From: a virus | Strand: one strand, 5' to 3' | IMG/VR virus record: IMGVR_UViG_3300008110_000030 | Location: 34,707-98,706 of that record | DNA: 64,000 nucleotides | The notes under the pieces: model-generated | What the model saw: the letters and a program-made list of their open reading frames with translations, nothing else | The model's database searches: none | What the model was told of the DNA's origin: nothing | Position numbers and translations under genes: made by a program | Shown here: positions 1 through 64,000 of the stretch, in pieces | Layout of the letters: the number at the start of each line of letters is the position of its first letter | Numbering within the stretch: the stretch's first letter is position 1

Positions 1-449
1 AATGTTACGGATCGAATGCATACAGGCTAGATGCATGGAATGGTGATCAAAATGGTCATAGCCACAGTATTGTGTTTGACACAAAGACACAAGAAGTTTA
101 TGAAGTTACATCTTACGATTATCGAAACAGTCGTGCATATCGTTTGTTGAATCCCAATTTTGTTAAAAAACATAAGAAAGAATCCAAACGTCGAGATGTT
201 AATTTTGATGAAGCATGGGACGAAGTTAACTATATTGATCTAGAAGTTGATGACGATTGGATTCAAAAAGCATTGTCAATTGAAGCTGGTGAAGTGGACT
301 ATGATACTCGTGTGTCAGTTCCTTTGACTCTAGATCGTGACCAAATGTATGAACTAATGAGTATGGCACATGAACGTGACATGACTTTAAATCAGTTGGT
401 TGAATTTGTTATTAGACAAGAAATTAAAAGGATTGAAAATGGACTATAA
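1..449 (+). CDS. hypothetical protein, probably 5'-partial (reading frame open to window start; ORF-track start at 72 is GTG without SD)
   Basis: No stop in this frame between position 3 and 449; stop overlaps groES start (ATGGACTATAA). Confidence 0.4.
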   Translation, partial: CYGSNAYRLDAWNGDQNGHSHSIVFDTKTQEVYEVTSYDYRNSRAYRLLNPNFVKKHKKESKRRDVNFDEAWDEVNYIDLEVDDDWIQKALSIEAGEVDYDTRVSVPLTLDRDQMYELMSMAHERDMTLNQLVEFVIRQEIKRIENGL

Positions 450-729
450 ACCAGGCGTTGGAAAAGTTGTAGTAAAATTAACGAATCCAGAAAAAACAAC
501 CGCTGGTGGACTTATACTTGCGGAGACTGCGGTTGACCAAACAAATCGAGGAACCGTAATGGCAGTGGGGAAAGGCAAGACGTCAGATGCAGGTGTGGTT
601 ATTGATATTCCTGTTAGTGTAAATGATGTAGTAATGTTCAGTACAGGTGCTGGAGTTGTGGTTGCCATTGACAGTGAAGAAATGCTAGTTCTTAGAGAAG
701 AAGATATCTTCGCTATTGTTGAGGAATAA
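439..729 (+). CDS. groES: co-chaperonin GroES (Cpn10)
   Basis: 96 aa; AGGA 7 nt upstream of ATG 439 (ORF-track start 400 is TTG); matches E. coli GroES motifs TAGG(I/L)xL, AVGxG, C-terminal EExLxLxExDIxAIVE. Confidence 0.85.
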   Translation: MDYKPGVGKVVVKLTNPEKTTAGGLILAETAVDQTNRGTVMAVGKGKTSDAGVVIDIPVSVNDVVMFSTGAGVVVAIDSEEMLVLREEDIFAIVEE

Positions 730-731
730 TC

Positions 732-986
732 GTGACCTATAATTTTAACTTTGATGTCAGCGCACAAATTTCTGCCAAGACCGTAGAAGAAATGATTAAG
801 AAGGTTGTGGAAGAACAAACTGGAAAAAAGGTTACACGCATTGAAATGAAAATGCAAAATGTAACCAAAGGTCTTCAAACAAATGAATATACAGAAACAA
901 CATTTAACGGTTGTAGTGTATATTTTGAAAGTAGTAACACTGACATTGTTTATAATAACTCTTTTAAAAAGGAGACGTACAAATAA
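732..986 (+). CDS. hypothetical protein
   Basis: GTG start with GAGGA SD 6 nt upstream; co-directional tight packing. Confidence 0.45.
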   Translation: MTYNFNFDVSAQISAKTVEEMIKKVVEEQTGKKVTRIEMKMQNVTKGLQTNEYTETTFNGCSVYFESSNTDIVYNNSFKKETYK

Positions 987-1891
987 TGGCCACTTTAGAA
1001 CAACAACAAGAGTTAATTGAAACTCTAAAATTTACACCACGCACTTACAAAATCTATATTGGCGGATATGGTGGAGAATCATATGCCGGCACTGTGAGCA
1101 AAGAAATATACGAGTTTTTCAAAGAAAAGAAAATTAATATTGAACAGTACGCTACGGACTGGGATAACTTGTTTGGTGATGTTCCTAGAGAATTGCAACC
1201 ATATAGTCCTGGTAGCCCTTACGACTGTGGCAACTTGTTTCATGCAAGTGGCGCAGAGATGTCCAACTCAAACGAAATTCAAATTATAGATGAAAATGGT
1301 AACGATCATTGGTCTTGTGCCGCAGGTTTAAACGAACTTGAAGATGCTGGTGTTACTGTGAACGAATGGGGTGGATGTAATTTAGATGATTTGCCTGAAG
1401 ACACTATTGTACACTGGGGTGGTCAAGGTGAGAAGGGCACATTCTTTGATGGGGAATTTGAACTAACACAACCTTTTAATCCAAAGCTCTTAACAGTTAG
1501 CTATGAAAATTGTGATGGGTGGTGGATCATTAATGGTGTCGAATATGATGGTGTTGAAATTGATGGCTCAAACGGATATTCAACTACTGGCAAATGGAAT
1601 GAAACTAAATGGATCCTTTGCAACGGTGATGAACCATACGAAGGTGAAGAGCGAGATGAAGACTATGTTGCTGAACCTAATGAACAAACATTTCATGCTG
1701 AAACAACAGAATGGTTTGATAAAGCAGTAAAGCCTACACACAAGGGCAACTATGAAGTTATGATAGATGCCGCTTGGCCTAATGGTGGTGTAGGAATGGT
1801 AGAATGGACTGGCCGAGGTTGGAAACAAGATGGAAAGAAAGTTGCTATAGTTCAATGGCGTGGACTAAAATTTAAACCAAGTAGTGAATAA
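986..1891 (+). CDS. hypothetical acidic Gly/Trp-rich protein
   Basis: 301 aa ORF, AAAAGGAGA SD before ATG. Confidence 0.55.
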   Translation: MATLEQQQELIETLKFTPRTYKIYIGGYGGESYAGTVSKEIYEFFKEKKINIEQYATDWDNLFGDVPRELQPYSPGSPYDCGNLFHASGAEMSNSNEIQIIDENGNDHWSCAAGLNELEDAGVTVNEWGGCNLDDLPEDTIVHWGGQGEKGTFFDGEFELTQPFNPKLLTVSYENCDGWWIINGVEYDGVEIDGSNGYSTTGKWNETKWILCNGDEPYEGEERDEDYVAEPNEQTFHAETTEWFDKAVKPTHKGNYEVMIDAAWPNGGVGMVEWTGRGWKQDGKKVAIVQWRGLKFKPSSE

Positions 1892-2023
1892 CAATGTTAA
1901 ATCTTCGTGAAATGATGATTGAATATATTTGTTTTGCTTTTGAAGAACAAGAGCTTATGACAAAGTTTCATGTGAGTAAAAATGAATTGTCTGATTTATG
2001 TGATCTCGATTTGTTAGAGATTT

Positions 2024-2287
2024 ATGACCAAACCATACTTTCCCCAATTCAAGAATAAAGAAGCAGCCATTGCTTTCATACGCAAAGTAATGGGTCCACC
2101 TAAGGCTACATTGGACGGCAAACAAAAAAGTGATATTCTTTTGCTCATAGCCATGATGGAGCCTTTTCGTGCAACAAACAATCAGCACAGTTTTACAGAA
2201 TATTATCGTATAGGCGATACTGAATATCATGTGACTACATTTCCAGACGGAGACATAGTTGTAGACAAGATGTTAAAGGATGACTAA
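2024..2287 (+). CDS. hypothetical protein
   Basis: 87 aa ORF co-directional with neighbours; competes with antisense ORF 1955-2230. Confidence 0.4.
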   Translation: MTKPYFPQFKNKEAAIAFIRKVMGPPKATLDGKQKSDILLLIAMMEPFRATNNQHSFTEYYRIGDTEYHVTTFPDGDIVVDKMLKDD

Positions 2288-2526
2288 TGGCAAGTCTGGC
2301 TGAATGGTTTGAAAAGCAAGAACGATACAAACCCAAATGGGAATACGGTACCCGTGTATTTGGCTACTGGAATAAAATTCCGTTCGTTGGTATGATAATT
2401 GCTGATAGAGAAAAGGATCATATCCTAGTTCACGCAGACTTGCCAATTAAGTTTGATAACAAATTACACAATGTCATAGTGGTTAAACATAGAGACATCA
2501 AATCAAAGTTACAGCCTCTTTTGTAA
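2287..2526 (+). CDS. hypothetical protein
   Basis: ATGA overlap with previous gene (translational coupling). Confidence 0.4.
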   Translation: MASLAEWFEKQERYKPKWEYGTRVFGYWNKIPFVGMIIADREKDHILVHADLPIKFDNKLHNVIVVKHRDIKSKLQPLL

Positions 2527-2574
2527 CCATAAATAGATTGTTGGATTTTCTTCCAACATTTTTAAGGAGAAAAG

Positions 2575-3615
2575 ATGGACTTTGTATTAAACGTTCTGTT
2601 AAAGAACATGTCATACCTATGGATGATATTCTTCATTATGATCACTGCTGGACTAGCTAAAGAGTACGCTCTTTTTGCCCCAGCATTTGCCTATGTAAGA
2701 AACACATTCCGTAGCAATAAGTTCGTAGTAGTTCTCCTAAGCGCAATTGGCGGAGTATTGCCAATTGAAGGTCGAGTCACTGTGTCAGCAGGTCTGCTTG
2801 ATACAGTAGCGCCAAAAGATGGACCAGGCCGTGAAAAGTTAGGTATTGTTGATTACTTGAGTACGCACCACTATTATTTGTGGAGCCCTCTTGAGAAAAC
2901 AGTAATCCTACCAATTGCGGCATTTGGTTTAACTTATGGTGCATGGCTTGGTCTGGTTGCACCGTTGTTGATTGTTAGTTTTGCTTTTATTACTTGGTAT
3001 ATATGGAGTCAAGTACATAACGAGCAAATAGTGATCACACCAGGAAACTTTAAACTATCATCAGTCTTACGCAATGTTATTCCAATGTTTGTGGCCATTG
3101 GTCTTTACATTTACAATGACAAGTGGATGGTTGGTTGTTTTGGTTTCCTAACCCTGTACTACATTATCATTAGCCAACAGTGGAACATTAAGAAATTATT
3201 AGGCTACGTTCGATGGGATGTATTGGCATGGGTTGGTGCAGTTATTATGCTAGGAAACTACATGAAAACTTATGATGCCGCATGGCAAACAATGCTAAAG
3301 ACAAGTGTGCTTGATCCGCATACTTTTGTTGGCATGGTTGCTATATCAGCAATTGGTTTCATAGCCAGCTTCTTAATGGGTAGTAGTGGAAAGTTTATAG
3401 CAATCGCTGTATTGATGTCTCAAGTCTTTGGAGTTGAGTATTTCTTATGGTTCTTTGCTATCGACTTTGCAGGCTATCTCATTAGCCCTACGCATAAGTG
3501 CGTTATGATTGGAAACAAATATTTTGGAACTCCAGTCGGCACTTATTATAAGGCATTAGGAGCATGGGGTGGATTAATGCTGATAACGGCAGGTTTGATT
3601 ACTTTTGTAATCTAA
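2575..3615 (+). CDS. polytopic integral membrane protein (about 8-10 predicted TM helices)
   Basis: 346 aa, many long hydrophobic stretches; TAAGGAGAAAAG SD before ATG. Confidence 0.6.
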   Translation: MDFVLNVLLKNMSYLWMIFFIMITAGLAKEYALFAPAFAYVRNTFRSNKFVVVLLSAIGGVLPIEGRVTVSAGLLDTVAPKDGPGREKLGIVDYLSTHHYYLWSPLEKTVILPIAAFGLTYGAWLGLVAPLLIVSFAFITWYIWSQVHNEQIVITPGNFKLSSVLRNVIPMFVAIGLYIYNDKWMVGCFGFLTLYYIIISQQWNIKKLLGYVRWDVLAWVGAVIMLGNYMKTYDAAWQTMLKTSVLDPHTFVGMVAISAIGFIASFLMGSSGKFIAIAVLMSQVFGVEYFLWFFAIDFAGYLISPTHKCVMIGNKYFGTPVGTYYKALGAWGGLMLITAGLITFVI

Positions 3616-3621
3616 GCATTA

Positions 3622-3645
3622 GAGGGGCTCAATGCCCCTCTTCTT
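3622..3645 (+). terminator. rho-independent terminator hairpin GAGGGGC-TCAAT-GCCCCTC followed by TTCTT
   Basis: perfect 7-bp GC-rich stem directly after stop of 2575-3615. Confidence 0.7.
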
Positions 3646-3726
3646 AACTAAAAATTATCGACTTGGTATAACCAGTCGCTTGAGAATCGGAAGACGGCTC
3701 TCAACTTAAATCTTAAAGGTGATTAT

Positions 3727-4620
3727 ATGAAACAAATAGCAATACTAGCTATACTGTTGGCTACCACGTCAATAGCTATGGCACAAAGTAGAGTTGGCAC
3801 CATAGCCGACGAAGCAGTTAAAGAAATGTCAGCAAAACAAAATCTTCCAGACCTGTCTGGAGAGTCGCAGACATTACCTCCCGTAACAGTTACAGCAGAA
3901 AAAATTGATCAATTTGATCGAGTTGGACCATACAATCAACCAGTGTGGACTACTGGTAGAATGTTTCCTAGTACTAGAACTTATGTTATGACCCCACCAG
4001 GGACAATGATGTACGAAAAATGGTTTGACTTTAGAAATAGACGTAATGGCCCAACCCAAATTCGTATGCGAGATGAGTTTGCGTTTGGTCTTGGAAATAG
4101 GTTAGAGTTAGACCTATATGCACACACAGTTTATGACGGCCCGTCAGAACAAAAAGAGTTCAATTGGCGAGGCTTTAGTTGGGAGATACGATATGCTCTA
4201 GCTGATTGGGGTAAAATTCCTGGTAACCCCACTTTGTACTTTGAGCACAAATTAATTAACGGTCGTCAAGGAATTGAACCTAAATTATTACTAGGAGATA
4301 GAATTGGGGAGACAGATTATATCTGGAGTGCAAACTTCATATATGAAGCCAATCTCGCCAAAGCTAATGCTGACAAAGAACGAGAGTACGCCGCTACATT
4401 TAGTTTAGGCAAGATTATTGATAATGATCTCATGCTTGGTTTCTCGTCTATGTATCGTTATCATAACTATGATCAAAACATTCAAGAGCTTTATGCTGGT
4501 CCCGTAGTAAATTGGCGGATCAATAAAAAGGCTAGACTTAGTTTTGAACACATGCCTAGATTAAGCGACGACGGATATAACGACAGCAGAAGTTTGTTTA
4601 TTTTTGGTTGGACTTTATAA
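3727..4620 (+). CDS. secreted protein, possibly outer-membrane beta-barrel-like
   Basis: N-terminal signal peptide MKQIAILAILLATTSIAMAQ; alternating amphipathic segments; aromatic-rich C-terminus FIFGWTL. Confidence 0.5.
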   Translation: MKQIAILAILLATTSIAMAQSRVGTIADEAVKEMSAKQNLPDLSGESQTLPPVTVTAEKIDQFDRVGPYNQPVWTTGRMFPSTRTYVMTPPGTMMYEKWFDFRNRRNGPTQIRMRDEFAFGLGNRLELDLYAHTVYDGPSEQKEFNWRGFSWEIRYALADWGKIPGNPTLYFEHKLINGRQGIEPKLLLGDRIGETDYIWSANFIYEANLAKANADKEREYAATFSLGKIIDNDLMLGFSSMYRYHNYDQNIQELYAGPVVNWRINKKARLSFEHMPRLSDDGYNDSRSLFIFGWTL

Positions 4621-4712
4621 AATTGTTTTGCTATTGACTTATGAAATAAATATCATTATAATAGCATATTATACACTATTCAGAGCATAGCTCTTATATT
4701 ATAAAGAAAGCA

Positions 4713-4747
4713 GTGGGGGCATTATTATTCAGCCCCCACTTTTATTA
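4713..4747 (+). terminator. rho-independent terminator AGTGGGGGC-loop-GCCCCCACT + TTTTATT
   Basis: 9-bp GC stem followed by T-tract downstream of 3727-4620. Confidence 0.75.
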
Positions 4748-4767
4748 GCACTGTGGCATTCTTGATG

Positions 4768-4775
4768 TATAAATA
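4768..4775 (+). promoter_or_regulatory. T4-type late-promoter-like motif TATAAATA upstream of dnaK
   Basis: exact TATAAATA 80 nt upstream of dnaK ATG, just after a terminator; motif alone is weak evidence in AT-rich DNA. Confidence 0.3.
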
Positions 4776-4855
4776 ATTATACACTGATGCACCTAATGGG
4801 CACAGTAAACGGGCAAAGCCCAAATATAAAGATCTTACTTTAAAAGGAGATAAAA

Positions 4856-6745
4856 ATGTCAAAGATCATCGGTATCGACCTCGGTACAACAAACTCATGC
4901 GTAGCCGTTATAGAAAACGGAATCCCCAAAGTTATTGAAAATAGTGAAGGTGCTAGAACTACACCCTCAATTGTTGCCTACGCCAACAATGAAATCTTAG
5001 TAGGTGCTACTGCAAAACGTCAAGCAGTAACAAATCCTAAAAATACAATCTATGCTAGTAAGCGTTTGATTGGACGTAAGTTTGAAGAACAAGCTGTACA
5101 AAAAGATATTGACCTAATGCCTTACAAAATTGTTCGAGCAGACAATGGTGATGCATGGATTGAAGCTAACAACGACAAACTTGCCCCACCACAGATTTCG
5201 GCAGAAGTACTCCGCAAGATGAAAAAAACTGCGGAAGACTATCTTGGAGAAACTGTAACACAGGCAGTTATTACAGTCCCAGCTTACTTTAACGACAGTC
5301 AACGTCAAGCAACAAAAGATGCAGGCAAAATTGCTGGCTTAGAAGTTCTACGTATTATTAATGAACCAACAGCGGCTGCACTTAGTTATGGTGTTGACAA
5401 AGCTGATAAAGCTGACAGGAAAATTGCTGTTTACGACCTTGGTGGTGGTACATTTGACGTAAGCATTATTGACATTGCTGATGTTGATGGTGACAAGCAA
5501 ATTGAAGTGTTATCAACCAACGGTGACACATTCTTAGGCGGTGAAGATTTTGACCAACGTATTATGGATTACTTGGTTGACGAATTTAAGAAAGAGCAAG
5601 GTGTTGATCTAAAGAAAGACATGTTGGCTCTACAACGTCTTAAAGAAGCAAGTGAAAAAGCTAAAATTGAATTATCAAGTTCAGCACAAACAGATGTTAA
5701 CTTGCCATACATTACAGCAGATGCAAGTGGTCCTAAACACATGGCAATTAAGTTGACTCGTGCTAAATTTGAATCAATGGTTGATGACCTAATTCAACGC
5801 AGTTTAGATCCATGCCGTCAAGCTATGAAAGATGCTAGTGTTACTGCCGCAGACATTGACGAAGTTATCTTGGTTGGTGGTCAAACACGTATGCCTAAGG
5901 TACAAGAAGAAGTTGAAAAACTTTTTGGTAAAGCTCCACGTCGTGATGTAAATCCGGACGAAGCTGTAGCAGTTGGTGCGGCAATTCAAGGTGCTGTTTT
6001 AGGTGGTGATCGTAAAGATGTTCTACTACTTGACGTTACTCCATTAAGTCTTGGTATTGAAACACTGGGCGGCGTAATGACCAAGATCATCCAGAAGAAT
6101 ACAACTATTCCTTCTAAAGGACAGCAAACATTCTCAACAGCTGAAGATAACCAGCCTGCGGTTACTATTAAAGTATTCCAAGGTGAGCGTGAACTTTGCC
6201 AGCATAATAAAATGTTGGGAGAGTTTAATCTTGAAGGCATTGCTCCAGCTCGTCGTGGTCAGCCACAGATTGAAGTTACCTTTGACATTGACGCTAACGG
6301 CATCATGAACATTAGTGCTAAGGACAAGTCAACTGGAAAAGAAAACAAGATTACTATCAAATCAGATAGCGGTCTTAGCAAAGAAGAAATTGAAAAAATG
6401 ATTCAAGAAGCTGAAGCAAATGCCGAAGCAGATAAAAAAGCACGTGAACTAATTGATTCTCGCAACAACGCAGAATCACAAGTACACTCTGTTAAGAAAG
6501 ACTTAACAGAGTATGGTAGTAAAATCACTGAAGATGACAAGTCTAAAATAGAAACTGCTATTAAAACTGTAGAAGATTCTATTAAGGGCGACGACACTGA
6601 AGTGATTACTAAATCAGTGACAGCATTGTTTGAAGCAATGACACCACTGATTCAAGCAAAGACTAGTACTGCTTCAGAAAGCAACAACAATAATCAAGAC
6701 GATGTTGTTGATGCTCAATACACTGAAACACCTAAGTCTGAATAA
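4856..6745 (+). CDS. dnaK: molecular chaperone DnaK (Hsp70)
   Basis: 629 aa; canonical Hsp70 motifs [33 protein letters not shown]; AAAGGAGAT SD. Confidence 0.95.
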
Positions 6746-6793
6746 GGCACCGTTAAGGGCCTAATTTGATTCTTACTTTAAAAGGAGATTATC

Positions 6794-7228
6794 ATGAATC
6801 AACTAAGAACTATAGATGCAGATACACTAACAAAAGCTCTAATTGGATTTGACACAATGTTTGACCAATTTGAACGTAGGTTTTCTAATTCAATGAGTAA
6901 TACATATCCTCCTCATAATGTTATCAAAATTGATGACAACAATTATGAGATTCAAGTGGCTGTAACTGGTTTTGGAAAAGATGATGTTACTGTTGAACTT
7001 GATCAGAACGTGTTAATTGTGACTGCTGGTAGAGATGTTGTTGAAGATGAAAAAACATATCTACACCGTGGACTTGCACAACGCAATTTTGTTCGCAACT
7101 TCCCACTTGCTGAGCATATTGAGGTTAAAGGTGCAGAACAAAAGAACGGCATCTTGTCTATTAGACTAGAGCGCATTGTTCCAGAAGCACTCAAGCCACG
7201 TCGAATTAACGTCACGTATTCAGAGTAA
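6794..7228 (+). CDS. ibpA: small heat-shock protein, IbpA/IbpB (Hsp20) family
   Basis: 144 aa; near-collinear with E. coli IbpA (YPPxNV, RTYLxxGxAxRNFxRxFxLAExIxVxGA, ERxxPEAxKPRRI). Confidence 0.9.
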   Translation: MNQLRTIDADTLTKALIGFDTMFDQFERRFSNSMSNTYPPHNVIKIDDNNYEIQVAVTGFGKDDVTVELDQNVLIVTAGRDVVEDEKTYLHRGLAQRNFVRNFPLAEHIEVKGAEQKNGILSIRLERIVPEALKPRRINVTYSE

Positions 7229-7233
7229 TTGGC

Positions 7234-7263
7234 AAAGGGGCCACTTGTGCCCCTTTGTTATTT
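7234..7263 (+). terminator. rho-independent terminator AAAGGGGC-CACTTGT-GCCCCTTT + GTTATTT
   Basis: 8-bp stem immediately after ibpA-like stop. Confidence 0.7.
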
Positions 7264-7300
7264 GTAGTATAATAAGTAAAAATAATATTTAGGAACTTAA

Positions 7301-7603
7301 ATGGGTGAAATTGCTACCAAACAAAAAAGTCTAGTAACTACAGATCTAATTGAACCTAGAAAGTTCAAAGTGATTTTCTTTAATGATGATAAAACTCCAA
7401 TGGATTTTGTTATAGATTTGTTGATTAATTTATTCAATCATGACCAAACTAGTAGCAGTAAACTAACAATGGAAATTCACAATGAAGGGTCAGCAGTAGT
7501 TGGGATTTACCCTTATGAAATCGCCGAGCAAAAAGGAATTGAATCCACACACATTGCTCGTCAAGCAGGCTACCCATTATTGATTAAAGTTGAATCGGAG
7601 TAA
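7301..7603 (+). CDS. clpS: ATP-dependent Clp protease adaptor ClpS
   Basis: 100 aa; FKVIFFNDDKTPMDFVIDLL matches ClpS core [20 protein letters not shown]; C-terminal HPLL-like YPLLIKVE. Confidence 0.85.
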   Translation: MGEIATKQKSLVTTDLIEPRKFKVIFFNDDKTPMDFVIDLLINLFNHDQTSSSKLTMEIHNEGSAVVGIYPYEIAEQKGIESTHIARQAGYPLLIKVESE

Positions 7604-7605
7604 CG

Positions 7606-8151
7606 ATGAGTTTACGAGAAATTACTAAAGATTTACATCACGAAGCAGAAATAACAAAATTTGCCAAGTTATTGCTAAGTGGAAAAATTGAAAAATCTGA
7701 TTATAAGAATTATCTATATAATCTAATGGCAGTATACGATCCAATCGAGTGGTACTGCAAACGTCAAGGTTTCCTTGACACAATGCCTACACTGCCAAGA
7801 CTACATGCTATCCATGCAGACTTTGTAGAATTAGATGATGGCACATATTGTTATCTAACGCCAGCGGCTTTAGAATATCAAGCATACTTACATAAACTAG
7901 GCAATGATCCAGAACGTAAACATTTGGTTAAGGCGCATTTATATTGCCGCCATATGGGCGACCTATTCGGTGGTCAAATCATTAAGAAACAAGTAGCACA
8001 CATTTCAAGTGGTAAATTTTACGACTTTGAAAATGCTGATGCTATGAAGATGTCTATTCGAGAAACACTCACAGATGATCTAGGAGATGAAGCTCGTGTG
8101 GCATTTGAATTTGCTATTAAGATGATGCGTGACTTATATGCAGGAGAGTAA
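7606..8151 (+). CDS. heme oxygenase (HO-1/HemO family)
   Basis: 181 aa; N-terminal LxExTKDLHHEAE...F (proximal His region) and LYxxYxxxE pattern of heme oxygenases; GGAG SD. Confidence 0.8.
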   Translation: MSLREITKDLHHEAEITKFAKLLLSGKIEKSDYKNYLYNLMAVYDPIEWYCKRQGFLDTMPTLPRLHAIHADFVELDDGTYCYLTPAALEYQAYLHKLGNDPERKHLVKAHLYCRHMGDLFGGQIIKKQVAHISSGKFYDFENADAMKMSIRETLTDDLGDEARVAFEFAIKMMRDLYAGE

Positions 8152-8827
8152 AGTATGGGACACACTAATTGAGATCCAAGCTCTACTTGAGGAGTCGTTT
8201 GAAAAAACAGGAGTCGAAGTATTCGAACCTGGAATGGATCGTTTTAATCAACCTGGTTGGGTTAATCGTGTATGGTCTAGTGATAAGTATCGCCGGGCCC
8301 ACGTTGATGTCGTTGATGCTAGGCTGACCAAAGGTCTTTGGATGATGCACTGTTGCATCTTCCCTCATACACACAATCCAGCACCAATTTACGGCTTTGA
8401 TGTTATTGCTGGTAAGAACAAAATTACTGGTTGTTTCCACGACTATAGTCCTGCTGGCGACAAAAATCATCCTATGATAGAATGGTTTGGTCAAGAAGTT
8501 AGCAAGTTAGAGTGGCGCAGAGAACGAGCACTTCCTGATTGGGCTCAGCGTATTTTTACCAAGCACATGGTGGCGGCAGGCAATGTTCAAGATGAAACTG
8601 AGTTACAACAAATTACAGATCTTGCTAAAACTACAGTAGAACACTATCTCAGTACTGTTGCAGAAACTAATAATACAGTGCCTGATACTACATTTGAGCA
8701 AGACTACTACGCACAAAATCAAAAACAAAACCCACATACTCCTAGAGTTATGGTTAGTTTAGGGCTTTCAGAGGACGATGTCAAGCATTTCATACAAGAA
8801 TGTCTATTTCCCGAAATTGGTAAATAA
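8129..8827 (+). CDS. ferredoxin-dependent bilin reductase (PcyA/PebS/PcyX family)
   Basis: 232 aa directly after heme oxygenase; LWMMHCCIFPHTHNPAPIYGFDVIAG...DYSP parallels PcyA LDILHCVMFPEPxYGLPLFGCDIVAG...DLSP; start ambiguous (8129 or 8138). Confidence 0.7.
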   Translation: MTYMQESKVWDTLIEIQALLEESFEKTGVEVFEPGMDRFNQPGWVNRVWSSDKYRRAHVDVVDARLTKGLWMMHCCIFPHTHNPAPIYGFDVIAGKNKITGCFHDYSPAGDKNHPMIEWFGQEVSKLEWRRERALPDWAQRIFTKHMVAAGNVQDETELQQITDLAKTTVEHYLSTVAETNNTVPDTTFEQDYYAQNQKQNPHTPRVMVSLGLSEDDVKHFIQECLFPEIGK

Positions 8828-8833
8828 TACATT

Positions 8834-10609
8834 ATGCGTTTAGATGAATTTCAATTAGCAGGGCAAATGCCCTCCAATATACAAAGAGCTGTTCCTGTAA
8901 CAGCTCAACCTTCTCAACCAGCAGTTGGTTCAGCTGGCGGTAACTCTTTAGAAGATAGCTTGGTAAAATTCGTTGATAAGGCTGACGATTTTCCAGATGA
9001 CTCACCTGTTCATGCTTATGTAAACAGCGTACTTAAAACAATTTTATCTTACATTCCAGATATTACGATACGTGAGAATTCAGCAACAAATCAATCATCT
9101 TTAGATGACACTAATCGTTCGTTATTGGAAGACCTCTTTCCTTATCTATCACAACTTAGTGAAGATTCTAGAAATACCCTTAAGGACTCGATTGACGGTG
9201 CAATACTTACATTAGAGCAAAAACAAAAACTTAGCGGTGAACTTTATAAGATTAAGGGTGCTAAAAAAGCCTTTACTAAACAGAATGTAACAATTCAATT
9301 AGACACCAAAGGCAACATTGCAAAGATGGATGCTGATATTGAAGCAACTGCTAGACAATTTGCCAAAGACTTTAAACTACCATTAAAATGGGCACGTAAC
9401 TTAATTGGCATGTTTGAGGTCAATATCACTAGAGAACAAAGAAAAGAATTCTTAATAGCCTGTAGAGCTGGTACTGCGCTTGATGTTGGTAAAATGATCA
9501 ATGACGGCGAAGGTCGTGTTGAAGACTATGTTTTGTTAGAACAGCCAGAACTTAAGGAAGTTTATAACAGTGTTAAAGACACGCTCCTAGACATCAGTTT
9601 AAGTACAGGTCAACGCGGAGCAACTGGTCCATTTGAAGCCATGATGGCCATCATGGGCGGATGTAAAAAACCTGGTATAAACGAGGGTGGTGATTTAAAG
9701 TATAAAGATTTAAAACTTGAAGTTAAAGCAACCTCAATTAGTGCTGTAACTGAATCTGCTACAGCAGGTAAAGCTAATTCTGCTTGGTTAGATTCTACAG
9801 CAGGTAAAGAAATATCAGGATCAACACTGAGAAGTGTGGCAAATGATTGGTTAGATAATTATGCTACAGAAGCAAGAACAAACAAAGCATTCCAAGATTC
9901 TTGGAAGAAAGCTGATTTCAGACCAGCAGGTCTTGAAAGTTTAAAACAGTGTTTAGTTGATCTTAGAAGTGTAGAAGGAGTTCCTGTTGCTCCAGCTAAG
10001 AAATTAATCAAATATATGATGGGAACTATGTTTCCAAGTATAGTGAAATTACAAAATGAAGGTTATGATTTTGACGCATCTTGTATGAGAATACTAACTG
10101 CAATTGGTAAGTTAGATACAAGCTCTATTGCTAAAGAACAAGGAGTTATGGCTTTATTAGAATATATAACTGGAAAAGGAAATGACGGTTTTGTATTCTT
10201 TAATCCATCAACTCAGAAATTCAAAATTGTTATGGGAGTAAAAGGTGTACTAGAAGAACTCAAATCAAAAAACGGTTCCAACCTACATTTTGATAGTACC
10301 ATGACCATGGGTAAGTCTGCAAAAGCCAGTCCAGGAATATATTATGGTGCAAAACCAAACTCGCCCGAAGGTATAGAATATCTAAAGAAATTTAATTCAA
10401 GTCCAGAACGTGTAGCTCAATTAAAACAAATAGAAGCAGATAAAGCAGCCGCAAGAGAAAATAAATCATTAGCCATGATTCAAGCCGCCAAAGAAGGCGA
10501 GTCAGAATTTGAATTTGATGGTAAAATGTATGCTGTTTCTAAAGCCGCTTTAAAGAAGTATTTTGAGCCTGACATGCCAATCTCCAGAACCAAAAAGAAA
10601 ACCCGTTAA
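8834..10609 (+). CDS. hypothetical protein (591 aa)
   Basis: long ORF, co-directional, no recognisable motifs. Confidence 0.55.
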   Translation: MRLDEFQLAGQMPSNIQRAVPVTAQPSQPAVGSAGGNSLEDSLVKFVDKADDFPDDSPVHAYVNSVLKTILSYIPDITIRENSATNQSSLDDTNRSLLEDLFPYLSQLSEDSRNTLKDSIDGAILTLEQKQKLSGELYKIKGAKKAFTKQNVTIQLDTKGNIAKMDADIEATARQFAKDFKLPLKWARNLIGMFEVNITREQRKEFLIACRAGTALDVGKMINDGEGRVEDYVLLEQPELKEVYNSVKDTLLDISLSTGQRGATGPFEAMMAIMGGCKKPGINEGGDLKYKDLKLEVKATSISAVTESATAGKANSAWLDSTAGKEISGSTLRSVANDWLDNYATEARTNKAFQDSWKKADFRPAGLESLKQCLVDLRSVEGVPVAPAKKLIKYMMGTMFPSIVKLQNEGYDFDASCMRILTAIGKLDTSSIAKEQGVMALLEYITGKGNDGFVFFNPSTQKFKIVMGVKGVLEELKSKNGSNLHFDSTMTMGKSAKASPGIYYGAKPNSPEGIEYLKKFNSSPERVAQLKQIEADKAAARENKSLAMIQAAKEGESEFEFDGKMYAVSKAALKKYFEPDMPISRTKKKTR

Positions 10610-10684
10610 GTATTAATTTACTAAGCATTTAATTTATCGCTCTACTACCGTTAAATAATAATGACGGTAATCGGAGAGCGAGCA

Positions 10685-11230
10685 ATGAAAAAACAAATGT
10701 ATGCCTTTATGCTATTGGCATGGGTAAGTGCTATTCATTCGGCACCATTGAATGACTTTCAATTTAAAAGTCCTGCATTCAATGGAGTTGGTTATAGTTC
10801 ACATGTACTAACCATAGAAAATCAAGAACGTACACGTCAAAACGAACGTGCAGATAAACTACAGGCTGAAATTGACAAAGCAATTTCAGATAAGAAAAAC
10901 ACGAATCTTGCTAAGTTTGTTAGTAACTTAGAATCGCGTATCTACGCACAGATTAGCCAAAACGTAGCAACTGCTATGTTTGCCAATAATAATTGTACAG
11001 CAAGTAGCAACACAAACTGTTCAGGGAATATTGATTTCCAAGGAAACTATATTAGTTGGAGCAAGGTATTAAGCTCTGATGATTCAAACTGTTCTACAGC
11101 ATATGGTTCTTGCATCATGTTGAGAATAGCAGATCCTACAGCAACGAACCCAACAACAGCACCTTGTAATTCTGATGGTGTATCTTGTATCTATGTGCCA
11201 CTAAGTTCATTCCAAATGCCAGGGAATTAA
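10685..11230 (+). CDS. csgF: curli assembly protein CsgF-like
   Basis: signal peptide; mature N-terminus FQFKSPAFNGV matches CsgF FQFRNPNFGGN; immediately precedes csgG; GGAGAG SD (ORF-track start 10661 is upstream alternative). Confidence 0.6.
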   Translation: MKKQMYAFMLLAWVSAIHSAPLNDFQFKSPAFNGVGYSSHVLTIENQERTRQNERADKLQAEIDKAISDKKNTNLAKFVSNLESRIYAQISQNVATAMFANNNCTASSNTNCSGNIDFQGNYISWSKVLSSDDSNCSTAYGSCIMLRIADPTATNPTTAPCNSDGVSCIYVPLSSFQMPGN

Positions 11231-11233
11231 CCC

Positions 11234-12484
11234 ATGAAAAAGACTATTATATCTTTGGCAATCGTAAGTATGCTTTCTGGCTGTGCAATTTTGCAGTCAA
11301 CAGGAGAGTTTGATAAAACTCCAGAACTGACTACTCAGATGAAAGGTGTTAAGAAAGAGTTTGACACCATTCCAAGTCCATCAGCTGGTAGACCATTAAG
11401 TGTTGCTGTATACAGTTTTACTGATAAAACGGGTCAACGTAGACCACAGGCTAATATTGCCAGTTTAAGTTCAGCAGTTACACAAGGCGCAGAATCTTTT
11501 CTAATTCAAGCACTACAAAATGTAGGTCAAGGACAATGGTTTGATGTTGTAGAAAGAGTAGGCATTGATAACCTGACTAAAGAACGATTAATTATTCGCC
11601 AGATGCGTGAAGCATACGAAGGTAAAGATGCTAAACCATTACTACCAATGCAGTTTGCAGGCATTATTATTGAAGGCGGCATTGTAGGCTATGACTCTAG
11701 CACAACTAGTGGTGGTGTTGGACAACGTATTTTTGGTATTGGAAAACAAACACAATGGTCCACTGATAGGGTTACCGTAAGTTTACGAGCAGTTAGCGTA
11801 AACACTGGCAAAGTATTAGCCACAGTGACTACTCAAAAGACTATAATGAGTTCAGCAGACAGTGTGTCTGCATTAAAATTCTTTGATGCTGGAACACAGG
11901 CGTTTGAAGCTGAGGCAGGTTTAACCATAAACGAGCCAGGTACATACGCTGTAAAGGCAACAATTGAAATGGCAGTAGTTGAATTAATTAAAGAAGGACA
12001 ACGCAAGGGAGTATGGGATTACAAGACAGTGGTTAAAGAATCACCACCTGTATCAATCGCACCACCCCCACAGGCAGCTCCAGTGATTAGCAGTGAAGTA
12101 AGACAGAAAGAAGAAATTAAAGTAGAGGAGAAGAAAGATGTCGTGGTTCAATCACAAACCCAATCCGAAACGAAAACAGAAGCCGCACCCAGTGCCTCCA
12201 CAGAAGTAAAAAAAGAGACACTTAAGGACGGTGCAGAACTAAAAGTAACAGCAATGCAAACTGGGGTAAAACCAACAATAGATCTTTTTGGTGCTAGGTA
12301 TTTAAAAGAAGATTCATTTGTATATAAAGAAGCAAACGAAAAAAGTCAGCGAACTTGGCTATTAAAGAAAGGCACTGAATTATACATTATTACTCCAGGA
12401 CCAGAAGGTTGGCACCAAGTAAGAGACGCAGAGAAGCGTAAAGGTTTTGTCAAGAATTCAGTACTCGGAACTGACAAACCATAA
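11234..12484 (+). CDS. csgG: curli production assembly/transport lipoprotein CsgG with C-terminal Pro/Lys/Glu-rich linker and SH3-like extension
   Basis: lipobox LSGCA; collinear with E. coli CsgG (VAVYSFTDKTGQ, IIEGGIVGYDSSTTSGGVGQRIFGIGKQTQ, LRAVSVNTGKVL); about 140 extra C-terminal aa. Confidence 0.9.
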   Translation: MKKTIISLAIVSMLSGCAILQSTGEFDKTPELTTQMKGVKKEFDTIPSPSAGRPLSVAVYSFTDKTGQRRPQANIASLSSAVTQGAESFLIQALQNVGQGQWFDVVERVGIDNLTKERLIIRQMREAYEGKDAKPLLPMQFAGIIIEGGIVGYDSSTTSGGVGQRIFGIGKQTQWSTDRVTVSLRAVSVNTGKVLATVTTQKTIMSSADSVSALKFFDAGTQAFEAEAGLTINEPGTYAVKATIEMAVVELIKEGQRKGVWDYKTVVKESPPVSIAPPPQAAPVISSEVRQKEEIKVEEKKDVVVQSQTQSETKTEAAPSASTEVKKETLKDGAELKVTAMQTGVKPTIDLFGARYLKEDSFVYKEANEKSQRTWLLKKGTELYIITPGPEGWHQVRDAEKRKGFVKNSVLGTDKP

Positions 12485-12582
12485 AGATAGCGAGTACGGA
12501 GGAACGTAGAGGTAAACTTAATTTAATGGCCGTAGGCCAAGGAGCGTGGTTGGAGAATATATAATCCAATCGTGTATAAAAG

Positions 12583-13557
12583 ATGGACAAAAGAAACAAA
12601 GGCGTTGGTAAGTTGTCGAGAAAATTACTTACAATTCTGGTGTTGTCTGGAATGGCAACATTGGGTCATGCGGCTGATAACAGCATCTACATTGATCAAG
12701 CAGGTGACAACAGCACAATTACTATGACACAAGATGGTGCTGGTAATAAAGTAAAAGGCATTTTGTCAAGCGGTGTTGCTGGAGGTACTACAGATCCTGC
12801 TAAACTTACTGGCAATGCTCAAACAGTTAACATTGAGCAAACTGGTGCAACCAACGTCTTGGCATTGGGAGTTAATTCAACGCAAGGTGGTTTAGTACAA
12901 GGATATGCTAACATAGGTGTGAATTTAAACTATCAAGTAAGTGGTGGTGGAAACACTGGTTATATTAACATTAATAACAATGGTCAAGGAACTGCAATTG
13001 GTAATGTGGTCAGTATTATACAAAGTGGTGGCGGTGGAACAGCAACACTTAACATGACTGGAACTAGTAATCAATTGACTGTTGGTCAGAGTGGTGGTGC
13101 TAACAATACATTTATAGGCACAATCAATGCTGACGAAACTGTAGCAACTGTAAGTAACACACTAGGTGGTGGTAATACTACAACATTAGACATGACTGGA
13201 AATAAAGGTCAAGTTAGTGTTACAACAACAGGCACTACAAATACAACAAGCGTGACACAAAGCGCATTTGGATCAACTGGTGCGCAAGTACTAGTTAACA
13301 TTGATGGTTCAGGCAATAATACAACTGTTACACAAAGTGGTATGTATGATCACTATGCTAGTCTAAGTGTAGTTGGCAGTGGTAATAACTTTACAATAGC
13401 ACAGTCTGGTGGTTCTGCAACTGGACATTCTGCTACATTGTCTGTAACTGGAAGTACAAACACTGTTGGTATCACACAGCAAGGATCAGTTGCCAATCTA
13501 ACCAACATGGCAGTAAATGGTAGTAATAATACATACACTATACTACAGAAAAATTAA
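12583..13557 (+). CDS. secreted curlin-repeat protein (CsgA/CsgB-like amyloid subunit)
   Basis: signal peptide; many imperfect repeats of type N-x-T-V-x-Q-x-G-x-x-N (for example NQLTVGQSGGANN, NTTVTQSGMYDH, NFTIAQSGGSATGHSATLSVTGSTNTVGITQQGSVAN). Confidence 0.7.
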   Translation: MDKRNKGVGKLSRKLLTILVLSGMATLGHAADNSIYIDQAGDNSTITMTQDGAGNKVKGILSSGVAGGTTDPAKLTGNAQTVNIEQTGATNVLALGVNSTQGGLVQGYANIGVNLNYQVSGGGNTGYININNNGQGTAIGNVVSIIQSGGGGTATLNMTGTSNQLTVGQSGGANNTFIGTINADETVATVSNTLGGGNTTTLDMTGNKGQVSVTTTGTTNTTSVTQSAFGSTGAQVLVNIDGSGNNTTVTQSGMYDHYASLSVVGSGNNFTIAQSGGSATGHSATLSVTGSTNTVGITQQGSVANLTNMAVNGSNNTYTILQKN

Positions 13558-13566
13558 GAGGTTGGA

Positions 13567-14673
13567 ATGAACGTATGGCTAGCAATATTACTTGTTTCGT
13601 TACTGCACACATCAAATGCTCAAGCGGCAATTGGTAAAGTAACGGAACAGGTAAACATACCTCCTACAATTCAACGAGATAAATCAACCCTAACTGGCAG
13701 CAAAGGTACAGGTGTTGAGATGAATGACTCAATTAAAACTTCTCAAGGCAAAGTGGGCATTACCTTTGAAGATGATACCCGTGTACAAGTAAACGAAAAC
13801 AGTAAACTGGTTATTGATGACTTTGTTTATGATCCAAAAACCAAAGCAGGTAAACTAGGTGCTAAGATTGCACTAGGTACTGTACGCTATGCTAGTGGAC
13901 AGATTGCTAAGAATAGTCCACAGAGTGTAAACCTTAATACACCTAGTGCTACTGTAGCAGTTCGTGGTACGGACTTTACAGCCACAGTAGACGAACTTGG
14001 TGAGAGTACAATTATTCTACTACCTAGTTGTCCTAACGATAGACCTACACGTACAGTAAAAGACATTGAAGCAAGTTGTAAAACTGGTGTAATTGAAGTC
14101 AGCAATGACGTGGGCACTGTAATATTAAATCAACCGTTCCAAGTAACTAAAGTACAGAGCAGAACACAACCTCCTACTCCACCTAAAACACTGGAGTTAT
14201 CTGAAATGGCTATCAGTAACTTGATAATTTTGAGTCCTCCAAAAGAAGTTAAGCAAGCTCAAGAAGAACAGCGTAAAGTGTTTAATCCTTTAGACATAGA
14301 TTTTCTAAAAGAAAAAGGATTAGAGAACTGGCTTGATATGCAAGCTGGAGTTATCTACGAAGACAAACTAAAGAAAAACTTTTTGGATAACGATTTCCTA
14401 GCCAGCTTATTTGACATTATTGGTAATCAATTGGATCAAAAATTCTTAGACCCAGTAGATCCTGTACTACCTGACTACAAGAGAGCTACTGGTATCGTTG
14501 CCTACAAAGATGATACGAGTATTGAATTGTGTAGAGATAGTGGTGCTGACATACAGTGTGTTAAAACTCCTTTAACACAGAACAGTACAATCTTCCAAAC
14601 ACAAGGTAGTTTAGAGTTTAAGAATCGTGTTAATCAAGGCGGTAATACTATCATTACCTTAATACAAAGATGA
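13567..14673 (+). CDS. secreted FecR-domain protein
   Basis: signal peptide; TPSATVAVRGTDFTATV matches FecR-domain core (x-V-x-V-RGT-x-F); sits between the two curlin-like genes. Confidence 0.5.
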   Translation: MNVWLAILLVSLLHTSNAQAAIGKVTEQVNIPPTIQRDKSTLTGSKGTGVEMNDSIKTSQGKVGITFEDDTRVQVNENSKLVIDDFVYDPKTKAGKLGAKIALGTVRYASGQIAKNSPQSVNLNTPSATVAVRGTDFTATVDELGESTIILLPSCPNDRPTRTVKDIEASCKTGVIEVSNDVGTVILNQPFQVTKVQSRTQPPTPPKTLELSEMAISNLIILSPPKEVKQAQEEQRKVFNPLDIDFLKEKGLENWLDMQAGVIYEDKLKKNFLDNDFLASLFDIIGNQLDQKFLDPVDPVLPDYKRATGIVAYKDDTSIELCRDSGADIQCVKTPLTQNSTIFQTQGSLEFKNRVNQGGNTIITLIQR

Positions 14674-15938
14674 AACGTTTTATTTTAGGATTTGTAATCT
14701 TGTGGTGTGTATGTTTGAGTGCAATTGCTCAAGCCACGTCTTTTACTGATTTAAAATTTGGTCAATATCAGATTGCAGATTCTCAATGGGACGTTGGGGC
14801 ATGTTTGTATACAAATACTTGTAATATTTACAGTACTCAACCAGGAACAATGTATCAAATACCTTGGTGGAACGGACAGTGGAACTGGCAATCTGGTCAG
14901 TATGTTAAATTTTTATTAAGTGGAATCTCTGGATATCCTTACACCGCAAATGTTTACAATAGTGACGGCAGTCTAGCAGGTAGTATAGGTAGTGGTAAAA
15001 TTATTAACATGGGTGTTGATGCAAATGGTTATGCATTATTTTTCTTTGTAGGGACAGATGATAATACTGGACAACTTTTTAGTACAAATTACGGATTTAC
15101 AGGTACGGGCGGATATTCTTGGACTGGTACATTAAATCCAACAATTTCACAAGTTGACTCATTTTCTGTAAGTTACGGATCAACGACACCATTAAGTCCT
15201 GGTCAAACATTTACTGCTACCAGTTCAACTCCATCTGGACCAACAGTCTCAGGCGGAACTATAACACAGTCTAACGCTCCAAATAATCAAATTATAGGCA
15301 GTGGAAGTGGTATTGGAATCAGCAACAATCAACAAAGTCGTGTAAACACTTGGAATAACGGTAGCAATCAAAATGCCAATAACTATTTGTATATTGATCA
15401 AGTAAGTGGTTCCTACAATGACGTAACTATTACACAAACAACTAGTACAGGTAAGAACAAAATAGAAGCGACAATAGGCGGAACTGGAAATAATGTTATT
15501 AACGCAACACAATCTGGTACTAACTATCTTAAGTTAGATGTCACTGGTAATAACAACAATGTAACAAGTCAACAGTCTAATAATAGTTTGACTAGCAATT
15601 ATAAAGAAACTACAGTTAATGGTAATAGTAATATTATTAGTACTAACCAAAAAGACAATTCTAATCACATAATGTTTACCACAGTAACTGGTAACAGTAA
15701 TAGTGTGACAGCAGTACAAGAAGGCACAGGTGGTCACTATTTAGAAAATAAACTTACTGGCAACAATAATAGTGTACTTGCTAATCAGAGCGGAAATACA
15801 AAAAATAACGCCACTATAGATTTAACTAATAATGGCGGAGCCGCCAGTGTTGATTTACAACAATCTGGCGGGAAATCTTTTAGTATTATTCAAAGTTGTA
15901 CCAATCCTGCAGGATGTAGTACTGTGGTAAGACAATAA
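14670..15938 (+). CDS. curlin-repeat protein with about 230-aa non-repeat N-terminal domain
   Basis: signal peptide; C-terminal half made of curlin-like repeats (YIDQVSGSYNDVTITQT, VINATQSGTNYLKLDVTGNNNNVTSQQS, VTAVQEGTGGHY, VLANQSGNTKNNATIDL, VDLQQSGGKS); ATGA overlap with previous gene. Confidence 0.65.
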   Translation: MKRFILGFVILWCVCLSAIAQATSFTDLKFGQYQIADSQWDVGACLYTNTCNIYSTQPGTMYQIPWWNGQWNWQSGQYVKFLLSGISGYPYTANVYNSDGSLAGSIGSGKIINMGVDANGYALFFFVGTDDNTGQLFSTNYGFTGTGGYSWTGTLNPTISQVDSFSVSYGSTTPLSPGQTFTATSSTPSGPTVSGGTITQSNAPNNQIIGSGSGIGISNNQQSRVNTWNNGSNQNANNYLYIDQVSGSYNDVTITQTTSTGKNKIEATIGGTGNNVINATQSGTNYLKLDVTGNNNNVTSQQSNNSLTSNYKETTVNGNSNIISTNQKDNSNHIMFTTVTGNSNSVTAVQEGTGGHYLENKLTGNNNSVLANQSGNTKNNATIDLTNNGGAASVDLQQSGGKSFSIIQSCTNPAGCSTVVRQ

Positions 15939-16628
15939 TTATACCTTAAATAACCATTTCTTTGTTATGTGTAATCTTGCCTTGTTGTACTGAACAGCAG
16001 TAATAACTAGAGCAACTGCCCAAGGTACAATAGTAGCGGCCCAAGGAACTAATCCTGCCCACCACGTAGCCATTAATGGTTCTTTCATCAACATTAACAT
16101 AGCCACGGCAAACAAGACAAACGATCCTACAAATACTGTGTCAGGATATTTTTCTAGTATCTTACTAACTAGGCCAGCACCAAACAAAATAATTGGCACA
16201 CTGATTAACAAGCCAGCAATTACTAAAACAAAACTTCCATTAGCGGCTGCGGCAATACCTAGTGCGTTGTCTATGCCCATAACAGCATCGGCAACTACGA
16301 TAGTACCAATAGCACCCCAAAAGGTGTCCTTGGCTTCTATGTTATGCTCGTCATGTGTAAATGCTAACTTCCAACCAATCCATAACAATGCAAGAGCACC
16401 TATTGCTCTAAGTCCAGGAATTAGTAATAGGTAAGTTAATGCGGCTACAGATATGAAGCGTATTGCGATGGCACCAAAGGTACCCCAAAAGATTGCTTTC
16501 TTGCGCAAGTGATCTGGTAGTTTATTAGCTGCCATTCCAATAACAAGAGCGTTATCGCCAGCTAATACAATGTCTATCAAAATGATAGCTAAAAATGCCC
16601 AAAGGGCCTGAAGCGTAAAGAGTTCCAT
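15939..16628 (-). CDS. TerC/YjbE-family integral membrane protein
   Basis: 229 aa on minus strand; duplicated LAGDNALVIG / GIDNALGIA motifs typical of TerC family; multiple TM helices. Confidence 0.8.
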   Translation of the reverse strand: MELFTLQALWAFLAIILIDIVLAGDNALVIGMAANKLPDHLRKKAIFWGTFGAIAIRFISVAALTYLLLIPGLRAIGALALLWIGWKLAFTHDEHNIEAKDTFWGAIGTIVVADAVMGIDNALGIAAAANGSFVLVIAGLLISVPIILFGAGLVSKILEKYPDTVFVGSFVLFAVAMLMLMKEPLMATWWAGLVPWAATIVPWAVALVITAVQYNKARLHITKKWLFKV

Positions 16629-16715
16629 AATTTACCTTAAAGTTATGGTCTCACCTCTTTGTCCATGCACCGGATACTGTTGTATCGTGTTGACGGCACA
16701 TAAAACCAACACCAG

Positions 16716-17300
16716 TTGGTTAGTTACTCCCCAAAGATATTTAGTAAATACAATATGCGAGCAAAAGAATTCATTATAGAAGCAGAAGCTAGCGATGCTG
16801 AGTTAACGCAACGTTACGGCAAGTTTGAACCCGAAGATAAACCAATGTTACCAACCACAAGAGTTGGTGGTGCGCCTTCCCCAACTTTATGGACAGCCTA
16901 CGAAGTAATTCGAAATATTTTAGGCAAAGATAAAGTTACAGACGACGATGATGAATTAGCTCCTGGAATGTACTATGTGTATCAAAGCTTAGGCTCTCCT
17001 ATGTTTAAAGACACAGGTGATGGAGTAGGTAGTATCAATCTTCCCAACTTAGATAGTACTAGTGCTCGAGATGTTGCCATGGCTGCTCACGAAGCATACC
17101 ATGCTTATGTACACAATAAAAGTCTTGGCGGAGTTGCTTATGCCAATGAAAAGATTATTAACAAACTAGCAGAAAAGTGGTTGAGAAATCACTTGTCAGG
17201 ACCAGCATTACACACTGCACTAGAAAAAATAGTGGGCAGTAGAATCAGTTATGGTCCAAACCATATGCCTAACAGTTCAACAATAGATAAAAGAAAATGA
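16716..17300 (+). CDS. hypothetical protein
   Basis: ORF-track start is TTG; first ATG at 16755; no recognisable motifs. Confidence 0.45.
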   Translation: MVSYSPKIFSKYNMRAKEFIIEAEASDAELTQRYGKFEPEDKPMLPTTRVGGAPSPTLWTAYEVIRNILGKDKVTDDDDELAPGMYYVYQSLGSPMFKDTGDGVGSINLPNLDSTSARDVAMAAHEAYHAYVHNKSLGGVAYANEKIINKLAEKWLRNHLSGPALHTALEKIVGSRISYGPNHMPNSSTIDKRK

Positions 17301-17593
17301 TTAAGAAAATCTTATTAATTCTATTGGTCTGCTTACCCAGTCTAGTTAACGCCCAATTCCAATACGATTATCCATTGTTGTGCGACCGCACTGCAAAGAT
17401 CATACAAAGTCTCGGGGACGACTGGAAAGAAACGCTGACTTGGAGTGGAAAACACATCAGTGACAACAGTGTCTACAGTCTGTGGACCAATGAAAAAAAT
17501 GGATCATGGACCCTATTAAAGATGACTTCAGAAGTTTCGTGTATACTTGGAACGGGTAGCGAATCAAAAGTAAACTTAGGAATGCCTATATAA
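17297..17593 (+). CDS. small secreted protein
   Basis: signal peptide MIKKILLILLVCLPSLVNAQ; ATGA overlap upstream and TAATG overlap downstream. Confidence 0.45.
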   Translation: MIKKILLILLVCLPSLVNAQFQYDYPLLCDRTAKIIQSLGDDWKETLTWSGKHISDNSVYSLWTNEKNGSWTLLKMTSEVSCILGTGSESKVNLGMPI

Positions 17594-19635
17594 TGATTAA
17601 GAAAATTTTATTAAGCCCTTGGACTGCTCTATTAACACTGGCGTTAGTAGTGGGCATACGTGCGGCAGACCCCACATTCGTTGAAAGCGTAAGACTACGC
17701 TACTTTGATACCTTAATTACTGCTAAGGAACCAACATTCAACAATATTGTAACAGTAAATATTGATGAAGCTAGCTTGGACAAGTATGGACAATGGCCAT
17801 TGCCAAGGACTGAATATGCCAAAATTATACGAGATCTATATCAGAGGGGAGCAGGACTTGTTGTACTTAATGTGCTCATGCCAGAGTCAGACCGTACAGG
17901 TGGCGACAGTGCGTTGGGTCAAACTCTAAAAGAATTTCCAGTAGTGCTAGGGTCAGTTCCTAGCAACAAAACAAAAAATACTCCACGTGCCCCAGGGTCA
18001 GCAGTATTAGGCCCAGAGCATTTGGATCAAATTATTCGGTATCCAGGTCTAATTGCCAATGTGCCATTGCTAGAAAATTCGGCGGCAGGAGTTGGCATAG
18101 TTTCAACACTACCTGAAGTAGACGGTGTTAATCGTAGATTACCTCTTATCGTCACTGTTGATGGTAAATTATATCCAAGCATAGCTATGGAAACGCTCCG
18201 CATTGCGGCTGGCGATAGCACCTTTCAAGTAAAACTATTTGAGGGCGGTGTTGAAAAAATGCGTATACCTAAATTTGGTCCTGTTACTACAGACAATTTG
18301 GGTCGTATATGGATTGACTGGAGTCAGCAAAATAGAAACTTTAGTTTAACTACATTACCAAAAGATTTAGAAGGTGCAATTGTCATCGTAGGCCCAACAG
18401 CCGCAGGTATTAGTAATCCAGTACCAACAAGTAAAGGGGCAGTATTTCCACACGAAGTACAAGCCGCAGTTATTGGTACAATGGTAAACGGAGTTGTAAT
18501 TGAACGTCCTGATTATGCAGATGGCGCAGAGATTATAGCATTATTAGCATTTGGTTTATTATTAATTTTCTTATCGAGGTGGACTTATGTTGGCATTTGT
18601 GCTACTGTGGTTATTGTTGGTGCCGTCGTTCCTGGTACTATGTACGCTTTCACTAATTGGCTCATCCTATCAGACGCGACTGCAATCACGTTTGGGCTTA
18701 TTATCGTTGCTCTTCATACTTATGGCGTTAAGTTTGTAAGCGAGTTCTTACAGAAGCAGGCAATTAAGAAACAATTTGAGGGATATGCAAGTCCTACAGT
18801 AGTTAAACTACTACAAGAAAATCCAGACATCATCAAGAACGGAACTAAACGTGAAGTATCTATAGTGTTTTCAGACCTACGTGGATTTACTCCATTAGGT
18901 GAAAGTTTTGGTGATGACGTTAAAGGTCTAACTGAAGTTATGAACGGCTACATGGATGCTATTACACAACCTGTACTAGATGCAGATGGTATGATTATCA
19001 AGTACATTGGTGATGCAAGTATGCATATTCATAATGCACCTATTGATGATCCTGACCATGCTAAGACAGCAGTAGCTACTGGACTTAAAATGTTGAAAGC
19101 TGTTAAAAAGTTCAGCATTGAATTAGAGGCTAAAGGACGTCCAGGAGTCAAGATGGGTGCTGGTATCAATACTGGTTTAGGTTATATTGGCGAGATGGGA
19201 TCAACTCGTCGTCATTCATATGATGTACTAGGTGATGCAGTGTCAACAGCCGCACGTATTGAAAGCAAGTGTAAAGAATATGGATGCGTATTATTAGTTG
19301 GCGGTGCAACTGTGGAACAATGTGGTGATGATTTCTTCTTCTTAAAAGTAGATGACCTGGCTGTTAAGGGTAAGAGTGTGGGAGTTGCTATCTATACAGT
19401 ATTAGATGATGTTACTGCTGAGTATCATGTGAGTAAAAAGATACATGATGCTATGCATAATGCATATAGATCACAAAAATTTAACATGGCTATCAGTATG
19501 TGCAAACAACTTAGAGATCAGTTTGACAGTAGATTGACTGGTTACTATGACATGTGGATAGAACGTTGCGAGTTCCAATTAACACAAACATTGCCTGAGG
19601 ATTGGAACGGCGTGTTTATAGCAACTTCTAAATAA
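17593..19635 (+). CDS. CHASE2 sensor domain-containing class III adenylate/guanylate cyclase
   Basis: 680 aa; N-terminal periplasmic domain, TM cluster, C-terminal cyclase homology domain (VSIVFSDLRGFTPLGE, IKYIGDASM, GINTGLGYIGEMGS). Confidence 0.85.
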   Translation: MIKKILLSPWTALLTLALVVGIRAADPTFVESVRLRYFDTLITAKEPTFNNIVTVNIDEASLDKYGQWPLPRTEYAKIIRDLYQRGAGLVVLNVLMPESDRTGGDSALGQTLKEFPVVLGSVPSNKTKNTPRAPGSAVLGPEHLDQIIRYPGLIANVPLLENSAAGVGIVSTLPEVDGVNRRLPLIVTVDGKLYPSIAMETLRIAAGDSTFQVKLFEGGVEKMRIPKFGPVTTDNLGRIWIDWSQQNRNFSLTTLPKDLEGAIVIVGPTAAGISNPVPTSKGAVFPHEVQAAVIGTMVNGVVIERPDYADGAEIIALLAFGLLLIFLSRWTYVGICATVVIVGAVVPGTMYAFTNWLILSDATAITFGLIIVALHTYGVKFVSEFLQKQAIKKQFEGYASPTVVKLLQENPDIIKNGTKREVSIVFSDLRGFTPLGESFGDDVKGLTEVMNGYMDAITQPVLDADGMIIKYIGDASMHIHNAPIDDPDHAKTAVATGLKMLKAVKKFSIELEAKGRPGVKMGAGINTGLGYIGEMGSTRRHSYDVLGDAVSTAARIESKCKEYGCVLLVGGATVEQCGDDFFFLKVDDLAVKGKSVGVAIYTVLDDVTAEYHVSKKIHDAMHNAYRSQKFNMAISMCKQLRDQFDSRLTGYYDMWIERCEFQLTQTLPEDWNGVFIATSK

Positions 19636-20037
19636 TTAACCTTCGCCTGCAGCCGCAGTTTTTACATCATCAGGATCAATGTCATCTCTGCGTTTGATAG
19701 TTTTAGGTTGTTCTTTTTTACCGTCATGTGCAACTGCTTCTTGAAATTTTTCAGAAGCTTCACGCTCAACTTTAACACCTTCCATAACACGATCACTTTC
19801 AATCATCTTACCACGTAGGTGTAACACAGTATTAACTTTTTGGTTTAAACGAATCAAATCGTTGTCCAACATACGGATACGATCTATTAGAGCGATAAGA
19901 ACTGTATTGGCTTCTGAGATGACTGGTTTAACTTCTTTGGTTGACCATTCCCATACATATTTGATAATATAACCCATTCCCACTGCCATGACAATGGGAA
20001 ATCCATATTTGTTTACTAACTCTACTATTTCAGTCAT
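19636..20037 (-). CDS. small single-pass membrane protein (paralog of 20510-20818; BhlA/UviB-like topology)
   Basis: N-terminal TM (GFPIVMAVGMGYII) then coiled-coil-like region; GGAG SD; paralogy with 20510-20818. Confidence 0.5.
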   Translation of the reverse strand: MTEIVELVNKYGFPIVMAVGMGYIIKYVWEWSTKEVKPVISEANTVLIALIDRIRMLDNDLIRLNQKVNTVLHLRGKMIESDRVMEGVKVEREASEKFQEAVAHDGKKEQPKTIKRRDDIDPDDVKTAAAGEG

Positions 20038-20309
20038 TTATTACTCCTTATTCCAAAATCCCCAAGGGTTATATATTTTCTTTACTTGTTTTTTTGGTTC
20101 ATAATGATACCAAAAAGCTACTGCTACTAACATTAGTATCTCTAAAAGATAAAATACTAGAAATGATTCAAAGAGCAAGCCCAATTAATGTTCCTAAAAA
20201 TACACCAAACAATCCCGCTCGCCACATGTCACTATCATACCATATAGCCTGAGGTTGATCCATCCAGTCTTTGATATGTTGCGGTTGTGCATCATACCAC
20301 GCTTCCCAT

Positions 20310-20513
20310 TTATTTTTCTTGAACATTTGGTTTATATCCCCTAACAAAAGCTTCTATTGGTTCTATTTTCTGTAATATTTGTTTACCGTTAACATTGGTA
20401 AACTTAAATAGATCCCCTGCTCGCCAACCCAATTTATCAGAATTAAATTCTTCATCTAATATAATACCGTTAGGTGAACAATCCCAATTATAATCAAAGT
20501 GTAGCATTATCAA
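20310..20513 (-). CDS. hypothetical small protein
   Basis: 67 aa ORF within minus-strand island, 4-nt overlap with upstream gene. Confidence 0.35.
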   Translation of the reverse strand: MIMLHFDYNWDCSPNGIILDEEFNSDKLGWRAGDLFKFTNVNGKQILQKIEPIEAFVRGYKPNVQEK

Positions 20514-20818
20514 TCCCTTCTTGCATCATTCTTTCCGTCTGCTCGAGCAATACGATCAGCATCCGGACGTAGACCTAGCGCATTAGATACGATAGTATCA
20601 ATACGAATAACGTCGTGATTCATTGTTTTAACACGATTATCTAATGCTACGATAATACCTGCCATACCTTTGATACTGCCCAAAACTCCCTGTAACAGAA
20701 GTTTGATAGTCAAATATACAAAGTACCCGCCCGCAAACGCAACAGCTATAGGGAACCCTAAATCACCAATTAATTTAAAAATTTCGTTCATAATCGCTCC
20801 ATTTTTTACTATATCCAT
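20510..20818 (-). CDS. small single-pass membrane protein (paralog of 19636-20037)
   Basis: shares GFPIxVAxxxGY TM segment and ALDNRVKTMNHDVIRI / ALIDRIRMLDNDLIRL segment with the 133-aa gene. Confidence 0.5.
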   Translation of the reverse strand: MDIVKNGAIMNEIFKLIGDLGFPIAVAFAGGYFVYLTIKLLLQGVLGSIKGMAGIIVALDNRVKTMNHDVIRIDTIVSNALGLRPDADRIARADGKNDARRD

Positions 20819-20828
20819 ATTTATGGTG

Positions 20829-20857
20829 TTGACAAATATATCGTTAGAGCATATAAT
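20829..20857 (+). promoter_or_regulatory. sigma70-type promoter TTGACA-N17-TATAAT (ATG of next gene at +7: leaderless)
   Basis: perfect -35 (20829-20834) and -10 (20852-20857) hexamers. Confidence 0.6.
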
Positions 20858-20863
20858 ACATGT

Positions 20864-21103
20864 ATGAACACTATTGATAAAGCACTAATTGAGCTGAAAT
20901 GCCAAATCTTGGACATTTTGTTTGTTAAACGACTTCAAGGAAAAACCGAAATTCCTGTACAAGAACTGCTTGAAGAATTGGGTATGGATGAAGATACCAA
21001 TCTAACAGGGCTTAATCCCAATGACACTATTGAATTGAACAGTAAGACACTTGATGATATAGAGCAGGCGAAACGTCGAATTCGCTCGTCTATGTTTCAT
21101 TAA
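20864..21103 (+). CDS. hypothetical small protein
   Basis: 79 aa ORF starting 7 nt after -10 box. Confidence 0.45.
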   Translation: MNTIDKALIELKCQILDILFVKRLQGKTEIPVQELLEELGMDEDTNLTGLNPNDTIELNSKTLDDIEQAKRRIRSSMFH

Positions 21104-21112
21104 ATATCATAA

Positions 21113-21187
21113 CTGGCGATAGTTCAACGGATAGAACAGTAGCCTTCTAAGCTATTAATCCAGGTTCGATTCCTGGTCGCCGGACCA
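21113..21187 (+). tRNA. tRNA-Arg (anticodon TCT), CCA encoded
   Basis: cloverleaf folded by hand: acceptor CTGGCGA/TCGCCGG (one G-U), D arm GTTC-AACGGATA-GAAC, anticodon arm GTAGC-CTTCTAA-GCTAT, T arm CCAGG-TTCGATT-CCTGG, discriminator A + CCA; 75 nt. Confidence 0.85.
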
Positions 21188-21204
21188 CTTTTAGAAAGTT
21201 TGAA

Positions 21205-22038
21205 ATGAAAATCAATCTAGTCAGCGACATGCACATCAACTTCCAGGACATTAATTTGCCAGGCGGTGATGTACTCATTATGGCTGGGGATATCATGGAA
21301 GCTGGTCACCTACGTTTGGCTGACAATGCTAAACAAAATACATTTATTGCTGATAGATATCGTAGATTCATCAATGAAGAATTGTGCAAGTATCGTCATG
21401 TGATTTATATTGCAGGCAATCATGAGCACTATAGCAACAGCTATGACGACACACATATTCGAATAGGTCGTGAACTGCCAGACAACGTACACTTCTTAGA
21501 AGCAGAATCAATCAAGATTGATGACGTGTGGTTCTTTGGTGGCACATTTTGGACTGATATGAACAAAGGCGATCCTATCACTGCCAGTGTGCTTAAACAA
21601 CGCATGGCTGATTTTAGTGGTTCAATTAAATTTGGTAACAGTATCAAAGTTGATACCGCTTGGGGAGACAGTTATTACACTAGTAAGTTCACTCCTGCTT
21701 ATGCTAAAGGCGTGTTTCACGAAACAATGGAAAAATTAAAAACTTTTTTAGAAGCTCATCCTGATGAAAAAGTTGTTGTAGTAAGTCATCACGCACCAAC
21801 TGAGTTGAGTGTTAATGAATATTACAAAAATGAATTTCATATGAATGGTGGATATCACAGCAGACTAGGTGATTTTATTTTAGACCATCCCAACATTAAG
21901 GTATGGTGTCATGGTCACATGCACGATCCAGTTGACTACACTATTGGAACTACTCGTGTACTGAGTAACCCACGTGGTTACAAAGGATATGAACACCAAG
22001 CTGAAGTGTTTGATCCTAATTTTAGTTTTGACGTATAA
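21205..22038 (+). CDS. calcineurin-like metallophosphoesterase
   Basis: 277 aa; motifs DMH, GDIME, GNHE(H), HGHMH. Confidence 0.75.
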   Translation: MKINLVSDMHINFQDINLPGGDVLIMAGDIMEAGHLRLADNAKQNTFIADRYRRFINEELCKYRHVIYIAGNHEHYSNSYDDTHIRIGRELPDNVHFLEAESIKIDDVWFFGGTFWTDMNKGDPITASVLKQRMADFSGSIKFGNSIKVDTAWGDSYYTSKFTPAYAKGVFHETMEKLKTFLEAHPDEKVVVVSHHAPTELSVNEYYKNEFHMNGGYHSRLGDFILDHPNIKVWCHGHMHDPVDYTIGTTRVLSNPRGYKGYEHQAEVFDPNFSFDV

Positions 22039-22049
22039 AGGCAACAGAC

Positions 22050-22679
22050 ATGGGATTTGTTACTGACGGAGATTTATCTAAAATATTTGGACGTATTGAC
22101 AAAAAACTGTCTGTTGTTCATGACAAGGACAAGTCTTTAGTTGAAATACTTGATCTTGATATCGCTAGCGGGCCTTGGCTTGCTGGCGGTGCTGTACTTA
22201 CTTGGCTTAGTGGTAACCCAGTTGGCGACAGTGACTTTGATATATTTTTCAAAGATTTGCGACAGTTTGATGAAGTGTTTGGCAGACTCATGCGCAACCA
22301 TGCTAGTATCATCTACACCAGTGAAAACGCATTGACCTTGCATCTTGTTATTGATGACGATCTCAAACGAATCCAATTGATTCGAAAAAATTATTTTGAT
22401 TCTGCAAAAGATGTAATTGATCATTTTGACTTTACTATTTGTCAACTGGTAACTGATGGCTACCAAATAGTTGGTGCTGACCACACATTTGAACATATAA
22501 AAGAAAAACGAATTGTATCTGTTGGACCTGCCAAACGATCTATTGTAAAAAGAATTGTCAAATATGTTAGTTATGGATACACTGTTGATTGTGATTTAAT
22601 GCAATCAATTCTCGACAATCCTGAAGAGTATGATTGGTCATTTAATAACATAGATGAAAATTATGAAAACGCATTCTAA
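22050..22679 (+). CDS. putative Pol-beta-superfamily nucleotidyltransferase
   Basis: GGAVLTWLSGNPVGDSDFDIFF fits hG[GS]-x9-13-DhD motif; downstream VIDDD may give third acidic residue. Confidence 0.5.
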   Translation: MGFVTDGDLSKIFGRIDKKLSVVHDKDKSLVEILDLDIASGPWLAGGAVLTWLSGNPVGDSDFDIFFKDLRQFDEVFGRLMRNHASIIYTSENALTLHLVIDDDLKRIQLIRKNYFDSAKDVIDHFDFTICQLVTDGYQIVGADHTFEHIKEKRIVSVGPAKRSIVKRIVKYVSYGYTVDCDLMQSILDNPEEYDWSFNNIDENYENAF

Positions 22680-23046
22680 TTACCACAGTTGGAGTTTGCT
22701 AGATCCACGTCCAGTATTTTATCTAGACGAAAAGACACATACTGAATTGTGCGTATGGAATGGCATTTACATGACCAAAAAACAAGCTCTGCTGATTGCT
22801 TGTGAAAAGTATTTGTCAATTTGGCCCACCCCAACGATGAAAAATCGTAGTTATCAAGAGTTTATTACTGCATATTTTAGTAATGCATTTGGTCACAGAG
22901 AGTGGGACGGCATTATTTCTAAACTAAACAACGGACAAGATCATTACAATCTTTTGGTAAAAATGCTAAAACCTCATACACAAAAGATGGCAACATACTC
23001 TGGTCCAGAGGTTTTATCTTGGTTCAATCTTCATAAACAAAAATAG
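22654..23046 (+). CDS. hypothetical protein
   Basis: 130 aa ORF overlapping previous gene end. Confidence 0.4.
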   Translation: MKIMKTHSNYHSWSLLDPRPVFYLDEKTHTELCVWNGIYMTKKQALLIACEKYLSIWPTPTMKNRSYQEFITAYFSNAFGHREWDGIISKLNNGQDHYNLLVKMLKPHTQKMATYSGPEVLSWFNLHKQK

Positions 23047-23054
23047 ACTATATT

Positions 23055-23273
23055 ATGACTCGTTATACAGCAGAAGTTAAATACGACAAAGAGACAGACG
23101 AACACTACTTGCAATTTGATCCAGAAGTTCTATCTCAAATGGGTTGGGACTTTGGCGATACCATAATTTGGAAGGATAATAATGATGGGTCATTCACGCT
23201 TACGAAAAAAGTGGATAACCACCCCAGTGACCAGACTTCAAATGTTCCAACTGATGGAGCCTCTGAAGAGTAA
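23055..23273 (+). CDS. hypothetical small protein
   Basis: 72 aa ORF. Confidence 0.35.
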   Translation: MTRYTAEVKYDKETDEHYLQFDPEVLSQMGWDFGDTIIWKDNNDGSFTLTKKVDNHPSDQTSNVPTDGASEE

Positions 23274-23868
23274 ACTAATTGGTTTTCCTTTGTATAAAGG
23301 AGAAATTAGTTCTATAATTGGTGAATTGATTAGTAGTAAATTTAGAGCAGATATTATACAAGCTGAAGCAAGTCAAGTAGACATTGGCGATTTAAATGTA
23401 AGTGCTTGTTATGATCCAGAATTGGATAGTATGGATCGTCCTTGTATTGAAATTGTACTAGTTTATAATCCTTACGATAATTTTTTAATTTTTGATCAAG
23501 AATTATTTTCCACAATAACCAAAAGACTTTGTGATGCTCTATCACATGAGCAAATTCATCAACAACAGCACAGAGCAAGATTTTGGGAAGATGTAGACTA
23601 TGATGATCCAGATGATGATGAAGCATATTTGGCTAACAAAGATGAGATTGATGCTTATAGTCACAACATTGCTAACGAACTTTTGGACTTTGCAGACCTA
23701 AATCAGGTATTGACATTAATACAATATCCAAGTAAAATAAAGATTGAACACAGCGTAAACCTTTGGGTTTACATGCAGACATTTAACAACGATACAAATC
23801 ATCCAGTAATCAAAAGATTACTAAAAAAAGTTACAAAAATACTACCTAAGGTAGTTTTACAAAGATAA
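23254..23868 (+). CDS. hypothetical protein with HExxH (HEQIH) putative zinc-metallopeptidase motif
   Basis: ORF-track start 23182 overlaps previous gene by 90 nt; internal ATG 23254 chosen; HEQIHQQQH motif. Confidence 0.4.
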   Translation: MEPLKSKLIGFPLYKGEISSIIGELISSKFRADIIQAEASQVDIGDLNVSACYDPELDSMDRPCIEIVLVYNPYDNFLIFDQELFSTITKRLCDALSHEQIHQQQHRARFWEDVDYDDPDDDEAYLANKDEIDAYSHNIANELLDFADLNQVLTLIQYPSKIKIEHSVNLWVYMQTFNNDTNHPVIKRLLKKVTKILPKVVLQR

Positions 23869-23985
23869 ATAGAGTACTATGAAGACAACAGCATATCAAT
23901 TTGCATCCAGTAAGAAGATTCCTTCTTCAGTTGTCTACTTGTCTTTAATCCCACGAATACGATTACAACACTCTTAAAAAGTTAA

Positions 23986-24086
23986 GGGAGTGTTGCTAAT
24001 ATTGGCCTAAGGGCAGAGCTTATACCTCTGTAAGCACCGTCTAGATAAGGCGGCGAATGTGGGTTCGATTCCCGCCACTCCTACCA
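23986..24086 (+). tRNA. aberrant tRNA-like element (101 nt): canonical T arm and acceptor + ACCA end but over-long interior; possible disrupted or insert-containing tRNA (candidate anticodon loops CTTATAC or TAGATAA)
   Basis: GGGAGTG...GTGGG-TTCGATT-CCCGC-CACTCCT-A-CCA; acceptor pairs (G-U at pair 1) but no standard D arm could be folded. Confidence 0.3.
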
Positions 24087-24092
24087 AAAATT

Positions 24093-24177
24093 GCCTGCAT
24101 GGTGAAATCGGTAAACACAGCAGACTTAAAATCTGCCGGAGAAATCCTTCCCAGTTCGATTCTGGGTGCAGGCACCA
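24093..24177 (+). tRNA. tRNA-Leu (anticodon TAA), type II with long variable arm, CCA encoded
   Basis: acceptor GCCTGCA/TGCAGGC, D GTG-AAATCGGTAAA-CAC, anticodon GCAGA-CTTAAAA-TCTGC, variable CGGAGAAATCCTT, T CCCAG-TTCGATT-CTGGG; 85 nt. Confidence 0.85.
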
Positions 24178-24187
24178 AAATACATAG

Positions 24188-24216
24188 TTGACAAAAATAA
24201 CAAACACATATATAAT
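24188..24216 (+). promoter_or_regulatory. sigma70-type promoter TTGACA-N17-TATAAT driving the downstream tRNA
   Basis: perfect consensus hexamers 24 nt upstream of tRNA 5' end. Confidence 0.65.
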
Positions 24217-24239
24217 ATAGAACACTTTACAAGGACATT

Positions 24240-24324
24240 GCGACTGTGGTGAAATAGGTAGACACAAGAGACTTAAAATCTCTCGCCCACAGGCATCCCG
24301 GTTCGATTCCGGGCAGTCGCACCA
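24240..24324 (+). tRNA. tRNA-Leu (anticodon TAA), second divergent copy, type II, CCA encoded
   Basis: acceptor GCGACTG/CAGTCGC, D GTG-AAATAGGTAGA-CAC, anticodon AGAGA-CTTAAAA-TCTCT, variable CGCCCACAGGCAT, T CCCGG-TTCGATT-CCGGG; 85 nt. Confidence 0.85.
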
Positions 24325-24330
24325 AACATT

Positions 24331-25164
24331 ATGAGAAATCACTATTGGACATGTAGCAAATTTGCAGACTGGGTTCGCGGTACTAAGAAACTAGAAGCCG
24401 GTACAGCCGAACAATGGGATGAATGGACTACCACAGCACAAATGAAACACAATTTTCGTTACTGGTTGGCTGAAGAAGGTCTGGACATTTTGCAACGTAT
24501 TGTCTACTGGCCCACTGATAAACTTTATGAAATCAAATACTACATCAACAATCGGTTTGTCACTCGCACTCACAGTCTTACTGCTCATCCCAGAGACATT
24601 AAGCCTGGTCAGTGGTGCGATGTTGGTAACCGCTTTCTTCCTTGTTTGTTTAATGAGCTTGTGGATTTTGTGGAAGTAGAACTAGCATGGTGGCATATTG
24701 TATGGGACGAAGAAGCACGTAAACAATTTAAGAGTCCATGGTATGCTACAGGATGGTTCCGTTGGCGTACATGGCGTAATGCAGAGTGTGGACTTGCTAA
24801 CTTAGAGTGGCAACGTCAACTTCGTTGGAAAGAAGAAGAAGTTGGTGCAGACTTTAAAGGTCTAGGCGAACTTACTCCGCAAGCCGTTAAGGCACAAGAG
24901 ATTTTGGACTTGTATACTTGGTGGACGCAAACATATCGCAATCGTCCGGACCCTTACGAAGCAAGTGGTTGGACAGCGGCATGTGAAGCACAGCGTATTG
25001 CTAACGGTGGTAAACTAAGTTGGAAAACTCCTAAAGATCCTGTGCTCAAAAAACAAAGTGATAAAGCGCATAAGCTACTTCAAAAGATTGAAGCAGACTA
25101 TGAGAAGGAAGATGAACAAATGATGATTCGTCTCATTAAAGTTAGAGATGGACTTTGGACGTAA
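24331..25164 (+). CDS. hypothetical Trp-rich protein
   Basis: 277 aa ORF starting 7 nt after tRNA. Confidence 0.5.
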   Translation: MRNHYWTCSKFADWVRGTKKLEAGTAEQWDEWTTTAQMKHNFRYWLAEEGLDILQRIVYWPTDKLYEIKYYINNRFVTRTHSLTAHPRDIKPGQWCDVGNRFLPCLFNELVDFVEVELAWWHIVWDEEARKQFKSPWYATGWFRWRTWRNAECGLANLEWQRQLRWKEEEVGADFKGLGELTPQAVKAQEILDLYTWWTQTYRNRPDPYEASGWTAACEAQRIANGGKLSWKTPKDPVLKKQSDKAHKLLQKIEADYEKEDEQMMIRLIKVRDGLWT

Positions 25165-25183
25165 TAAACTAGGAGAACTAAAA

Positions 25184-25363
25184 TGGCAGGTGTAGCGAAA
25201 AGTAATTATCTCACAGTGACAGAAGTAATTGACGGTAAACATGTCACAGTGTTTAACAAAATGTTCTTCAATGCTGGTGATATGAACAAGTACATTAAAG
25301 AAGAAAAGTTTTTAGAAAAATATCCAAAACCTCAATATACCATTTATAAGGAATGTTACTAAT
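25184..25363 (+). CDS. hypothetical small protein (59 aa), not in ORF track
   Basis: GGAGA SD 8 nt upstream of ATG; fills gap between flanking genes; TAATG overlap with next gene. Confidence 0.35.
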
Positions 25364-25565
25364 GAGTGATCCGTTAGACGAAGCAGAAAGATTCACCAAT
25401 TTGTTCTTGCAAGAAGGGCTAGCCAAAAGAGCAGCCGTTCCTGAGAAAACTGGTTTTTGTTTAGTCGCAGATTGTGGTGAACCTACTGAAGGATCTTTTT
25501 GTTCAAAAGAATGTCGTGAAGATTATGAGAAGATTGAGCGGCTTCGTAAAATTCGTGGCTATTAA
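25362..25565 (+). CDS. small zinc-ribbon-like protein (CxxxC...CxxxC)
   Basis: CLVADCGEPTEGSFCSKECRE; start moved to ATG 25362 (ORF-track 25353). Confidence 0.4.
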   Translation: MSDPLDEAERFTNLFLQEGLAKRAAVPEKTGFCLVADCGEPTEGSFCSKECREDYEKIERLRKIRGY

Positions 25566-25569
25566 TCAG

Positions 25570-25598
25570 TTGACACTGCCCAGCGTAGTTGTTACAAT
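25570..25598 (+). promoter_or_regulatory. sigma70-type promoter TTGACA-N17-TACAAT
   Basis: consensus -35, near-consensus -10, 37 nt upstream of ATG 25636. Confidence 0.55.
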
Positions 25599-25635
25599 CA
25601 AGTATAGTTAAACAAAGACACACTAAAGGATTTAC

Positions 25636-26724
25636 ATGTCTTACTTTTTAAAATCTGGTAACACGTTCCGAGTTTCTACCAAAGAAGCAATGGATCTACA
25701 TGAAATGTTGCCAGCAGGCAACTACGTGGTCAAAGAGATGCCTATGGACGGGCCTTTGTACCTTGAACACATTGAGTCGTTTGAAATTAAAGGTAAGCGT
25801 TATGGAGACCTTGATAAAAATACAGACCGTATCTTGAATACGTTTATGGATCGTAGTTCGTCAACTGGCGTAATGTTGGCTGGCGAAAAAGGTTCTGGTA
25901 AATCATTGCTGGCTAAAAACTTGGCAATTGAAGCTGCCAAACGTATGGAGATTCCATGTATTGTTATCAATGCCCCATGGGTTGGTGACAAGTTCAATGC
26001 GTTCATGCAAATGATTGAACAACCATGTATGGTTCTGTTTGATGAGTTTGAAAAGGTCTACGATAGCGATGATCAAGAGAAAGCATTGACTCTGTTGGAT
26101 GGTGTGTTCCCTAGCAAGAAGTTGTTTGTCTTGACTTGCAACGACAAGTGGCGTATTGACCAACACATGCGGAATCGTCCAGGACGTTTGTACTACATGT
26201 TGGACTACAAAGGTTTGGATGCCAATTTTATTGTTGAATACTGTAACGATAACTTAAAGCCGGCCTTGTTGGAGCACACTGAAAAGTTGTGCCAAATTGC
26301 ATCATTGTTTGCTCAGTTTAACTTTGACATGTTGAAAGCAACTGTTGAAGAAATGAATCGTTATAATGAAGGTCCTGAAGATGCTCTGCGTATGCTGAAC
26401 GTCAAGCCAGAATTTGACAGTGGTAATAACTTTGAGATTAAACTTCAAATTAATGGCGAAGATTTGCAGGATACTGATTTGGAAAGCCAACAATGGAAGG
26501 GTAATCCACTGCAAAGTCAAGTTCAAATACACTACAAAAACTTTGCTGAACAGCAAGGTGATGAAGGAGATTTGGATTGGGACTGGGAACGTTTGCGGTT
26601 TGAAGCAGTTGACTTGAAGAAGATTGATAGTCAAACTGGAAAATTTGTTTTCGTCAAAGGTGGCGCTGTTTTAACCTTGAATAAAATCAAGGAAAAGAGT
26701 TACAACTATTACGATGCATTTTAA
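25636..26724 (+). CDS. AAA-family ATPase
   Basis: Walker A GEKGSGKS, Walker B MVLFDEFE, sensor-like RNRPGR. Confidence 0.6.
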   Translation: MSYFLKSGNTFRVSTKEAMDLHEMLPAGNYVVKEMPMDGPLYLEHIESFEIKGKRYGDLDKNTDRILNTFMDRSSSTGVMLAGEKGSGKSLLAKNLAIEAAKRMEIPCIVINAPWVGDKFNAFMQMIEQPCMVLFDEFEKVYDSDDQEKALTLLDGVFPSKKLFVLTCNDKWRIDQHMRNRPGRLYYMLDYKGLDANFIVEYCNDNLKPALLEHTEKLCQIASLFAQFNFDMLKATVEEMNRYNEGPEDALRMLNVKPEFDSGNNFEIKLQINGEDLQDTDLESQQWKGNPLQSQVQIHYKNFAEQQGDEGDLDWDWERLRFEAVDLKKIDSQTGKFVFVKGGAVLTLNKIKEKSYNYYDAF

Positions 26725-26767
26725 ATAACTGTTGTAGAAATACAACACTTTACAGTAACAGGACTAG

Positions 26768-26796
26768 TTGACAAAACCATCTAGTCCTGTTATAAT
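26768..26796 (+). promoter_or_regulatory. sigma70-type promoter TTGACA-N17-TATAAT embedded in inverted repeat ACAGGACTAG...CTAGTCCTGT; ATG at +7 (leaderless)
   Basis: perfect hexamers; 10-bp inverted repeat flanks -35 and spacer. Confidence 0.65.
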
Positions 26797-26802
26797 TTGA
26801 AC

Positions 26803-27369
26803 ATGACAAAAACATATATAACATCAGATTTGCATTTTGGACATAGAAACATTATGAATTTCTGTCCAGTTAGCCGAGCACGATATAACGGCGATGTAGA
26901 TTACATGAACGAAGCTATGGTAAAAGAATGGAACGAAATAGTCGAACCTGAAGATACAGTTTATATTTTGGGTGATGTTGCATTCTTGCCCACTGACAAA
27001 GCAGTTAAAATTATGCGCCGTTTGAATGGCACAAAGATTTTGATTGAAGGCAATCATGACCGTAAGGCATTGCACGATCCAGTATTTCGTAGTTGTTTTG
27101 CAGAAGTACACAAGTACCTTTGGATTGACTATAAGGGCACACAGGTAATAATGTTTCACTATCCTATTGCAGAGTGGGATCAGATGCATAGAGGCAGTGT
27201 ACACTTTCACGGACATTTGCACGGAAACACAAGCGGTATGGAAAAATATCGTTGTATTGATGTAGGCATGGACGCTACTGGTTGGATAGTAATTGAAATG
27301 GAAGACGCTATTCAAAGAGCCTTGAAGGGCGAAGTTAAAGGTCATCATAAGAAGGAAGAAAATGCCTAA
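26803..27369 (+). CDS. metallophosphoesterase (calcineurin-like)
   Basis: motifs DLHFGH, GDV, GNHD, HGHLH; ORF-track start 26797 is TTG, ATG at 26803. Confidence 0.75.
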   Translation: MTKTYITSDLHFGHRNIMNFCPVSRARYNGDVDYMNEAMVKEWNEIVEPEDTVYILGDVAFLPTDKAVKIMRRLNGTKILIEGNHDRKALHDPVFRSCFAEVHKYLWIDYKGTQVIMFHYPIAEWDQMHRGSVHFHGHLHGNTSGMEKYRCIDVGMDATGWIVIEMEDAIQRALKGEVKGHHKKEENA

Positions 27370-27826
27370 GTGTTATCAATTAATTGGTGTTCCAGCTTCA
27401 GGAAAAAGTACCTGGGTTAAAAATCAAGATTGGGCAGTTGACTGTGTAGTAGTTTCTACAGATGAATTTGTTGAAGATTATGCCAAAGAGTGTGGCTTAA
27501 CTTATAGTGAAGTATTTGACGACTACATGCCAACTGCTGTTGATTTGATGGCTGAGAAAGTTATTCGTGCTCGAGAAGCAGGCAAAGATATTATTTGGGA
27601 CCAAACTAGTACATCGTGGACCAGTCGTCGACGTAAATTTAATATGTTGCCTGACTATGAACATATTGCTGTAGTGTTTCAAACTCCTGATGAAGAAGAA
27701 CATCTACGTCGGTTAAAAACACGTCCAGGAAAAGTTATTCCAGAAGCAGTATTGTTTGACATGGTTTGGAATTTTGAAATGCCTACTGAGGAAGAAGGCT
27801 TTAAAGAAATTTGGAGAGTATCATGA
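27362..27826 (+). CDS. P-loop polynucleotide kinase (T4 Pnk kinase-domain-like)
   Basis: GVPASGKSTW matches T4 Pnk GCPGSGKSTW; downstream DQTSTS..RRRK and RPGKVIPEAVL parallel Pnk DTNLNPERR and RGTKAVPIDVL. Confidence 0.6.
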   Translation: MPKCYQLIGVPASGKSTWVKNQDWAVDCVVVSTDEFVEDYAKECGLTYSEVFDDYMPTAVDLMAEKVIRAREAGKDIIWDQTSTSWTSRRRKFNMLPDYEHIAVVFQTPDEEEHLRRLKTRPGKVIPEAVLFDMVWNFEMPTEEEGFKEIWRVS

Positions 27827-28263
27827 AAGAAGAATTTGATAAAAATCTAGTAGAAAAATATCCTAAGATATTTGCTAATCGTAATGGTGATCCTAAAGAA
27901 ACATTAATGTGTTGGGGTTTTGAATGTGGTGATGGTTGGTATCCTATCATTAATACTCTTTGTAGTGAAATACAATCTCGAATTGATTGGAATAATAAAA
28001 ACGTAGATAACGGATATGGAAACTACAAAGAGATCAAACAGGTAGTAGCTGTACAGATTAAAGAAAAGTTTGGTGGACTTCGTTTTTATTACGAAGGCGG
28101 TGATGATCATATTCACGGCATGGTCCGTATGGCAGAAAATTGGGCAAGCACTACCTGTGAAATATGTGGGAATCCTGGACAAACAAGACATGGGTTTTGG
28201 ATTAAAACATTGTGTGACGAACATGAAGCAGAACGACAAGAGAGATATAAGGACAGGTCATAA
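27823..28263 (+). CDS. hypothetical Cys-rich protein
   Basis: GGAGAG SD before ATG 27823 (ORF-track start 27811 is TTG). Confidence 0.45.
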   Translation: MKEEFDKNLVEKYPKIFANRNGDPKETLMCWGFECGDGWYPIINTLCSEIQSRIDWNNKNVDNGYGNYKEIKQVVAVQIKEKFGGLRFYYEGGDDHIHGMVRMAENWASTTCEICGNPGQTRHGFWIKTLCDEHEAERQERYKDRS

Positions 28264-28454
28264 TGAAAGACGAAAGTCAACTACCAGTGTCTGCGCAAAG
28301 TCTAGTATATCGTTTACGTAAGCGGGCAGAGATTCGGCGACAAATCAAAGACCGAAAGAGTGTTCAAGAAGGTGCGCCAGATCGTATTGCAGATCTCTTA
28401 GAAGAGGCGGCTGACGAGATTGAACGCCTTCAAATTGGTAAAATCAGTGGTTGA
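28263..28454 (+). CDS. hypothetical small basic protein
   Basis: 63 aa, ATGA overlap with previous gene. Confidence 0.35.
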   Translation: MKDESQLPVSAQSLVYRLRKRAEIRRQIKDRKSVQEGAPDRIADLLEEAADEIERLQIGKISG

Positions 28455-28480
28455 CTGCCACTGGTTTTTCCTATATAATT
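28452..28480 (+). promoter_or_regulatory. sigma70-type promoter TTGACT-N17-TATAAT upstream of rIIA
   Basis: near-consensus hexamers; IR CAGTGG/CCACTG around -35. Confidence 0.55.
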
Positions 28481-28514
28481 TACACATACACTAACAAACA
28501 CAGAAAGGTTTTCT

Positions 28515-30686
28515 ATGCTTCTTAATCTTGCTCCTAACAACGAAGCTATTTTGAGCAATGTTGGCCAAATTGGCGAATTCCGTATTCGCAACAGTGCTAA
28601 AGCATTTAACATTTTGAGCTCAGGCTTGTATGCTAACAAGATCCGTGCTATTGTACGTGAGCTGTCATGTAACGCAGTGGATAGTCATGTAGCGGCAGGT
28701 CGTAGTGAAACTCCTTTTGATATCCATCTTCCAAATCAATTAGAGCCTTGGTTTGCTATTCGCGACTACGGTACTGGCTTGTCACATGATCAAGTGACTA
28801 ACATCTACACCACTTACTTTGAGTCTACTAAAACTAATAGTAACGACTTTATTGGTGCGTTGGGTTTGGGTTCTAAGAGCCCATTCAGCTACACTGATAA
28901 CTTTACCGTAACTGCTATCAAAGATGGCATTAAAGGTATCTACAGTGCTTTCATTAATGCTGAAGGTGTTCCTTCTATTGCTAAGATGGGCGAGGAAGAA
29001 ACTACAGAACCTTCAGGTGTTGAAGTTAAATTTAGTGTTAATGACCGTTGGGACTTTTCAAAGTTCCACGACGAAGCACGTCAAGTTTTTACTTACTTTA
29101 AACTTCGTCCTGTTATTGGCGGTGTGAGTGATTTTAAGTTTCGTGATGTTGAATACGAAACTGAAAACATCATTCCTGGTGTACATTCAACAACAAATCG
29201 CCATAGTGTTGCTATCATGGGTAATATTGCCTACCCTGTGCAAGTTCCAGAAGCTAACCAAAAGGACTTGGGCGATGTTGCAGTATTGTTGAACTGTGGT
29301 TTGGAAATGCACTTTGCTATTGGTGAATTGGACTTCCAAGCATCACGTGAAGGCTTGTCATACATTCCGCAAACAATTGACAGCATTAAGCGTAAGTTGG
29401 AAGCTGTGAATGCGCAATTGGCTATACACATTACTGAAGAAGCTAACAAGATTAAAAACTTGTGGGAACGTGCTTTCTTTCTGTTGAAGAAGAAAGAAAA
29501 TACATTGTGGCAAGCGGCTGTTCGCAAGTACGTTATTGACTCTAAGTTTGATTTGGTTGATGCAACTAACTCTAGTTATTACTACATGCGTGGTAAGGAA
29601 TTTGAATTCCCTGTCATGCAGTTGGCTAAAAAGTACAACATTGAAATTTTGGCATTCCAAAAGAATGTTGGTTCAAAGGGTACTAGCAATTTGAATAGCT
29701 ATACTGTTCATCCAAAGAACTCAACTGATGTTGCTTACAAGGCTTGGCAAATTCGTGTTAGCGAAGGCGTGAACTTTATCAAGAACGATACCAAAATTGG
29801 TGCGTTGTCTCGTGCTAAGTTCCACTTCAATAACACGCAGTTTCCTAAAGGTACTCACCACTATCAAACTGTGTATGTGATGAGTGCCGCTGATAAGGCT
29901 AAGCCTGCTCGTTTTGATGCATTTTTGAAAGCATTGTCTAATCCTCCAACTGTAGTGAACGCAAGTGACTTGATGGTGAAGGAACGTGCATCTAACTCTG
30001 CAACTGGCAAGAACGTGACCATTATGCGTTTGGAAGAACGTGGTCGTGGTGGATACTATGCTAGTAAAGAAATGGTTTGGCGTGATGCTGGCAAGGCTGA
30101 TAGTTTTGACAGCAAGGACACTTACTATTACTTGCCGTTGAGTGGCTTTGCTATTGTTAGTGATTTTGGATTGAACAGCACTAAAGAGTTTGCAGAAGAC
30201 TTGAAGCGTTGTGGTTTTGGTATGTTGAATGTTGAAGTTTACGGTGTACGTAAAACAGATATCGAATTTATCAAAACTCAAAAGAACTGGGTTAATATTG
30301 AACAACATTTGAAACAATACTTGTCCAATGTTAAAGAAGATGATTTGAAACGTTTGGTAGTTTCCGCTCTTGACAAAAAGGCAATTTTGCAGTATCATAA
30401 CACTATTGCAGACAACGTCGAAAACAAAGCTAGTCCCTATTTGAAGGTGGCTACAATGTTTAAAGGCGTAACTAAAGTTGATGGTTATAGTCAAGCTTCG
30501 TTACAACGTCTTTGCCGACGCTATGCTACAGAGCTTGAATTTTCCAAACTTGAACAAACGATTGAGAACGAATGTGCCGCAGTTCTTAACCGTTACCCAC
30601 TGTTGAGCGGCCTTGAAACTTACCGTATGAATAATCTTGCGGTAGCTGAATATATTAATTTGATCGACACAAAGAAAGGTGTTTAA
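28515..30686 (+). CDS. rIIA: rIIA-like protein (GHKL/HATPase-type ATPase domain)
   Basis: 723 aa; N-terminus KAFNILSSGLYANKIRAIVRELSCNAVDSH...DYGTGLSHDQ...NDFIGALGLGSKSPFSY matches T4 rIIA. Confidence 0.85.
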   Translation: MLLNLAPNNEAILSNVGQIGEFRIRNSAKAFNILSSGLYANKIRAIVRELSCNAVDSHVAAGRSETPFDIHLPNQLEPWFAIRDYGTGLSHDQVTNIYTTYFESTKTNSNDFIGALGLGSKSPFSYTDNFTVTAIKDGIKGIYSAFINAEGVPSIAKMGEEETTEPSGVEVKFSVNDRWDFSKFHDEARQVFTYFKLRPVIGGVSDFKFRDVEYETENIIPGVHSTTNRHSVAIMGNIAYPVQVPEANQKDLGDVAVLLNCGLEMHFAIGELDFQASREGLSYIPQTIDSIKRKLEAVNAQLAIHITEEANKIKNLWERAFFLLKKKENTLWQAAVRKYVIDSKFDLVDATNSSYYYMRGKEFEFPVMQLAKKYNIEILAFQKNVGSKGTSNLNSYTVHPKNSTDVAYKAWQIRVSEGVNFIKNDTKIGALSRAKFHFNNTQFPKGTHHYQTVYVMSAADKAKPARFDAFLKALSNPPTVVNASDLMVKERASNSATGKNVTIMRLEERGRGGYYASKEMVWRDAGKADSFDSKDTYYYLPLSGFAIVSDFGLNSTKEFAEDLKRCGFGMLNVEVYGVRKTDIEFIKTQKNWVNIEQHLKQYLSNVKEDDLKRLVVSALDKKAILQYHNTIADNVENKASPYLKVATMFKGVTKVDGYSQASLQRLCRRYATELEFSKLEQTIENECAAVLNRYPLLSGLETYRMNNLAVAEYINLIDTKKGV

Positions 30687-30687
30687 G

Positions 30688-31488
30688 ATGTCATATCCAT
30701 TTTTGGTCCAAGGTTCAAACATTGTTGTAGTAATTGACAACAAACCGCATACTATTTCTAAGACTCACATTACCTATGAAAAGGTATTGGAAGCAATTAA
30801 AGCGGGTGATTGGGAAACTGTTAAGGATACTATTGATCCTAAGAAAGTCGTTATCAATTACGGTAAGGGCAATGTTGAAGTACAGGGCGACAAGTTGTTC
30901 TGGAAAGGTAAAGAATTCCACAATGCTCTGTCAAGTCGTATGATTGGCATGTTGCAAGAAGGCTTACCAGTTGAACCGCTTATCCTGTTTATGGAAAACT
31001 TGATGGCAAATCCATCAATGCGTTCTGTTACAGAACTGTACGGTTTCTTGGAAAAGAACAACTTGCCAATTACCAGCGACGGTCACTTCTTGGCCTACAA
31101 GAAAGTTCGTAAAGACTTTAAAGACTGTCATACTGGTACAATGGATAACGGCATTGGTCAAGTGGTTGAGATGGTCCGCAACGAAGTTGACGATGACCAA
31201 AACCGTACTTGCAGTACTGGCTTGCACTTCTGTAGCCAAAACTACTTGAGTCACTTTAGTGGCGAACGTACAGTGATTGTCAAAATCAATCCTCGTGATG
31301 TCGTTAGTATTCCTACAGACTATGACTTCAGTAAGGGTCGTGCTTGCCGTTATGAAGTCATTGGTGAGTTGGGTGTACATCCAGATGACGCATTCAAGGA
31401 AACAGTTCAAGACGAAGCATACACTCAAGAGCAGTTGGATGCCGCAGTTAAGGCTGCTGTTGAAGCCGCACTCAAGGTCACACAATGA
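30688..31488 (+). CDS. rIIB: rIIB-like protein
   Basis: C-terminal 200 aa collinear with T4 rIIB (ENLMANPSMRSVTELYGFL, DGHFLAYKKV, DCHTGTMDNGIGQVV, CSTGLHFCS, HPRDVVSIPTDYD); ATG 30688 (ORF-track GTG 30679). Confidence 0.85.
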   Translation: MSYPFLVQGSNIVVVIDNKPHTISKTHITYEKVLEAIKAGDWETVKDTIDPKKVVINYGKGNVEVQGDKLFWKGKEFHNALSSRMIGMLQEGLPVEPLILFMENLMANPSMRSVTELYGFLEKNNLPITSDGHFLAYKKVRKDFKDCHTGTMDNGIGQVVEMVRNEVDDDQNRTCSTGLHFCSQNYLSHFSGERTVIVKINPRDVVSIPTDYDFSKGRACRYEVIGELGVHPDDAFKETVQDEAYTQEQLDAAVKAAVEAALKVTQ

Positions 31489-31622
31489 TTAGACTTTGGT
31501 TAGCATTTGCTATCCTTGCCTTCCTAATTCATCTGGGTATCATGACTAAGTCCGTAACGTATAGTATAATTGTCGCATTACTAGCGTTGCTGGTAATGAC
31601 TGTGATTGTAATTCTTTTTTAA
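31485..31622 (+). CDS. probable small membrane protein (45 aa), not in ORF track
   Basis: ATGA overlap with rIIB stop; two hydrophobic helices; fills intergenic gap. Confidence 0.35.
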   Translation: MIRLWLAFAILAFLIHLGIMTKSVTYSIIVALLALLVMTVIVILF

Positions 31623-31630
31623 GGTATCAA

Positions 31631-32440
31631 ATGACACGTATTTTTACTCTCTCTATTCTTGCCGCGGCAGTTCTTGCTACAGGTTGCACTCGTATCGAAA
31701 CTGGTGAAGTTGGTGTTCGAGTTGGCTTTGACAAACAAGTCCAGCAAGGCGAACTACTTCCCGGCTCGTTCAATCAAGTGTTGATTGGCGATGTGCTTAC
31801 ATTCCCAATTAAGGACGTTAATGTTAAGTTAGATGACATGACTCCTGTGGCTAAAGATAATAGCACAATGAAAGACTTTGATGCTGTGGTTATCTATAAC
31901 ATCAATCAAGCACAAGTAGCTGAACTTTACAGCCAAAAGAGTCAAGCATTCCACGCTCGACATAACGGCGACATTTACTTGATGTACAATTATATTGTTC
32001 AAACTACTCGTAATGCTATCTACAAAGAAGCACGTAAGTACGAAGCATTGGACATGGCAGATGCACGTCAGTCAATGGAACAGGCAATTAAAGAACAAAT
32101 CCAAAAATCACTTGCTGAAGAAAAACTTGACGGCAGTTTGGTTATTGGTCAAGTGTTGATTCGTAATATTGTACCTGCTGACTCAGTTGTGGCAAGTGCT
32201 AACGAGTTGGTCAAGGCTAAGAATGAGCTCAAGCAAAAGGAAGTTGAAGTTAAGACTGCTGAAGCAGAAGCTCGTCGTATTGCGGCACTTAATACAAATG
32301 CTGGCGCTATCCAGTACATGGATGCACAAGCTCGTATGAAGCAAGCTGATGCGGCACTTAAGATGGCAGAAGCAGTATCTAGTTTTAAGGGTAATACCCT
32401 TGTAATTGGTGCAGGTGCAAATGTTAACGTTGGCAAGTAA
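31631..32440 (+). CDS. SPFH/band-7 (prohibitin/HflC-like) lipoprotein
   Basis: lipobox LATGC; SPFH-type N-terminal domain followed by Ala/Glu/Lys-rich coiled coil. Confidence 0.7.
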   Translation: MTRIFTLSILAAAVLATGCTRIETGEVGVRVGFDKQVQQGELLPGSFNQVLIGDVLTFPIKDVNVKLDDMTPVAKDNSTMKDFDAVVIYNINQAQVAELYSQKSQAFHARHNGDIYLMYNYIVQTTRNAIYKEARKYEALDMADARQSMEQAIKEQIQKSLAEEKLDGSLVIGQVLIRNIVPADSVVASANELVKAKNELKQKEVEVKTAEAEARRIAALNTNAGAIQYMDAQARMKQADAALKMAEAVSSFKGNTLVIGAGANVNVGK

Positions 32441-32458
32441 TTAGATAAAAAGAAGAAC

Positions 32459-32484
32459 AAGGGCCTTGACGGCCCTTTTCTTTT
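32459..32484 (+). terminator. rho-independent terminator GGGCC-TTGAC-GGCCC + TTTTCTTTT
   Basis: GC stem plus T-tract right after SPFH gene. Confidence 0.7.
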
Positions 32485-32494
32485 ATGTTATACT
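32466..32494 (+). promoter_or_regulatory. promoter-like TTGACG-N17-TATACT overlapping terminator loop
   Basis: hexamers with correct spacing upstream of 32509 gene. Confidence 0.4.
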
Positions 32495-32508
32495 GAGCAT
32501 AATATAAA

Positions 32509-32781
32509 ATGATAAATTTTAATTTTTCTCTTTCAAATCCTTGGAGTAATCGATGGAAAACTCTTTGGACTAAACATCGACTATTGTACACAAACAAAGT
32601 TGTAGAGTTTAATGGCTATAAAACAAATTCATTGATCACTGTGAATTTTGATCTCAGTTTTCAAACTGATCACGCAGGTCTTAGATTGATGCTGGGCTTG
32701 TTTGGGTACGAAGTGGAAGTTCACTTTTATGATACAAGACATTGGGATAGCGAAAAAGATACTTGGGAAGTATATGATTAG
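32509..32781 (+). CDS. hypothetical protein
   Basis: 90 aa ORF. Confidence 0.4.
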   Translation: MINFNFSLSNPWSNRWKTLWTKHRLLYTNKVVEFNGYKTNSLITVNFDLSFQTDHAGLRLMLGLFGYEVEVHFYDTRHWDSEKDTWEVYD

Positions 32782-32793
32782 GGGAGTAAATCA

Positions 32794-32964
32794 TGCTTAA
32801 ATTTTCACCATTTAGAAATTGGGTTCGAGAAACATGGATGGAAAATTGTGAAGAACACTTGACATATTCTGAAGATCCTTATACAATAAAGCAGTATTGG
32901 GATAGATACAAGTGGTGGCTTAAACGTGAATTTAAATATCAAAAGGCAAAAAATGACAGATAAG
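32794..32964 (+). CDS. hypothetical small protein (56 aa), not in ORF track
   Basis: GGGGAG SD 6 nt upstream; Trp-rich; stop overlaps next ATG (ATGACAGATAA). Confidence 0.3.
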
Positions 32965-33219
32965 AAATTTGAAGAACTTAACGAAGATGAATTTAAAAAT
33001 TTGAAAGTTGAGTTTGCTCCTGGATGCTTTGACAATTTCGAAGGCACACAAGAAGAATTGGATGAATTGATTTCTTCAATCAAAGATATGTTTGCTTCTG
33101 GTGAAGCACAGAAGAAATCACGCCCAATTGATTTTGAAGAGCTTGATGAGGAAGACCTTGAATTAATTGAAAAACTTGAAGCATTTGAAGAAAATACCAA
33201 TAATAGAAAATTACAATGA
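32953..33219 (+). CDS. hypothetical acidic protein
   Basis: start moved to ATG 32953; highly acidic (E/D-rich); antisense ORF 32805-33200 judged spurious. Confidence 0.4.
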   Translation: MTDKKFEELNEDEFKNLKVEFAPGCFDNFEGTQEELDELISSIKDMFASGEAQKKSRPIDFEELDEEDLELIEKLEAFEENTNNRKLQ

Positions 33220-33437
33220 AAAATGACAGACTAGACGAACTGTACCAAAAGCAATGGTCTGTGACCAGCGTCATGTTAGAGGACAATCGTCCTATGGAAG
33301 TAGCAGGGGTTATGCTTGCCCAAGCTCTTAGAATTTACAAAACACTTTTGTCAGAAAAAGAATTTGATCAAATGATGGATAATATTTCTAATAGTAGAGA
33401 TAAAATAGAAAAATTTCAAGGACCTATTATACAATGA
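33216..33437 (+). CDS. hypothetical small protein
   Basis: ATGA overlap coupling. Confidence 0.4.
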   Translation: MKNDRLDELYQKQWSVTSVMLEDNRPMEVAGVMLAQALRIYKTLLSEKEFDQMMDNISNSRDKIEKFQGPIIQ

Positions 33438-33871
33438 AAGCAGAAAAACCCGCAGAAGGAATTTTAAAAACAAACGACTATGGTAACTCAAAATGGTATC
33501 AGGTAGTATGCGGGTGTGGGCAACCAGATCATGCTCTGACTGTAGAAGTGGAAGCAGACGAAACAGGAGTTAGCGTAAACACCTACGCCACAGTTAAAAC
33601 TGACTACTGGAATGAAACAGTTAAAAAGCGTTACGATATCGACAATCCTTGGTTGCAGGAGTGGGATTGGTTTTGGAAAGATCTAGTAAATGGACTTGTT
33701 GCTAGATTACGACTCACTCGAGATATTTGGTTTAAAGGGTATGTTCAATGCGAAACTACCACGCTTATGAGTAAACAGCAAGCTCTTAATTTTTCTGAAA
33801 CACTAAAGTTGTCTATTAAAGATGTTGAAGATTTCGAATTACAAAGAACAAAAATTTCAAAAGAAAGTTAA
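33434..33871 (+). CDS. hypothetical protein
   Basis: 145 aa, ATGA overlap. Confidence 0.45.
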   Translation: MKAEKPAEGILKTNDYGNSKWYQVVCGCGQPDHALTVEVEADETGVSVNTYATVKTDYWNETVKKRYDIDNPWLQEWDWFWKDLVNGLVARLRLTRDIWFKGYVQCETTTLMSKQQALNFSETLKLSIKDVEDFELQRTKISKES

Positions 33872-33879
33872 ATGTTTCA

Positions 33880-34077
33880 ATGTCCACATTAGAGAGGCTG
33901 ATAACAGCTACCATACTAGTTAGTTTTTTATATATGGTACTTTTCTATAATTTCATTGATTATTCTAATATAGTCATTTATGATTGCGAACATATAGAAT
34001 ATTATCATAATGTTCCTAGCGAAGTTAAAAAAGAATGTAATTCTTTAAAGAAACCTATACCCCAATTAATAATATGA
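33880..34077 (+). CDS. small membrane protein
   Basis: 65 aa with one TM helix. Confidence 0.35.
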   Translation: MSTLERLITATILVSFLYMVLFYNFIDYSNIVIYDCEHIEYYHNVPSEVKKECNSLKKPIPQLII

Positions 34078-34619
34078 TCAGCAAAAGCCCCAAGCGCCAT
34101 ACCTTCCAAGCAGAAGGATACGTCAAACGTTGCGAAGAAAAAGGTGAAGAACCACGAGAAGATTACCTAAATTTGTTTAAAACCTTTCGTGAACAAGACG
34201 ATGAAAACATGGTTGATCCAGAATGGCAAAAGAACAATTTGGAGTACGACTTGCGTTCCACTGAATGGATTTTGGAAAAAGCTCGGACTCGAGATGAGTA
34301 TGCTCAAAACATCTATGCCGCCATGTGCAATATGCGCTGGCAACGACTAGATGTCTTCCCAATACTAAAAGACGAGTTTTGGTCATGCAGTTGGCGCAGT
34401 GCTGGTGGCATTGTTGCAGATATGCTACAACAAGGTGACTATATTGATTGGTACTGTTCCGGAATGGGCGGACTAACTGGAGATTGGGATAAGGATAGTG
34501 AAACTTTTGAACAATGGCAAACCCGTACTAAGTACGTTCCAGAAGGCGTTGTCACTGAAGAAATTCGAATAGATTTCCAAAAGTTAGGATGGGTGCCAAG
34601 TGAATGGCCAGACGAATAA
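34074..34619 (+). CDS. hypothetical protein
   Basis: 181 aa, ATGA overlap. Confidence 0.45.
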   Translation: MISKSPKRHTFQAEGYVKRCEEKGEEPREDYLNLFKTFREQDDENMVDPEWQKNNLEYDLRSTEWILEKARTRDEYAQNIYAAMCNMRWQRLDVFPILKDEFWSCSWRSAGGIVADMLQQGDYIDWYCSGMGGLTGDWDKDSETFEQWQTRTKYVPEGVVTEEIRIDFQKLGWVPSEWPDE

Positions 34620-34632
34620 TCGGTAAAATCAG

Positions 34633-34661
34633 TTGTTGACAACCAACAATTCTGAATGTAT
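34633..34661 (+). promoter_or_regulatory. sigma70-type promoter TTGACA-N17-TATAAT
   Basis: perfect hexamers 35 nt upstream of ATG 34696 (GAGGAG SD in leader). Confidence 0.65.
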
Positions 34662-34695
34662 AATATATACATATTGTTAATTAGAGGAGCGCCAA

Positions 34696-35910
34696 ATGGC
34701 CACTAAAGCACCAGTTAAAAAATCCCGTGTTACTAAAAAGCAAGTAATCGCACACCGTCAGAATGCCAAAAAAGATCACAGCCCAATTTGGGATGGTTTC
34801 GAAACTATGACTGCGGATCAATTCAATTTACATTTTAGACGTAGTATGGAATACTATCGTTTGGAATTTAGTGGTAAGGATCTTAAACCCAAAGTCATTG
34901 ACTGGATGAGTAAGACTGGTTACGACAAAGATACTATTAAGGCATTTAAAGAAACTAAAGATCACCGTTGCAATAGTACAATGGGTGGCTTGGCTGCTTG
35001 TCTGTTGCGTGGCATGCCAGAAGTTCGTGCAGACTGGAACAGTGGCCGAAACAGTGCTGATTGGCTGAGAGCTTCTATAAAGAACGCGATTGAAGAAGGC
35101 GGACTTGATAAGACTGAAGCTGAGGCTTTAGAAGCTAAACTTGCTCCAAAAGTAGAAGTATACGTTCCAACTATTCAAGAGCGGTTGCGTGATACTGCTG
35201 GTGCAATGAGCGAAGAACTTGATATTGCAATTGATGACTTTAGCAGAGATCCAGATGCGTTTGATCCTAAGGCATTTAAGATTCCAAACTTGTTGCGTGG
35301 TAAAGGTGCGAAAGCCGCACATGCACGTTTGATTAAGCAATACTATATTCCAGCTCATACTGAGTTGTTGGAACTTGCAAGTGGTCAAGCTGACGAGCAA
35401 TTGAAAGAAGGCTACAGCCATTTGCCACGTAAGAACGTTAAAAAACTTATTGAGTTCTACGAAGCAATTATGACTGCATGTGATCAATTGGCAGTGGAAG
35501 CAAAGGCTCTTAAAAAGCCACGTGCTAAGAAAATCGTCCCTGCTGAGAAAATTGTTGCTAAACTAAAATATTTGAAAGCTGATGACAGCTTGGGCATTAG
35601 TTCAGTCTCACCAACTACTATTATTGGCGCACAATATATGTTTATATACAATGCCAAAGCTCGTAAGATTGGTATGTATATTGCTGGTAATAGTGAAGGA
35701 TTTGGTGTTAAAGGTACAACAATTACTAACTTTACTGACAAGAGTACACAAAAGACTGTGCGTAAACCTGCAGAGCAACTTAAAGCATTCAAAGATTTGA
35801 ACACGCAAAAACGTTGCCAAACTTGGTTTGAAAAAGATGTTAAGACCACTGAAGTTAAACTTAATGGTCGCTTCAATGAAGATACAGTAATTTTGAAAGT
35901 GTACAAATGA
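34696..35910 (+). CDS. hypothetical protein (404 aa, basic N-terminus)
   Basis: strong promoter + SD; no recognisable motif. Confidence 0.6.
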   Translation: MATKAPVKKSRVTKKQVIAHRQNAKKDHSPIWDGFETMTADQFNLHFRRSMEYYRLEFSGKDLKPKVIDWMSKTGYDKDTIKAFKETKDHRCNSTMGGLAACLLRGMPEVRADWNSGRNSADWLRASIKNAIEEGGLDKTEAEALEAKLAPKVEVYVPTIQERLRDTAGAMSEELDIAIDDFSRDPDAFDPKAFKIPNLLRGKGAKAAHARLIKQYYIPAHTELLELASGQADEQLKEGYSHLPRKNVKKLIEFYEAIMTACDQLAVEAKALKKPRAKKIVPAEKIVAKLKYLKADDSLGISSVSPTTIIGAQYMFIYNAKARKIGMYIAGNSEGFGVKGTTITNFTDKSTQKTVRKPAEQLKAFKDLNTQKRCQTWFEKDVKTTEVKLNGRFNEDTVILKVYK

Positions 35911-36164
35911 GCAAGGCAAGACACAAACCTCATCAATGGATTGATGGTGAAACAGCGGATCGTATTACCGCACTCAATCTTCGAGACTACCGTTCTTACC
36001 TTAAAAAGGAACTAGCACAATGGAAAAAGAATCCTAAAACAGAGGATAATCCAAAAGGCTTTTGGTTACATCCAGAAGATGTAAGCGGCAACATTCTTCG
36101 AATTGAAGCGTTGAATTTGATCATCAATGATTTTATTGAGGTTCCTGATGACATTACCCGATGA
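35907..36164 (+). CDS. hypothetical small protein
   Basis: ATGA overlap. Confidence 0.4.
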   Translation: MSKARHKPHQWIDGETADRITALNLRDYRSYLKKELAQWKKNPKTEDNPKGFWLHPEDVSGNILRIEALNLIINDFIEVPDDITR

Positions 36165-36762
36165 ACGATATCGAGCCGTAGTACAGACTCAGAGATTTTT
36201 ATTGAGAATCTTAACTACACCTAGAGTTCCAAAAGCTGTTAAAGATGAAGCTAGATATTGTTTGCGTCATTATCCTAGCAATTGGGATATGCAACGTGCG
36301 GCAGAAGGTTCTCCGGATGTTTTCCAAGAACGTATGGATGACCTACATAAATTTTTACTTAAAGGTTCAGAAATGAAAGCAAAAGAATTGTTTGAAAATA
36401 TTGAAGAGCTGGCAGCTGTCAGTGACGAGGCATTGGATAATGCATACCATTATGGGCGCAGTACTCCAGGTGCTAACTTTGGATGGCTTGCCAATATTGA
36501 AAGTGCCAAGGCAGCATCAAATCTTATTAATAGTGGTGAAACAAATATTGAAGTAATTGCAGACGCAATCCACGATGGTTGGAATATTACTGCAATGAAA
36601 GATTATAATGGTGAACTAAAATTAGACACGCCTACTCCACAAGAGAAAAAAGAAAAGAGAGCCGCACTTGCTCGGCAGTCGTATGCTCAACTTCCTGAAG
36701 TTGAGAAAGAGAAAGATAGAGTAGTGGCACGTGCCCTGCTTAAATTTATTAAAGGTGTATAA
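36148..36762 (+). CDS. hypothetical protein
   Basis: start moved to ATG 36148 (ORF-track 36127 overlaps 38 nt). Confidence 0.45.
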   Translation: MTLPDERYRAVVQTQRFLLRILTTPRVPKAVKDEARYCLRHYPSNWDMQRAAEGSPDVFQERMDDLHKFLLKGSEMKAKELFENIEELAAVSDEALDNAYHYGRSTPGANFGWLANIESAKAASNLINSGETNIEVIADAIHDGWNITAMKDYNGELKLDTPTPQEKKEKRAALARQSYAQLPEVEKEKDRVVARALLKFIKGV

Positions 36763-37208
36763 TGAAAATTGGACTTAGTTATAGTCGCTGTGTTAGAGAT
36801 ATCGTTGACGGTGTGGTAGACCTAGACGATGTGCTAGTATTAATTACACGCACAGACTTTGATCCACACAATGACGAACAATGGGCAAGCATTTGGTTGG
36901 GGTACGGGGGCGGAACTGAAAATGCGTACACACGTGGATTCTTTAGTCACAGTAATCCTGAGTGGGCTGGATATCCTCCTGAAGAAGAAGCCAAATTTCG
37001 TTTGATTAGTACTGAACTGTATGATCAAGGTAAATTGCATCAGCCTCGTAAGTTTGGAGCTCATCCAAAACGACGTCCTGAAATTTGGCTAGAAGCAGTA
37101 TTACCAAACAGCGAGTTGGACAAAAACCCAGCAGCCAAAGCCGCTTGGAATAGATTCCAGATGATTGCTGGATTAACAAATGTAGAATTAGATGACAAAT
37201 ATCAATAA
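36762..37208 (+). CDS. hypothetical protein
   Basis: 148 aa. Confidence 0.45.
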
Positions 37209-37218
37209 AGGAAACAAA

Positions 37219-37839
37219 ATGAGTTTAGTGCCAATGGTGGTTGAGAAAAGCAATCAAGGCGAACGTGCCTATGACATTTATAGTCGATTGCTCAAAGATC
37301 GTGTGATCTTTTTGAACGGTGAAGTGGAAGACTATATGGCCAATGTAATTATTGCGCAACTACTATTTTTAGAAAGTGAGAATAGCGAGTTGGATATTCA
37401 CTTGTACATTAATAGTCCAGGCGGTAGCGTGAGTGCCGGTCTTGCAATTTACGACACTATGCAGTTCATTAAACCTGATGTATGTACCTATGTAATGGGA
37501 CAAGCGTGTAGTATGGGCAGTTTCCTTGCACAAGCAGGGGCTCCTGGTAAACGAGTAGTACTACCAGAATCACGCACAATGATTCATCGTGTGAGTTCAG
37601 GTACTCGTGGTACAAGCGGTAGTATTCACGTACAAGACTTGCAATTTGAAGATGCTAAACGTAGCTTTGAAGAAGCACAGCGTATTAACAAACGTTTGAC
37701 TGAACTGTATGTACGTCACAATACTGTAGGCAAAACTTATGAAGAGCTGTTTGAGACTATGAAGTTTGATACGTTCTTGAGTGCCTCCGAAGCAGTATCT
37801 AATGGTCTTGCTGACCAAGTGATTGCAAAACGTCCTTGA
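37219..37839 (+). CDS. clpP: ATP-dependent Clp protease proteolytic subunit ClpP
   Basis: near-collinear with E. coli ClpP ([51 protein letters not shown] catalytic Ser, MIH His); AAGGA SD before ATG 37219. Confidence 0.9.
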
Positions 37840-37880
37840 TCCATCTAGTACGCTAATAAATATGCGTACTCGAGGGAACT

Positions 37881-38960
37881 ATGGCAGGACCTGCATTTAA
37901 CAGCAATCAGCTAATCAAAAACATACGTCCAGATCAACTGGACATACGTAAAGGGGAACTATCTGGAGATTTGATTTCAGGTGGTTCCATTTCTACGTTT
38001 GCTTCTACTGGTATTAAAGATGAAGCAAGTCAAACTTCTCTCATTGTCAAAGATAATGAAATAATTGTTGACAACATTACTACCAAGCAATTAACAGGAA
38101 ATATACTAGTTGAAGGTAATTTACAAGTATCTGGTCAAATAACTGCTGACCGAATACATGTTCGAGAATTAACTTCAGATAGAACATATGATAAAATGTA
38201 TCTAGAGTTTCAACCTGTAGATACAGCAAAAAATCCAAACGGTAGTGGACTCATTTGGAAAGGTACTGACTATACCAAATTATTTGTTCTTAAAACAGAC
38301 AAGTTTTTTAGTAGCGAACATATTGATTTACATGCTGATAAAAGTTTCAAAATTGACAATGTTGATGTACTAACAAAAAATTCTTTAGGTTCAACTATAA
38401 GAAAAAGTAGTCTTAGAGAAATTGGAACACTACATCATTTAACAGTAAGTGGCGATGTAAGTTTAGCTGACTTTGTAACATTTAGCAGTGACCAACAAAG
38501 AATATCAATTAACGTTGAACAACCTGTGGGCACTATTACCATAGGCGATGTTATGCAAGACGTAATCATGAACATTGATGTTGACAATGGTCGTGCTAAA
38601 ATTGGAACCTATAATAATAGACCTTTTGATCTAACTGCTGGTGATCAAACGCTAGTAACATTAGATCCAAAAGGAATAGTTAGTGTTGGTCATGAATATA
38701 AAACAGACACTGAAATTCGTTTGTACGGCAAAGTAGGAATTAATGTTAAGCATCCTGAAGCAGATTTAGATGTTAAGGGCGGTATAAGATTTGGTAATAA
38801 ACTTTTCATGGTATATAATTCTCCTCCAGAAAAAGGTAATTACAAGAGAGGGGACATAGTTTGGAACGAATCCCCTGCTATTAATTCACCTTTAGGCTGG
38901 GTATGTATTGTATCAGGTTCGCCTGGTAAATGGGCATCATTTGGGGACATTCATGAATAG
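37881..38960 (+). CDS. hypothetical protein, possibly virion-associated
   Basis: 359 aa; preceded by hairpin carrying AATAAATA late-promoter-like motif. Confidence 0.5.
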   Translation: MAGPAFNSNQLIKNIRPDQLDIRKGELSGDLISGGSISTFASTGIKDEASQTSLIVKDNEIIVDNITTKQLTGNILVEGNLQVSGQITADRIHVRELTSDRTYDKMYLEFQPVDTAKNPNGSGLIWKGTDYTKLFVLKTDKFFSSEHIDLHADKSFKIDNVDVLTKNSLGSTIRKSSLREIGTLHHLTVSGDVSLADFVTFSSDQQRISINVEQPVGTITIGDVMQDVIMNIDVDNGRAKIGTYNNRPFDLTAGDQTLVTLDPKGIVSVGHEYKTDTEIRLYGKVGINVKHPEADLDVKGGIRFGNKLFMVYNSPPEKGNYKRGDIVWNESPAINSPLGWVCIVSGSPGKWASFGDIHE

Positions 38961-39300
38961 GCATATTAAAACAGACAAAATTAAAAAACAAACTACTTAT
39001 TGGCTTTGGTTTGGTAGGGTAAGTCCACTACTATTCCTTATTGGATCTTTTTCGTTATTTGAAATTTTCAATACACAAATACCATTCATTTTCTATTCCA
39101 GTTGGATAATTTTTGTTACAATATCTTTAATTTGGTGGGCTTGGGTTCTTAGGACTATTTTAGAATTTATTAAATTTTTTCAAGAAGTCAGTCACTCTGT
39201 TGAAGACATAAAAGACAATATAATTGAAGTTCAACAGAGTATAACAATTTTGAAAGATTTAGAGTCAAACATAAACAAAAAGATTGACAATCCTAAATAA
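38953..39300 (+). CDS. small membrane protein (two TM helices)
   Basis: ATG 38953 overlapping previous stop. Confidence 0.45.
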   Translation: MNRHIKTDKIKKQTTYWLWFGRVSPLLFLIGSFSLFEIFNTQIPFIFYSSWIIFVTISLIWWAWVLRTILEFIKFFQEVSHSVEDIKDNIIEVQQSITILKDLESNINKKIDNPK

Positions 39301-39311
39301 TAATGTATAAT
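39284..39311 (+). promoter_or_regulatory. sigma70-type promoter TTGACA-N16-TGTATAAT (extended -10)
   Basis: hexamers at 39284-39289 and 39306-39311, upstream of queD. Confidence 0.5.
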
Positions 39312-39384
39312 TACTATATGCGGCCTTAGGCATTCATCCCGCAATATAAATTCTGCATGTCATTGTTCATAAAGGAAAACAACA

Positions 39385-39924
39385 ATGGCAAAATATCTTT
39401 CAACAAAAACATACGGTAACGACCGCGGCTTATCATGCTGTTTTAGACAGTGGCGTAGTACACATAGTCACTGCTCATTACTGCACGGATATTCAATTGG
39501 TATTAAACTAGTTTTTGAATCTGAAACACTGGATACTCGAAATTGGGTCATGGACTTTGGCGGACTCAAAGCATTTAAAGAGTGGGCTGACCACATGTTT
39601 GATCATACTTTGGTAATTGCTGAAGATGATCCCCATCGTGCCATGTTTGAAAAGATGGCTAGTTTGGGCTTACAAGATAAAGGTGGAGTGTGTGACGTCC
39701 GTATCGTAGAAGGTGTAGGATGTGAAAAATTCAGCGAATTAGCTTTTAAAACCATGCAAGAAATTTTGGAAACTTTCCAAAGAGGCGAAGGTTGGGAATT
39801 AAAAGACCAAACAGGCAAAACAGTAAAACTGTTTGGTGCTCGATACCCAGTTGGTTCTGATGTTAAATTACGGTCAGTAGAAGTTTTTGAACATGCGGGC
39901 AATTCAGCAGTTTACGAAGGTTAA
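39385..39924 (+). CDS. queD: 6-carboxy-5,6,7,8-tetrahydropterin synthase QueD / PTPS family
   Basis: 179 aa; CSLLHGY (CxxxHGH-type zinc motif) and PTPS-like core HxxDFGGLK. Confidence 0.7.
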   Translation: MAKYLSTKTYGNDRGLSCCFRQWRSTHSHCSLLHGYSIGIKLVFESETLDTRNWVMDFGGLKAFKEWADHMFDHTLVIAEDDPHRAMFEKMASLGLQDKGGVCDVRIVEGVGCEKFSELAFKTMQEILETFQRGEGWELKDQTGKTVKLFGARYPVGSDVKLRSVEVFEHAGNSAVYEG

Positions 39925-40077
39925 GAAACTTTGGCGTCTTTGGGCTAAGGCTTTGGGTGAAAAATCCGGCAGTTCGGATGAAGAAGCAGATAAAATCGCT
40001 TGCATTCGGACTGCAATTGTGTTAACATATATTATAACAAACTTTTTTATTGTAGCAGGCGTTATAAGGCATTGGTA

Positions 40078-40485
40078 ATGACTACTGGATTTACATGTTC
40101 AACATTTGATTTGTTTCACGCAGGTCACGTAATGATGCTCAAAGAAGCCAAAGAGCATTGTGATTATCTTCTTGTTGGGCTACAAACAGATCCAACCATA
40201 GATAGACCACACAAAAACAAGCCTATCCAAACAGTATTTGAACGTTTTATACAATTAAAGGCTTGTAAGTATGTTGACGAAGTTGTAGTGTATGCTACTG
40301 AAAAAGAACTTCGAGACATATTGCTTTCTTATCCTATTAGTATTAGAATACTGGGAGAAGAATATGCTGGTAAAGAATTTACTGGCGATGATATTGATAT
40401 GGACTTTTATTTCAATCGACGAGAGCACAGTTTTTCAACAACCGAACTAAGACAGCGTGTAGTAGACGCAGAAAGTAAAAAATGA
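40078..40485 (+). CDS. cytidylyltransferase-like nucleotidyltransferase (HxGH family, TagD-like size)
   Basis: GFTCSTFDLFHAGHVMML = (T/H)xGH signature; ATG 40078 chosen (ORF-track 40000). Confidence 0.6.
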   Translation: MTTGFTCSTFDLFHAGHVMMLKEAKEHCDYLLVGLQTDPTIDRPHKNKPIQTVFERFIQLKACKYVDEVVVYATEKELRDILLSYPISIRILGEEYAGKEFTGDDIDMDFYFNRREHSFSTTELRQRVVDAESKK

Positions 40486-41498
40486 TTAAGCGCATAGGCT
40501 TTGCATGTAAGTGGATCGACACTCCTGATCAAGTAGATGGTATCAGGGCTACTGATGATTGTAAGCAATACAACACTGGTGCTACCACCATAACTTGGTT
40601 AAATAAACAAACAAAAGAAGTTGCTGAACAAAAGCTATGGGATCTAATGGTCCAGAACTTAGAAGCGACTCGTTTGCTTGTTGAAAGGGTAGGTAAACAA
40701 CATGAAAGACTCCGCATGGTTCGCCTTAGTAGCGACATTCTTCCTGCTTATACCCAGTCTGATTGGAGTTACTTTTGGAGCAAGCCTGACGTTGTCCAGT
40801 ATCTTGAACGCAATTTTATCCTTATTGGGGATAGTGCTCGTGCAAGCAATACCCGTGTTTCTATGCATCCTGGTCAGTTTACTGTTCTTGCTAGTGATAA
40901 TCCGGACATTGTTCGGCGAAGCATAGAGGAGTTTGAATATCATGCAGATATGGTCAGGTACATGGGCTACGGTAAACAATTTCAGGACTTTAAGATCAAC
41001 GTCCACATCTCGGGTAGAGCCGGTCCCGAAGGTATTCGAGCTGCCTACAAAAAACTTACCCCCGAAGCAAGAAATTGCATCACCATTGAAAATGAGGAAA
41101 TGAGCCATGGTTTATCTACTTGCTTGTCTCTTGGTGACCTTCTTCCTATTGTACTTGATATCCATCATCATTGGATTAAAGAAGGTGAATACATCATGCC
41201 TAATGACCCAAAAGTACAGCAAGTACTTGACAGTTGGCGTGGTCTTCGCCCTACTATGCACTATAGCGTTAGCAGGGAAGACGTGTTGGTTGGTCATTGC
41301 ACACTGACTAAACCTGATCACAAGACTCTGTTAGAGTCTGGACATAAAAAACAAAAACTTAGAGCACACAGTAATTTTTATTGGAATAAAGAAGTTAATG
41401 ATTGGGCTTTGACTTTTAATGACCAATTTGATATTATGTGCGAAAGCAAGGCTAAGAACCTAGCCAGCAAGGCATTGTTTGACTACAGCAATACTTGA
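40482..41498 (+). CDS. uvdE: UV damage endonuclease UvdE/UvsE-like
   Basis: 338 aa; collinear with B. subtilis UvsE blocks (RIGFAC, LRMVRLSSDILP, MHPGQFTVLAS, INVHISG, IENEEM, IVLDIHHH, MHYSVS). Confidence 0.65.
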   Translation: MIKRIGFACKWIDTPDQVDGIRATDDCKQYNTGATTITWLNKQTKEVAEQKLWDLMVQNLEATRLLVERVGKQHERLRMVRLSSDILPAYTQSDWSYFWSKPDVVQYLERNFILIGDSARASNTRVSMHPGQFTVLASDNPDIVRRSIEEFEYHADMVRYMGYGKQFQDFKINVHISGRAGPEGIRAAYKKLTPEARNCITIENEEMSHGLSTCLSLGDLLPIVLDIHHHWIKEGEYIMPNDPKVQQVLDSWRGLRPTMHYSVSREDVLVGHCTLTKPDHKTLLESGHKKQKLRAHSNFYWNKEVNDWALTFNDQFDIMCESKAKNLASKALFDYSNT

Positions 41499-41513
41499 GT
41501 AAGTAAACACCCA

Positions 41514-41543
41514 AATAAAAACCCGCACTAGGCGGGTTTTTTG
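41514..41543. terminator. bidirectional rho-independent terminator AAAAACCCGC-ACTA-GCGGGTTTTTT
   Basis: A-tract/stem/T-tract between convergent genes. Confidence 0.75.
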
Positions 41544-41568
41544 TTGCCAAGAAGATTATAACTTATAG

Positions 41569-41859
41569 TTACGCAGTCTTCTTAGGCGCCCTAGGCTTAG
41601 TACCAACTTTCTTTACAGCTGGTGTCTTTGCTGGGGCTTTTGGTTTTGGAGCTGCCTTAGCTTTTGCAGGTGCCTTTGCAGGTGCCTTTGCAGGTGCCTT
41701 TTTAGTTGCTGGCTTTTTCTTAGCTGGTGCAATTGATTCAACAACTGCTTGACTAGCTTGCTCAACAACTGGTGTTGTCGCAGGTGCTTCCACTTTATAT
41801 GGAACTTCTGCTGTTACCGGCTTCTCTGAACCAAATAATGATTTTAGAAATTTAATCAT
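41569..41859 (-). CDS. histone H1-like Lys/Ala/Pro-rich basic protein
   Basis: 96 aa; C-terminal half KKKPATKKAPAKAPAKAPAKAKAAPKPKAPAKTPAVKK; AAGGAGAT SD. Confidence 0.6.
   Translation of the reverse strand: MIKFLKSLFGSEKPVTAEVPYKVEAPATTPVVEQASQAVVESIAPAKKKPATKKAPAKAPAKAPAKAKAAPKPKAPAKTPAVKKVGTKPRAPKKTA
41676..41711. repeat. 3 x 12-nt perfect tandem repeat GCAGGTGCCTTT (encodes KAPA repeats on minus strand)
   Basis: direct tandem repeats read from sequence. Confidence 0.85.
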
Positions 41860-41931
41860 AATTTAATCTCCTTGTCTTTTAATTATGCCTGTAGATTGTT
41901 CGATAAATAAAATTGTGAAAGTATTAAAAAG

Positions 41932-41960
41932 TTGACTTAAAGAGATATTGGTGCTACAAT
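41932..41960 (+). promoter_or_regulatory. sigma70-type promoter TTGACT-N17-TACAAT upstream of sufC
   Basis: near-consensus hexamers 44 nt upstream of ATG 42004. Confidence 0.5.
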
Positions 41961-42003
41961 GTTTACTGTGGGCCAAAAACTACAAAAACAATAAGGTTCA
42001 ATT

Positions 42004-42729
42004 ATGTTAAAAATTACAAATCTCTCCGTCAATTACGACGTTATTCCAATTTTGGAAGATATCAATTTAGAAATCAATGAAGGCGAAATTCACGCCATTT
42101 TAGGACCAACAGGTTCAGGCAAAAGTTCCTTAGTCAGTGTTATTGCTGGCAAATCAGATCTTAGCGTTGTCAAAGGTAAAATAAACTTTAAGAGAAAATC
42201 TTTAAACAGTTTAGATCCAAATGAAAGAAGTAAATTAGGAATTTTTACAACATTTCAGGAGCCACCTGAAATTAATGGCATTACAAATTTAAATTTAACT
42301 AGACAAATTTTGAATGCTCGAAATGATAAAAGATCATCAACTGACGTTATTAATGATTATAAAAATTTAATAAAACAATTTGATCTAGGAAGCGAATGGT
42401 CTAATCGAGATTACAACGTAGGAGCAAGCGCAGGCGAAAAAAAGAAAAATGAAATTGTACAGTTATACATGCTCAATCCATCTCTTACAATTTTAGACGA
42501 TATTGACAGTGGCTTAGACTTAGACACACTAACTGAAGTATTTAAAAGTTTAAAATCTTTCCTCTCACAAAAAGGAAAGGCAGCTATCATTATCACACAT
42601 CAACCAACGATCCTTGAAGCAATAGAGCCCACACATGTGCATGTTATCATAGATGGAAGAATCGTGGAGTCAGGTGATAAGAAAATAATTAAAAGGATCA
42701 TTTCAAATGGCTATCGAGAGTTTTCTTAA
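42004..42729 (+). CDS. sufC: Fe-S cluster assembly ATPase SufC
   Basis: 241 aa; Walker A GPTGSGKSS, ABC signature-like SAGEKKK, Walker B ILDDIDSGLD; typical SufC length. Confidence 0.85.
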   Translation: MLKITNLSVNYDVIPILEDINLEINEGEIHAILGPTGSGKSSLVSVIAGKSDLSVVKGKINFKRKSLNSLDPNERSKLGIFTTFQEPPEINGITNLNLTRQILNARNDKRSSTDVINDYKNLIKQFDLGSEWSNRDYNVGASAGEKKKNEIVQLYMLNPSLTILDDIDSGLDLDTLTEVFKSLKSFLSQKGKAAIIITHQPTILEAIEPTHVHVIIDGRIVESGDKKIIKRIISNGYREFS

Positions 42730-43531
42730 AGTTGATTCACAAGACCCAGATTGGTCAAACAGTCCTACACAGTACTTTGGTAAAAAATTTAAGGTCATTG
42801 ATGCAAATTGCTTAATGATAAAAGAAAATACTGATGACTTGATGGTTCTACGTATGAATCCAACTGAATCAGATTTGTTATGCAAAAATTTACAAGTGCT
42901 TGGAAGAGACAGTAGTAGGCTAGACTTATTCATTCTATGCGATGGATCTAAAAATACTCAACAGGTTTTTATTTACAATGTAACTGCTGAACCAAATTCA
43001 ATTATTAATATTGGGATTTTTGTTAAAGACGGGAAACTTAATAAGCATATATTTGAATGTGAGCTATACGAAAACTCTGTTATTAATATCTTTGGTCTAG
43101 CAGAAAATGGGGTTGGCGGTAGCAGTGAGATTATAAGCAAAGTTTATCACGCTGGTCCTTGTGCAGAGAGCAACACGTTTGTAAACAGTATTGCTGGAAA
43201 AAATAGTCGAACTGTCTTTCAGGGTATTGTTAAAATTGAAGAAGACATGATAGACAGCGTGTCCAGTGTAACTAATACCAGTATTGTCTGTGACGAAACT
43301 TCACAAGCATTTAGTACTCCACAAATGGTTATTGACTGTGGACAAGTACGGGCGTATCATAGTTGTGAAGTTACTACAATTGACGAACATAGTCTATGGT
43401 ATTTAGAAAGCAAGGGCATTGATAAAGTCAGTGCTGAGAACTTGTTAAAAACCCTGCATCAAGATAGTGTGTTGGAACTTATTGAATATCAAGACATTAA
43501 AGATGAACTCAAAGATTTTTTCCAAAGTTAA
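42707..43531 (+). CDS. sufD: SufD/SufB-family protein, short form (274 aa)
   Basis: C-terminal HAGPCAE...VFQGIVKI...AYHSCEVTTIDEHSLWYLESKGI matches SufB/D beta-helix core; overlaps sufC. Confidence 0.6.
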   Translation: MAIESFLKVDSQDPDWSNSPTQYFGKKFKVIDANCLMIKENTDDLMVLRMNPTESDLLCKNLQVLGRDSSRLDLFILCDGSKNTQQVFIYNVTAEPNSIINIGIFVKDGKLNKHIFECELYENSVINIFGLAENGVGGSSEIISKVYHAGPCAESNTFVNSIAGKNSRTVFQGIVKIEEDMIDSVSSVTNTSIVCDETSQAFSTPQMVIDCGQVRAYHSCEVTTIDEHSLWYLESKGIDKVSAENLLKTLHQDSVLELIEYQDIKDELKDFFQS

Positions 43532-44651
43532 AAGCGATTTTACTTTACCAGACAAAACATACTTAAACAGTGCATCACAAACTATAATTCCTAATCAGGT
43601 AAAGGATTCCTACCTTGATATTTGTAATAAAATTGATGCAAGGGATGAGTATGAGTTTATTAGACAAAAAGTAAAATTATTAATTAATTCTAAAAAAGAC
43701 AACGAAATAATTTTTACTCAAGGAAACAATCATGGCATAAACATGATTGCCAAGAGCATTTGTCACAAATGGCATTCAAATGATTGTGTAATTGTTCCTG
43801 AAAGTGAACACCATGCTAATTTTCTCATTTGGCAATACATGTCCATTGAATATGGTTTTAGATTTGAAACCGTAAATGTTATCAAAGATGGCAGTATGGA
43901 TCTTGGTCATCTTGAAGATTTACTCAATGGCTGTGATGGTAAGATATTGTTCAGTATGAGCCATATCTCTAACAGTATTGGTTATGTACAACCTGTTAAA
44001 AGTATATTTGATAAAGTCAAAGAATATGACGGGATAACTTTGCTAGATGCAAGTTTAAGCATTGGCAGAGAAACAATAGACGTGCAAGATTTCAATATTG
44101 ATTTTTTAACATTTACTGGACATAAATTTTATGGTCCAACGGGTGTTGGCATGTTATACGGGAAACAAAAGTATTTAGACAAGTTAGAACCTACTATATT
44201 AGGTGATAGCAATAGTACACTACTCCCTTGGAAATTAGAAATTGGCAAACCCAACATTGCAGGGGTAGTAATGTTAGGTTCAGCAATTGACTGGTTCACT
44301 TCATATGATTTAGAAAGTTTTAAAGTTCATGACAAACTTATGAATGCAAACTTTCAAATGATGTTGAATGACCTTGACTTCATAGAAATATTCCACCCAG
44401 GTTACTATAAAGGTGGCTTAATTGGCTTCAACGTACATGGCCACCATCCTGCTTATGTAGGAGAATTTTTACTTAACGAAGGAATTGTATTAAAATATGG
44501 TCATTTAAATGCAAGACCAATTGTAGAAGAAAAATTCCCAAATGGAATACTTAGATTGAGTTGGGCTTGCTACAATACTAAAGATGATGTTGAACATTTA
44601 AAACAGGGTCTTGTAAAATTCTACGATAAATACAATTCTAAAAGGACATAA
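43503..44651 (+). CDS. sufS: SufS/CsdA-like class V aminotransferase (cysteine desulfurase family)
   Basis: PLP-lysine motif FTGHKFYGPTGVGMLYG; C-terminal RLSWACYNTKDDVE like SufS RASLAMYNTHEEVD; ATG 43503 chosen; GHLNA where group II enzymes have GHHCA. Confidence 0.75.
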   Translation: MNSKIFSKVKSDFTLPDKTYLNSASQTIIPNQVKDSYLDICNKIDARDEYEFIRQKVKLLINSKKDNEIIFTQGNNHGINMIAKSICHKWHSNDCVIVPESEHHANFLIWQYMSIEYGFRFETVNVIKDGSMDLGHLEDLLNGCDGKILFSMSHISNSIGYVQPVKSIFDKVKEYDGITLLDASLSIGRETIDVQDFNIDFLTFTGHKFYGPTGVGMLYGKQKYLDKLEPTILGDSNSTLLPWKLEIGKPNIAGVVMLGSAIDWFTSYDLESFKVHDKLMNANFQMMLNDLDFIEIFHPGYYKGGLIGFNVHGHHPAYVGEFLLNEGIVLKYGHLNARPIVEEKFPNGILRLSWACYNTKDDVEHLKQGLVKFYDKYNSKRT

Positions 44652-44654
44652 AAT

Positions 44655-45041
44655 ATGGCATATTCAGACAAAGTAATCGATCATTACGAGAATCCTCGCA
44701 ACGTTGGTAGCTTTGACAAGAACGATACCGATGTTGGCACTGGCATGGTTGGTGCACCTGCTTGCGGTGATGTAATGAAACTACAGATAAAGGTAGACAA
44801 TGATACAGGTATTATTACAGATGCAAAATTTAAAACGTATGGCTGCGGATCGGCTATCGCGAGCTCGAGTCTCGTTACAGAATGGCTCAAAGGAAAAACT
44901 CTCGACGAAGCAGGAACAATCAAAAACTCCGAAATCGCCACAGAACTAGCATTACCCCCAGTAAAGATACACTGTAGTATTCTAGCAGAAGATGCTATTA
45001 AGGCGGCTGTAAATGATTACCGTAACCGACACAGCACGTAA
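44655..45041 (+). CDS. iscU: Fe-S cluster scaffold IscU
   Basis: 128 aa, nearly identical in long blocks to E. coli IscU (VIDHYENPRNVGSF, GAPACGDVMKLQIKV, KTYGCGSAIASSSLVTEW, LPPVKIHCSILAEDAIKAA). Confidence 0.9.
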   Translation: MAYSDKVIDHYENPRNVGSFDKNDTDVGTGMVGAPACGDVMKLQIKVDNDTGIITDAKFKTYGCGSAIASSSLVTEWLKGKTLDEAGTIKNSEIATELALPPVKIHCSILAEDAIKAAVNDYRNRHST

Positions 45042-45339
45042 GAGAATTAAACAGAATTTAGAAAAACGCGGCAAAGGCGTGGGTATTCGCATAGGTGTAA
45101 AAACCACAGGCTGTAGTGGATTGGCCTATACTATCGAATATGTGGATGAATACACTGCTGAACCTGGAGTCACTAATTTTGGTCAACCAGAATTTATTGT
45201 GCTGGTCGATGCCAAGAGTTTGGCTTATCTAAATGGTTTAACAATGGATTGGGTTCGCAACGGACTTAATGAAGGATTTGATTTTATTAATCCCAATGAG
45301 CGTGACCGCTGTGGATGTGGTGAAAGTTTTAGAGTTTAA
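45013..45339 (+). CDS. iscA: Fe-S cluster insertion protein IscA/SufA (HesB family)
   Basis: 108 aa; GCSGLAY...VDAKSLAYLNG...CGCGESF matches IscA. Confidence 0.85.
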   Translation: MITVTDTARKRIKQNLEKRGKGVGIRIGVKTTGCSGLAYTIEYVDEYTAEPGVTNFGQPEFIVLVDAKSLAYLNGLTMDWVRNGLNEGFDFINPNERDRCGCGESFRV

Positions 45340-45623
45340 ATCTTACCAATTGGCAATGTACTGCTAACTGGCATATCCCAAATTTTTCTTTTAGTAATGC
45401 CCATTCGTTGGGCAAATTTTTTGACGTCACATTCTCCGCAAACATGAAAATATTTGTTGCTGAGTCTTTTGGGGTCTATCTTAGCATGATCCCTTGTAAA
45501 ATCCCTGTCACAATTGTCACATCGAAAAACATTAATTGTTTTTGTTCTAGTATAATGATGTTCTTTGCCTAATTTACTGCTTCGAACATAATTAGAAATT
45601 TCTTTAAAGGATCGTATGAACAT
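45336..45623 (-). CDS. putative small zinc-ribbon protein
   Basis: 95 aa minus-strand ORF in otherwise non-coding gap; CDNCD...CGECD pairs. Confidence 0.4.
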   Translation of the reverse strand: MFIRSFKEISNYVRSSKLGKEHHYTRTKTINVFRCDNCDRDFTRDHAKIDPKRLSNKYFHVCGECDVKKFAQRMGITKRKIWDMPVSSTLPIGKI

Positions 45624-45704
45624 GCCATTATTTACATTAAGTTTATAAAACTATAAGGTAAATAAAGTGGACAGTTGGTATATCACCCAAATTTGGAGTT
45701 AATA

Positions 45705-48700
45705 ATGGCAAGAAAAGACGTTAATATTGGTTTAACAGGTAACGATGGAACAGGTGACAGCATACGTGATGCGTTTTCCAAAGTTAATGCAAATTTCCAA
45801 GAACTTTACGCTAGTCAAGGTCTAGAGGCCGGACTAACATTTGATAACTTAGTTGACGTTATCAAACCACTAAGACCTAACACAGTTTTAGGCTTAGACA
45901 GTTTAGGAAAAACGATTGTTAGTAGAGATTTAGAAGCGGCTATTGGTATCAGTATTGATACAGCTACTGATCCATCTAAAATAATCTTTAGTATTGCTAA
46001 CGTTCAAATTCGACAAGACCCAACTCCTACGCTGTCAAACGTATTAGACGGAAGTGGTTTTAAATTAAGTTTTATTGGTGATCCTGAAAATGACCAAGAT
46101 GCTGTTACTAGAAAATGGGTTTATCAGAATTTCTTAAACAGAGACAATATTGACAAGTTGGGCACCTTTGATCTTGCTGCCGGCAGTGTCATGCGTCAGA
46201 ACTTCAAAATTAGTCCTACTCCAGATAACGGCAACGTTAATGCTGGTACAAAAATTATTAGCGTTGTTGGATCTGACGGTGTTACTCCAAAGAATGATGT
46301 TTTCTTAAAATTCCAAGCAACGCACCCTGCTCATGCAACACGTAAAGAATATGTAGATACTAAACTTTCTTTACAGGGAACTAACACACTAGATCCAGCA
46401 ACTGGCTTTGTAAACAAGGGCATGGGCGTGATGACTGGTCCATTAATATTAAATGACCACCCTGGTGACTATGTTGGTATCAATCGTCTTCCAGACGGAA
46501 CACTATTTGTACAAGAAGATTACAGAGCAGTTACTAAAGGATATGTAGATTCTAAGTCATATTCTAGTAGTGGTAATTTGTATGTTAGTACAAAAGGTAA
46601 TGATGATATTTGGGATTTTGACAACGATCGTCCAAATCCAATCTATGGTTATCCAGAAGAAGAAATTGGTCGCAGTTGGAGTAAAGCATTTAAATCATTG
46701 AATGCCGCATGTCGCTATGCAACTCGAATTATAGACACTGTTGAATTACAAAATACACCATACCAAGTTACGCCACAACAAATTACTCGTTGGGCTCCGC
46801 CATTTACAACTCCAATTACAAGCCCAAGAACTCGTGTGCGTGTAAGTTTACAAAATCATGGATTTCAAGATGGAGATTACGTTTTAGTTAGTGGAGCTAT
46901 CTTAGGATCACTGGACACAAGAAATTTAAATGGTATCCATAGAGTTAATGCTTTAGATGTTAATAACTTTGAATTAAATTTAAAATCATTAGTAACATGG
47001 CCAAATCCAGAAGTTGCTCCTGGCGGAACTATTAGCATTTCATTAGCTAACAAAAAGGATGGTCCTTACAGTATAACTTCTAAAGTCGATTTTGGATTTA
47101 GAGGATTCTTTGTACCAAAACCTGAAATTACTATTATGGTTGAGTCAGGTGTATATTTTGAAGAAGCTCCAATTTTTGTCCCACCTAACTGTGCTATTAA
47201 GGGTGACGAATTTAGACGTACATTAGTTAAACCAAAACCAGGTCCAGTTGACCCTGTTAAATCTCAACAGCTCAAGTTTGTTCGAGGCGACCGAAGCCAA
47301 AGTGCTACCTTTTGGTATAACACTCACTACTACCACCAACTTGCTAGATCAGTTGGAACTACTAACGTAGTTGGTAGTACAAAATTAGAAATTAAAAATA
47401 GTCCTTATAGACCAAAGAGTGGTATGAGGTTTATTGTAGGAACCGTTGGTGGAATACCTAATGTCTACAGAGTTGGGCGTGAAGTTAATATTGTTTACAA
47501 AGACCCAAATCCAGATTTAAACATTGCTCCAGGAACATATATTATGGACATTGTTGACGACAACGGTGATCCAAAACCACTAGCAACTGGTATCCCAGAT
47601 TCATCAACAATTGAATTCTTGTTAGACAACGAGCACTGCGATGCATTATTGGTTGCTGATGCATTCCAATTGCGTAACCTAACACTTATTGGATTCAAAG
47701 GCTTTGCTATGTCTTTTGATCCAAATAGACAAATCAAAACACGTTCTCCATATGCACAAGTTGGCGCTGTATTTGCTGGGGAAGGCGGTGGTGGTCAATT
47801 GGTTGACGGTATGTCTGGTAACCAAGTTTGCTACGTTCAAGACACTAGCTATACAGATCCGTTCACTGGTACACAAGGTTCTAGTGGTCTCAAAATGACT
47901 GTTACTGGTCTTGTGCGTACTCCTGAAACTCCAAACACATTTTTCTTAGCTAAGAAAAAGTATGTCATTATTGATTCAACAACTCCAGATGCTAATGGAA
48001 CTGCTACATTAACATTGAGTACTACTACTCCAATTGAACTTGATGATACTTATTTGCCAGCAGGATTTATTCCAAACGGTTCTCAGATTTTAATTGAAAC
48101 TGCTGGTAATAGATCTATGTTGTCTAATGACTTTACCATGATCAACGATTTAGGTTATGGTCTAGTTTGTGAAAACAACGGTGTTGCAGAAGCAGTTAGT
48201 CAATTTACATACTATTGCCGTGCCAGCTATTTGTCTAGATCAGGCGGTCAAATTCGTTCTGTAACAGGCTCAAGTTGTTATGGTATTGTTGGTTTACAAT
48301 CTGAAGGTAGCGATCCTAACGAAGCTATTCAAATTGGTAGAGTTAAAACTGACATTGGTAACATCATGCAAGTGTATATTGATGATCCAGATGCAGATGG
48401 TAACCAAGGTGCTGTAAATTTAGTAATGGGCGGCTTGGCTAGCAAGCCTATAAGAAATGCCACATTCAAACTGACCAAACATGAAGTTATTATTAAAAAT
48501 ATTGCTAGAGCAAGATTGCCAGGTGGGACATTAACTAATGGTCCTCTAGTAGTAACTACATATTATCCTCACCCTTTCTCAACTGGAGAAAGTGTACAAA
48601 TGACCAGTGTTCGAGGATTGCAATTGCCTGCAATTCCTCCAAGTACTACTCCTAGAACAACTGATGTTGACGGCAGAGTTTACACAATTACCTCTATCAG

Positions 48701-51700
48701 TGACCATACCTTTACGTTAGATGGTTCTGAGAGTACTAACTATATCAATGATTTAGGAACTTATAATTTTGCTGACTTGCCGGCTCGCGCTATATCCAAT
48801 TTAGTAATTGGGGCACAAGACGTTGTATTCTCAATTAAAGGTGATCCAAGCCCATCTAATATTACAGGTAGAGCAAGGTTTGATGGAATTCCTGGTGAAA
48901 ACCAAGCTGGTCAAAACGTACTAAAACTTCAACGTCTACAACGTCCAGCTGTTGTTGGAATGAAAACAACTATACCTGGCGGTGTACTGACCTACACTGT
49001 AACTGGTGTTACTGAAAAAACGGTCACATTCAAACCTTCTCCAAGACCAACTCCTACTGGTGATAATGATAATAAAATTGGCGCACAGACCATTTATATC
49101 TATACCACTACAGACATTACAACAGGTGCTATTAGTGGTACTACTCTTACTGCTACTAATCTAGATCAAAATAATGTTGGTCAATTGGTCACAGGCGACA
49201 CTGTAGCTGCCAACACTTATATTATTGAAGTTACCAGTCCAACAACTGCAACAGTTTCAATTAGTCAAAGTGTTACTAATAGAACTTTAGAATTAAGTTG
49301 GGTGCCTAAGATAGGTTGGAGTTTCCAACATTTAGACACCAACATGGGTCTACAGTTAACTTATACAAGATATACAATTACTGATACCCCAGTTTATGAT
49401 GCAGTGTCAAACAGATGGGCTGTGACATTAGATACTCCTCTAACAGTTAACATGCAAAATCAAGAGGCAACTGGTCAGACTACCATCGTTGATGGCATAT
49501 GGGACGTTACTTTAAATTATGATTTAGAAGTGAGTATCGTTAATAGTGTGACTCCTGTGTCATTTACATTTGTTGATTCATATTGGGTTACAAGTATTGA
49601 TCCATCGCTGACTAACCCAATACCTACAGTCACTGATGCATATAATAGGACTCGTGCTCGTAAAATAAACTTGTATCAACAAAAGACAATTAGTGTAAGT
49701 CAAATTTTAAACAGACCTGCTATTATTAACAGTTCCGCCTTAAGATTTTCAGCTTCAAATTATGATCCAAGTATATACCGTATTTTAGGTAAGACATCTG
49801 ATGGCGGCATTACTCAAGACAAATACGCTGTTACTACAACAATAAATCCATTAAGTGGTCTCAACACCAATGCTGTACAAAAAGTATCAGATAACAAAAT
49901 TTGGATACAATCTGAAGTTATTGATTATTTGGCCACAATTTATCCTAACTTCCAATATAACATCAACACATGCTTCCGTGACGTTGGGTACATTATTGAT
50001 GCCGTTCTTTATGACTTGACCTATGGTGGTAACGTAAGAAGTCGTGCCGCTGGTATTAGTTATTATCAGCAAGGTAATCCAAGTGCGGCTCTTGTATTGA
50101 GTCAGCAAAAAATAGAAACTATTGATGCAATTAATTTTGCCACCACTGCGGCAATTACTGCACTGAATCAATACAGTGGTGCAACTATACCACAACTACA
50201 ACTACCATATCGTGGAAGCAATTTAAATGGTGTTGCACAAATACAAGCAAATAAATTATTTGTACAAGATGAAGTTATTGCATTTTTAGCACAAACATAC
50301 CCATCTTTACAATTTAATCAAACTACTTGCCGTAGAGACGTTGGTTTAATTCTTGATGCTGTTGCCTATGACTTAGAATATGGTGGTAACGTAGCAACTA
50401 GAACGGCTGCTCTAGCATATTATGACGGTTCAACAAGTTCACAATATGTGTTGTCTAATCAAAAAACACAAACCATTGCTGCCGTTAATAGAGCATCAAC
50501 TGTTGTTCAACAGATTGTTTTAGAAACAACTGTGACTGCAACAGCTGGAAATACATCAACGCAAAACACTGCTGGAACTCCTGGAGTTGCTGGGGTCGAC
50601 AACGTACGAGTTCAAGAATTAATGAACATTATAACCAATGTTCTACAGAACGGTACTTCAGTTGCTCCTGTTAGAAATTTAGGTATTAGAAGAAGTTACC
50701 AAGATCCTTTAAGTATAGATTACGTTGCACAAGATATTGACAGTGGCATTGTAGCTGAAGCTGGAGCGGCAACTGCTTTACAAGCCTTAATGGATCAAAT
50801 TGTAGCAATAATTCAATTTGGTGCTACTGGCCCTCATGTTATTGTTCAACCACAAGTGTTGGACACACTACAAGCAATTGACTTCCCACCAACTGCAACA
50901 TCACTACAATATGGTGCAGTATTAACTGGTATAGGAATTCCTAGAGCAGGAGTAGGTGGCGTAACTGAAGATACATTTATTAGAACTGTAACGCAGTTGT
51001 TTGACGAAAATCAAAATACAATTGGCTATAGAGCTAGAATTAGTGCTCCAGTCACACAAGCGATTCCTGCTGGTACAGAGATTACTATTACTGGTCCAGG
51101 CAGTGACTTCTTATTTGACCTAAACACCCCACTAGACCTTAGACACTTAGCTGGAGATGTAATTGGTATTACTACTACATTCTCAACAGTACGTGCAACT
51201 GGACATGATTTCTTAAACGTTGGTGCAGGTGGTTATGATGATTCTAACTATCCTAACAACGTTTATGGTCAACCAGTTAATACACCATCTGATAGTGCAA
51301 TTGCCACAGAAGTTGGAACAGGTCGTGTGTTCCACGTGTCCACTGATCAAAATGGTAACTTTAGAGTAGGTAGTTTCTTTAACGTTAACCAAGGCGACGG
51401 CTCTGTTAGTATTAGTGCTAAGATTGGTCTAAGTGCTGTTACAAGTTTAAGTTTCTTAACTGGTGCAACTGTTAACCAATTCTCAACTGATTCTAAATTA
51501 GACGACAACAGTGATAACATTGTTTCAACACAGAAAGCAATGAAGACCTACATCAATAACTTGATTGATGGTCGCTTTACAATTGATAACACTGATACTC
51601 CACAACGAGGTCTATTAAGACTTGACGGTGAGAGCATTATGGTTGGCGATTTAGACATTGGTTTAAACAGTGTTGAACGTATAGTAAACAGTCCAAACAA

Positions 51701-54236
51701 TGACGGTGCTGTCAATAGAAAATATGTAGATAATGTATTTGCAGGCGGAACTATTAATTATGATGGTTCTTATGAAATTGAAACAACTGGCAGTAGAACA
51801 AATGTATTAGCATTTACTATGATAACCGACAACACTTCAGTTGGCGGTGTTCCAAATAATAAGGGCGGAATTGATCTTAACAATAATAAGATAGTAAGTC
51901 TGAAAGCTCCAACTGAGTTGACAGATGCTGCCAATAGAGCTTATGTTGATCAGACCATTGCCACAGGCGGTGTAAGAACAGGTTGGACTGGATTCACACT
52001 TTCTAATACTACTATAAGAAATACTGTATCTAGTATCAGTATGGTAAACAACGGTGGCGGTTATCTTGTTCCACCAGTGGTTGTAATTTACTCTACTAGT
52101 GGTACTGGTGCTGCCGCAAGAGCAGTTCTTACTGCTGGAAGTGGTGCAAGAAGTGTTAACAACATTATTGTTGACAGTGGCGGGTATGGTTACACTGAAG
52201 CCCCAATGATTATTATTGGCGGCAGTGTGTCAAATGTAAACGTAAACAGTTCTGGATCAGGGTATAGCAGTGCCCCAACATTGACCTTTAGTGCTCCTCC
52301 AACTGGTGGTATTAGAGCTACTGGTTATGCTGTTATGCAAGGAAGCGGATCAAATCAAATTATTAGTAGCATTGTAATTACTAATGCAGGTGCGGGCTAT
52401 ACACTTGCACCAACTATTGCGCAATCTGGCGGTGGTTCACCTACTGTGACTGCAATTATTACTGCTGTTTTACAACCAGGATCAGGCGCAACAGCTACCG
52501 CAGGTATTACTGCTACTCTAAGAAATATTGATTTAAATGGTAACAAGGTAACTGGCTCTGCTGATCCAACACAAAATACAGATTTAGTAACTTTAAATTA
52601 TTTTAATACTAAAAACTTTATTGGCGAAATTGCTGACGTAACTATAACCAATGTTCCTGCAAGTGGTGATTTATTAGTATTCACAGGTACTGTACCAGCA
52701 GGAAGTAAAGGTGCTATGGTCAACGTGGCAGTTGATTCAAGTAGTGATATTTCGTTTGTAAGAAGTGCTAATACAATTGCTGTTAATATTAAAGACAATG
52801 CTATTATTGATAGCAACATTGCTCCTAATGCCGCAATTCAACAAACTAAATTATTGTTGAGTCGAGCAAATTCAGTTACTGAAGGCGCTGTACCTGGTGT
52901 TGGTGATTTTGGTATATCGTCATTTAATGCTACTGAATTTATCAGTGATAATGGTTTAATTAAACTACGTCAGTCAGAAAGTAAAAATACTGGTGTTCGT
53001 TTAGATAGAATGCAACAGATCACTAATTATCGAATACTAGGAAGATACAATGTTACTGAAGGTGAAACTTCAGTTGGCCCTATTACTGAAGTCCCGGTAA
53101 CAGATTTAAAACAATTACTAGGATTGAGTGCCGCAACTGTTCAAGTTCTTATTAGTGATGACATTTTAGGTGGTAAACAAGTTGATAGTGGCAATCCACT
53201 AAATCCATTACTTGCTACCAACTGGAATGGTAGTGCATCGTTTGGTGCGCTATTAAGACGTGGCGGATCAATGATTGGTAAAATAGTCATGACTGATGCT
53301 GGGGGATTGCCAGCAGGTGATGCAAATATTACTCCAATTATTGGTGTTGGCGCCGGCCTCACTGACAAGTTAGACATTGGTACAAGCTCATTAAGATTTA
53401 GAAACGTATTCTCTAAGAATCACTATGGTGACGTATTTGAAGGTGCAACATTTGGTAGTGCTAGTGCCCCGACAACACAAGGTAGTGGAGCAACATTTAA
53501 TGGAACTGCTACATTTGCTGGAAGTTCTGGAGCATTACAATTTGCGTTGGTTGCAGGTGGAGATATTGCTCTTAGAAATGGCGCAAATAATGTAAACTTT
53601 AATGGAAGTCAACAAGTTACTGTCAGTGTGCTAGCAGAAAGTGGTACTGTAAACAACAGTCTTGTAAGAAGAACTAGTGATGGTCAAATTAATGCAAGTC
53701 AGTTTAATGGTCCGTTAAATGGGTTGGCTACAAATGCAACTAACTTGCGTTTAGGAACTACTGATTATCCAGCAAGTGACAGTGCAAGTAGCACTTCAGT
53801 TCCGTTACGTATTAACGGAGTAATAAAGGCTACTACTTTTGAAGGTAAAGCAACCAGTGCCAACTATGCTGACTTAGCTGAAAATTATCAAGCTGACTTT
53901 GCATATGAGCCTGGTACTGTACTTGAATTTGGTGGCGCTCACGAAGTTACTGTTGCACAAGATGAAACTAGAAAGGTAGCAGGGGTTGTATCAACAAGAC
54001 CAGCACATTTAATGAATACTGAACTACAAGGTGAAAATGTTGTAGCACTTGCACTACAAGGGCGTGTTCCATGTAAAGTACGTGGTAAGATTAGTAAAGG
54101 CGACCTAATGGTTAGTGCCGGAGGTGGTTATGCTCGTCCAACACACGATCCAAAAATTGGAACAATTATTGGAAAAGCGTTAGAAGACTTTGATGGTGTT
54201 GAAGGTGTCATTGAAGTGGTTGTTGGAAGATTGTAA
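45705..54236 (+). CDS. giant virion structural protein, tail-fibre-like (2843 aa)
   Basis: GGAG SD before ATG 45705; N-terminal NDGTGDSIRDAFSKVNANFQEL motif shared with next gene; Ser/Thr/Gly/Asn-rich beta-repetitive composition; internal repeats. Confidence 0.8.
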   Translation: MARKDVNIGLTGNDGTGDSIRDAFSKVNANFQELYASQGLEAGLTFDNLVDVIKPLRPNTVLGLDSLGKTIVSRDLEAAIGISIDTATDPSKIIFSIANVQIRQDPTPTLSNVLDGSGFKLSFIGDPENDQDAVTRKWVYQNFLNRDNIDKLGTFDLAAGSVMRQNFKISPTPDNGNVNAGTKIISVVGSDGVTPKNDVFLKFQATHPAHATRKEYVDTKLSLQGTNTLDPATGFVNKGMGVMTGPLILNDHPGDYVGINRLPDGTLFVQEDYRAVTKGYVDSKSYSSSGNLYVSTKGNDDIWDFDNDRPNPIYGYPEEEIGRSWSKAFKSLNAACRYATRIIDTVELQNTPYQVTPQQITRWAPPFTTPITSPRTRVRVSLQNHGFQDGDYVLVSGAILGSLDTRNLNGIHRVNALDVNNFELNLKSLVTWPNPEVAPGGTISISLANKKDGPYSITSKVDFGFRGFFVPKPEITIMVESGVYFEEAPIFVPPNCAIKGDEFRRTLVKPKPGPVDPVKSQQLKFVRGDRSQSATFWYNTHYYHQLARSVGTTNVVGSTKLEIKNSPYRPKSGMRFIVGTVGGIPNVYRVGREVNIVYKDPNPDLNIAPGTYIMDIVDDNGDPKPLATGIPDSSTIEFLLDNEHCDALLVADAFQLRNLTLIGFKGFAMSFDPNRQIKTRSPYAQVGAVFAGEGGGGQLVDGMSGNQVCYVQDTSYTDPFTGTQGSSGLKMTVTGLVRTPETPNTFFLAKKKYVIIDSTTPDANGTATLTLSTTTPIELDDTYLPAGFIPNGSQILIETAGNRSMLSNDFTMINDLGYGLVCENNGVAEAVSQFTYYCRASYLSRSGGQIRSVTGSSCYGIVGLQSEGSDPNEAIQIGRVKTDIGNIMQVYIDDPDADGNQGAVNLVMGGLASKPIRNATFKLTKHEVIIKNIARARLPGGTLTNGPLVVTTYYPHPFSTGESVQMTSVRGLQLPAIPPSTTPRTTDVDGRVYTITSISDHTFTLDGSESTNYINDLGTYNFADLPARAISNLVIGAQDVVFSIKGDPSPSNITGRARFDGIPGENQAGQNVLKLQRLQRPAVVGMKTTIPGGVLTYTVTGVTEKTVTFKPSPRPTPTGDNDNKIGAQTIYIYTTTDITTGAISGTTLTATNLDQNNVGQLVTGDTVAANTYIIEVTSPTTATVSISQSVTNRTLELSWVPKIGWSFQHLDTNMGLQLTYTRYTITDTPVYDAVSNRWAVTLDTPLTVNMQNQEATGQTTIVDGIWDVTLNYDLEVSIVNSVTPVSFTFVDSYWVTSIDPSLTNPIPTVTDAYNRTRARKINLYQQKTISVSQILNRPAIINSSALRFSASNYDPSIYRILGKTSDGGITQDKYAVTTTINPLSGLNTNAVQKVSDNKIWIQSEVIDYLATIYPNFQYNINTCFRDVGYIIDAVLYDLTYGGNVRSRAAGISYYQQGNPSAALVLSQQKIETIDAINFATTAAITALNQYSGATIPQLQLPYRGSNLNGVAQIQANKLFVQDEVIAFLAQTYPSLQFNQTTCRRDVGLILDAVAYDLEYGGNVATRTAALAYYDGSTSSQYVLSNQKTQTIAAVNRASTVVQQIVLETTVTATAGNTSTQNTAGTPGVAGVDNVRVQELMNIITNVLQNGTSVAPVRNLGIRRSYQDPLSIDYVAQDIDSGIVAEAGAATALQALMDQIVAIIQFGATGPHVIVQPQVLDTLQAIDFPPTATSLQYGAVLTGIGIPRAGVGGVTEDTFIRTVTQLFDENQNTIGYRARISAPVTQAIPAGTEITITGPGSDFLFDLNTPLDLRHLAGDVIGITTTFSTVRATGHDFLNVGAGGYDDSNYPNNVYGQPVNTPSDSAIATEVGTGRVFHVSTDQNGNFRVGSFFNVNQGDGSVSISAKIGLSAVTSLSFLTGATVNQFSTDSKLDDNSDNIVSTQKAMKTYINNLIDGRFTIDNTDTPQRGLLRLDGESIMVGDLDIGLNSVERIVNSPNNDGAVNRKYVDNVFAGGTINYDGSYEIETTGSRTNVLAFTMITDNTSVGGVPNNKGGIDLNNNKIVSLKAPTELTDAANRAYVDQTIATGGVRTGWTGFTLSNTTIRNTVSSISMVNNGGGYLVPPVVVIYSTSGTGAAARAVLTAGSGARSVNNIIVDSGGYGYTEAPMIIIGGSVSNVNVNSSGSGYSSAPTLTFSAPPTGGIRATGYAVMQGSGSNQIISSIVITNAGAGYTLAPTIAQSGGGSPTVTAIITAVLQPGSGATATAGITATLRNIDLNGNKVTGSADPTQNTDLVTLNYFNTKNFIGEIADVTITNVPASGDLLVFTGTVPAGSKGAMVNVAVDSSSDISFVRSANTIAVNIKDNAIIDSNIAPNAAIQQTKLLLSRANSVTEGAVPGVGDFGISSFNATEFISDNGLIKLRQSESKNTGVRLDRMQQITNYRILGRYNVTEGETSVGPITEVPVTDLKQLLGLSAATVQVLISDDILGGKQVDSGNPLNPLLATNWNGSASFGALLRRGGSMIGKIVMTDAGGLPAGDANITPIIGVGAGLTDKLDIGTSSLRFRNVFSKNHYGDVFEGATFGSASAPTTQGSGATFNGTATFAGSSGALQFALVAGGDIALRNGANNVNFNGSQQVTVSVLAESGTVNNSLVRRTSDGQINASQFNGPLNGLATNATNLRLGTTDYPASDSASSTSVPLRINGVIKATTFEGKATSANYADLAENYQADFAYEPGTVLEFGGAHEVTVAQDETRKVAGVVSTRPAHLMNTELQGENVVALALQGRVPCKVRGKISKGDLMVSAGGGYARPTHDPKIGTIIGKALEDFDGVEGVIEVVVGRL
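49891..50610 (+). repeat. in-frame tandem duplication of a 360-nt (120-aa) module inside the giant gene
   Basis: copies start 49891 and 50251: ...EVIDYLATIYPNFQYNINTCFRDVGYIIDAVLYDLTYGGNV... vs ...EVIAFLAQTYPSLQFNQTTCRRDVGLILDAVAYDLEYGGNV... Confidence 0.8.
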
Positions 54237-54273
54237 GATATCCTAAAATAAATAAGATAAACAGGAACGAAAA

Positions 54274-57200
54274 ATGAGCATTCAATACATAAACATTGGT
54301 TCTAACGCAAATGATGGTACTGGCGATGATTTACGCACTGCGTTTTTAAAAGTAAATGATAATTTTCAATTACTTGCAACTATAGGTGGAGAGACTAACG
54401 TAGGCGCTAATTTAGGTGGTGGCAGTGGGCAGGTTTACGCTGGCAAAACTAATGAGACTCTTAACTTTAGAACAATTGCTGGTGATGTCAGTTCAGGTAT
54501 AACTGTAAATCAATCTGGCAATGTTATTACAATCGCTAGTAATTTTAGTGTTCCTGCATCTATTACTACATTAATATCCGACGACAACAGTGGACAATTT
54601 ACTACTACCAGTCCTGGAGCAACGTTTAGATTCAATGGAACTGGCGGTGTGACTACCAGTTTGAATGCTAATATATTAACTATTGATGGTCAATTTACTC
54701 TGGTACAAGATACACTACCTTTATTAGGTGGTAATTTAGATTTGAACGGAAGCAATGTTGTTGGTTTAGGTAACATTAGTATTATTGGTGATATTACCTC
54801 TGATTACTTAACTGTTGGAAGAATAGTAACTCCTGGAGTATTTCCAGCATCTGCTACTGTTAATGGTTCATTAACCGTACGTGGATCTTCAAGTTTACAG
54901 GCAGTTACTGCAACTACTATTCTTACTAACAATATTATAACTGCTCCAGGATTTACAGCAACAAGTGGAGCTTTCACTGGTAACCTTACTGGTAATAGTA
55001 CTGGCACACATTACGGCAATGTGGCTTTGAAAGTTGTTGATCCATTAGATCCTAATTATCCTGAAATAGTCATAGTTGATTCTGACACACAAACAATAAC
55101 TGGTACGCATTTTGGTACATTCAGTGGGGGAATGACTGGGTCACTAATTACTGGTGGGCTAGCATTGGATGGTAATGCTATTACTGGTCAAGGTAGAATA
55201 GAAATAACAGGATCACTAATTCCTACTAGCACTATGCCGTTTAAAGTGATTGGTAGATTCCATGGTGGCGATCAAGCTGATGGAGTTGCACCTGTATTAA
55301 GCGATGGTCCCGTTGGCGCAACTTTTTCAATGGAGCAACAACCAAATGGGTTTTCTGAACCAATTCGTTTACAGTCGTACAGTAAAAATGGAAGTAATTC
55401 GTTACCGCTAGGTCCAGGTATTAGATTTGAATCAATTAATGAAATAGATGTAACAGATCCGTTAACATACGATCCTTTAAATCCACCAACACAGCCAGAA
55501 TATGTACTACATGGACATATTGGTGTGCTATCTTATAGTGACGGTGTTGAGGGATCAAATCCTGAACATAGTTCATTTGTTGCTAGAGTTAGACATGGCG
55601 ATGCTGTAGGTGAGATGCGAGATGTAATTATTGCACGTGGTAATGATAGAGTAAGTATTACTGGTATTGACATTGATATTGCTAAAATTGGTACAAGAAT
55701 TATAGAAATTAGTCCTGGGGTCACTGGCCCAAGACCTTATGATTTAATTATTACTAATGAATCTTCAGGAAACTATATCAACTTTTATGGTGATTATGAT
55801 CCTCTCTTAGCTGAAGGCGCCGCAACTGGTCCTGGTTTTACTGGTTATAGTTTTCCAAAGGTGATTGGTGCTCCTGGTGAGGTACTGACTGTTCAATTAG
55901 GAACCAACCTACTGACATGGGCCACCCCAGGTGGCGGTGGAGGTGGAGGTGGTACAACTTTATTAAATTTAACTGACGTTCCAGACAGCTACGCTACCCA
56001 TGCTGGTAAACTTTTACGAGTAAAATCAACAAGTGATGGTATTGAATTTACAAACAGTTTTGATGCCACAGTAACTGGTAGTTTAATTGGTAATGCTGAC
56101 ACTGCAACTGCATTAGAAACTGCTAGAACAATTAACGGGTTTACGTTTGACGGTACTCAAAATATTACTATTGATACTAGACAAATTGAAGAATTAAAAC
56201 AACTGGCATCAAATGCCAGTCTAGTAGGCAGCAGTGGTTCTGTAGTAACAACAACTACTATTACTATTGCAGAATCTAATCTAACCATTAATGCTGGTGA
56301 GCCCTCTACTAACCAAGGTGCTCGTAAATTCCGTGTAGGAATGATAGTTAAAGGAATAGATATCCTCAATGCTGTTATTACTAATATTGCCTTAACTGGT
56401 GGTTCAACCCCTGTTCCTAATAACGACAGAACAGTAACTCTAACAATAACATTTGACAGCCAAGTAGTGAATGCACAAACTGGTCTTAGTATCACTGGCG
56501 AAGTTACAAATCAATGGTTTAATGATACAAAAGTTCGTGAAACCATTAGTGTTAGTCCTGGCAGTGCTCTTTCATATAACGAAACATTAGGTTTATTTAC
56601 ATTGTCAGATGCAGTGTCAAGTGTTAATGACACATTGGTAAGAAGAAATAGCACTGGTGAAGTATTTCTTAAAACTGCCTATGTTACTACACTAACAAAG
56701 AATAGTGCTGATAGTGTAATAACTGTAACAAGCCCAGTTTCTACTAATTCTGAGATAAACTCAACAGCAAACATTACCACAACAGGAACTGTTGTTGCTG
56801 GATTTATAACCTTAAATGGAGTAGGAAATCAAACCATAGCATCTAGTGCTGGTACTAGCATTATTTTACAACCAGGAACAAGTGTTGATGTAAGTGGCAA
56901 AAAGATAACGAATCTTTCAATTGCGGCTCCAACCGCAGACAGTGATGCTTCAACTAAAAAATATGTTGACGATGAAATTACAGGTCTATTTAATGAGACG
57001 TTTCAAGAATTACCAGTGTCTGGAGATACTGGTGGAACATTAAATGTACAACGTAGTGCAATTTTCACAGTCGCTGGTAGTTCAAATATTGCTACGGCAA
57101 CAACTGGTACTGGTGTTCAGATCAATTTAAAAAGTACAATTTCTGGAATTAGCATTAGTGGAAACTTACCAGTTACAGGAAACGTAACAAGTTCGGGTGG

Positions 57201-57693
57201 ATTTATAAAAGGTGGTAATGTTAAGATAGACGGAAATGCTGTTACACAAACTGTAAATGGTAGTGATTTAAATCTAGTTCCTGGAGATTTAGGTGGGTCA
57301 GTTGTAGTAAGTGGGAGCGATTTAAAACTAGTTAATAGTAGACTATTCCTTAACGGTTCTGATACAATGGAGTTTCCTCCTAATACATTAGAACAAGATA
57401 TTACGTTAGTAACAGCAACAACTTTTATTAGAACTGCTAACTGGGTTGACGATTCAGCAGGACTAGCTTATGCATCTTTGGCTAATGGTAGTCCAGGACA
57501 GATAAAAACAATTATTATGGCTAGCCGTGGTACATACGGTAATGCCTTAGATACAAGACCTAGATACTTGTTATTAAGTGGTAACATTAATGGATCCACT
57601 AGAACAGTAAACATTGCCGCTTCTGATCCTAACGGTTCAACAACGTTCTTGTTCTTGAACAACAGTTGGTGGCGAATTGCTCATGTGGCGTAA
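54274..57693 (+). CDS. large virion structural protein, tail-fibre-like (1139 aa)
   Basis: N-terminal NIGSNANDGTGDDLRTAFLKVNDNFQLL motif; octa-glycine run; Thr/Ser/Gly/Asn-rich. Confidence 0.75.
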   Translation: MSIQYINIGSNANDGTGDDLRTAFLKVNDNFQLLATIGGETNVGANLGGGSGQVYAGKTNETLNFRTIAGDVSSGITVNQSGNVITIASNFSVPASITTLISDDNSGQFTTTSPGATFRFNGTGGVTTSLNANILTIDGQFTLVQDTLPLLGGNLDLNGSNVVGLGNISIIGDITSDYLTVGRIVTPGVFPASATVNGSLTVRGSSSLQAVTATTILTNNIITAPGFTATSGAFTGNLTGNSTGTHYGNVALKVVDPLDPNYPEIVIVDSDTQTITGTHFGTFSGGMTGSLITGGLALDGNAITGQGRIEITGSLIPTSTMPFKVIGRFHGGDQADGVAPVLSDGPVGATFSMEQQPNGFSEPIRLQSYSKNGSNSLPLGPGIRFESINEIDVTDPLTYDPLNPPTQPEYVLHGHIGVLSYSDGVEGSNPEHSSFVARVRHGDAVGEMRDVIIARGNDRVSITGIDIDIAKIGTRIIEISPGVTGPRPYDLIITNESSGNYINFYGDYDPLLAEGAATGPGFTGYSFPKVIGAPGEVLTVQLGTNLLTWATPGGGGGGGGTTLLNLTDVPDSYATHAGKLLRVKSTSDGIEFTNSFDATVTGSLIGNADTATALETARTINGFTFDGTQNITIDTRQIEELKQLASNASLVGSSGSVVTTTTITIAESNLTINAGEPSTNQGARKFRVGMIVKGIDILNAVITNIALTGGSTPVPNNDRTVTLTITFDSQVVNAQTGLSITGEVTNQWFNDTKVRETISVSPGSALSYNETLGLFTLSDAVSSVNDTLVRRNSTGEVFLKTAYVTTLTKNSADSVITVTSPVSTNSEINSTANITTTGTVVAGFITLNGVGNQTIASSAGTSIILQPGTSVDVSGKKITNLSIAAPTADSDASTKKYVDDEITGLFNETFQELPVSGDTGGTLNVQRSAIFTVAGSSNIATATTGTGVQINLKSTISGISISGNLPVTGNVTSSGGFIKGGNVKIDGNAVTQTVNGSDLNLVPGDLGGSVVVSGSDLKLVNSRLFLNGSDTMEFPPNTLEQDITLVTATTFIRTANWVDDSAGLAYASLANGSPGQIKTIIMASRGTYGNALDTRPRYLLLSGNINGSTRTVNIAASDPNGSTTFLFLNNSWWRIAHVA

Positions 57694-57696
57694 ACT

Positions 57697-60600
57697 ATGA
57701 CCGTAAAACCTATTTGGATTACATCTTCTGGAAGTTTAGGAAGTTTTGAACAAAGTCAATCTATCACTCCAATTGTGTTGGAAGTGGCAAATGCCAACGA
57801 AGTAAAAATTATTTCTAAAACTTTGCCTAATGGATTAAAACTTGATTCAATAACTAAAACTATTACAGGAGTTCCACTTGACAGCGGAATTACAAAAACT
57901 TATGATTTTGTTGTTAGAGCAAGCATTGTAGATGTTGATGGCAAAGTCTATATACAAGATAGAACTTTTAACATTACGATTATTAGTAATGCACAGCCAA
58001 GACTGTTGACTCTTCCTGGAACTATATCCGTTGGATTGAATAGAGAAAATTTTGTTTTAAATAAATCTATTGTTAATTTTCAATTTGATGCAGTAGCAAG
58101 TAGTGTACCCCCTGGACAAAAATTAAAATTTTATTTAGAAGAAAATAAAGGCGAACTTCCTCCTGGACTTAAATTATCAGAAGAAGGTCTATTATACGGA
58201 ACAATTGATGATGATCTAGAACTAGATTTTAAAGTTGTTCAAGGAACATATGATAGAGATTTTTATGACATCAATCCGTATGACTATGGTACTCCAATTG
58301 AACCAGCTAGAGGCACAACAACAGTTGCAAATGGAAAAATACAATCCGTATCGGTGACCTATGGCGGAAATGGCTATTTGCTAGATCCAAAAATTATTGT
58401 TGGCGGCAGTGTAGATTTTAGCTCTATTGTTATTACTGATGGAGGTAGTGGTTATACTAGTGCGCCAACTGTAGTGTTTAGTAATAGTTTAACTATTGGC
58501 GGTATCACTGCAACAGGATATGCTGAAATATCAAACGGTGCTGTTACTAACATTGTTATAACAAATCCAGGAACTGGATATGATGTTGCTCCAACAATTA
58601 TATTCAAAGATCAAAATACAGGTAGTGGAGCCAGTGCAACATGTCAGTTACAGTTAGGTTTAGATGGTGCTCTTATTTCAAGAGTTACTAACGGAACGGT
58701 TGTTGACATTGACATTGCTAATCCTGGTAGTGGATATCAAACAGCTCCTGCAATAAGTTTTGGTGCTCCAACAGCAGGATCTAGAATCATATCTAAGACT
58801 TATAAGTTTTCTTTAACAGTTGCTAATGGTGAGTTGACAGATACTAAAATTTATACTATTTTTGTAAAAAGTGAAAACTCTCTACGTGTTGATACTACAT
58901 TTATATTTTCAGACACAGTTGATTTTGACACAAGTAGAACATACATTCAGCCGCCAATTTGGATTACTCCAAATACACTGCCTATTGTAAAAGGCAATAA
59001 CAATTACATATATGATTTAGAAATATTTGATCCAACTCCTACTGTAGGAAAATTATATTTTGGATTACTGGATTTTAATTTTGACGGAACTCCAAGCGAG
59101 TTTGGTCCAAGAAATAATGAGCGCAATCAGATTGCTCACAGTATAACTAATATTGATTTAGATTCCCCTGTTTTATTAACAGTAGCGCAACGACATACTT
59201 TTAACGACAGTGACCGAGTTAGAATATCAAATGTTGGTGGAACTACTGAGCTTAACGATGACGTATATTATGTTAAAGTAATTAATGAAACACAAGTTGC
59301 GTTATATTCTGATGTAGTATTAGTAAACCCAATTGTGGGAACATTTTTTAATGCGTATACAAGTGGTGGAACAATTAACCCAGAAGAGAACTATTTAAAA
59401 TTAGATCCTGTTGGTGGAGAAATCAACGGATTTATTCCATACCAACCAAGTGTAACAAAAACTTATACTTTTACTGTACAAATACAAAGAATTTTAGACG
59501 ATGTTGAAGTAGCAAATGCGTTCAAACAATTTCAATTGACTGTAGAAGGAAATATACAAGGTGACATTAATTTTATTACTCCAACACTTGTTGGCAACTT
59601 ACGACCAAACGAGCAAAGTTTATTAAAAATTGAAGCTGAGTCTACACTACCGTCTGCATCTGTAGTATACGATCTTGTTCCTGGCTATGGTAAAACGTCT
59701 AGAGTAAATTACACTGAGTTAAACATCAGCGAATATCGTGGAAATATCCTAATTGAAAATTACGGTATCAATCCTATATTAATTTTAGAAAAAGGTCAAA
59801 GCTATAAGATTAACGTAGACCTAGATAATTTTACAGTAGGTTTTAAAAACATTGACGGTACATATTATAATAGTGGTCTTCGACACAGCACAGGTGTCGT
59901 AGGACAGGCGGCACAAGAAAAATCTAATGGATATTATATTTTTATTCCTCCATTTAATGAAACTAGTAAAATTGAGTTAGTTTATACTAACACTAAAAAA
60001 GATGGCTTATTCTTAGCATTAAAAAAATTTAATGCTGACACAAAGGAATGGGATCGTCAAATCATAAACTCTTATTTTACAGAATATGATGCTTACACAA
60101 ATTTGACTAGACAAATTAATGCTGGACAGGATGCATTTGCTGTAATTTTAGACTATACTAAAATTCAGTTTGGTATTGAAAAATACAATGCTGGCACACT
60201 AACTTGGGACCTTGTAAATATCACAACCGTAAAACCAAGTAATCCTACAGGTAGTTCATACTGGCTAGATCTTTCTGAAAGTAGTTTTGGTGTTTTAGAA
60301 TTTAGATACTTTGGTCTACAGGGTCGTTGGGTACCAGTTGTTATGTCTGTTGTTACCACAATGCCAAATAACAGTGAAGGTGTCAACGGAAATTATAAAG
60401 TACTTAACGATGTTGGTACTTATAAAGTGCTTAGAAAAATTAATGGCGTTTGGAAAATAGTACAAAGATTATCTATTGATGTTAAAACTGCGTTTGATCC
60501 AAATGTTTTCTTTAAACCAGCCACTGCTATTGTACCAGTTACAAATTTACAGTATGATGTTTGGTTCAAATATAATGCATTATATAATGGGTTAGATCAA

Positions 60601-61938
60601 AAGATCACAGTTAATTTAAAAACATTAGATAATCTTCCTACAGATATTTCAATTGGTCTTAGTGGTGATATTATTGGTAAGATTACTCCAACTACTGGAA
60701 ACACATTTAAAGGTTATTACAGTCCTAATGTGTTGTACGTGGCTAACGATGTAGTCACTTTTAATAATTCTTTATATATTTGTATAAATCAATACAGATC
60801 TACTGGCAATTGGTATCAAGAATTAACTAATTGGAACAGTTTTGCTTATAGCAAACGTGTTGCTACAACTATTGACGTTAACAGTTATGGTGTGGCAAAA
60901 TTTAGTATTCATGGTATAAATGATGATGGTACTTCTATAGACAAACTTCTAAGATTTAGAATTAGAGCTAGAGATACACAAAATGTTAGTTCTTTAGAAA
61001 AAGATTTTACTATTAATTATGAAAGCAGTACTACAACATCATTAACTAACATATACCTACAACCATTTTTAGGAAAAGAAAGTAGAGATAGATATTTTAA
61101 TTTTATCACCAATACTGACATTTTCTTATCTGATAGTTTATATAGATCAGAAGATCCAAACTTTGGAATTCAACGTGTTCCTAAAATGCTTCTTCTTGGC
61201 GGTATTGAAAATACTAAATCTGATAATTACGTCAGTGCTGTTCAAAGAAACTATTATGACAGACCGTTATACTTTGGTGACATAAAAGTTGCCATTGCAA
61301 AAAACGAAGACAATTTAGAGTATGAAGTTATATACGTAGAAATCAACGATCCATATGAAATCAATAATGTAAGTGTGTCTGACAAAATTAAACTGTCATT
61401 TGATTATGATCCGCTTACTGTTGATTACAGCAAAATTAGAGTTGACGATACTGGTATAGTTGCAACTGATACAGGATTGGATACTATATACCCAAGTAGT
61501 ATTACGCTCATGCAAGATGCGTTGAAAAATGTCATGCTTGAAAAATCTGACAGTGTTTTAGTAACTCCAACTTATGAAGATTGGGGTGGTATCATAGGTT
61601 CAAGTTCTGATCTTGAAGATTGGGGATTAGTTGCTGAAAGAGTTTCATTAGTTGATGATTTCTTACTTGCTAGAAATAAAATAGGATTTGACGTTAAATA
61701 TCGTCCACTATGGATGAATACTAGTCAAGATGGTACAGGAAATCCAGTTGGATTTGTCAAAGCAATACCAATTTGCTATGTCAAACCTGGAGAAAGTGCA
61801 AAAATACTGCGACTAATTGAAAGAAGTAAGTTTGATTTTAAAACGTTGAACTTCAAAATTGACAGGATAGTAATTCAAAATCCTCTAGGTGAAACTGGGG
61901 ATAAATATATAAAGTTTATTAACAGGGAAATTATATGA
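57697..61938 (+). CDS. large virion structural protein (1413 aa)
   Basis: starts 4 nt after previous stop; shares GxGYxxAPT repeat array with the 2843-aa protein. Confidence 0.75.
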   Translation: MTVKPIWITSSGSLGSFEQSQSITPIVLEVANANEVKIISKTLPNGLKLDSITKTITGVPLDSGITKTYDFVVRASIVDVDGKVYIQDRTFNITIISNAQPRLLTLPGTISVGLNRENFVLNKSIVNFQFDAVASSVPPGQKLKFYLEENKGELPPGLKLSEEGLLYGTIDDDLELDFKVVQGTYDRDFYDINPYDYGTPIEPARGTTTVANGKIQSVSVTYGGNGYLLDPKIIVGGSVDFSSIVITDGGSGYTSAPTVVFSNSLTIGGITATGYAEISNGAVTNIVITNPGTGYDVAPTIIFKDQNTGSGASATCQLQLGLDGALISRVTNGTVVDIDIANPGSGYQTAPAISFGAPTAGSRIISKTYKFSLTVANGELTDTKIYTIFVKSENSLRVDTTFIFSDTVDFDTSRTYIQPPIWITPNTLPIVKGNNNYIYDLEIFDPTPTVGKLYFGLLDFNFDGTPSEFGPRNNERNQIAHSITNIDLDSPVLLTVAQRHTFNDSDRVRISNVGGTTELNDDVYYVKVINETQVALYSDVVLVNPIVGTFFNAYTSGGTINPEENYLKLDPVGGEINGFIPYQPSVTKTYTFTVQIQRILDDVEVANAFKQFQLTVEGNIQGDINFITPTLVGNLRPNEQSLLKIEAESTLPSASVVYDLVPGYGKTSRVNYTELNISEYRGNILIENYGINPILILEKGQSYKINVDLDNFTVGFKNIDGTYYNSGLRHSTGVVGQAAQEKSNGYYIFIPPFNETSKIELVYTNTKKDGLFLALKKFNADTKEWDRQIINSYFTEYDAYTNLTRQINAGQDAFAVILDYTKIQFGIEKYNAGTLTWDLVNITTVKPSNPTGSSYWLDLSESSFGVLEFRYFGLQGRWVPVVMSVVTTMPNNSEGVNGNYKVLNDVGTYKVLRKINGVWKIVQRLSIDVKTAFDPNVFFKPATAIVPVTNLQYDVWFKYNALYNGLDQKITVNLKTLDNLPTDISIGLSGDIIGKITPTTGNTFKGYYSPNVLYVANDVVTFNNSLYICINQYRSTGNWYQELTNWNSFAYSKRVATTIDVNSYGVAKFSIHGINDDGTSIDKLLRFRIRARDTQNVSSLEKDFTINYESSTTTSLTNIYLQPFLGKESRDRYFNFITNTDIFLSDSLYRSEDPNFGIQRVPKMLLLGGIENTKSDNYVSAVQRNYYDRPLYFGDIKVAIAKNEDNLEYEVIYVEINDPYEINNVSVSDKIKLSFDYDPLTVDYSKIRVDDTGIVATDTGLDTIYPSSITLMQDALKNVMLEKSDSVLVTPTYEDWGGIIGSSSDLEDWGLVAERVSLVDDFLLARNKIGFDVKYRPLWMNTSQDGTGNPVGFVKAIPICYVKPGESAKILRLIERSKFDFKTLNFKIDRIVIQNPLGETGDKYIKFINREII

Positions 61939-62552
61939 GCTCAAGCGCCATTGTTTACACAACAATTAACGAAAACTTTCCAGCCGCAGGGCAGGATAAT
62001 GATTCACAAGGTTTTAGAGATAACTTTGCCAGAGTCAAAACTGCATTAGGTACAGCACAAAGTGAAATCACTTATCTAAACAATAATGCTGTTGATAAAA
62101 CACAGAATAATGACATGGGTAATAACACCCTAAGCAATGTGATTTTAAAAAATTCTGGTATCGTAAGCAACACAGCACTAACGTCTGCTGCCGCAACCAG
62201 TGTTATTTCTTTTAGTGAGTTTCAATACAGACGATACAGCTTAGGTAATAACACAAACATTTTCCAAATTGACAACTGGCCCGTAGGTTGCTATTCTGAA
62301 ATGTTTATTGAAGTTGTTTCTTCAAGCGGTACCAAACAAATTAGATTCCAAACAGGTGTTATTAATAACAGTTTAGGAACTCCAACTAAGATCATGCATT
62401 TAGGTGCAGGATTTGGGAATAACGAGTATGTAGATTGTACTAGATTAGACGGTTCAAATAGATTACAAACATATCTATTCAAAGTTGCAACACCTGATGG
62501 CGGTGTAAACACTTACGTATCACTAGTTGACATGTTCAAACAGCAGGCTTAA
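61935..62552 (+). CDS. structural-module protein with tail-fibre-like N-terminal motif (205 aa)
   Basis: ATGA overlap; N-terminus AGQDNDSQGFRDNFARVKTAL resembles NDGTGDxxRDAFxKVN motif of upstream genes. Confidence 0.55.
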   Translation: MSSSAIVYTTINENFPAAGQDNDSQGFRDNFARVKTALGTAQSEITYLNNNAVDKTQNNDMGNNTLSNVILKNSGIVSNTALTSAAATSVISFSEFQYRRYSLGNNTNIFQIDNWPVGCYSEMFIEVVSSSGTKQIRFQTGVINNSLGTPTKIMHLGAGFGNNEYVDCTRLDGSNRLQTYLFKVATPDGGVNTYVSLVDMFKQQA

Positions 62553-62785
62553 TGCATCCTTTACAAGTAAACCTTGAAAATCTTACTGACAGTGAGATTG
62601 AAGATAAAATAAAAGAGCTAACCAAAAAGTACTTTGTGGTACTACAGGTTAGCCCTTCAGCGTCAACGCAAGTATTGATGCTGTTAGAAGATTACAAAAG
62701 CGAACAATCAGCAAGAGAACACAAACGACAAAACCACAAAACAGACCTAGGTGATGAATTTGATGGTTTGATCAATATTGGTTGA
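62552..62785 (+). CDS. hypothetical small protein
   Basis: TAATG overlap. Confidence 0.4.
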   Translation: MHPLQVNLENLTDSEIEDKIKELTKKYFVVLQVSPSASTQVLMLLEDYKSEQSAREHKRQNHKTDLGDEFDGLINIG

Positions 62786-62809
62786 CATTTTTGTAAATTC
62801 ATATATAAT
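62782..62809 (+). promoter_or_regulatory. sigma70-type promoter TTGACA-N16-TATAAT; ATG at +7 (leaderless)
   Basis: consensus hexamers at 62782-62787 and 62804-62809. Confidence 0.55.
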
Positions 62810-62815
62810 ACTGTA

Positions 62816-63331
62816 ATGCACAGTAATCAATATGGACAAGTTTTTAGGAATGAGCAGGAAGTTCTAGACTTAATGCTACAAAATCCTAATTTAGATATTT
62901 CCAAAATAAACTTTGAAAGCCTCGATGTCGTTAATCTGTTTAACGAGTCTGCAAATCGCTGTGGCATAAATGTAAACATACAGGCTGGAAAAGAGATTAC
63001 TATTGATTTAATCGAGTTTGATAAACAAAATCAAACTGAGTGGTTTATGCCAGAAGAATACTGTCCAAATCTTTTTGAAATGCTGTTTGCCAAGTGTGAT
63101 AACGATGAGAAAAGAGCAAGGGTAGATAAAGAGCTTGAACTATATATTAAGCATGGCATGGTAGAACTGCTACATTTCATGAAATACCTAGTAGATACAT
63201 TAAGGTCTAATAATGTAGTTTGGGGTGTTGGTAGAGGTTCTAGTGTAGCAAGTTATATACTATATTTGATAGGTGTTCATAAGGTTGACAGCATTAAATA
63301 TAATTTAGATATTAATGAATTTCTAAAATAA
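62816..63331 (+). CDS. hypothetical protein
   Basis: 171 aa ORF starting at predicted TSS. Confidence 0.5.
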   Translation: MHSNQYGQVFRNEQEVLDLMLQNPNLDISKINFESLDVVNLFNESANRCGINVNIQAGKEITIDLIEFDKQNQTEWFMPEEYCPNLFEMLFAKCDNDEKRARVDKELELYIKHGMVELLHFMKYLVDTLRSNNVVWGVGRGSSVASYILYLIGVHKVDSIKYNLDINEFLK

Positions 63332-63352
63332 AATTAAAAAGGAGACACTTTT

Positions 63353-63655
63353 ATGAGTGAACGAAAAATTTATAAAACTATGCAGGGAAAAATGATTGAT
63401 TTTGATGCATTACGTTTAGCAAATGAATTGACCCCAGCTATAGGCAATATGAAAGTCAATGCACGTGGGGATCAAATTGACCCTAATGGTACCATTGTTA
63501 GAACAAGGGACGACATTGTTCAAGAACGAACCATTAAAGAAAATGCTCATATTGAGGAATTTACTGAAGACTTTGGTCCTGAACCAGAAATTACTCCTGA
63601 AGAAGCACAAAAAATATTGTCCAAAAATAAAAAAAATAAACCTCAGGAGCAGTAA
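63353..63655 (+). CDS. hypothetical protein
   Basis: AAAAAGGAGA SD. Confidence 0.45.
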   Translation: MSERKIYKTMQGKMIDFDALRLANELTPAIGNMKVNARGDQIDPNGTIVRTRDDIVQERTIKENAHIEEFTEDFGPEPEITPEEAQKILSKNKKNKPQEQ

Positions 63656-64000
63656 ATGACTGTTAAAGGTAAATTGCGTCCTTTGCATAACAAGGTAATG
63701 GTCACCAATATGAATTTTGGTGAGGGTAAGACTAAAACTGGTATTGTTTTAACTTCTGATGATGGTAAGAGCAGTGGTCTACATCCAAGATGGTGTCAAG
63801 TCAAGTTTGTAGGGGAAGAACAAAAAGATATCAAAGTAGGTCAGTGGCTATTGATGCAACATGGTCGTTGGACACGCGGTATAAAATATGAAGAAGAAGA
63901 TGGCACTGAGATAACTCTACATATGATAGACACGGAAGGCGTCTTAGTAGTGAGCAATGAAGAACCTGAGACTGATGATTATAGAGTCAAAGTTGGGGCA
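63656..64000 (+). CDS. GroES/gp31-like co-chaperonin, 3'-partial (runs off window)
   Basis: GGAG SD; KLRPLHNKVMV resembles GroES IRPLHDRVIV; KTKTGIVL resembles GroES SAGGIVL region. Confidence 0.5.
   Translation, partial: MTVKGKLRPLHNKVMVTNMNFGEGKTKTGIVLTSDDGKSSGLHPRWCQVKFVGEEQKDIKVGQWLLMQHGRWTRGIKYEEEDGTEITLHMIDTEGVLVVSNEEPETDDYRVKVGA

Follow-up and report, generated by a model that had tools for sequence, protein, structure and literature searches.

The viral DNA analysed here (the window, 64 000 nt from positions 34 707 to 98 706 of IMG/VR record IMGVR_UViG_3300008110_000030) encodes a CHASE2-sensor class III cyclase that belongs to a known and very widespread phage cluster, and that carries one unusual active-site variant. 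It is the last gene of a curli-type secretion (T8SS) module, with the order CsgF–CsgG–curlin–FecR–curlin–cyclase. The domain architecture, the catalytic residues and the synteny of the cyclase are clear, and the gene is under strong purifying selection. From the sequence, the protein is probably an active adenylyl cyclase that forms the cytoplasmic output of the phage envelope module in response to a cue sensed by CHASE2, although our confidence in this reading is only somewhat better than even. The features of the region are itemized in Table 1.

Table 1. Features of the cyclase gene and its surroundings, in window coordinates
Feature	Position	Strand	Basis
CsgF-like type VIII secretion protein, signal peptide; first plus-strand gene of the module	10661..11230	+	Pfam CsgF, E 7e-07
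CsgG-like outer-membrane pore lipoprotein, lipobox LSGC, C-terminal SH3-like extension	11234..12484	+	Pfam CsgG, E 2.7e-46; weak SH3_4
Secreted curlin-repeat protein (CsgA/B-like)	12583..13557	+	Pfam Curlin_rpt, E 9e-07; signal peptide
Secreted FecR-domain protein	13567..14673	+	Pfam FecR, E 3.7e-10; phrog_37870, E 2e-121
Second secreted Asn/Gly/Thr-rich repeat protein	14670..15938	+	Positional homologues (phmmer)
TerC/YjbE-family membrane protein, lineage-specific insertion in the module	15939..16628	-	Pfam TerC, E 4e-40; TIGR03717, E 1e-56
194-aa protein, no family match	16716..17300	+	Homologues in L003-L012, L027
98-aa secreted protein, stop overlapping the cyclase start (TAATG)	17297..17593	+	ORF, signal peptide, junction sequence
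Gene for the 680-aa class III nucleotidyl cyclase (adenylyl type) with CHASE2 sensor	17593..19635	+	ORF, Pfam, phrog_35576, AF2 model
CHASE2 domain, periplasmic, aa 15-323, following an N-terminal TM anchor at aa ~5-23	17635..18561	+	Pfam, hydropathy, model
Three TM helices (aa ~311-378) leading into long cytoplasmic signalling helix (model helix 362-395)	18523..18726	+	Hydropathy, model
Cyclase homology domain (aa 418-595): Asp428, Asp474, Lys470, Asp544, Ser551, Arg555	18844..19377	+	
Asp544 to Ser551 codons (YDVLGDAVS), coupled Asp/Ser active-site variant	19222..19245	+	Co-occurrence counts
C-terminal three-helix extension (aa 606-680), conserved end motif LPxDWNGVFIATSK	19408..19632	+	Conservation, model
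Small membrane protein, 133 aa, phrog_18771 paralogue 1	19636..20037	-	phrog_18771, E 3e-29
Small membrane protein, 102 aa, phrog_18771 paralogue 2	20510..20818	-	phrog_18771, E 1e-29
Sigma-70 promoter matching the consensus in full (TTGACA-17-TATAAT), in the gap between divergent genes beside the small-paralogue operon	20829..20857	+	12/12 match

Domain organization and topology of the cyclase

The reading frame begins with ATG, and its extent agrees with that given in the first-pass annotation, which had also described an N-terminal periplasmic CHASE2 domain, a transmembrane (TM) bundle and a C-terminal cyclase domain. All three are borne out by Pfam, hydropathy and an AlphaFold2 model, and the two HMMs that had been suggested as a check both score above their cutoffs. 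PF05226 (CHASE2) matches aa 15–323 (E 3.4e-39, 135.4 bits; cutoff 26.3) and PF00211 (Guanylate_cyc) matches aa 418–595 (E 6.1e-18, 65.5 bits; cutoff 21.9), while a match to phrog_35576 spans the full length of the protein (E 7e-193).

Starting at the N terminus, hydropathy places a single TM segment at aa ~5–23, followed after the periplasmic domain by three more at ~311–328, ~333–353 and ~356–378. The AlphaFold2 model (mean pLDDT 89.3) has TM helices in agreement with these, at 309–329, 331–356 and 362–395, and the periplasmic domain is of the alpha/beta type. Taken together, hydropathy and model give the topology of the CHASE2 family, i.e. one TM segment, an extracytoplasmic domain, three TM segments and a cytoplasmic output domain. 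The cyclase homology domain has the class III fold. The C-terminal extension that follows it comprises model helices 609–626, 630–640 and 649–663, and is kept in the cyclases of Methylophilales phage Melnitz and of bacteria with CHASE2. The ligands of CHASE2 domains are described as unknown (PMC5192318); the sole reported cue is a protein signal acting via NsrA in Sinorhizobium meliloti (PMC13001267).

The active site and the Asp544/Ser551 pair

The FSDLRGFT motif begins at residue 426 and provides the metal-binding Asp428, while KYIGDA begins at residue 470 and provides Lys470 and the second metal-binding residue Asp474. Both aspartates align with those of the solved cyclases 2w01, 3r5g and 1wc0, and they are invariant in 146–147 of 150 representatives. 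The transition-state Arg555 is present and invariant, as are the VKGK lysines. Specificity was read from the alignment by the rule that Lys/Asp selects adenine, and Glu with Cys, Ser or Gly selects guanine. The pair in the phage cyclase is Lys470/Asp544 and is of the adenine type, so that cAMP is favoured over cGMP; judged by these residues, cAMP is most likely what the enzyme makes.

The canonical transition-state Asn (G-x-x-V-N) is replaced by Ser551, within GDAVSTAARIES. Ser551 lies opposite Asn in all four of the best solved cyclases, and across the 150 representatives this position is Asn in 134 and Ser in 8. The active-site motifs had earlier been called intact, with loss of a catalytic Asp, Asn or Arg named as the observation that would tell against a cyclase. 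FSDLRGFT, IGDA, the metal-binding aspartates and Arg555 are all in place, and it is formally the Asn that is missing.

The two unusual residues are strictly coupled. Asp544 is seen solely together with Ser551 among the representatives, and the pair is present in 78 of 80 viral loci but in none of 79 cellular relatives. The exception outside a phage context is one 3.9-kb contig of unknown origin (P0187). The Asp/Ser pocket also has GDASMHIH instead of GDAxMAFW. Class IIIb cyclases, as defined by Linder and Schultz, reportedly carry Thr or Ser instead of the substrate-specifying Asp; the phage enzyme has Asp544 at this site and lacks that signature. Since its nearest cellular relatives and those of the type found in Pelagibacter phage HTVC008M have Ser or Thr, it derives from class IIIb stock while lying off the class signature. 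The variant poses a compact structure–function question for cyclase enzymologists.

The importance of the Asn differs between known enzymes. Its being essential in a mammalian cyclase is the sense of the title of Yan et al. (1997), cited in PMC4215837. Ma1120 is a natural Lys/Asp cyclase with Ala at the Asn site; it is active, and restoration of the Asn damages the enzyme (PMC4215837). The conservation of Ser551, its coupling to Asp544 and the strong purifying selection on it, together with the activity of Ma1120, lead us not to regard it as an argument for a dead enzyme.

The curli module

The window contains CsgF and CsgG genes upstream of the cyclase on the same strand, a curlin-repeat gene, and a FecR gene located between the curlin genes, as in the phage T8SS-FecR-AC module, including an adenylate cyclase, described by Wittmers et al. 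in 2022 (PMC9599517). FecR lies 2.9 kb upstream of the cyclase with four genes between them, one of which is on the opposite strand. The Pfam scan gave no match for the second repeat protein (14670–15938); its Melnitz homologue is the second ‘curlin associated repeat protein’ of that phage, and phmmer homologues occupy the corresponding place in Melnitz and HTVC008M as well as in 32 viral loci. Among 80 viral loci the TerC insertion is found only in L007 and L054, and the 98-aa gene is directly upstream of the cyclase in L003–L009 and about eight other loci. The first-pass annotation had treated the cyclase alone, and both its membership of the module and the 2022 publication were missed.

The small phrog_18771 proteins accompany the module, and paralogue 1 is invariably linked to it. 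In the 51 viral loci with both flanks, paralogue 1 (conserved core YGFPIV...LIALIDRIRMLDNDLIRL) occurs in 50, placed after the cyclase in convergent orientation or immediately ahead of CsgF, and paralogue 2 in 49. In the window both sit after the cyclase on the opposite strand, not preceding CsgF. The published module has one or two small genes labelled ‘histidine kinase’ ahead of CsgF (PMC9599517), and the phrog_18771 paralogues are their counterparts by position. We do not adopt this label for the small paralogues, which are only 100–133 aa in length and in which Pfam, NCBIfam and PADLOC show no kinase domain; there are weak holin/YvrJ-like matches to their N-terminal TM segment.

Promoter and terminator scans of the window revealed no clear operon structure. 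Sigma-70-like sites are not enriched overall, so that only the perfect consensus beside the small paralogues is noteworthy. The late-promoter motif TATAAATA is uninformative, with one site in the 64 kb where chance alone would give 6.3.

Distribution among phages

The window phage is large and T4-like. Phage hallmark genes flank the cyclase on both sides, with RIIA, a phage ATPase and a phage endonuclease in the window; together with the phrog_35576 match and the homologues in Melnitz and HTVC008M, these uphold the view that the gene is phage-encoded. Homology with the isolates extends over the full length, with 51% identity to the cyclase of Melnitz and 35% to that of HTVC008M. Relatives occur on at least 574 IMG/VR viral contigs, and FecR, CsgG and CsgF accompany the cyclase in 54 of the 55 viral loci that have at least 7 kb of upstream flank. 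Such proteins had been thought rare in phages. This is true of viruses generally, with only a handful of cyclase-domain proteins in BFVD, but not of this lineage.

GenBank already annotates the cyclase gene in HTVC008M (AGE60353.1) and Melnitz (QZI94833.1). Because it has been both annotated and published, a phage adenylate cyclase within the module will not surprise specialists. The phage curli module is globally abundant, and its T8SS and FecR genes have been detected in metatranscriptomes (PMC9599517).

Cellular relatives and the FecR–CHASE2 pairing

The nearest cellular relatives of the cyclase are alphaproteobacterial, at no more than 35% identity, and its domain family, with 69 375 clusters at E ≤ 0.001, consists overwhelmingly of cellular proteins. 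A FecR-domain ORF lies within 8 kb of the cyclase in 26 of 80 bacterial CHASE2 cyclase loci, within 500 bp in 10, and directly upstream on the same strand in 8; neither CsgG nor CsgF was found near the cyclase in these 80 loci. In phage locus L168 FecR overlaps the cyclase start by 4 bp. The FecR–CHASE2 pairing is inherited from alphaproteobacterial cAMP pathways, and we propose the FecR-domain protein as the periplasmic partner of the CHASE2 sensor. The pathways from which the pairing comes sense extracellular signals through outer-membrane proteins. For the S. meliloti CHASE2 cyclases CyaD1, CyaD2 and CyaK, an extracellular protein signal acting via the outer-membrane barrel NsrA raises cAMP (PMC13001267). 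CHASE2 cyclases of Campylobacterota share a gene cluster with a cAMP phosphodiesterase, of which a FecR and a TPR protein are also members (PMC9239204), and FecR–CHASE2 kinase operons are found in Burkholderia (PMC5192318).

A 277-aa metallophosphoesterase is encoded at 21205–22038, 1.5 kb downstream of the cyclase. Its best NCBIfam match is CpdA, with 24 bits where the cutoff is 225, residues 1–115 match the PADLOC candidate PDC-S10, and there was no sequence match in the PDB. With the CpdA match so far below threshold we do not accept it as a phage-encoded cAMP phosphodiesterase partner; it is a weak lead only.

Selection and domain exchange

L007 is the closest relative without saturation, and measured against it dN/dS is 0.053 over the gene as a whole, 0.064 for CHASE2 and 0.013 for the catalytic domain, the lowest within the protein. 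For more distant relatives dS is above 1 or undefined, and because synonymous sites are saturated in those comparisons only the L007 values are usable. The cyclase is also the best conserved protein of the module, with 80% identity to L008 compared with 42% for FecR and 50% for CsgG.

Catalytic domains are 76–80% identical between phages whose sensor domains are just ~39% identical, and in L034 and L067 the sensor and catalytic domains have recombined as separate units. The CHASE2 domain of L034 is 82% identical to that of the window, while FecR is 43% identical. The identity comparisons give no support for co-evolution of FecR and CHASE2, which do not co-vary tightly; this is a weak argument against a highly specific, co-evolving interface. 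CHASE2 is full-length in every one of the 80 viral loci.

Searches for receptor and defence partners

Pfam scans of about 45 ORFs in the window, which covers 64 kb out of at least 214 kb of contig, found no cNMP-binding or CRP-like protein, and a six-frame phmmer search of the 64 kb with E. coli CRP as the single query gave no match. In the neighbouring ORFs Pfam, NCBIfam and PADLOC revealed no effector in which a cNMP-binding domain is joined to a TM or TIR domain. The PADLOC PycC models match the catalytic domain (best E 3e-15, 54 bits); we take this as generic PycC similarity and, with no effector, reject membership of a Pycsar-type defence system. The literature yielded nothing useful on host cAMP signalling in SAR11.

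Discussion

The reading that we prefer is as follows. The protein would be a membrane-anchored, receptor-type class III adenylyl cyclase, with a cytoplasmic catalytic domain working as a homodimer and joined through three TM helices and the signalling helix to the periplasmic CHASE2 domain. The envelope module, comprising two small membrane proteins, the CsgF/CsgG pore, one or two curlin-repeat proteins, FecR and the cyclase, would be installed by the phage in a host without curli genes. A periplasmic or cell-surface cue would be perceived by CHASE2, probably with FecR. It may be relayed via the outer-membrane pore or fibre, by analogy with NsrA and the CHASE2 cyclases of S. meliloti, and would alter the conversion of ATP to cAMP in the infected cell. 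With the cyclase being a CHASE2 receptor paired with FecR, the module reads as a sensory device whose output in the cytoplasm is a second messenger, rather than as an amyloid secretion system alone. Points against this reading are Ser551 at the Asn site, the lack of a cNMP-binding or CRP-like match among the window ORFs scanned, the loose co-variation of FecR and CHASE2, the four genes lying between FecR and the cyclase in the window, and promoter and terminator scans that show no clear operon.

The coupled Asp544/Ser551 pocket and the whole module may be considered together. In a bolder form, which we think unlikely, the pair would be a phage-specific re-engineering of a class IIIb enzyme that alters product or gating, and the module a virus-installed envelope sensor. 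The CsgG/F pore, the curlin fibres and FecR would feed CHASE2, and a surface or periplasmic event such as superinfection, fibre assembly or cell contact would be reported to the infection programme by the cyclic nucleotide. If true, this would be the first defined CHASE2 input outside rhizobia, and would give a function to the puzzling phage curli genes.

The preferred reading, an active adenylyl cyclase responding to a CHASE2-sensed cue, has to be weighed against one in which the enzyme is active while CHASE2 is mainly a membrane anchor and no external cue is sensed. The cAMP would then reprogramme host CRP-dependent metabolism or switch on the phage curli genes, by analogy with the cAMP-CRP-CsgD pathway of E. 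coli. The regulatory role of the cyclase in T8SS function proposed by Wittmers et al. (PMC9599517) is consistent with this, as is the lack of tight co-variation of FecR and CHASE2. Moreover the catalytic part can work alone, since deletion of CHASE2 from S. meliloti CyaD1 leads to constitutive cAMP (PMC5498481). Yet a simple anchor accords poorly with a CHASE2 domain that is constrained (dN/dS 0.064) and never truncated in the viral loci, and with a FecR–CHASE2 pairing conserved from bacteria to phages; the domain exchange in L034 and L067 is that expected of a modular sensor-output protein, and CsgD is missing from these phages (PMC9599517). We consider the anchor improbable.

We give a little less credence to a strongly attenuated or inactive catalytic domain, in a pseudo-cyclase whose role in the T8SS module would be that of a membrane receptor, a scaffold or an ATP-binding sensor, and not of a second-messenger source. 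Against this, the metal-binding aspartates, Lys470, Asp544, Arg555 and the VKGK lysines are all invariant, no part of the protein has a lower dN/dS than the catalytic domain, which remains 76–80% identical where the sensors have diverged to ~39%, and the example of Ma1120 shows absence of the Asn to be compatible with full activity in a Lys/Asp cyclase (PMC4215837).

A product other than cAMP, i.e. cGMP, cCMP or cUMP, could mimic, pre-empt or jam the cyclic-nucleotide immune signalling of the host, for example that of Pycsar-type systems. The PycC matches point in this direction, together with the restriction of the Asp544/Ser551 pocket to phage-context sequences here, P0187 excepted. PycC clades use varied, non-canonical base-selecting residues, which makes sequence rules for the product weak (PMC11224242). 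We regard a different product as very unlikely. Finally, a bacterial origin of the gene through host contamination or chimeric assembly might be supposed from its alphaproteobacterial nearest non-viral relatives and overwhelmingly cellular domain family, but is refuted by the isolate genomes of Melnitz and HTVC008M, two fully sequenced phages with the cyclase in the same context, and is further opposed by the at least 574 viral contigs, the hallmark genes on both sides and the low identity (35% or less) of cellular relatives, so that its probability is negligible.

Comparison with known systems

The closest comparison is with the isolated phages. HTVC008M and Melnitz likewise have the cyclase as the last gene of the CsgF–CsgG–curlin–FecR–curlin–cyclase module, and have the same pair of small paralogues. 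The hosts of the published module are Pelagibacter and, for Melnitz, OM43. Their genomes are 141–147 kb, compared with 214 617 bp for the contig of the window phage, which has three extra genes (TerC, 194-aa and 98-aa) inserted before the cyclase. The small paralogues are convergent after the cyclase in the window, but precede CsgF in the isolates. HTVC008M differs further in having a Ser/Asn active site and no C-terminal extension. The description of the module by Wittmers et al. (PMC9599517) is silent on the CHASE2 sensor, on the topology and on the catalytic residues.

Amongst cellular systems, CyaD1, CyaD2 and CyaK of S. meliloti have the same CHASE2 plus class III cyclase receptor architecture and are of alphaproteobacterial lineage, and the regulon of these cyclases also holds a FecR-domain protein, SMc02177. 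They differ in being cellular, with an output read by the CRP-family regulator Clr, and the CsgG/F pore and curlin-repeat proteins belong to the phage module and not to the rhizobial pathway. The CHASE2 cyclase of the Campylobacterota cluster (PMC9239204) is likewise genetically linked to a FecR-domain envelope protein; that cluster is without T8SS genes, and no TPR protein was identified in the window.

At the level of the active site, the class IIIb enzymes Pseudomonas aeruginosa CyaB (3r5g), S. platensis CyaC (1wc0) and Synechocystis Cya2 (2w01) have Thr/Ser with the canonical Asn, where the phage cyclase has Asp544 with Ser551. Mycobacterium avium Ma1120 (4wp3) has Ala rather than Ser and is a soluble single-domain enzyme; it is not closely related to the phage cyclase, being absent from the sequence matches to solved cyclases. 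PycC of the Pycsar systems shares the class III fold and gives weak HMM matches, but is without a CHASE2 sensor and has lower structural similarity. Unlike Pycsar, the phage cyclase combines canonical adenine-type residues with a neighbourhood free of an adjacent cNMP-binding effector.

Phage context and published work

The window is phage DNA; genes for RIIA, a phage ATPase and a phage endonuclease lie near the cyclase. The 680-aa protein, a CHASE2 sensor with a C-terminal class III cyclase domain, is matched over its full length by PHROG 35576 (E 7e-193), and an identical protein is encoded on a 214,617-bp metagenomic contig. The first-pass annotation considered second-messenger hijacking of this kind rare in phages. 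Such cyclases are rare across viruses generally, where BFVD contains one full-length structural twin and few other cyclase-domain proteins, but not within this lineage, where a pattern scan found a relative on at least 574 IMG/VR viral contigs. Contigs of close relatives are 214–265 kb long, with two at 320 kb and 350 kb; the isolates Melnitz (a Methylophilales phage) and HTVC008M (a Pelagibacter phage) are 141–147 kb. The window phage may therefore fall in a jumbo-sized branch of this T4-like group.

The family is already annotated in isolate genomes and described as part of a phage curli (type VIII secretion, T8SS) module. Zaragoza-Solas et al. (2020) and Buchholz et al. (2022) discussed the phage CsgG/F pore, mentioning neither cyclase nor FecR. 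Wittmers et al. (2022; PMC9599517) gave the module of podo- and myo-pelagiphages as histidine kinase–CsgF–CsgG–CsgA/B–FecR–(second CsgA/B)–adenylate cyclase, built a cyclase tree, proposed an alphaproteobacterial origin, and found T8SS components and FecR expressed in metatranscriptomes; FecR was taken as an iron regulator, and the word CHASE is absent. A literature search returned no paper tying CHASE2 to a phage protein, the single apparent match being a false positive. Added here are the CHASE2 receptor architecture, a bacterial FecR–CHASE2 ancestry that moves the reading of FecR away from iron, a coupled, apparently phage-specific Asp/Ser active-site variant, domain swapping, and the linkage of two small membrane paralogues to the module.

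The gene module

The cyclase is a member of a gene module and not a lone gene. The order CsgF–CsgG–curlin–FecR–curlin–cyclase is also annotated in Melnitz and HTVC008M. Synteny was counted in the 80 best loci, the most similar of the at least 574 contigs, and the figures therefore describe this clade, not all phages. Where at least 7 kb of upstream sequence is present, FecR, CsgG and CsgF occur in 54/55 of these loci and a curlin-repeat protein in 51/55.

Features of the window, in window coordinates
Feature	Position	Strand	Remark
DnaK, Hsp20, ClpS, further on ClpP; then overlapping heme oxygenase and ferredoxin-dependent bilin reductase	4856-8827, 37192-37839	+	chaperone/protease block, then bilin genes
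CsgF	10661-11230	+	5′ of cyclase
CsgG lipoprotein	11234-12484	+	5′ of cyclase; SH3-like C-terminal tail
Curlin-repeat protein	12583-13557	+	5′ of cyclase
Secreted FecR-domain protein	13567-14673	+	5′ of cyclase
Second secreted repeat protein	14670-15938	+	5′ of cyclase
TerC/YjbE-family membrane protein	15939-16628	-	inside module, opposite strand; TIGR03717, E 1e-56
98-aa secreted protein	17297-17593	+	stop codon overlaps cyclase start (TAATG)
Cyclase	17593-19635	+	
Codons Asp544 to Ser551	19222-19245	+	coupled active-site pair
Two paralogous small membrane proteins, phrog_18771, 100-133 aa	19636-20037, 20510-20818	-	convergent with cyclase
Grouped with small-paralogue pair	20310-20513	-	
Perfect sigma-70 consensus promoter, TTGACA-17-TATAAT (12/12)	20829-20857	+	divergent gap, small-paralogue operon/downstream genes
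tRNA-Arg(tct), two tandem tRNA-Leu(taa)	21113-21187, 24093-24177, 24240-24324	+	
Calcineurin-like metallophosphoesterase	21205-22038	+	1.5 kb 3′ of cyclase
SufC-like ABC ATPase and SufD-like protein (Fe-S assembly), Band 7/SPFH protein, 6-pyruvoyl-tetrahydropterin synthase, RIIA	42004-43531, 31631-32440, 39385-39924, 28515-30686	+	auxiliary genes
Three consecutive giant ORFs, 2853, 1139, 1413 aa	45675-61938	+	

Three lineage-specific genes, encoding TerC, 194-aa and 98-aa proteins, separate the cyclase from the second repeat protein. The TerC/YjbE gene is present in two of 80 related viral loci (L007 and L054). The 98-aa protein has no family match; its N-terminus, MIKKILL, is that of the cyclase, and its place directly 5′ of the cyclase is conserved in some relatives. 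Many viral loci have the Hsp20–ClpS–heme oxygenase–bilin reductase run in synteny, 5′ of their T8SS module.

A small paralogue directly follows the cyclase, and the stop codons of the two genes abut. Such a gene is present in 50 of the 51 loci (from the 80 best) that have both flanks, either convergent 3′ of the cyclase or, as in the isolates, immediately ahead of CsgF. By position the phrog_18771 paralogues correspond to the gene that Wittmers et al. call ‘histidine kinase’; searches of Pfam, NCBIfam and PADLOC found no kinase domain in them, and weak holin/YvrJ-like matches are confined to the N-terminal TM segment. Their core is strongly conserved (YGFPIV...LIALIDRIRMLDNDLIRL). Apart from the consensus promoter, promoter-like sites are not enriched in the region.

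In many viral loci a homologue of the metallophosphoesterase lies close to the module. The window protein is only faintly CpdA-like; the cAMP phosphodiesterase CpdA is its best NCBIfam match, at 24 bits far below the threshold of 225, and its N-terminal 115 residues match the PADLOC candidate PDC-S10 (E 1.5e-20). No cNMP-binding protein was found among the ORFs scanned in the 64-kb window. In the viral locus L168, from a divergent phage, the second gene after the cyclase (133 aa; 12348–12749, +) has a weak precomputed Pfam match to Tad3 (PF25185). Elsewhere in the window, one tRNA-Leu has 89% identity with a tRNA-Leu from EBPR podovirus 3, and Pfam is near-empty on the three giant ORFs, with matches in the third only, to a putative Ig domain and, weakly, to E1_FCCH.

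The analysis establishes the architecture, the fold, the active-site residues, the selection, the synteny and the ancestry. In the proposed mechanism CHASE2 and FecR, perhaps with the CsgG/F pore or the secreted repeat proteins, would perceive a periplasmic or surface cue, and its perception by CHASE2 would control cyclase activity; we give this an about even chance. The cyclase might instead be a constitutive source of cAMP with CHASE2 as a mere anchor, but this is unlikely given that both CHASE2 and the pairing with FecR are conserved.

The active site

Key positions were placed by residue-level alignment to four solved cyclases and 150 diverse representatives. The metal- and substrate-binding motifs had been described as intact; the metal-binding Asp428 and Asp474 and the transition-state Arg555 are present, but the canonical transition-state Asn is replaced by Ser551 (GDAVSTAARIES). 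The specificity positions, Lys470 and Asp544, are of the adenine type, so that, between cAMP and cGMP, they point to cAMP.

Positions 544 and 551 are coupled. Ser or Thr544 accompanies Asn551 in 134/150 representatives and Asp544 accompanies Ser551 in 8/150, mixing of the two states never being seen, and adjacent pocket residues co-vary with the pair (GDASMHIH vs GDAxMAFW). Of the 80 best viral loci, drawn from the at least 574 contigs, 78 have the Asp/Ser state; no cellular relative has it among the 79 examined. Melnitz has it, like the window; HTVC008M is Ser/Asn. The two most divergent Asp/Ser representatives are P0127, the cyclase of L168, within a phage T8SS–FecR–cyclase module, and P0187, with a FecR gene alongside on a 3.9-kb contig of unknown origin. 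In the comparison with L007, the closest relative whose synonymous sites are unsaturated (dS ~0.7), the whole gene gives a dN/dS of 0.053; CHASE2 taken alone gives 0.064 and the catalytic domain 0.013. Ma1120 of M. avium, a Lys/Asp class III adenylyl cyclase, is active with Ala at the Asn site, and its substitution by Asn cuts activity drastically (PMC4215837).

Judged from these alignments, Ser551 is not random decay. The coupling, conservation, low dN/dS and Ma1120 precedent together lead us to read it as one element of an active-site variant in which the change is compensated, in what would be a working enzyme, and the cyclase is probably an active adenylyl cyclase. A pseudo-cyclase scaffold would fit the loss of the transition-state Asn but is quite improbable: the catalytic domain has a very low dN/dS, its other catalytic residues are invariant, and Ma1120 offers a precedent. 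Only generic PycC matches suggest that the enzyme makes a product other than cAMP or interferes with immune signalling. This is very unlikely, as the Lys/Asp pair is canonical, structural similarity to PycC is lower and an effector is absent.

Mosaic evolution of the cyclase

The Asp/Ser sequences form one clade in a rough neighbour-joining tree, with two Thr/Asn viral loci nested inside it as domain swaps. In L034 and L067 (cyclase ORFs at ~10001–12050) CHASE2 is 74–82% identical to that of the window and the catalytic domain, of Thr/Asn type, 47–49% (82 and 47% for L034). Melnitz is the reverse: its CHASE2 is 39% identical and its catalytic domain 76%. The sensor thus has a history separate from that of the output domain, as is expected of a modular receptor. 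FecR identity does not follow that of CHASE2 (43% vs 82% in L034), which weakens the idea of a tightly co-evolving FecR–CHASE2 interface.

Cellular ancestry of the FecR–cyclase pair

The cellular family is very large, with 5,802 clusters (50% identity) at E ≤ 1e-30. Its nearest members, at no more than 35% identity, are mostly from Alphaproteobacteria (Bradyrhizobium, Methylobacterium, Rhodospirillales and others). When 80 bacterial loci were scanned with HMMs built from the phage proteins, a FecR-domain ORF was found within 8 kb of the cyclase in 26, within 500 bp in 10 of those, and directly 5′ on the same strand in eight; CsgG, CsgF, curlin-repeat proteins and small paralogues were found in 0/80. 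The phage module thus looks as if a cellular FecR–CHASE2–cyclase sensing unit had been fused to one for type VIII secretion.

Published bacterial work agrees. The S. meliloti CHASE2 cyclases CyaD1, CyaD2 and CyaK raise cAMP on an extracellular protein signal via the outer-membrane barrel NsrA, and Clr, the cAMP regulator, has the FecR-domain protein SMc02177 among its targets (PMC13001267, PMC5498481). CHASE2 adenylate cyclases of Campylobacterota share a gene cluster with a FecR-domain protein, a TPR protein and a phosphodiesterase for cAMP (PMC9239204), and in Burkholderia FecR/LysM proteins lie 5′ of CHASE2 histidine kinases (PMC5192318).

What the first reader, a model, noticed from the sequence alone, without database searches (positions are those of the whole stretch)
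42004..45339. Hybrid Fe-S cluster biogenesis cassette (sufC, short sufD, sufS-like, iscU, iscA) in a phage
Five tightly overlapping genes under their own sigma70-like promoter encode SufC, a 274-aa SufB/D-family beta-helix protein, a SufS/CsdA-like PLP enzyme, an IscU scaffold with long identical blocks to E. coli IscU, and an IscA/SufA A-type carrier. The mix of Suf ATPase components with Isc-type scaffold and carrier, and the absence of SufB and SufE in the window, is unusual. A virus carrying its own Fe-S assembly line implies Fe-S-dependent phage or host functions that are limiting during infection.
Basis: partly seen in the sequence, partly recalled or inferred. Interest (0 to 1): 0.8.

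Follow-up and report, generated by a model that had tools for sequence, protein, structure and literature searches.

The report
Remodelled iron-sulfur gene cassette in phage
A giant freshwater phage carries five iron-sulfur-cluster genes, but only the IscU scaffold and IscA carrier look working: the sulfur-donating enzyme has lost its catalytic cysteine and the SufB and SufE partners are gone, so this is a cut-down remnant of a complete SUF operon found in sister phages, not a self-sufficient viral assembly line.

Summary
The five tightly packed genes are real, sit at the stated coordinates and belong to the named families. The window is a jumbo phage (rIIA/rIIB, giant tail-fibre proteins). 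The same locus recurs on more than 35 viral contigs of up to 353 kb.

The "own assembly line" reading does not hold. The SufS-like protein has Asn in place of the catalytic Cys364. It lacks two active-site segments and differs at 9 of 16 residues that are invariant in working SufS. SufC has Asp for the catalytic Glu171 and SAG for the SGG signature. SufB and SufE are absent from the window. IscU (81% identical to E. coli) and IscA keep every ligand residue.

Sister phages carry a complete, residue-perfect sufB-C-D-S-E-T-A operon at the same position. Others keep only sufC-sufD. The window is therefore an intermediate in a reduction series, with iscU-iscA in place of sufE-sufT-sufA. All five genes are still under strong purifying selection (dN/dS about 0.05).

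Best reading: IscU and IscA plug into the host ISC pathway. SufC, SufD and the dead SufS have a non-canonical role that is still unknown. This is a new variant of a known kind of viral metabolic gene, with an interesting SufB-independent SufCD core.

The parts
41932..41960 (+). Candidate sigma-70-type promoter: TTGACT, 17-nt spacer, TG-extended TACAAT. It lies 44 nt upstream of sufC.
   Evidence: 10 of 12 consensus matches plus the TG extension, in the only intergenic gap upstream of the cassette; both hexamers are identical in L010 and L005. Motif counts in the region are not above shuffled sequence, so the site is only a candidate.
42004..42729 (+). sufC: a SufC-family ABC ATPase of 241 aa. 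Walker A Lys, Q-loop, D-loop and H-loop are intact. The catalytic Glu171 is Asp and the signature SGG is SAG.
   Evidence: TIGR01978 253 bits, above the cutoff of 212.8; motif table; dN/dS 0.058 against L010.
42707..43531 (+). Short sufD of 274 aa: SufBD beta-helix core plus three C-terminal helices. The N-terminal domain of canonical SufD (about 150 aa) is missing. The equivalent of His360 (H218) is kept.
   Evidence: PF01458 95 bits. TIGR01981 99.8 bits, below the cutoff of 222; residues 113-260 align to E. coli SufD 254-402, with H218 on H360. AlphaFold pLDDT 91, and the best PDB matches are SufD/SufB (5AWF_B, TMq 0.79); an isolated family, with only 7 representatives at E<1e-30, all about 274 aa.
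43503..44651 (+). sufS* of 382 aa (the longest ORF starts at GTG 43467). It has the SufS fold but is a pseudo-desulfurase: C364N, H363L, R359K, T278K, Q203L, T94N, T95N. The H55/R56 loop is deleted (13 aa in the pairwise alignment) and so is the type-II beta-hairpin (11 aa). PLP Lys226, H123, H124, N175, D200 and R379 are kept.
   Evidence: alignments and residue tables. TIGR01979 267 bits, below the cutoff of 475; model pLDDT 92.8, TMq 0.92-0.93 to SufS structures; dN/dS 0.049.
44655..45041 (+). iscU: a canonical IscU scaffold of 128 aa. Cys37, Asp39, Cys63, His105, Cys106 and the LPPVK motif are all present.
   Evidence: TIGR01999 224.8 bits, above the cutoff of 192.4, while the SufU model scores 67 bits, below its cutoff of 92.5; 81% identity to E. 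coli IscU, all motifs intact.
45013..45339 (+). iscA: an A-type Fe-S carrier of 108 aa, with the three ligand Cys (C-x63-C-G-C). It is IscA-like rather than SufA-like.
   Evidence: TIGR00049 100.6 bits, above the cutoff of 58.8, and IscA TIGR02011 132.9 bits, below the cutoff of 150.6; 55% identity to E. coli IscA, 37% to SufA, and only 27-33% to the carriers of the full-SUF sister phages.
45398..45414 (+). Candidate intrinsic terminator 59 nt after iscA: a 6-bp stem followed by a T-rich tail.
   Evidence: The number of such sites is not above shuffled sequence, so this is a weak candidate only.

Best explanation
The cassette is a derived, cut-down version of a complete proteobacterial-type SUF operon (sufB-sufC-sufD-sufS-sufE-sufT-sufA). 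That operon sits at exactly this locus, between uvdE and a giant tail-fibre gene, in sister jumbo phages.

What changed in the window's lineage:
- sufB, sufE, sufT and sufA were lost.
- An iscU-iscA pair, in the order of a bacterial isc operon, now follows sufS.
- SufS became a catalytically dead, SufS-shaped protein.
- SufC lost its catalytic Glu and its perfect signature motif.

Shown:
- The gene content and the residue states.
- The homologous locus series.
- Strong purifying selection on all five genes.

Inferred:
1. During infection, the phage IscU and IscA add scaffold and carrier capacity to the host ISC pathway. They would take persulfide from host IscS and use host HscA/HscB (through LPPVK) and ferredoxin. 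This is the role proposed for the lone IscU and A-type carrier genes already known from marine viruses.
2. SufC and the short SufD still form a SufC-SufD type complex. Without SufB it cannot be the canonical scaffold, so it serves an accessory or regulatory role.
3. SufS* is a non-catalytic partner of that complex or of IscU.

The cassette cannot make Fe-S clusters on its own.
For: Residue states
- SufS*: HMMER against the PDB and MAFFT both place Asn on Cys364 (E. coli) / Cys361 (B. subtilis), and show the two deletions.
- Nine of 16 active-site positions differ. These positions are invariant in E. coli SufS, in 15 cellular SufS and in 18 phage SufS that sit beside SufB/SufE.
- SufC is E171D and SGG>SAG. 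Glu171, Lys40 and His203 are essential in E. coli (review PMC6006206).
- No SufB or SufE lies in the window.
- IscU and IscA have all ligands and pass their family cutoffs.

Locus series
- Full B-C-D-S-E-(T)-A: L104, L108, L109, L110 and L017. They have intact SufB R226/N228/C254/Q285/W287/K303/C405/E432/H433/E434, SufE Cys51 and SufS Cys364.
- C-D-S*-U-A: the window, L102, L018, L135 and L137.
- C-D-S*-SOD-A-U-A: L105-L107.
- C-D-S*: L012.
- C-D only: 24 IMG/VR loci plus L015/L016.

Polarity and selection
- In a SufC+SufD neighbour-joining tree the window nests among full-operon phages. The clade has 87% bootstrap support.
- All six Suf genes of two full-operon phages show graded, concordant divergence, as expected for co-inheritance.
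- dN/dS for the window against L010: SufC 0.058, SufD 0.048, SufS* 0.049. The neighbours give UvdE 0.046 and tail fibre 0.054.

Precedent
- Lone viral IscU and A-type carrier genes are established auxiliary metabolic genes (PMC5332604).
Against: - No experiment exists. The host is unknown, so it is not shown that the host has an ISC pathway for the phage IscU to dock on.
- The window SufS* keeps the PLP lysine, His123/124, Asn175, Asp200 and Arg379, so a different PLP chemistry is not excluded.
- SufC E171D and SAG are conservative changes and might leave some ATPase activity.
- SufD keeps the His360 equivalent, so a residual cluster or iron role is possible.
- A strain with otherwise identical neighbours (L004) has a 171-bp in-frame deletion in sufS*. 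In L107 the gene is split. Both point to dispensability rather than function.
- The tree is neighbour-joining with moderate support, and the root (E. coli) sits on a long branch.
Confidence: 0.62

Rival explanations
1. One reading: a self-sufficient hybrid assembly line. SufS would mobilise sulfur from cysteine straight to IscU, SufC-SufD would supply ATP-driven iron delivery, and IscA would distribute the clusters.
For: - All five families are present in one tight operon.
- The gene order sufC-sufD-sufS-(U-type scaffold) mirrors the Firmicutes sufCDSUB operon, in which SufS hands sulfur to an IscU-like SufU (own knowledge; operon named in PMC8038749, listed).
- SufD His218 is kept.
Against: - The catalytic Cys is Asn, and the beta-hairpin that mediates partner contact in type II enzymes is deleted (PMC8300815).
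- Relatives with the same cassette have also lost the PLP lysine (L018, L135, L137).
- The scaffold is IscU-type, not SufU-type.
- SufC's catalytic Glu is changed.
Confidence: 0.08
2. SufS* is still an enzyme but with different PLP chemistry that needs no enzyme cysteine. Examples are a C-DES-like cystine lyase that makes cysteine persulfide, or a selenocysteine or cysteine-sulfinate lyase. It would feed sulfur to the phage IscU.
For: - The window protein keeps Lys226, His123/124, Asn175, Asp200 and Arg379.
- The fold is intact, with pLDDT 92.8.
- dN/dS is 0.049.
- A cysteine-less NifS-like lyase (C-DES) is known in cyanobacteria (PMC8300815).
- E. coli SufS C364A is reported to keep selenocysteine lyase activity (own knowledge).
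Against: - The PLP-phosphate Thr94/Thr95, Gln203 and Thr278 are also changed, and the H55/R56 loop is deleted.
- Seven of 16 degenerate family representatives lack the PLP lysine altogether, yet keep the same length and the same neighbours. Whatever is conserved across the family is therefore not PLP catalysis.
Confidence: 0.13
3. SufC, SufD and SufS* are functionless remnants on their way to deletion. Only iscU-iscA matters.
For: - There is a graded loss of catalytic residues across the phage group.
- Strain L004 has a 171-bp in-frame deletion in sufS*.
- sufS* is split in L107 and absent from 24 C-D-only loci.
Against: - The ORFs are intact and of constant length across 35-93% identity.
- dN/dS is about 0.05 in the window lineage and 0.04-0.23 for SufC/SufD in phages that have nothing else of the system.
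- Start-stop overlaps are preserved.
Confidence: 0.08
4. Interference rather than help. The degenerate SufC-SufD-SufS* proteins would bind host SUF or ISC components (SufB, SufE, IscU), either to shut down or redirect host Fe-S and oxidative-stress homeostasis, or they have been exapted for something unrelated such as tail-fibre assembly.
For: - SufC-SufD is the invariant core of the locus in more than 30 phages. It always lies next to the giant tail-fibre gene and often next to an Fe/Mn superoxide dismutase.
- The ATP-sandwich signature motif is intact only where SufB is present. The P-loop lysine is kept in every SufC with data.
- The SufD fold is a beta-helix.
Against: - This is purely contextual. 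The whole region is syntenic, so adjacency may mean nothing.
- There is no similarity to defence or anti-defence families beyond generic ATPase or desulfurase hits.
- No interaction data exist.
Confidence: 0.08
5. The region is bacterial DNA misassembled into, or recently captured by, a viral contig.
For: - Several 'phage' database records with Suf/Isc genes are evidently bacterial contigs: Acinetobacter phage MD-2021a and Microcystis phage MaAM05.
Against: - The identical cassette with the same phage neighbours is found on independent assemblies from different projects.
- The homologous locus occurs on at least 35 viral contigs of up to 353 kb.
- The GC is 0.32-0.43, like the phage.
- The nearest cellular SufD scores at most 80 bits, at 22-30% identity.
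- The cassette is flanked by rII and tail-fibre genes.
Confidence: 0.01

Closest known systems
Escherichia coli / proteobacterial sufABCDSE operon (SufBC2D scaffold, SufS-SufE sulfur relay)
   Same: - SufC, SufD and SufS homologues occur in the same order, C-D-S.
- Sister phages have the whole set in order B-C-D-S-E, with a proteobacterial-type SufB (NF008773 834 bits, above the cutoff of 717) and all critical residues.
   Different: - The window has no SufB, SufE or SufA-type carrier.
- SufD is 274 aa against 423 aa.
- SufS lacks Cys364 and the beta-hairpin.
- SufC is E171D.
- IscU and IscA are added.
Firmicutes sufCDSUB operon
   Same: The gene order is sufC-sufD-sufS followed by an IscU-fold protein. 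There is no SufE.
   Different: - There is no sufB.
- The U protein is a true IscU (LPPVK, His105; passes the IscU cutoff and fails the SufU cutoff).
- SufS is catalytically dead.
- The resemblance in order arose secondarily, from a B-C-D-S-E ancestor.
Viral auxiliary metabolic genes for Fe-S assembly (lone IscU and A-type carrier genes in marine viromes and environmental viral genomes; Nishimura et al. 2017, PMC5332604; phage C48C1 iscU)
   Same: - IscU of gamma/beta-proteobacterial type and an A-type carrier are encoded by a tailed phage.
- ClpP and other proteostasis genes lie nearby, as noted for some marine viral genomes.
   Different: - Here the two genes form a five-gene operon with SufC, SufD and a SufS-derived protein.
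- The operon descends from a complete viral SUF operon.
- I found no description of such a multi-gene viral cassette in the searched literature or in GenBank phages.
E. coli SufC2D2 complex (PDB 2ZU0)
   Same: - It has SufC plus SufD without SufB.
- The model of the phage SufD superposes on SufD, including the C-terminal helices that bind SufC.
   Different: - The E. coli complex is regarded as probably non-physiological (PMC6006206).
- In these phages the SufB-less pair is encoded naturally and kept by selection.
- The phage SufD lacks the N-terminal domain.
Minimal SUF-like system SMS (SmsC-SmsB) of archaea and anaerobes
   Same: It is a two-gene ATPase plus SufB/D-family pair. The solved SmsB chain is of similar size (9H78_B, 289 residues) and appears among the fold matches.
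   Different: - The phage protein is SufD-like, not SmsB-like. The SmsB model did not hit it at all, and scores only 26 bits on the L017 homologue.
- It lacks the SufB-type Cys405 and Glu434 ligands.
Cysteine-less NifS-like proteins (C-DES cystine lyase of Synechocystis)
   Same: It is a class-V aminotransferase-fold protein lacking the conserved active-site cysteine, historically linked to Fe-S cluster formation (PMC8300815).
   Different: - SufS* is clearly derived from a type II SufS within the phage lineage.
- It has lost further PLP-site residues.
- Several orthologues lack the PLP lysine.

Membership tests
SufC (Fe-S assembly ABC ATPase) | Scores above the curated equivalog cutoff | tested here: met
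   TIGR01978 253.2 bits against a cutoff of 212.8
SufC (Fe-S assembly ABC ATPase) | Walker A Lys40 and H-loop His203, both essential in E. coli | tested here: met
   GPTGSGKS and ITHQ align to GPNGSGKS and VTHY; essentiality from PMC6006206
SufC (Fe-S assembly ABC ATPase) | Catalytic Glu171 after Walker B and an intact ABC signature S-G-G | tested here: not met
   ILDDIDSGLD (Asp for Glu) and ASAGEKK (SAG). Both motifs are canonical only in the sister phages that have SufB
SufD | SufBD beta-helix core plus the C-terminal helical SufC-binding domain | tested here: met
   PF01458 95 bits. AlphaFold pLDDT 91.4, 14 strands plus 3 helices. Top PDB matches are SufD/SufB: 2ZU0, 5AWF_B TMq 0.79
SufD | His360, the only SufD residue shown to be essential | tested here: met
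   H218 aligns with H360
SufD | Equivalog score and full length with the N-terminal domain | tested here: not met
   TIGR01981 99.8 bits against a cutoff of 222. 274 aa against 423 aa. Nearest cellular proteins score at most 80 bits, at 22-30% identity
SufS (type II cysteine desulfurase) | Class-V aminotransferase fold with PLP-binding Lys226 | tested here: met
   PF00266 258 bits. GHK is kept. The model has TMq 0.92-0.93 to SufS structures
SufS (type II cysteine desulfurase) | Catalytic persulfide-forming Cys364 | tested here: not met
   Asn at that position by HMMER and by MAFFT
SufS (type II cysteine desulfurase) | Type-II beta-hairpin insertion near the PLP lysine, and the other invariant active-site residues (H55, R56, T94, T95, Q203, T278, R359) | tested here: not met
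   The hairpin and the H55/R56 loop are deleted. T94N, T95N, Q203L, T278K, R359K. TIGR01979 267 bits against a cutoff of 475
SufS (type II cysteine desulfurase) | Dedicated sulfur acceptor SufE or SufU encoded alongside | tested here: not met
   No SufE in the window. The adjacent scaffold fails the SufU model: 67 bits, below the cutoff of 92.5
IscU scaffold | Equivalog score; Cys37, Asp39, Cys63, His105, Cys106; LPPVK chaperone motif | tested here: met
   TIGR01999 224.8 bits, above the cutoff of 192.4. All residues are present, with 81% identity to E. coli IscU
A-type carrier (IscA/SufA/ErpA) | Family score and the three conserved Cys | tested here: met
   TIGR00049 100.6 bits, above the cutoff of 58.8. 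TGCSG...CGCGESF is present. The IscA equivalog cutoff is narrowly missed: 132.9 against 150.6
Complete SUF pathway | SufB scaffold subunit and the SufS-SufE sulfur relay present | tested here: not met
   Absent from the 64-kb window. Present and intact in sister phages L104, L108, L109, L110 and L017. The rest of this phage's genome was not available
Complete ISC pathway | IscS, HscA/HscB and ferredoxin present | tested here: not met
   No IscS-type, HscB or Fdx hit in the window. The Hsp70 at 4856-6745 is DnaK (999 bits), not HscA (608 bits, below its cutoff of 709)
Viral auxiliary metabolic gene cluster | Host-type metabolic genes stably embedded in a virus genome | tested here: met
   rIIA/rIIB and tail-fibre neighbours. 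Conserved locus on at least 35 viral contigs. Phage-like GC
Viral auxiliary metabolic gene cluster | Expression and benefit during infection | not testable with these tools
   Needs a cultured host, or metatranscriptomes mapped to this phage

The most novel reading that the evidence does not exclude
SufC plus a short SufD, without SufB, would be a stand-alone functional module of a large clade of freshwater jumbo phages. That would make it a natural SufC-SufD complex with a job other than the canonical SufBC2D scaffold. Possible jobs are iron handling, oxidative-stress control, or manipulation of host Fe-S homeostasis. The Cys-less SufS-shaped protein of the window would be a pseudoenzyme that couples this module to a captured IscU-IscA pair. 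Separately, sister phages would encode the first complete, apparently functional viral SUF machinery (SufBCDSE plus SufT and SufA).
Probability: 0.35. Interest if true: 0.8.

Novelty: new variant of a known kind. Interest (0 to 1): 0.64.

Why it matters
Viral IscU and A-type carrier genes are known, but only as single genes whose partners are assumed to be host proteins. This locus adds three things.

1. A phage lineage acquired an entire SUF operon and kept every catalytic residue.
2. The same locus records, step by step, how such an operon is dismantled and rebuilt with ISC parts.
3. One piece is never lost: SufC plus a truncated SufD. It persists under purifying selection even after SufB, the SufC signature motif and the SufD histidine are gone.

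Fe-S researchers regard SufC2D2 as a probably non-physiological surrogate for SufBC2D. A natural, conserved, SufB-less SufCD pair and a conserved dead desulfurase make that assumption testable.

The case is also a caution for AMG surveys. Family-level annotation ("cysteine desulfurase", "SufC") would have scored this cassette as a working sulfur-mobilising pathway, when the key catalytic residues are missing.

Tried and rejected
- **Megablast of the cassette against GenBank phages:** no match. tblastn with the short SufD found only weak hits to canonical SufD in records that look bacterial.
- **'Phage' records with Suf/Isc genes:** Acinetobacter phage MD-2021a and Microcystis phage MaAM05 turned out to be ordinary bacterial isc or suf operons with housekeeping neighbours. 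They are not comparators.
- **Whether the window's Hsp70 is a dedicated HscA for IscU:** rejected. It is DnaK.
- **Donor lineage of iscU-iscA:** a GTDB scan with IscA returned Comamonadaceae at 62-66% identity. E. coli IscA is closer to those bacteria (70%) than the phage protein is. The only safe statement is 'beta/gamma-proteobacterial ISC type'. No host can be named.
- **Discordant divergence of IscU/IscA:** between the window and L010 these proteins are 87% and 65% identical, while the flanks are 93-96%. This suggests module exchange, but I could not show independent capture from bacteria.
- **Fe-S client enzymes in the window:** Pfam on all ORFs of at least 90 aa found none. By-eye inspection of the small ORFs found none either. 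The only link is a ferredoxin-dependent bilin reductase.
- **PADLOC defence models:** only generic ATPase and desulfurase similarity.
- **Literature:** five searches found no description of a viral sufBCD or sufCD cassette. The library does not cover subscription journals.
- **Tree:** a first bootstrapped tree run timed out and was redone with a faster distance calculation.

Full report
**Observation**

Five ORFs on the + strand lie at the coordinates given: 42004-42729, 42707-43531, 43467-44651, 44655-45041 and 45013-45339. They overlap or abut: a 23-nt overlap, a 29-nt overlap, a 3-nt gap and a 29-nt overlap. For the third gene, the start used by gene callers on identical metagenome contigs is the ATG at 43503, giving 382 aa.

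Pfam and NCBIfam confirm the families:

| Gene | Model | Score (bits) | Cutoff |
|---|---|---|---|
| sufC | TIGR01978 | 253 | 213 |
| sufD | PF01458 (SUFBD_core) | 95 | passed |
| sufD | TIGR01981 (SufD equivalog) | 100 | 222 |
| sufS-like | Aminotran_5 | 258 | passed |
| sufS-like | TIGR01979 (SufS subfamily) | 267 | 475 |
| iscU | TIGR01999 | 225 | 192 |
| iscU | TIGR01994 (SufU) | 67 | 92.5 |
| iscA | TIGR00049 (A-type carrier) | 101 | 59 |
| iscA | TIGR02011 (IscA equivalog) | 133 | 151 |

- A promoter-like TTGACT-17-TG-TACAAT sits at 41932-41960. It is identical in a relative whose coding flanks have dS 0.3-0.8. Motif counts in the region equal those of shuffled sequence, so this is only consistent with a promoter.
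- tblastn with E. coli and phage SufB, SufE, SufT, SOD, HscB and Fdx finds nothing else in the window.

**The genome is a phage**

- The window encodes rIIA and rIIB, a 2853-aa protein with tail-fibre PHROG matches, and two further giant fibre-like proteins. It also carries many host-like genes: DnaK, Hsp20, ClpS, ClpP, heme oxygenase, a bilin reductase, CsgG/CsgF, a CHASE2 cyclase, TerC and UvdE.
- It has no close DNA relative among 50,697 GenBank phage records.
- The exact SufD protein occurs on 12 metagenome contigs from several projects, one of them 0.2-1 Mb long.
- Homologous loci occur on 34 IMG/VR contigs of up to 353 kb.
- Cassette GC (0.32-0.43) matches the window (0.38).
- Misassembly of bacterial DNA can be dismissed.

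**Residue-level anatomy**

*IscU.* It is 81% identical to E. coli IscU and has Cys37, Asp39, Cys63, His105-Cys106 and LPPVK.

*IscA.* It has its three cysteines. It is IscA-like: 55% identical to E. coli IscA and 37% to SufA.

*SufD.* The protein aligns to E. coli SufD residues 254-402, with H218 on the essential His360.
- An AlphaFold model (pLDDT 91.4) is a 14-strand beta-helix plus three C-terminal helices. Its best PDB matches are SufD and SufB.
- The N-terminal third of canonical SufD is missing.
- An exhaustive HMMER search of 1.84 billion representatives found only seven proteins at E<1e-30, all about 274 aa. Scores then drop to canonical SufD/SufB at 80 bits or less. This is an isolated, phage-borne SufD subfamily.

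*SufC.* It keeps Walker A, the Q-loop, the D-loop and the H-loop. It has Asp for the catalytic Glu171 and SAG for the SGG signature. Lys40, Glu171 and His203 are essential in E. coli (PMC6006206).

*SufS-like protein (SufS\*).* This is the key result.
- HMMER against solved structures and MAFFT agree that the catalytic cysteine (E. coli C364, B. subtilis C361) is Asn: 'GHLNARP' against 'GHHCAMP'.
- The H55/R56 loop is deleted (13 aa in the pairwise alignment).
- The type-II beta-hairpin insertion next to the PLP lysine is also deleted (11 aa).
- T94, T95, Q203, T278, R359 and H363 are replaced.
- K226, H123, H124, N175, D200 and R379 remain.
- The fold is intact: pLDDT 92.8 and TMq 0.92-0.93 to SufS structures.

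**Comparative series at one locus**

In related phages the stretch between uvdE and a conserved 95-aa antisense gene plus the giant fibre gene holds different subsets of the system:

| Cassette | Loci |
|---|---|
| [SOD]-sufB-C-D-S-E-(T)-A | L104, L108, L109, L110, L017 |
| C-D-S*-iscU-iscA | window, L102, L018, L135, L137 |
| C-D-S*-SOD-A-U-A | L105-L107 |
| C-D-S* | L012 |
| [SOD]-C-D only | 24 IMG/VR loci plus L015/L016 |

- The full-operon phages keep every residue checked: ten in SufB (including C254, C405 and E434), SufE Cys51, and all 16 of the universally invariant SufS residues. Their SufC has canonical motifs and their SufD has the histidine.
- Their SufB passes the proteobacterial equivalog cutoff: 834 bits against 717.
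- The SufC signature is intact only where SufB is present. The SufD histidine is lost in all C-D-only phages.
- Of 34 phage-family SufS representatives, 18 are canonical and 16 are degenerate. Among the degenerate ones, 9 keep the PLP lysine, like the window, and 7 have lost it too. All keep a length of 368-389 aa apart from one deleted variant.
- Every degenerate representative whose context I read lacks SufB and SufE.

**Polarity**

- In a neighbour-joining tree of SufC+SufD, all SufS-containing loci form one clade with 87% bootstrap support. Within it, the window lineage nests among full-operon phages, with moderate support.
- Two full-operon phages show graded divergence across the operon: SufB 73%, SufC 62%, SufS 57%, SufD 53%, SufE 47% and SufA 35% identity. 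This is as expected for co-inheritance of the whole operon.
- The window's carrier is only 27-33% identical to the carriers of the full operons. It therefore arrived together with iscU and did not descend from the phage sufA.
- The window arrangement is thus derived: sufB, sufE, sufT and sufA were lost and iscU-iscA were gained.
- Whether the C-D-only clade is ancestral or reduced is not resolved.

**Selection**

| Comparison | Gene | dN/dS |
|---|---|---|
| Window vs L010 | SufC | 0.058 |
| | SufD | 0.048 |
| | SufS* | 0.049 |
| | UvdE (neighbour) | 0.046 |
| | tail fibre (neighbour) | 0.054 |
| C-D-only phage pairs | SufC, SufD | 0.04-0.23 |

The degenerate genes are therefore not neutral relics. 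On the other side:
- One strain with identical neighbours has a 171-bp in-frame deletion in sufS*.
- L107 has a split sufS*.
- IscU and IscA are far more diverged between the window and L010 than the flanking genes. This suggests module exchange.

**Mechanism**

*Shown.* The cassette lacks a sulfur-mobilising cysteine, SufE, SufB, IscS, HscBA and ferredoxin, so it cannot build clusters alone.

*Inferred.*
- The canonical IscU and IscA add scaffold and carrier capacity to a host ISC pathway. This is the role proposed for lone viral IscU and A-type carrier genes (PMC5332604).
- SufC-SufD probably still pair, because the SufC-binding helices and the Q-loop are kept. Without SufB they must do something other than act as the canonical scaffold.
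- SufS* is most simply a non-catalytic partner.

A different PLP chemistry (C-DES-like) is the main rival for the window protein itself. It is weakened by the lysine-less orthologues found in the same cassette type.

**Comparison with known systems and novelty**

- The parts belong to known families, and viral IscU and A-type carrier genes are known.
- Two features are unusual relative to the resources I could search. One is a multi-gene viral cassette descended from a complete viral SUF operon. The other is a conserved SufB-less SufC/short-SufD core accompanied by a dead desulfurase.
- I found no description in five literature searches or in GenBank phages. The library omits most subscription journals.
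- I rate this a new variant of a known kind.

**Limits**

- The host is unknown. The IscA scan pointed to Comamonadaceae at 62-66% identity, but E. coli IscA is closer to them than the phage protein is.
- Only 64 kb of a genome likely longer than 240 kb was available.
- The tree is distance-based.
- All functional statements are inferred from sequence.

Noticed in passing
L104, L108, L109, L110, L017 (for example L017:5880-11032): Sister jumbo phages carry a complete sufB-sufC-sufD-sufS-sufE-sufT-sufA operon, often preceded by an Fe/Mn superoxide dismutase. All checked catalytic residues are intact. This looks like a full viral SUF machinery.
   Followed up: partly
L111-L134, L015/L016: At least 24 related phage loci keep only sufC plus the short sufD (with or without SOD) under purifying selection (dN/dS 0.04-0.23). 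This holds even though SufC has lost the ABC signature motif and SufD has lost the His360 equivalent. Their function is unexplained.
   Followed up: partly
L004:4783-5760 (window about 44170-44339): A strain whose neighbouring genes encode proteins 99-100% identical to the window's has a 171-bp in-frame deletion inside sufS*, removing 57 aa.
   Followed up: partly
window 7606-8827: A heme oxygenase is followed by an overlapping ferredoxin-dependent bilin reductase (PcyA-like, below the cutoff). Such pigment genes are typical of cyanophages, yet here they sit in a phage with proteobacterial-type Isc genes. Heme oxygenase releases iron and the reductase needs a [2Fe-2S] ferredoxin, so a link to the cassette is possible.
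   Followed up: no
window 4856-7603 and 37192-37839: There is a proteostasis set: a full-length DnaK (999 bits; not HscA), Hsp20, ClpS and, elsewhere, ClpP.
   Followed up: partly
window 10661-15938: There is a curli-type secretion cluster in a phage: a CsgF-like gene, CsgG, two Gly/Asn/Thr-rich repeat proteins (one with a curlin-repeat hit) and a FecR-domain protein.
   Followed up: no
window 17593-19635 and 15939-16628(-): A CHASE2-sensor adenylate/guanylate cyclase (680 aa) and a TerC-family membrane protein are encoded by the phage.
   Followed up: no
window 21113-21187, 24093-24177, 24240-24324: There are three tRNA genes: Arg(TCT) and two copies of Leu(TAA). All read A/T-ending codons.
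   Followed up: no
window 41569-41859(-) and 45336-45623(-): Two small antisense genes bracket the cassette and are conserved in most relatives. One is a 96-aa Lys/Ala/Pro-rich (histone-H1-like) protein. The other is a 95-aa four-cysteine, zinc-ribbon-like protein.
   Followed up: no
window 39385-41498: A QueD-like 6-pyruvoyl-tetrahydropterin synthase, a cytidylyltransferase-like protein and a UvdE UV-damage endonuclease lie just upstream. The same order is conserved across the phage group. QueD hints at a 7-deazaguanine pathway, whose QueE step needs a [4Fe-4S] cluster, but no QueE lies in the window.
   Followed up: no
window 44655-45339 vs L010:11949-12642: IscU and IscA are much more diverged between the window and its closest relative (87% and 65% amino-acid identity, dS saturated) than the flanking genes (93-96%, dS 0.3-0.8). 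This suggests the isc module was exchanged by recombination.
   Followed up: partly
L003 (MW495066.1) and L002 (CAKLQH020000011.1): GenBank records labelled Microcystis phage MaAM05 and Acinetobacter phage MD-2021a hold ordinary bacterial suf or isc operons next to housekeeping genes (panB/panC, ppiD, hupB, mfd). They are probably bacterial sequence filed as phage.
   Followed up: partly

Follow-up and report, generated by a model that had tools for sequence, protein, structure and literature searches.

Cysteine desulfurases of class II carry their catalytic cysteine in a loop with the consensus RXGHHCA (PMC8300815), and a β-hairpin is a feature of the type II enzymes (PMC8918507). In the case of E. 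coli SufS, transfer of the persulfide to SufE is severely impaired in variants of R56 and R359 (PMC11507941). A desulfurase-like protein devoid of an active-site cysteine is known from Synechocystis, whose C-DES, an L-cyst(e)ine C-S lyase of the NifS-like family, has been implicated in the formation of Fe-S clusters on ferredoxin (PMC8300815). Few cysteine desulfurases are inactive by nature; the IscS of Archaeoglobus fulgidus (A. fulgidus) is the case described in reviews, and a full-text literature search for Cys-less SufS proteins or phage SUF pseudoenzymes retrieved neither. In this study, we describe a phage-borne SufS relative with asparagine at the position of the catalytic cysteine, encoded in a 64-kb stretch (64,000 nucleotides, hereafter the window) of a viral genome of about 245 kb. 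The features of the locus are listed in Table 1.

Table 1. Genes and sites of the SufS-related locus, in window coordinates
Feature	Position	Strand	Evidence or remark
sufC	42004..42729	+	TIGR01978, 253 bits (above cutoff 212.8)
sufD, short, 274 aa	42707..43531	+	Pfam SUFBD_core, 95 bits; TIGR01981, 99.8 bits (below cutoff 222)
sufS, 382-aa SufS-derived protein without catalytic Cys (putative pseudo-desulfurase)	43503..44651	+	
Junction of 13-residue deletion removing the ANIHRGIH loop (E. coli H55/R56, α3-α4 loop)	43632..43643	+	multiple alignment columns 53-65
Lys208, equivalent of the PLP-binding Lys (B. subtilis K224), in TGHKFYGPTG	44124..44126	+	alignment; kept here, lost in sister short forms
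Junction of 10-residue deletion, type-II β-hairpin near the PLP Lys	44205..44216	+	alignments
EIGKPN replacing EAGTPN, after the hairpin deletion	44238..44255	+	alignments
KYGHLNA, catalytic-loop equivalent, residues 331-337 (class II consensus RXGHHCA)	44493..44513	+	alignments
Asn336, at the Cys position of the catalytic loop	44508..44510	+	codon AAT
Cys356 of SWAC, within RLSWACYNTKDDVE	44568..44570	+	comparative column analysis
iscU scaffold	44655..45041	+	TIGR01999, 224.8 bits (above cutoff 192.4)
iscA, ISC-type A-type carrier	45013..45339	+	TIGR00049, 100.6 bits (above cutoff 58.8); IscA model, 132.9 bits

The window SufS reads as 382 residues and a stop codon, with the N-terminus MNSKIF and a start Met that is shared by its homologues. 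It has the class-V aminotransferase (fold type I) architecture, scoring 258 bits against Pfam Aminotran_5 (PF00266), and reaches 267.3 bits against the sufS model TIGR01979, below the curated cutoff of 475.1. Its AF2 model (pLDDT 93.5, pTM 0.92) was matched by Foldseek to the B. subtilis and E. coli SufS structures with a TM score of 0.92, at 28-30% identity. All motifs named in a preliminary description of this DNA, namely the PLP-lysine motif, KYGHLNA and SWAC, were found in the translation, and its proposal that the persulfide-forming cysteine aligns to an asparagine was borne out. In a phmmer comparison with solved structures, VRAGHHCAQPL of B. subtilis SufS (C361 by count) pairs with LKYGHLNARPI in an ungapped stretch, and the same register was obtained in two multiple alignments with E. 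coli, B. subtilis and metagenomic SufS; the catalytic Cys column thus corresponds to Asn336. These alignments also settle the doubt expressed there about the GHHCA register, as no cysteine of the window protein is placed at the catalytic loop position. Lys331 occupies the class-II Arg position of the same motif, and further replacements affect the cofactor site: the Gln contacting PLP-O3' is Leu, a PLP-contacting Thr is Lys, GTT has become GNN, and the phosphate-binding Thr residues are replaced. H103/H104, N157, D182, H207, K208 and the substrate-carboxylate R351 are kept. Among 268 retrieved SufS-family proteins the full H-D-Q-K-T-R-C-R signature is present in 246, and all the full-length Cys-less proteins belong to one phage clade.

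This phage family, represented by about 35 related sequences, splits into a long form and a short Cys-less form. The scan of IMG/VR yielded 7 loci only, and a metagenome scan was added to widen the set. The long forms retain all eight scored sites, score 407-441 bits against TIGR01979 and lie in a complete operon, sufB-sufC-sufD-sufS-sufE-sufT-sufA; the short forms score 184-270 bits. In a neighbor-joining tree with 100 bootstraps, the short forms, including the window protein, make up a single clade (bootstrap 99) nested inside the phage SufS clade. The presence of the catalytic cysteine and the gene content go together in the 35 related loci: a Cys-bearing SufS is always accompanied by sufB, and by sufE wherever downstream sequence exists, whereas none of the Cys-less SufS genes occurs with sufB or sufE. 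Short-form loci always lack sufB, sufE and sufT, usually with an iscU-iscA cassette in their place, and no sufB lies upstream of sufC in any short-form locus having upstream sequence. A megablast search of the operon against GenBank phages gave no matches, and a protein search of the same phages returned canonical SufS or host contamination only, at no more than 31.7% identity, with no cultured relative found. A sufB reported in an amoC-phage preprint was also considered; it is a recent host-like acquisition in a different phage group, unrelated to the present lineage.

The many catalytic residues lost, as well as the p-distance of the short forms from canonical SufS (0.67-0.76, compared with 0.59-0.63 for the long forms), might indicate a pseudogene in decay or an artefact of assembly or sequencing, an idea that we regard as having next to no chance of being correct. 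Pairwise Nei-Gojobori estimates gave dN/dS values for the window and its relative L001, the sole clean pair since dS is saturated in most others, of 0.049 for sufS (dS 0.82), 0.058 for sufC and 0.048 for sufD, dS ranging from 0.3 to 0.8. More than 15 diverged lineages, sampled independently, carry an uninterrupted reading frame, and 15 short forms with identities as low as 40% share 75 invariant alignment columns. As regards a reading error, the Asn336 codon is two substitutions away from TGT/TGC and so cannot be explained by a single wrong base; moreover, residues 86-382 are matched at 100% identity by a second contig, L025, the 93% identical P0001 on a contig of 245 kb likewise reads KYGHLNARP, and the fold is predicted with confidence. 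The gene is under strong purifying selection and is not decaying.

A cysteine does occur 20 residues beyond the loop, as the preliminary description had pointed out, and is here numbered C356. Its location on the strand that bears the substrate-binding Arg351 could make it a substitute for the lost nucleophile, in which case the protein would still be a persulfide-forming desulfurase. Comparison of the family makes this highly improbable. C356 is present in 24 of 33 sequences of the phage clade, long forms with the canonical catalytic cysteine included, and is therefore ancestral, whereas in eight of 15 Cys-less members the column holds H, L, I or V; in canonical SufS it is occupied by a hydrophobic residue (L, F, M), which suggests a position on a buried strand. 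No Cys column conserved throughout the Cys-less clade was found. An ancestral residue that is not conserved in the Cys-less relatives is no substitute nucleophile, and the suggestion that a different cysteine is used was abandoned.

On the upstream side of sufS, sufD shares 23 nt with sufC and 29 nt with sufS. The window SufC retains Walker A and the H-loop, with the Walker-B Glu changed to Asp (ILDDIDSGLD, compared with ILDE171SDSGLD in E. coli) and the signature SGG changed to SAG, and the window SufD keeps the cluster-ligand histidine (His218, equivalent to E. coli SufD H360). In sister short forms, SufC has lost the Walker-B Glu, the ABC signature and the H-loop His, and the H360-equivalent of SufD is missing from five of eight short-form loci; in the three long-form loci compared, all of the SufC motifs and the SufD histidine are retained. 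On the downstream side, IscU preserves all of its ligands (three Cys, Asp and His) as well as LPPVK and is of the IscU type, its score against the SufU model (67 bits) lying under the cutoff of 92.5. IscA has its three cysteines intact and shares only 26-32% identity with the A-type carrier encoded in long-form operons. An unrelated phage contig of 330 kb carries a 94% identical iscU-iscA pair standing alone, with no suf genes nearby, and hence the cassette needs no adjacent phage desulfurase. The carrier of this copy is another jumbo phage and not a cell. Within the 64-kb window, no match to sufE was found, the only match to the sufB HMM is the SufD paralog itself (21.8 bits), and no second class-V aminotransferase is present. 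A working desulfurase, sufB or sufE might nevertheless be encoded in the remainder of the genome of about 245 kb. As the sole class-V aminotransferase of the window and a descendant of a phage-borne SufS, the protein is not a paralog residing in a cell.

If no cysteine of its own is available, the window protein might still work as a PLP enzyme that needs none, by a C-DES-like β-elimination, as a selenocysteine lyase or as a cysteine-sulfinate desulfinase; in the first of these variants, β-elimination of cystine or cysteine would yield free cysteine persulfide or sulfide for IscU. E. coli CsdB C364A reportedly retains selenocysteine-lyase activity. The gene adjoins iscU and iscA, and the window protein, like the seven relatives closest to it, retains the PLP Lys, the His-His pair, Asn, Asp, the His-Lys pair and the Arg that binds the substrate carboxylate. 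In this subclade, invariance extends to 13 of 15 pocket positions, compared with a background of 47.6% (P=0.002), a test that is biased because pocket residues are buried. Precedent exists in Synechocystis C-DES, a NifS-like PLP enzyme without an active-site cysteine (PMC8300815). Against such chemistry stand the replacement of the PLP-O3' Gln, the phosphate-binding Thr residues and the class-II Arg, the deletion of two segments lining the active site, and the degradation of SufC and SufD in parallel with SufS. The sister phages likewise speak against it, as they share the gene neighbourhood and remain conserved after losing the PLP Lys, which is gone in seven of 16 Cys-less relatives. It was lost at least twice among the short forms (P0009/10, and the group P0027/29/32-34/P0121), and in P0122 all eight scored sites are missing, so that a function common to the clade cannot be PLP catalysis. 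We consider Cys-independent PLP chemistry unlikely, though conceivable for the window's own subclade.

The explanation we favor, with some confidence, is that the product is a SufS-derived pseudoenzyme retained for a role other than desulfuration. The non-catalytic reading put forward in the preliminary description is supported by several observations: the active-site losses (R to K, Q to L, T to K, the H55/R56 loop and the hairpin), the disappearance of sufB and sufE, and the sisters devoid of the PLP Lys. The ancestor would have been a complete SUF operon (sufB-C-D-S-E-T-A) borne by large freshwater phages of a T4-like lineage. One branch would have lost sufB, sufE and sufT, with the ISC-type iscU-iscA usually taking the place of sufE-sufT-sufA, and its SufS would then have shed the parts that make the persulfide and hand it over: together with the catalytic Cys and the class-II Arg, the H55/R56 loop disappeared, as did most of the β-hairpin. 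From these changes we infer that the persulfide-forming desulfurase reaction is impossible for the window protein; the sulfur for the phage IscU would then have to come from a host desulfurase. Arrived at by elimination, the most likely role is that of a binding or structural subunit acting together with SufC and SufD, which are translationally coupled to it and similarly degraded. In the window's own subclade, PLP or a related ligand is probably still bound by the remodelled pocket. Two observations count against this reading: the conservation of that pocket, which fits a ligand or PLP site that still works and possibly catalysis of another kind, and the two short-form lineages (L005/6 and L010) that lack iscU-iscA at this site, so that the link to IscU is not general.

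A more specific proposal is that the dead SufC-SufD-SufS trio mimics the host SUF machinery, binding host SufB, SufE or SufS, or forming mixed dimers, and so blocks or redirects host Fe-S assembly during infection. Such a mimic would steer Fe-S assembly toward the phage's own IscU-IscA and Fe-S enzymes. It would agree with the maintenance of the trio by selection in the absence of catalytic residues, sufB and sufE, and with the two lineages that carry it without an adjacent iscU-iscA; in addition, what SufS has lost are parts that work across the dimer interface and in the hand-over to SufE, as would suit a non-productive binder. The LPPVK motif of IscU and a proteobacterial-like DnaK, on the other hand, hint at a host of the ISC type, and the mimic seems quite improbable.

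The phage lineage provides a natural series, suited to stepwise study, in which a complete SUF operon stands at one end, proteins with no active-site residue left stand at the other, and the Cys-less SufS of the window, with its PLP Lys, lies in between. The decay of SufC and SufD accompanies this series, with all three proteins under strong purifying selection. This implies either a function of SUF proteins that can be separated from catalysis or the use of dead copies by phages to manipulate the Fe-S metabolism of the host. From the point of view of annotation, public metagenomes label these genes cysteine desulfurase/selenocysteine lyase, and they would consequently be miscounted as sulfur-mobilising auxiliary metabolic genes.

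Compared with the type II SufS proteins (E. coli SufS/CsdB, B. subtilis), the window protein shares the fold, the PLP Lys, the His-His pair, the Asp, the substrate Arg and the short catalytic loop length of type II, and it descends from the phage-borne SufS of a full SUF operon. It differs from them in the change of Cys to Asn and of Arg to Lys, in the replaced Gln and Thr contacts, the deleted H55/R56 loop and the truncated hairpin, and its locus has neither a SufE/SufU partner nor sufB. Synechocystis C-DES likewise has the PLP Lys and no active-site cysteine, a likeness by description, as the nearest relatives of the window protein are SufS; unlike C-DES, an active lyase, the window protein has further PLP and substrate contacts replaced, and its sisters lack the PLP Lys. 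In ABC proteins, degenerate non-hydrolytic nucleotide-binding sites are found, for example, in TAP1 and CFTR NBD1. The window SufC resembles them in its replaced Walker-B Glu, altered signature and preserved Walker A, whereas it is a soluble ATPase of the SufC homodimer type rather than half of an asymmetric transporter, and the decay goes much further in the sister phages. As for the IscS of A. fulgidus, both are desulfurase-fold proteins beside IscU, and the archaeal protein is naturally inactive and thought to be non-catalytic in Fe-S assembly. That protein is of type I, lacks the PLP Lys (Asp199) and retains the loop Cys as a possible cluster ligand, whereas the window SufS is of type II, keeps the Lys, has no catalytic Cys, and is viral and accompanied by degraded SufC and SufD.

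SufS*, the product of sufS*, belongs to the class-V aminotransferases (PF00266, 258 bits), and its top NCBIfam model is SufS (TIGR01979), matched with 267 bits, below the curated cutoff of 475; in public metagenome annotation these proteins are labelled 'cysteine desulfurase/selenocysteine lyase'. The AlphaFold2 prediction (pLDDT 93.5, pTM 0.92) matches the SufS structures of B. subtilis and E. coli with a TM of 0.92 (Foldseek). Between the window and the related locus L001, dN/dS is 0.049 for sufS* (dS 0.82), 0.058 for sufC and 0.048 for sufD, and 75 invariant columns are common to 15 Cys-less relatives (short forms), with identity to the window protein down to 40%. The low dN/dS, the invariant columns and the confident fold rule out a pseudogene.

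The preliminary description had pointed out that SufS* reads GHLNA where the canonical catalytic cysteine (GHHCA) is expected. In phmmer comparisons with solved structures, the B. subtilis segment VRAGHHCAQPL, which contains the catalytic C361, matches LKYGHLNARPI along a gap-free stretch; K208 takes the place of the PLP lysine K224, and R351 that of the substrate-binding Arg376. The multiple alignment with canonical SufS proposed in that description was run in two independent versions, both of which return the identical register; as all alignments agree, the persulfide cysteine position is that of Asn336, and the absence of the cysteine is borne out. Two changes separate the Asn336 codon, AAT, from a Cys codon, and residues 86-382 of SufS* recur with 100% identity on an independent contig (L025).

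As read from these alignments, the active-site loss is a syndrome that extends beyond one residue. With respect to canonical SufS and to the Cys-bearing phage enzymes encoded in full suf operons (long forms), the catalytic Cys is replaced by N336, the class-II consensus Arg of RXGHHCA (E. coli R359) by K331, the PLP-O3' Gln of DAAQS by Leu (DASLS), the phosphate contacts GTT by GNN, and the phosphate-contacting Thr of EAGTPN by Lys (EIGKPN); a 13-residue deletion removes the ANIHRGIH loop (E. coli H55/R56), and the type-II β-hairpin is shorter by 10 residues. K208, H103/H104, N157, D182, H207 and R351 are kept. The R56A/K and R359A/K variants of E. coli SufS show major defects in passing persulfide to SufE (PMC11507941), and the interaction with SufE may run through the hairpin, which is adjacent to the PLP-Lys and to the catalytic loop (PMC8918507); the parts removed are thus those making and handing over the persulfide. 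The use of a different cysteine, also suggested initially, did not hold: 24 of 33 clade members, the long forms with the catalytic Cys among them, have the Cys of SWAC (C356), 8 of the 15 Cys-less members have H, L, I or V in its place, and no Cys column is conserved across the Cys-less clade. C356, which predates the loss, is by this distribution an inherited residue and no replacement nucleophile.

A search of 5.8 billion proteins yielded about 35 close relatives at 40-93% identity, with a sharp fall to about 35% for ordinary SufS. Long forms (401-414 aa) have all eight scored active-site residues (H, D, Q, K, T, R, C, R) and the motif VRSGFLCAQP. The Cys and the Arg are absent from every short form (334-389 aa), with N, D or S in place of the Cys; the Gln is gone in every one save the intermediate P0025, the phosphate-contact Thr is replaced in every one save P0010, and the PLP Lys is also missing in 7 of 16. 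The most degraded relative, P0122 (locus L104), is a 334-aa SufS remnant in which all eight sites are replaced and 45 residues are missing at the N-terminus. Among the 268 SufS-family proteins retrieved, 246 carry the full eight-site signature, and every full-length Cys-less protein falls within this phage clade. In a neighbour-joining tree the short forms group as one clade (bootstrap 99) within that of the phage SufS proteins (bootstrap 100 and 99), with Lys losses on at least two separate branches; their p-distance to canonical SufS is 0.67-0.76, versus 0.59-0.63 for the long forms.

Gene context tracks the SufS active-site state exactly across loci. Long-form loci follow the order UvdE, small minus-strand ORF, sufB, (grx), sufC, sufD, sufS, sufE, sufT, A-type carrier and giant ORFs, with grx only in some and sufT everywhere but L023; the sole exception to this order, L035, ends within sufS. 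sufE and sufT are absent from all short-form loci, as is sufB from those with sequence upstream of sufC, and neither sufB, sufE nor a further class-V aminotransferase came up when the 64-kb window was scanned with HMMs. The row sufC, sufD, sufS*, iscU, iscA, tight and overlapping in the window, is present there and in L001, L007, L008, L012, L014, L026 and L027; L104 (8001-10615) is a variant in which P0122 is followed, in the same synteny, by Fe-superoxide dismutase, iscA, iscU and a second iscA, and L005/6, L010 and L019 have sufC-sufD-sufS* without iscU-iscA. The A-type carrier of the short-form loci is of the ISC type and shares only 26-32% identity with that of the long-form loci, and therefore a cassette was swapped in.

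Features of the window
Feature	Coordinates	Strand	Remarks
DnaK/Hsp70, then Hsp20	4856-7228	+	Hsp70 full-length, 65-68% identity to proteobacterial DnaK
Heme oxygenase (PF01126), then directly ferredoxin-dependent bilin reductase (PF05996)	7606-8827	+	
CsgF-like protein	10661-11230	+	
Curlin-associated-repeat protein	12583-13557	+	
PTPS/QueD-like, cytidylyltransferase-like and UvdE UV endonuclease genes	39385-41498	+	just upstream of suf
Lys/Ala/Pro-rich ORF	41569-41859	-	96 aa (…AKKKPATKKAPAKAPAKAPAKAKAAPKPK…); histone-H1-like composition; no Pfam match
sufC	42004-42729	+	
sufD (short)	42707-43531	+	
sufS*	43503-44651	+	382 aa; N-terminus MNSKIF
iscU	44655-45041	+	
iscA	45013-45339	+	
CDNC…CGEC ORF	45336-45623	-	95 aa; zinc-ribbon-like; no Pfam match
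Three giant ORFs	45675-61938	+	2853, 1139 and 1413 aa; downstream; no Pfam match
ORF matching PF07733	62816-63331	+	171 aa; NTPase-domain part only of bacterial DNA polymerase III alpha

The window IscU scores 224.8 bits, above the equivalog cutoff of 192.4, and has the three Cys, the Asp, the His and LPPVK, the motif by which ISC-type scaffolds bind HscA. In metagenomes, hundreds of clusters share 92-100% identity with the window IscU, and a lone iscU-iscA pair, 94% identical, lies in an unrelated 330-kb phage contig (L107, 8001-8685) with no suf genes near, which indicates that the cassette works without an adjacent phage desulfurase; sulfur for the phage IscU would presumably be supplied by a host IscS-type enzyme. 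Neighbours of the pair in this jumbo-phage contig are RNR, Hc1, Hsp70, Hsp20 and ribosomal protein S21, the Hsp70-Hsp20 pair being common to the window. The cassette appears to be mobile: when the window is compared with L001, IscU and IscA are 87% and 65% identical and iscU pS is about 0.87, while the flanking sufC, sufD and sufS* are far less diverged (pS 0.25-0.50).

The surroundings show a large T4-like phage. RIIA, ClpP, the PTPS/QueD-like gene and UvdE lie upstream of the suf row, a 93%-identical relative is on a 245,550-bp contig classed viral by IMG/VR, and the giant ORFs, whose homologues in related loci have faint or weak T4_gp9_10_N matches, are probably baseplate or fibre proteins. 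A small minus-strand ORF occupies the position between UvdE and the suf genes in most related loci, and the one directly after the Fe-S row is conserved in many, both long- and short-form. The PTPS gene may point to a 7-deazaguanine or pterin pathway, the radical-SAM step of which would need Fe-S clusters. The heme oxygenase/bilin reductase pair, typical among cyanophage-like auxiliary genes, depends on [2Fe-2S] ferredoxin and might free iron from heme. Curli-type components would not be expected in a phage, and the PF07733 ORF near the window end may be a fragment or split gene.

The partners of SufS* have also decayed. In three of three long-form loci, SufC has GPNGAGKS (Walker A), ASGGE (ABC signature), ILDEIDSGLD (Walker B, E. 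coli E171) and ITHQ (H-loop), and SufD has the equivalent of E. coli H360. The window retains an intact Walker A (GPTGSGKSS), ITHQ and the SufD His (H218), with ASAGE as signature and a Glu-to-Asp change in Walker B (ILDDIDSGLD). In the other short-form loci Walker A is mostly kept, the signature and the Walker-B Glu are gone from most and the H-loop His is lost; the SufD His is Q or I in five of the eight short-form loci scored. sufC is still conserved in these sister phages despite such losses. Judged by these motifs, the window lineage is the least degraded of the short-form clade.

Lys-less members, and one that retains none of the sites, persist as conserved genes in this row, so PLP catalysis cannot be the function shared by the entire Cys-less clade. 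The simplest reading is that SufS* may be kept, along with SufC and SufD, to which it is translationally coupled, for a role in binding or structure. In the window subclade (eight sequences, 65-93% identity to the window protein), 13 of 15 pocket positions are invariant, including the derived N76, L185, K249, K331 and N336 (binomial P=0.002 against a 47.6% background, a test biased by burial); PLP or ligand binding may thus have been retained there, and so may chemistry that needs no Cys, such as that of C-DES or selenocysteine lyase (PMC8300815). Between the non-catalytic and alternative-chemistry paralogs envisaged initially, the active-site losses and the conservation of Lys-less members and of the one with no site left favour the former.

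What stands out is a SufC-SufD-SufS trio decaying in parallel yet retained in one phage lineage. Full-text literature searches gave nothing on a Cys-less SufS or on phage SUF pseudoenzymes. In its working, SufS* can be likened to type II SufS, from which it descends, yet features that define this enzyme are missing (the Cys and the Arg, the hairpin and loop, and the partner gene), and its score stays below the family cutoff. The favoured view is that SufS* is an inactive desulfurase-fold protein, a kind already known: among described desulfurases that are naturally inactive and retained next to IscU, the nearest is A. fulgidus IscS, a type I enzyme with the opposite pattern, in which the Lys is lost and the Cys kept (PMC8918507).
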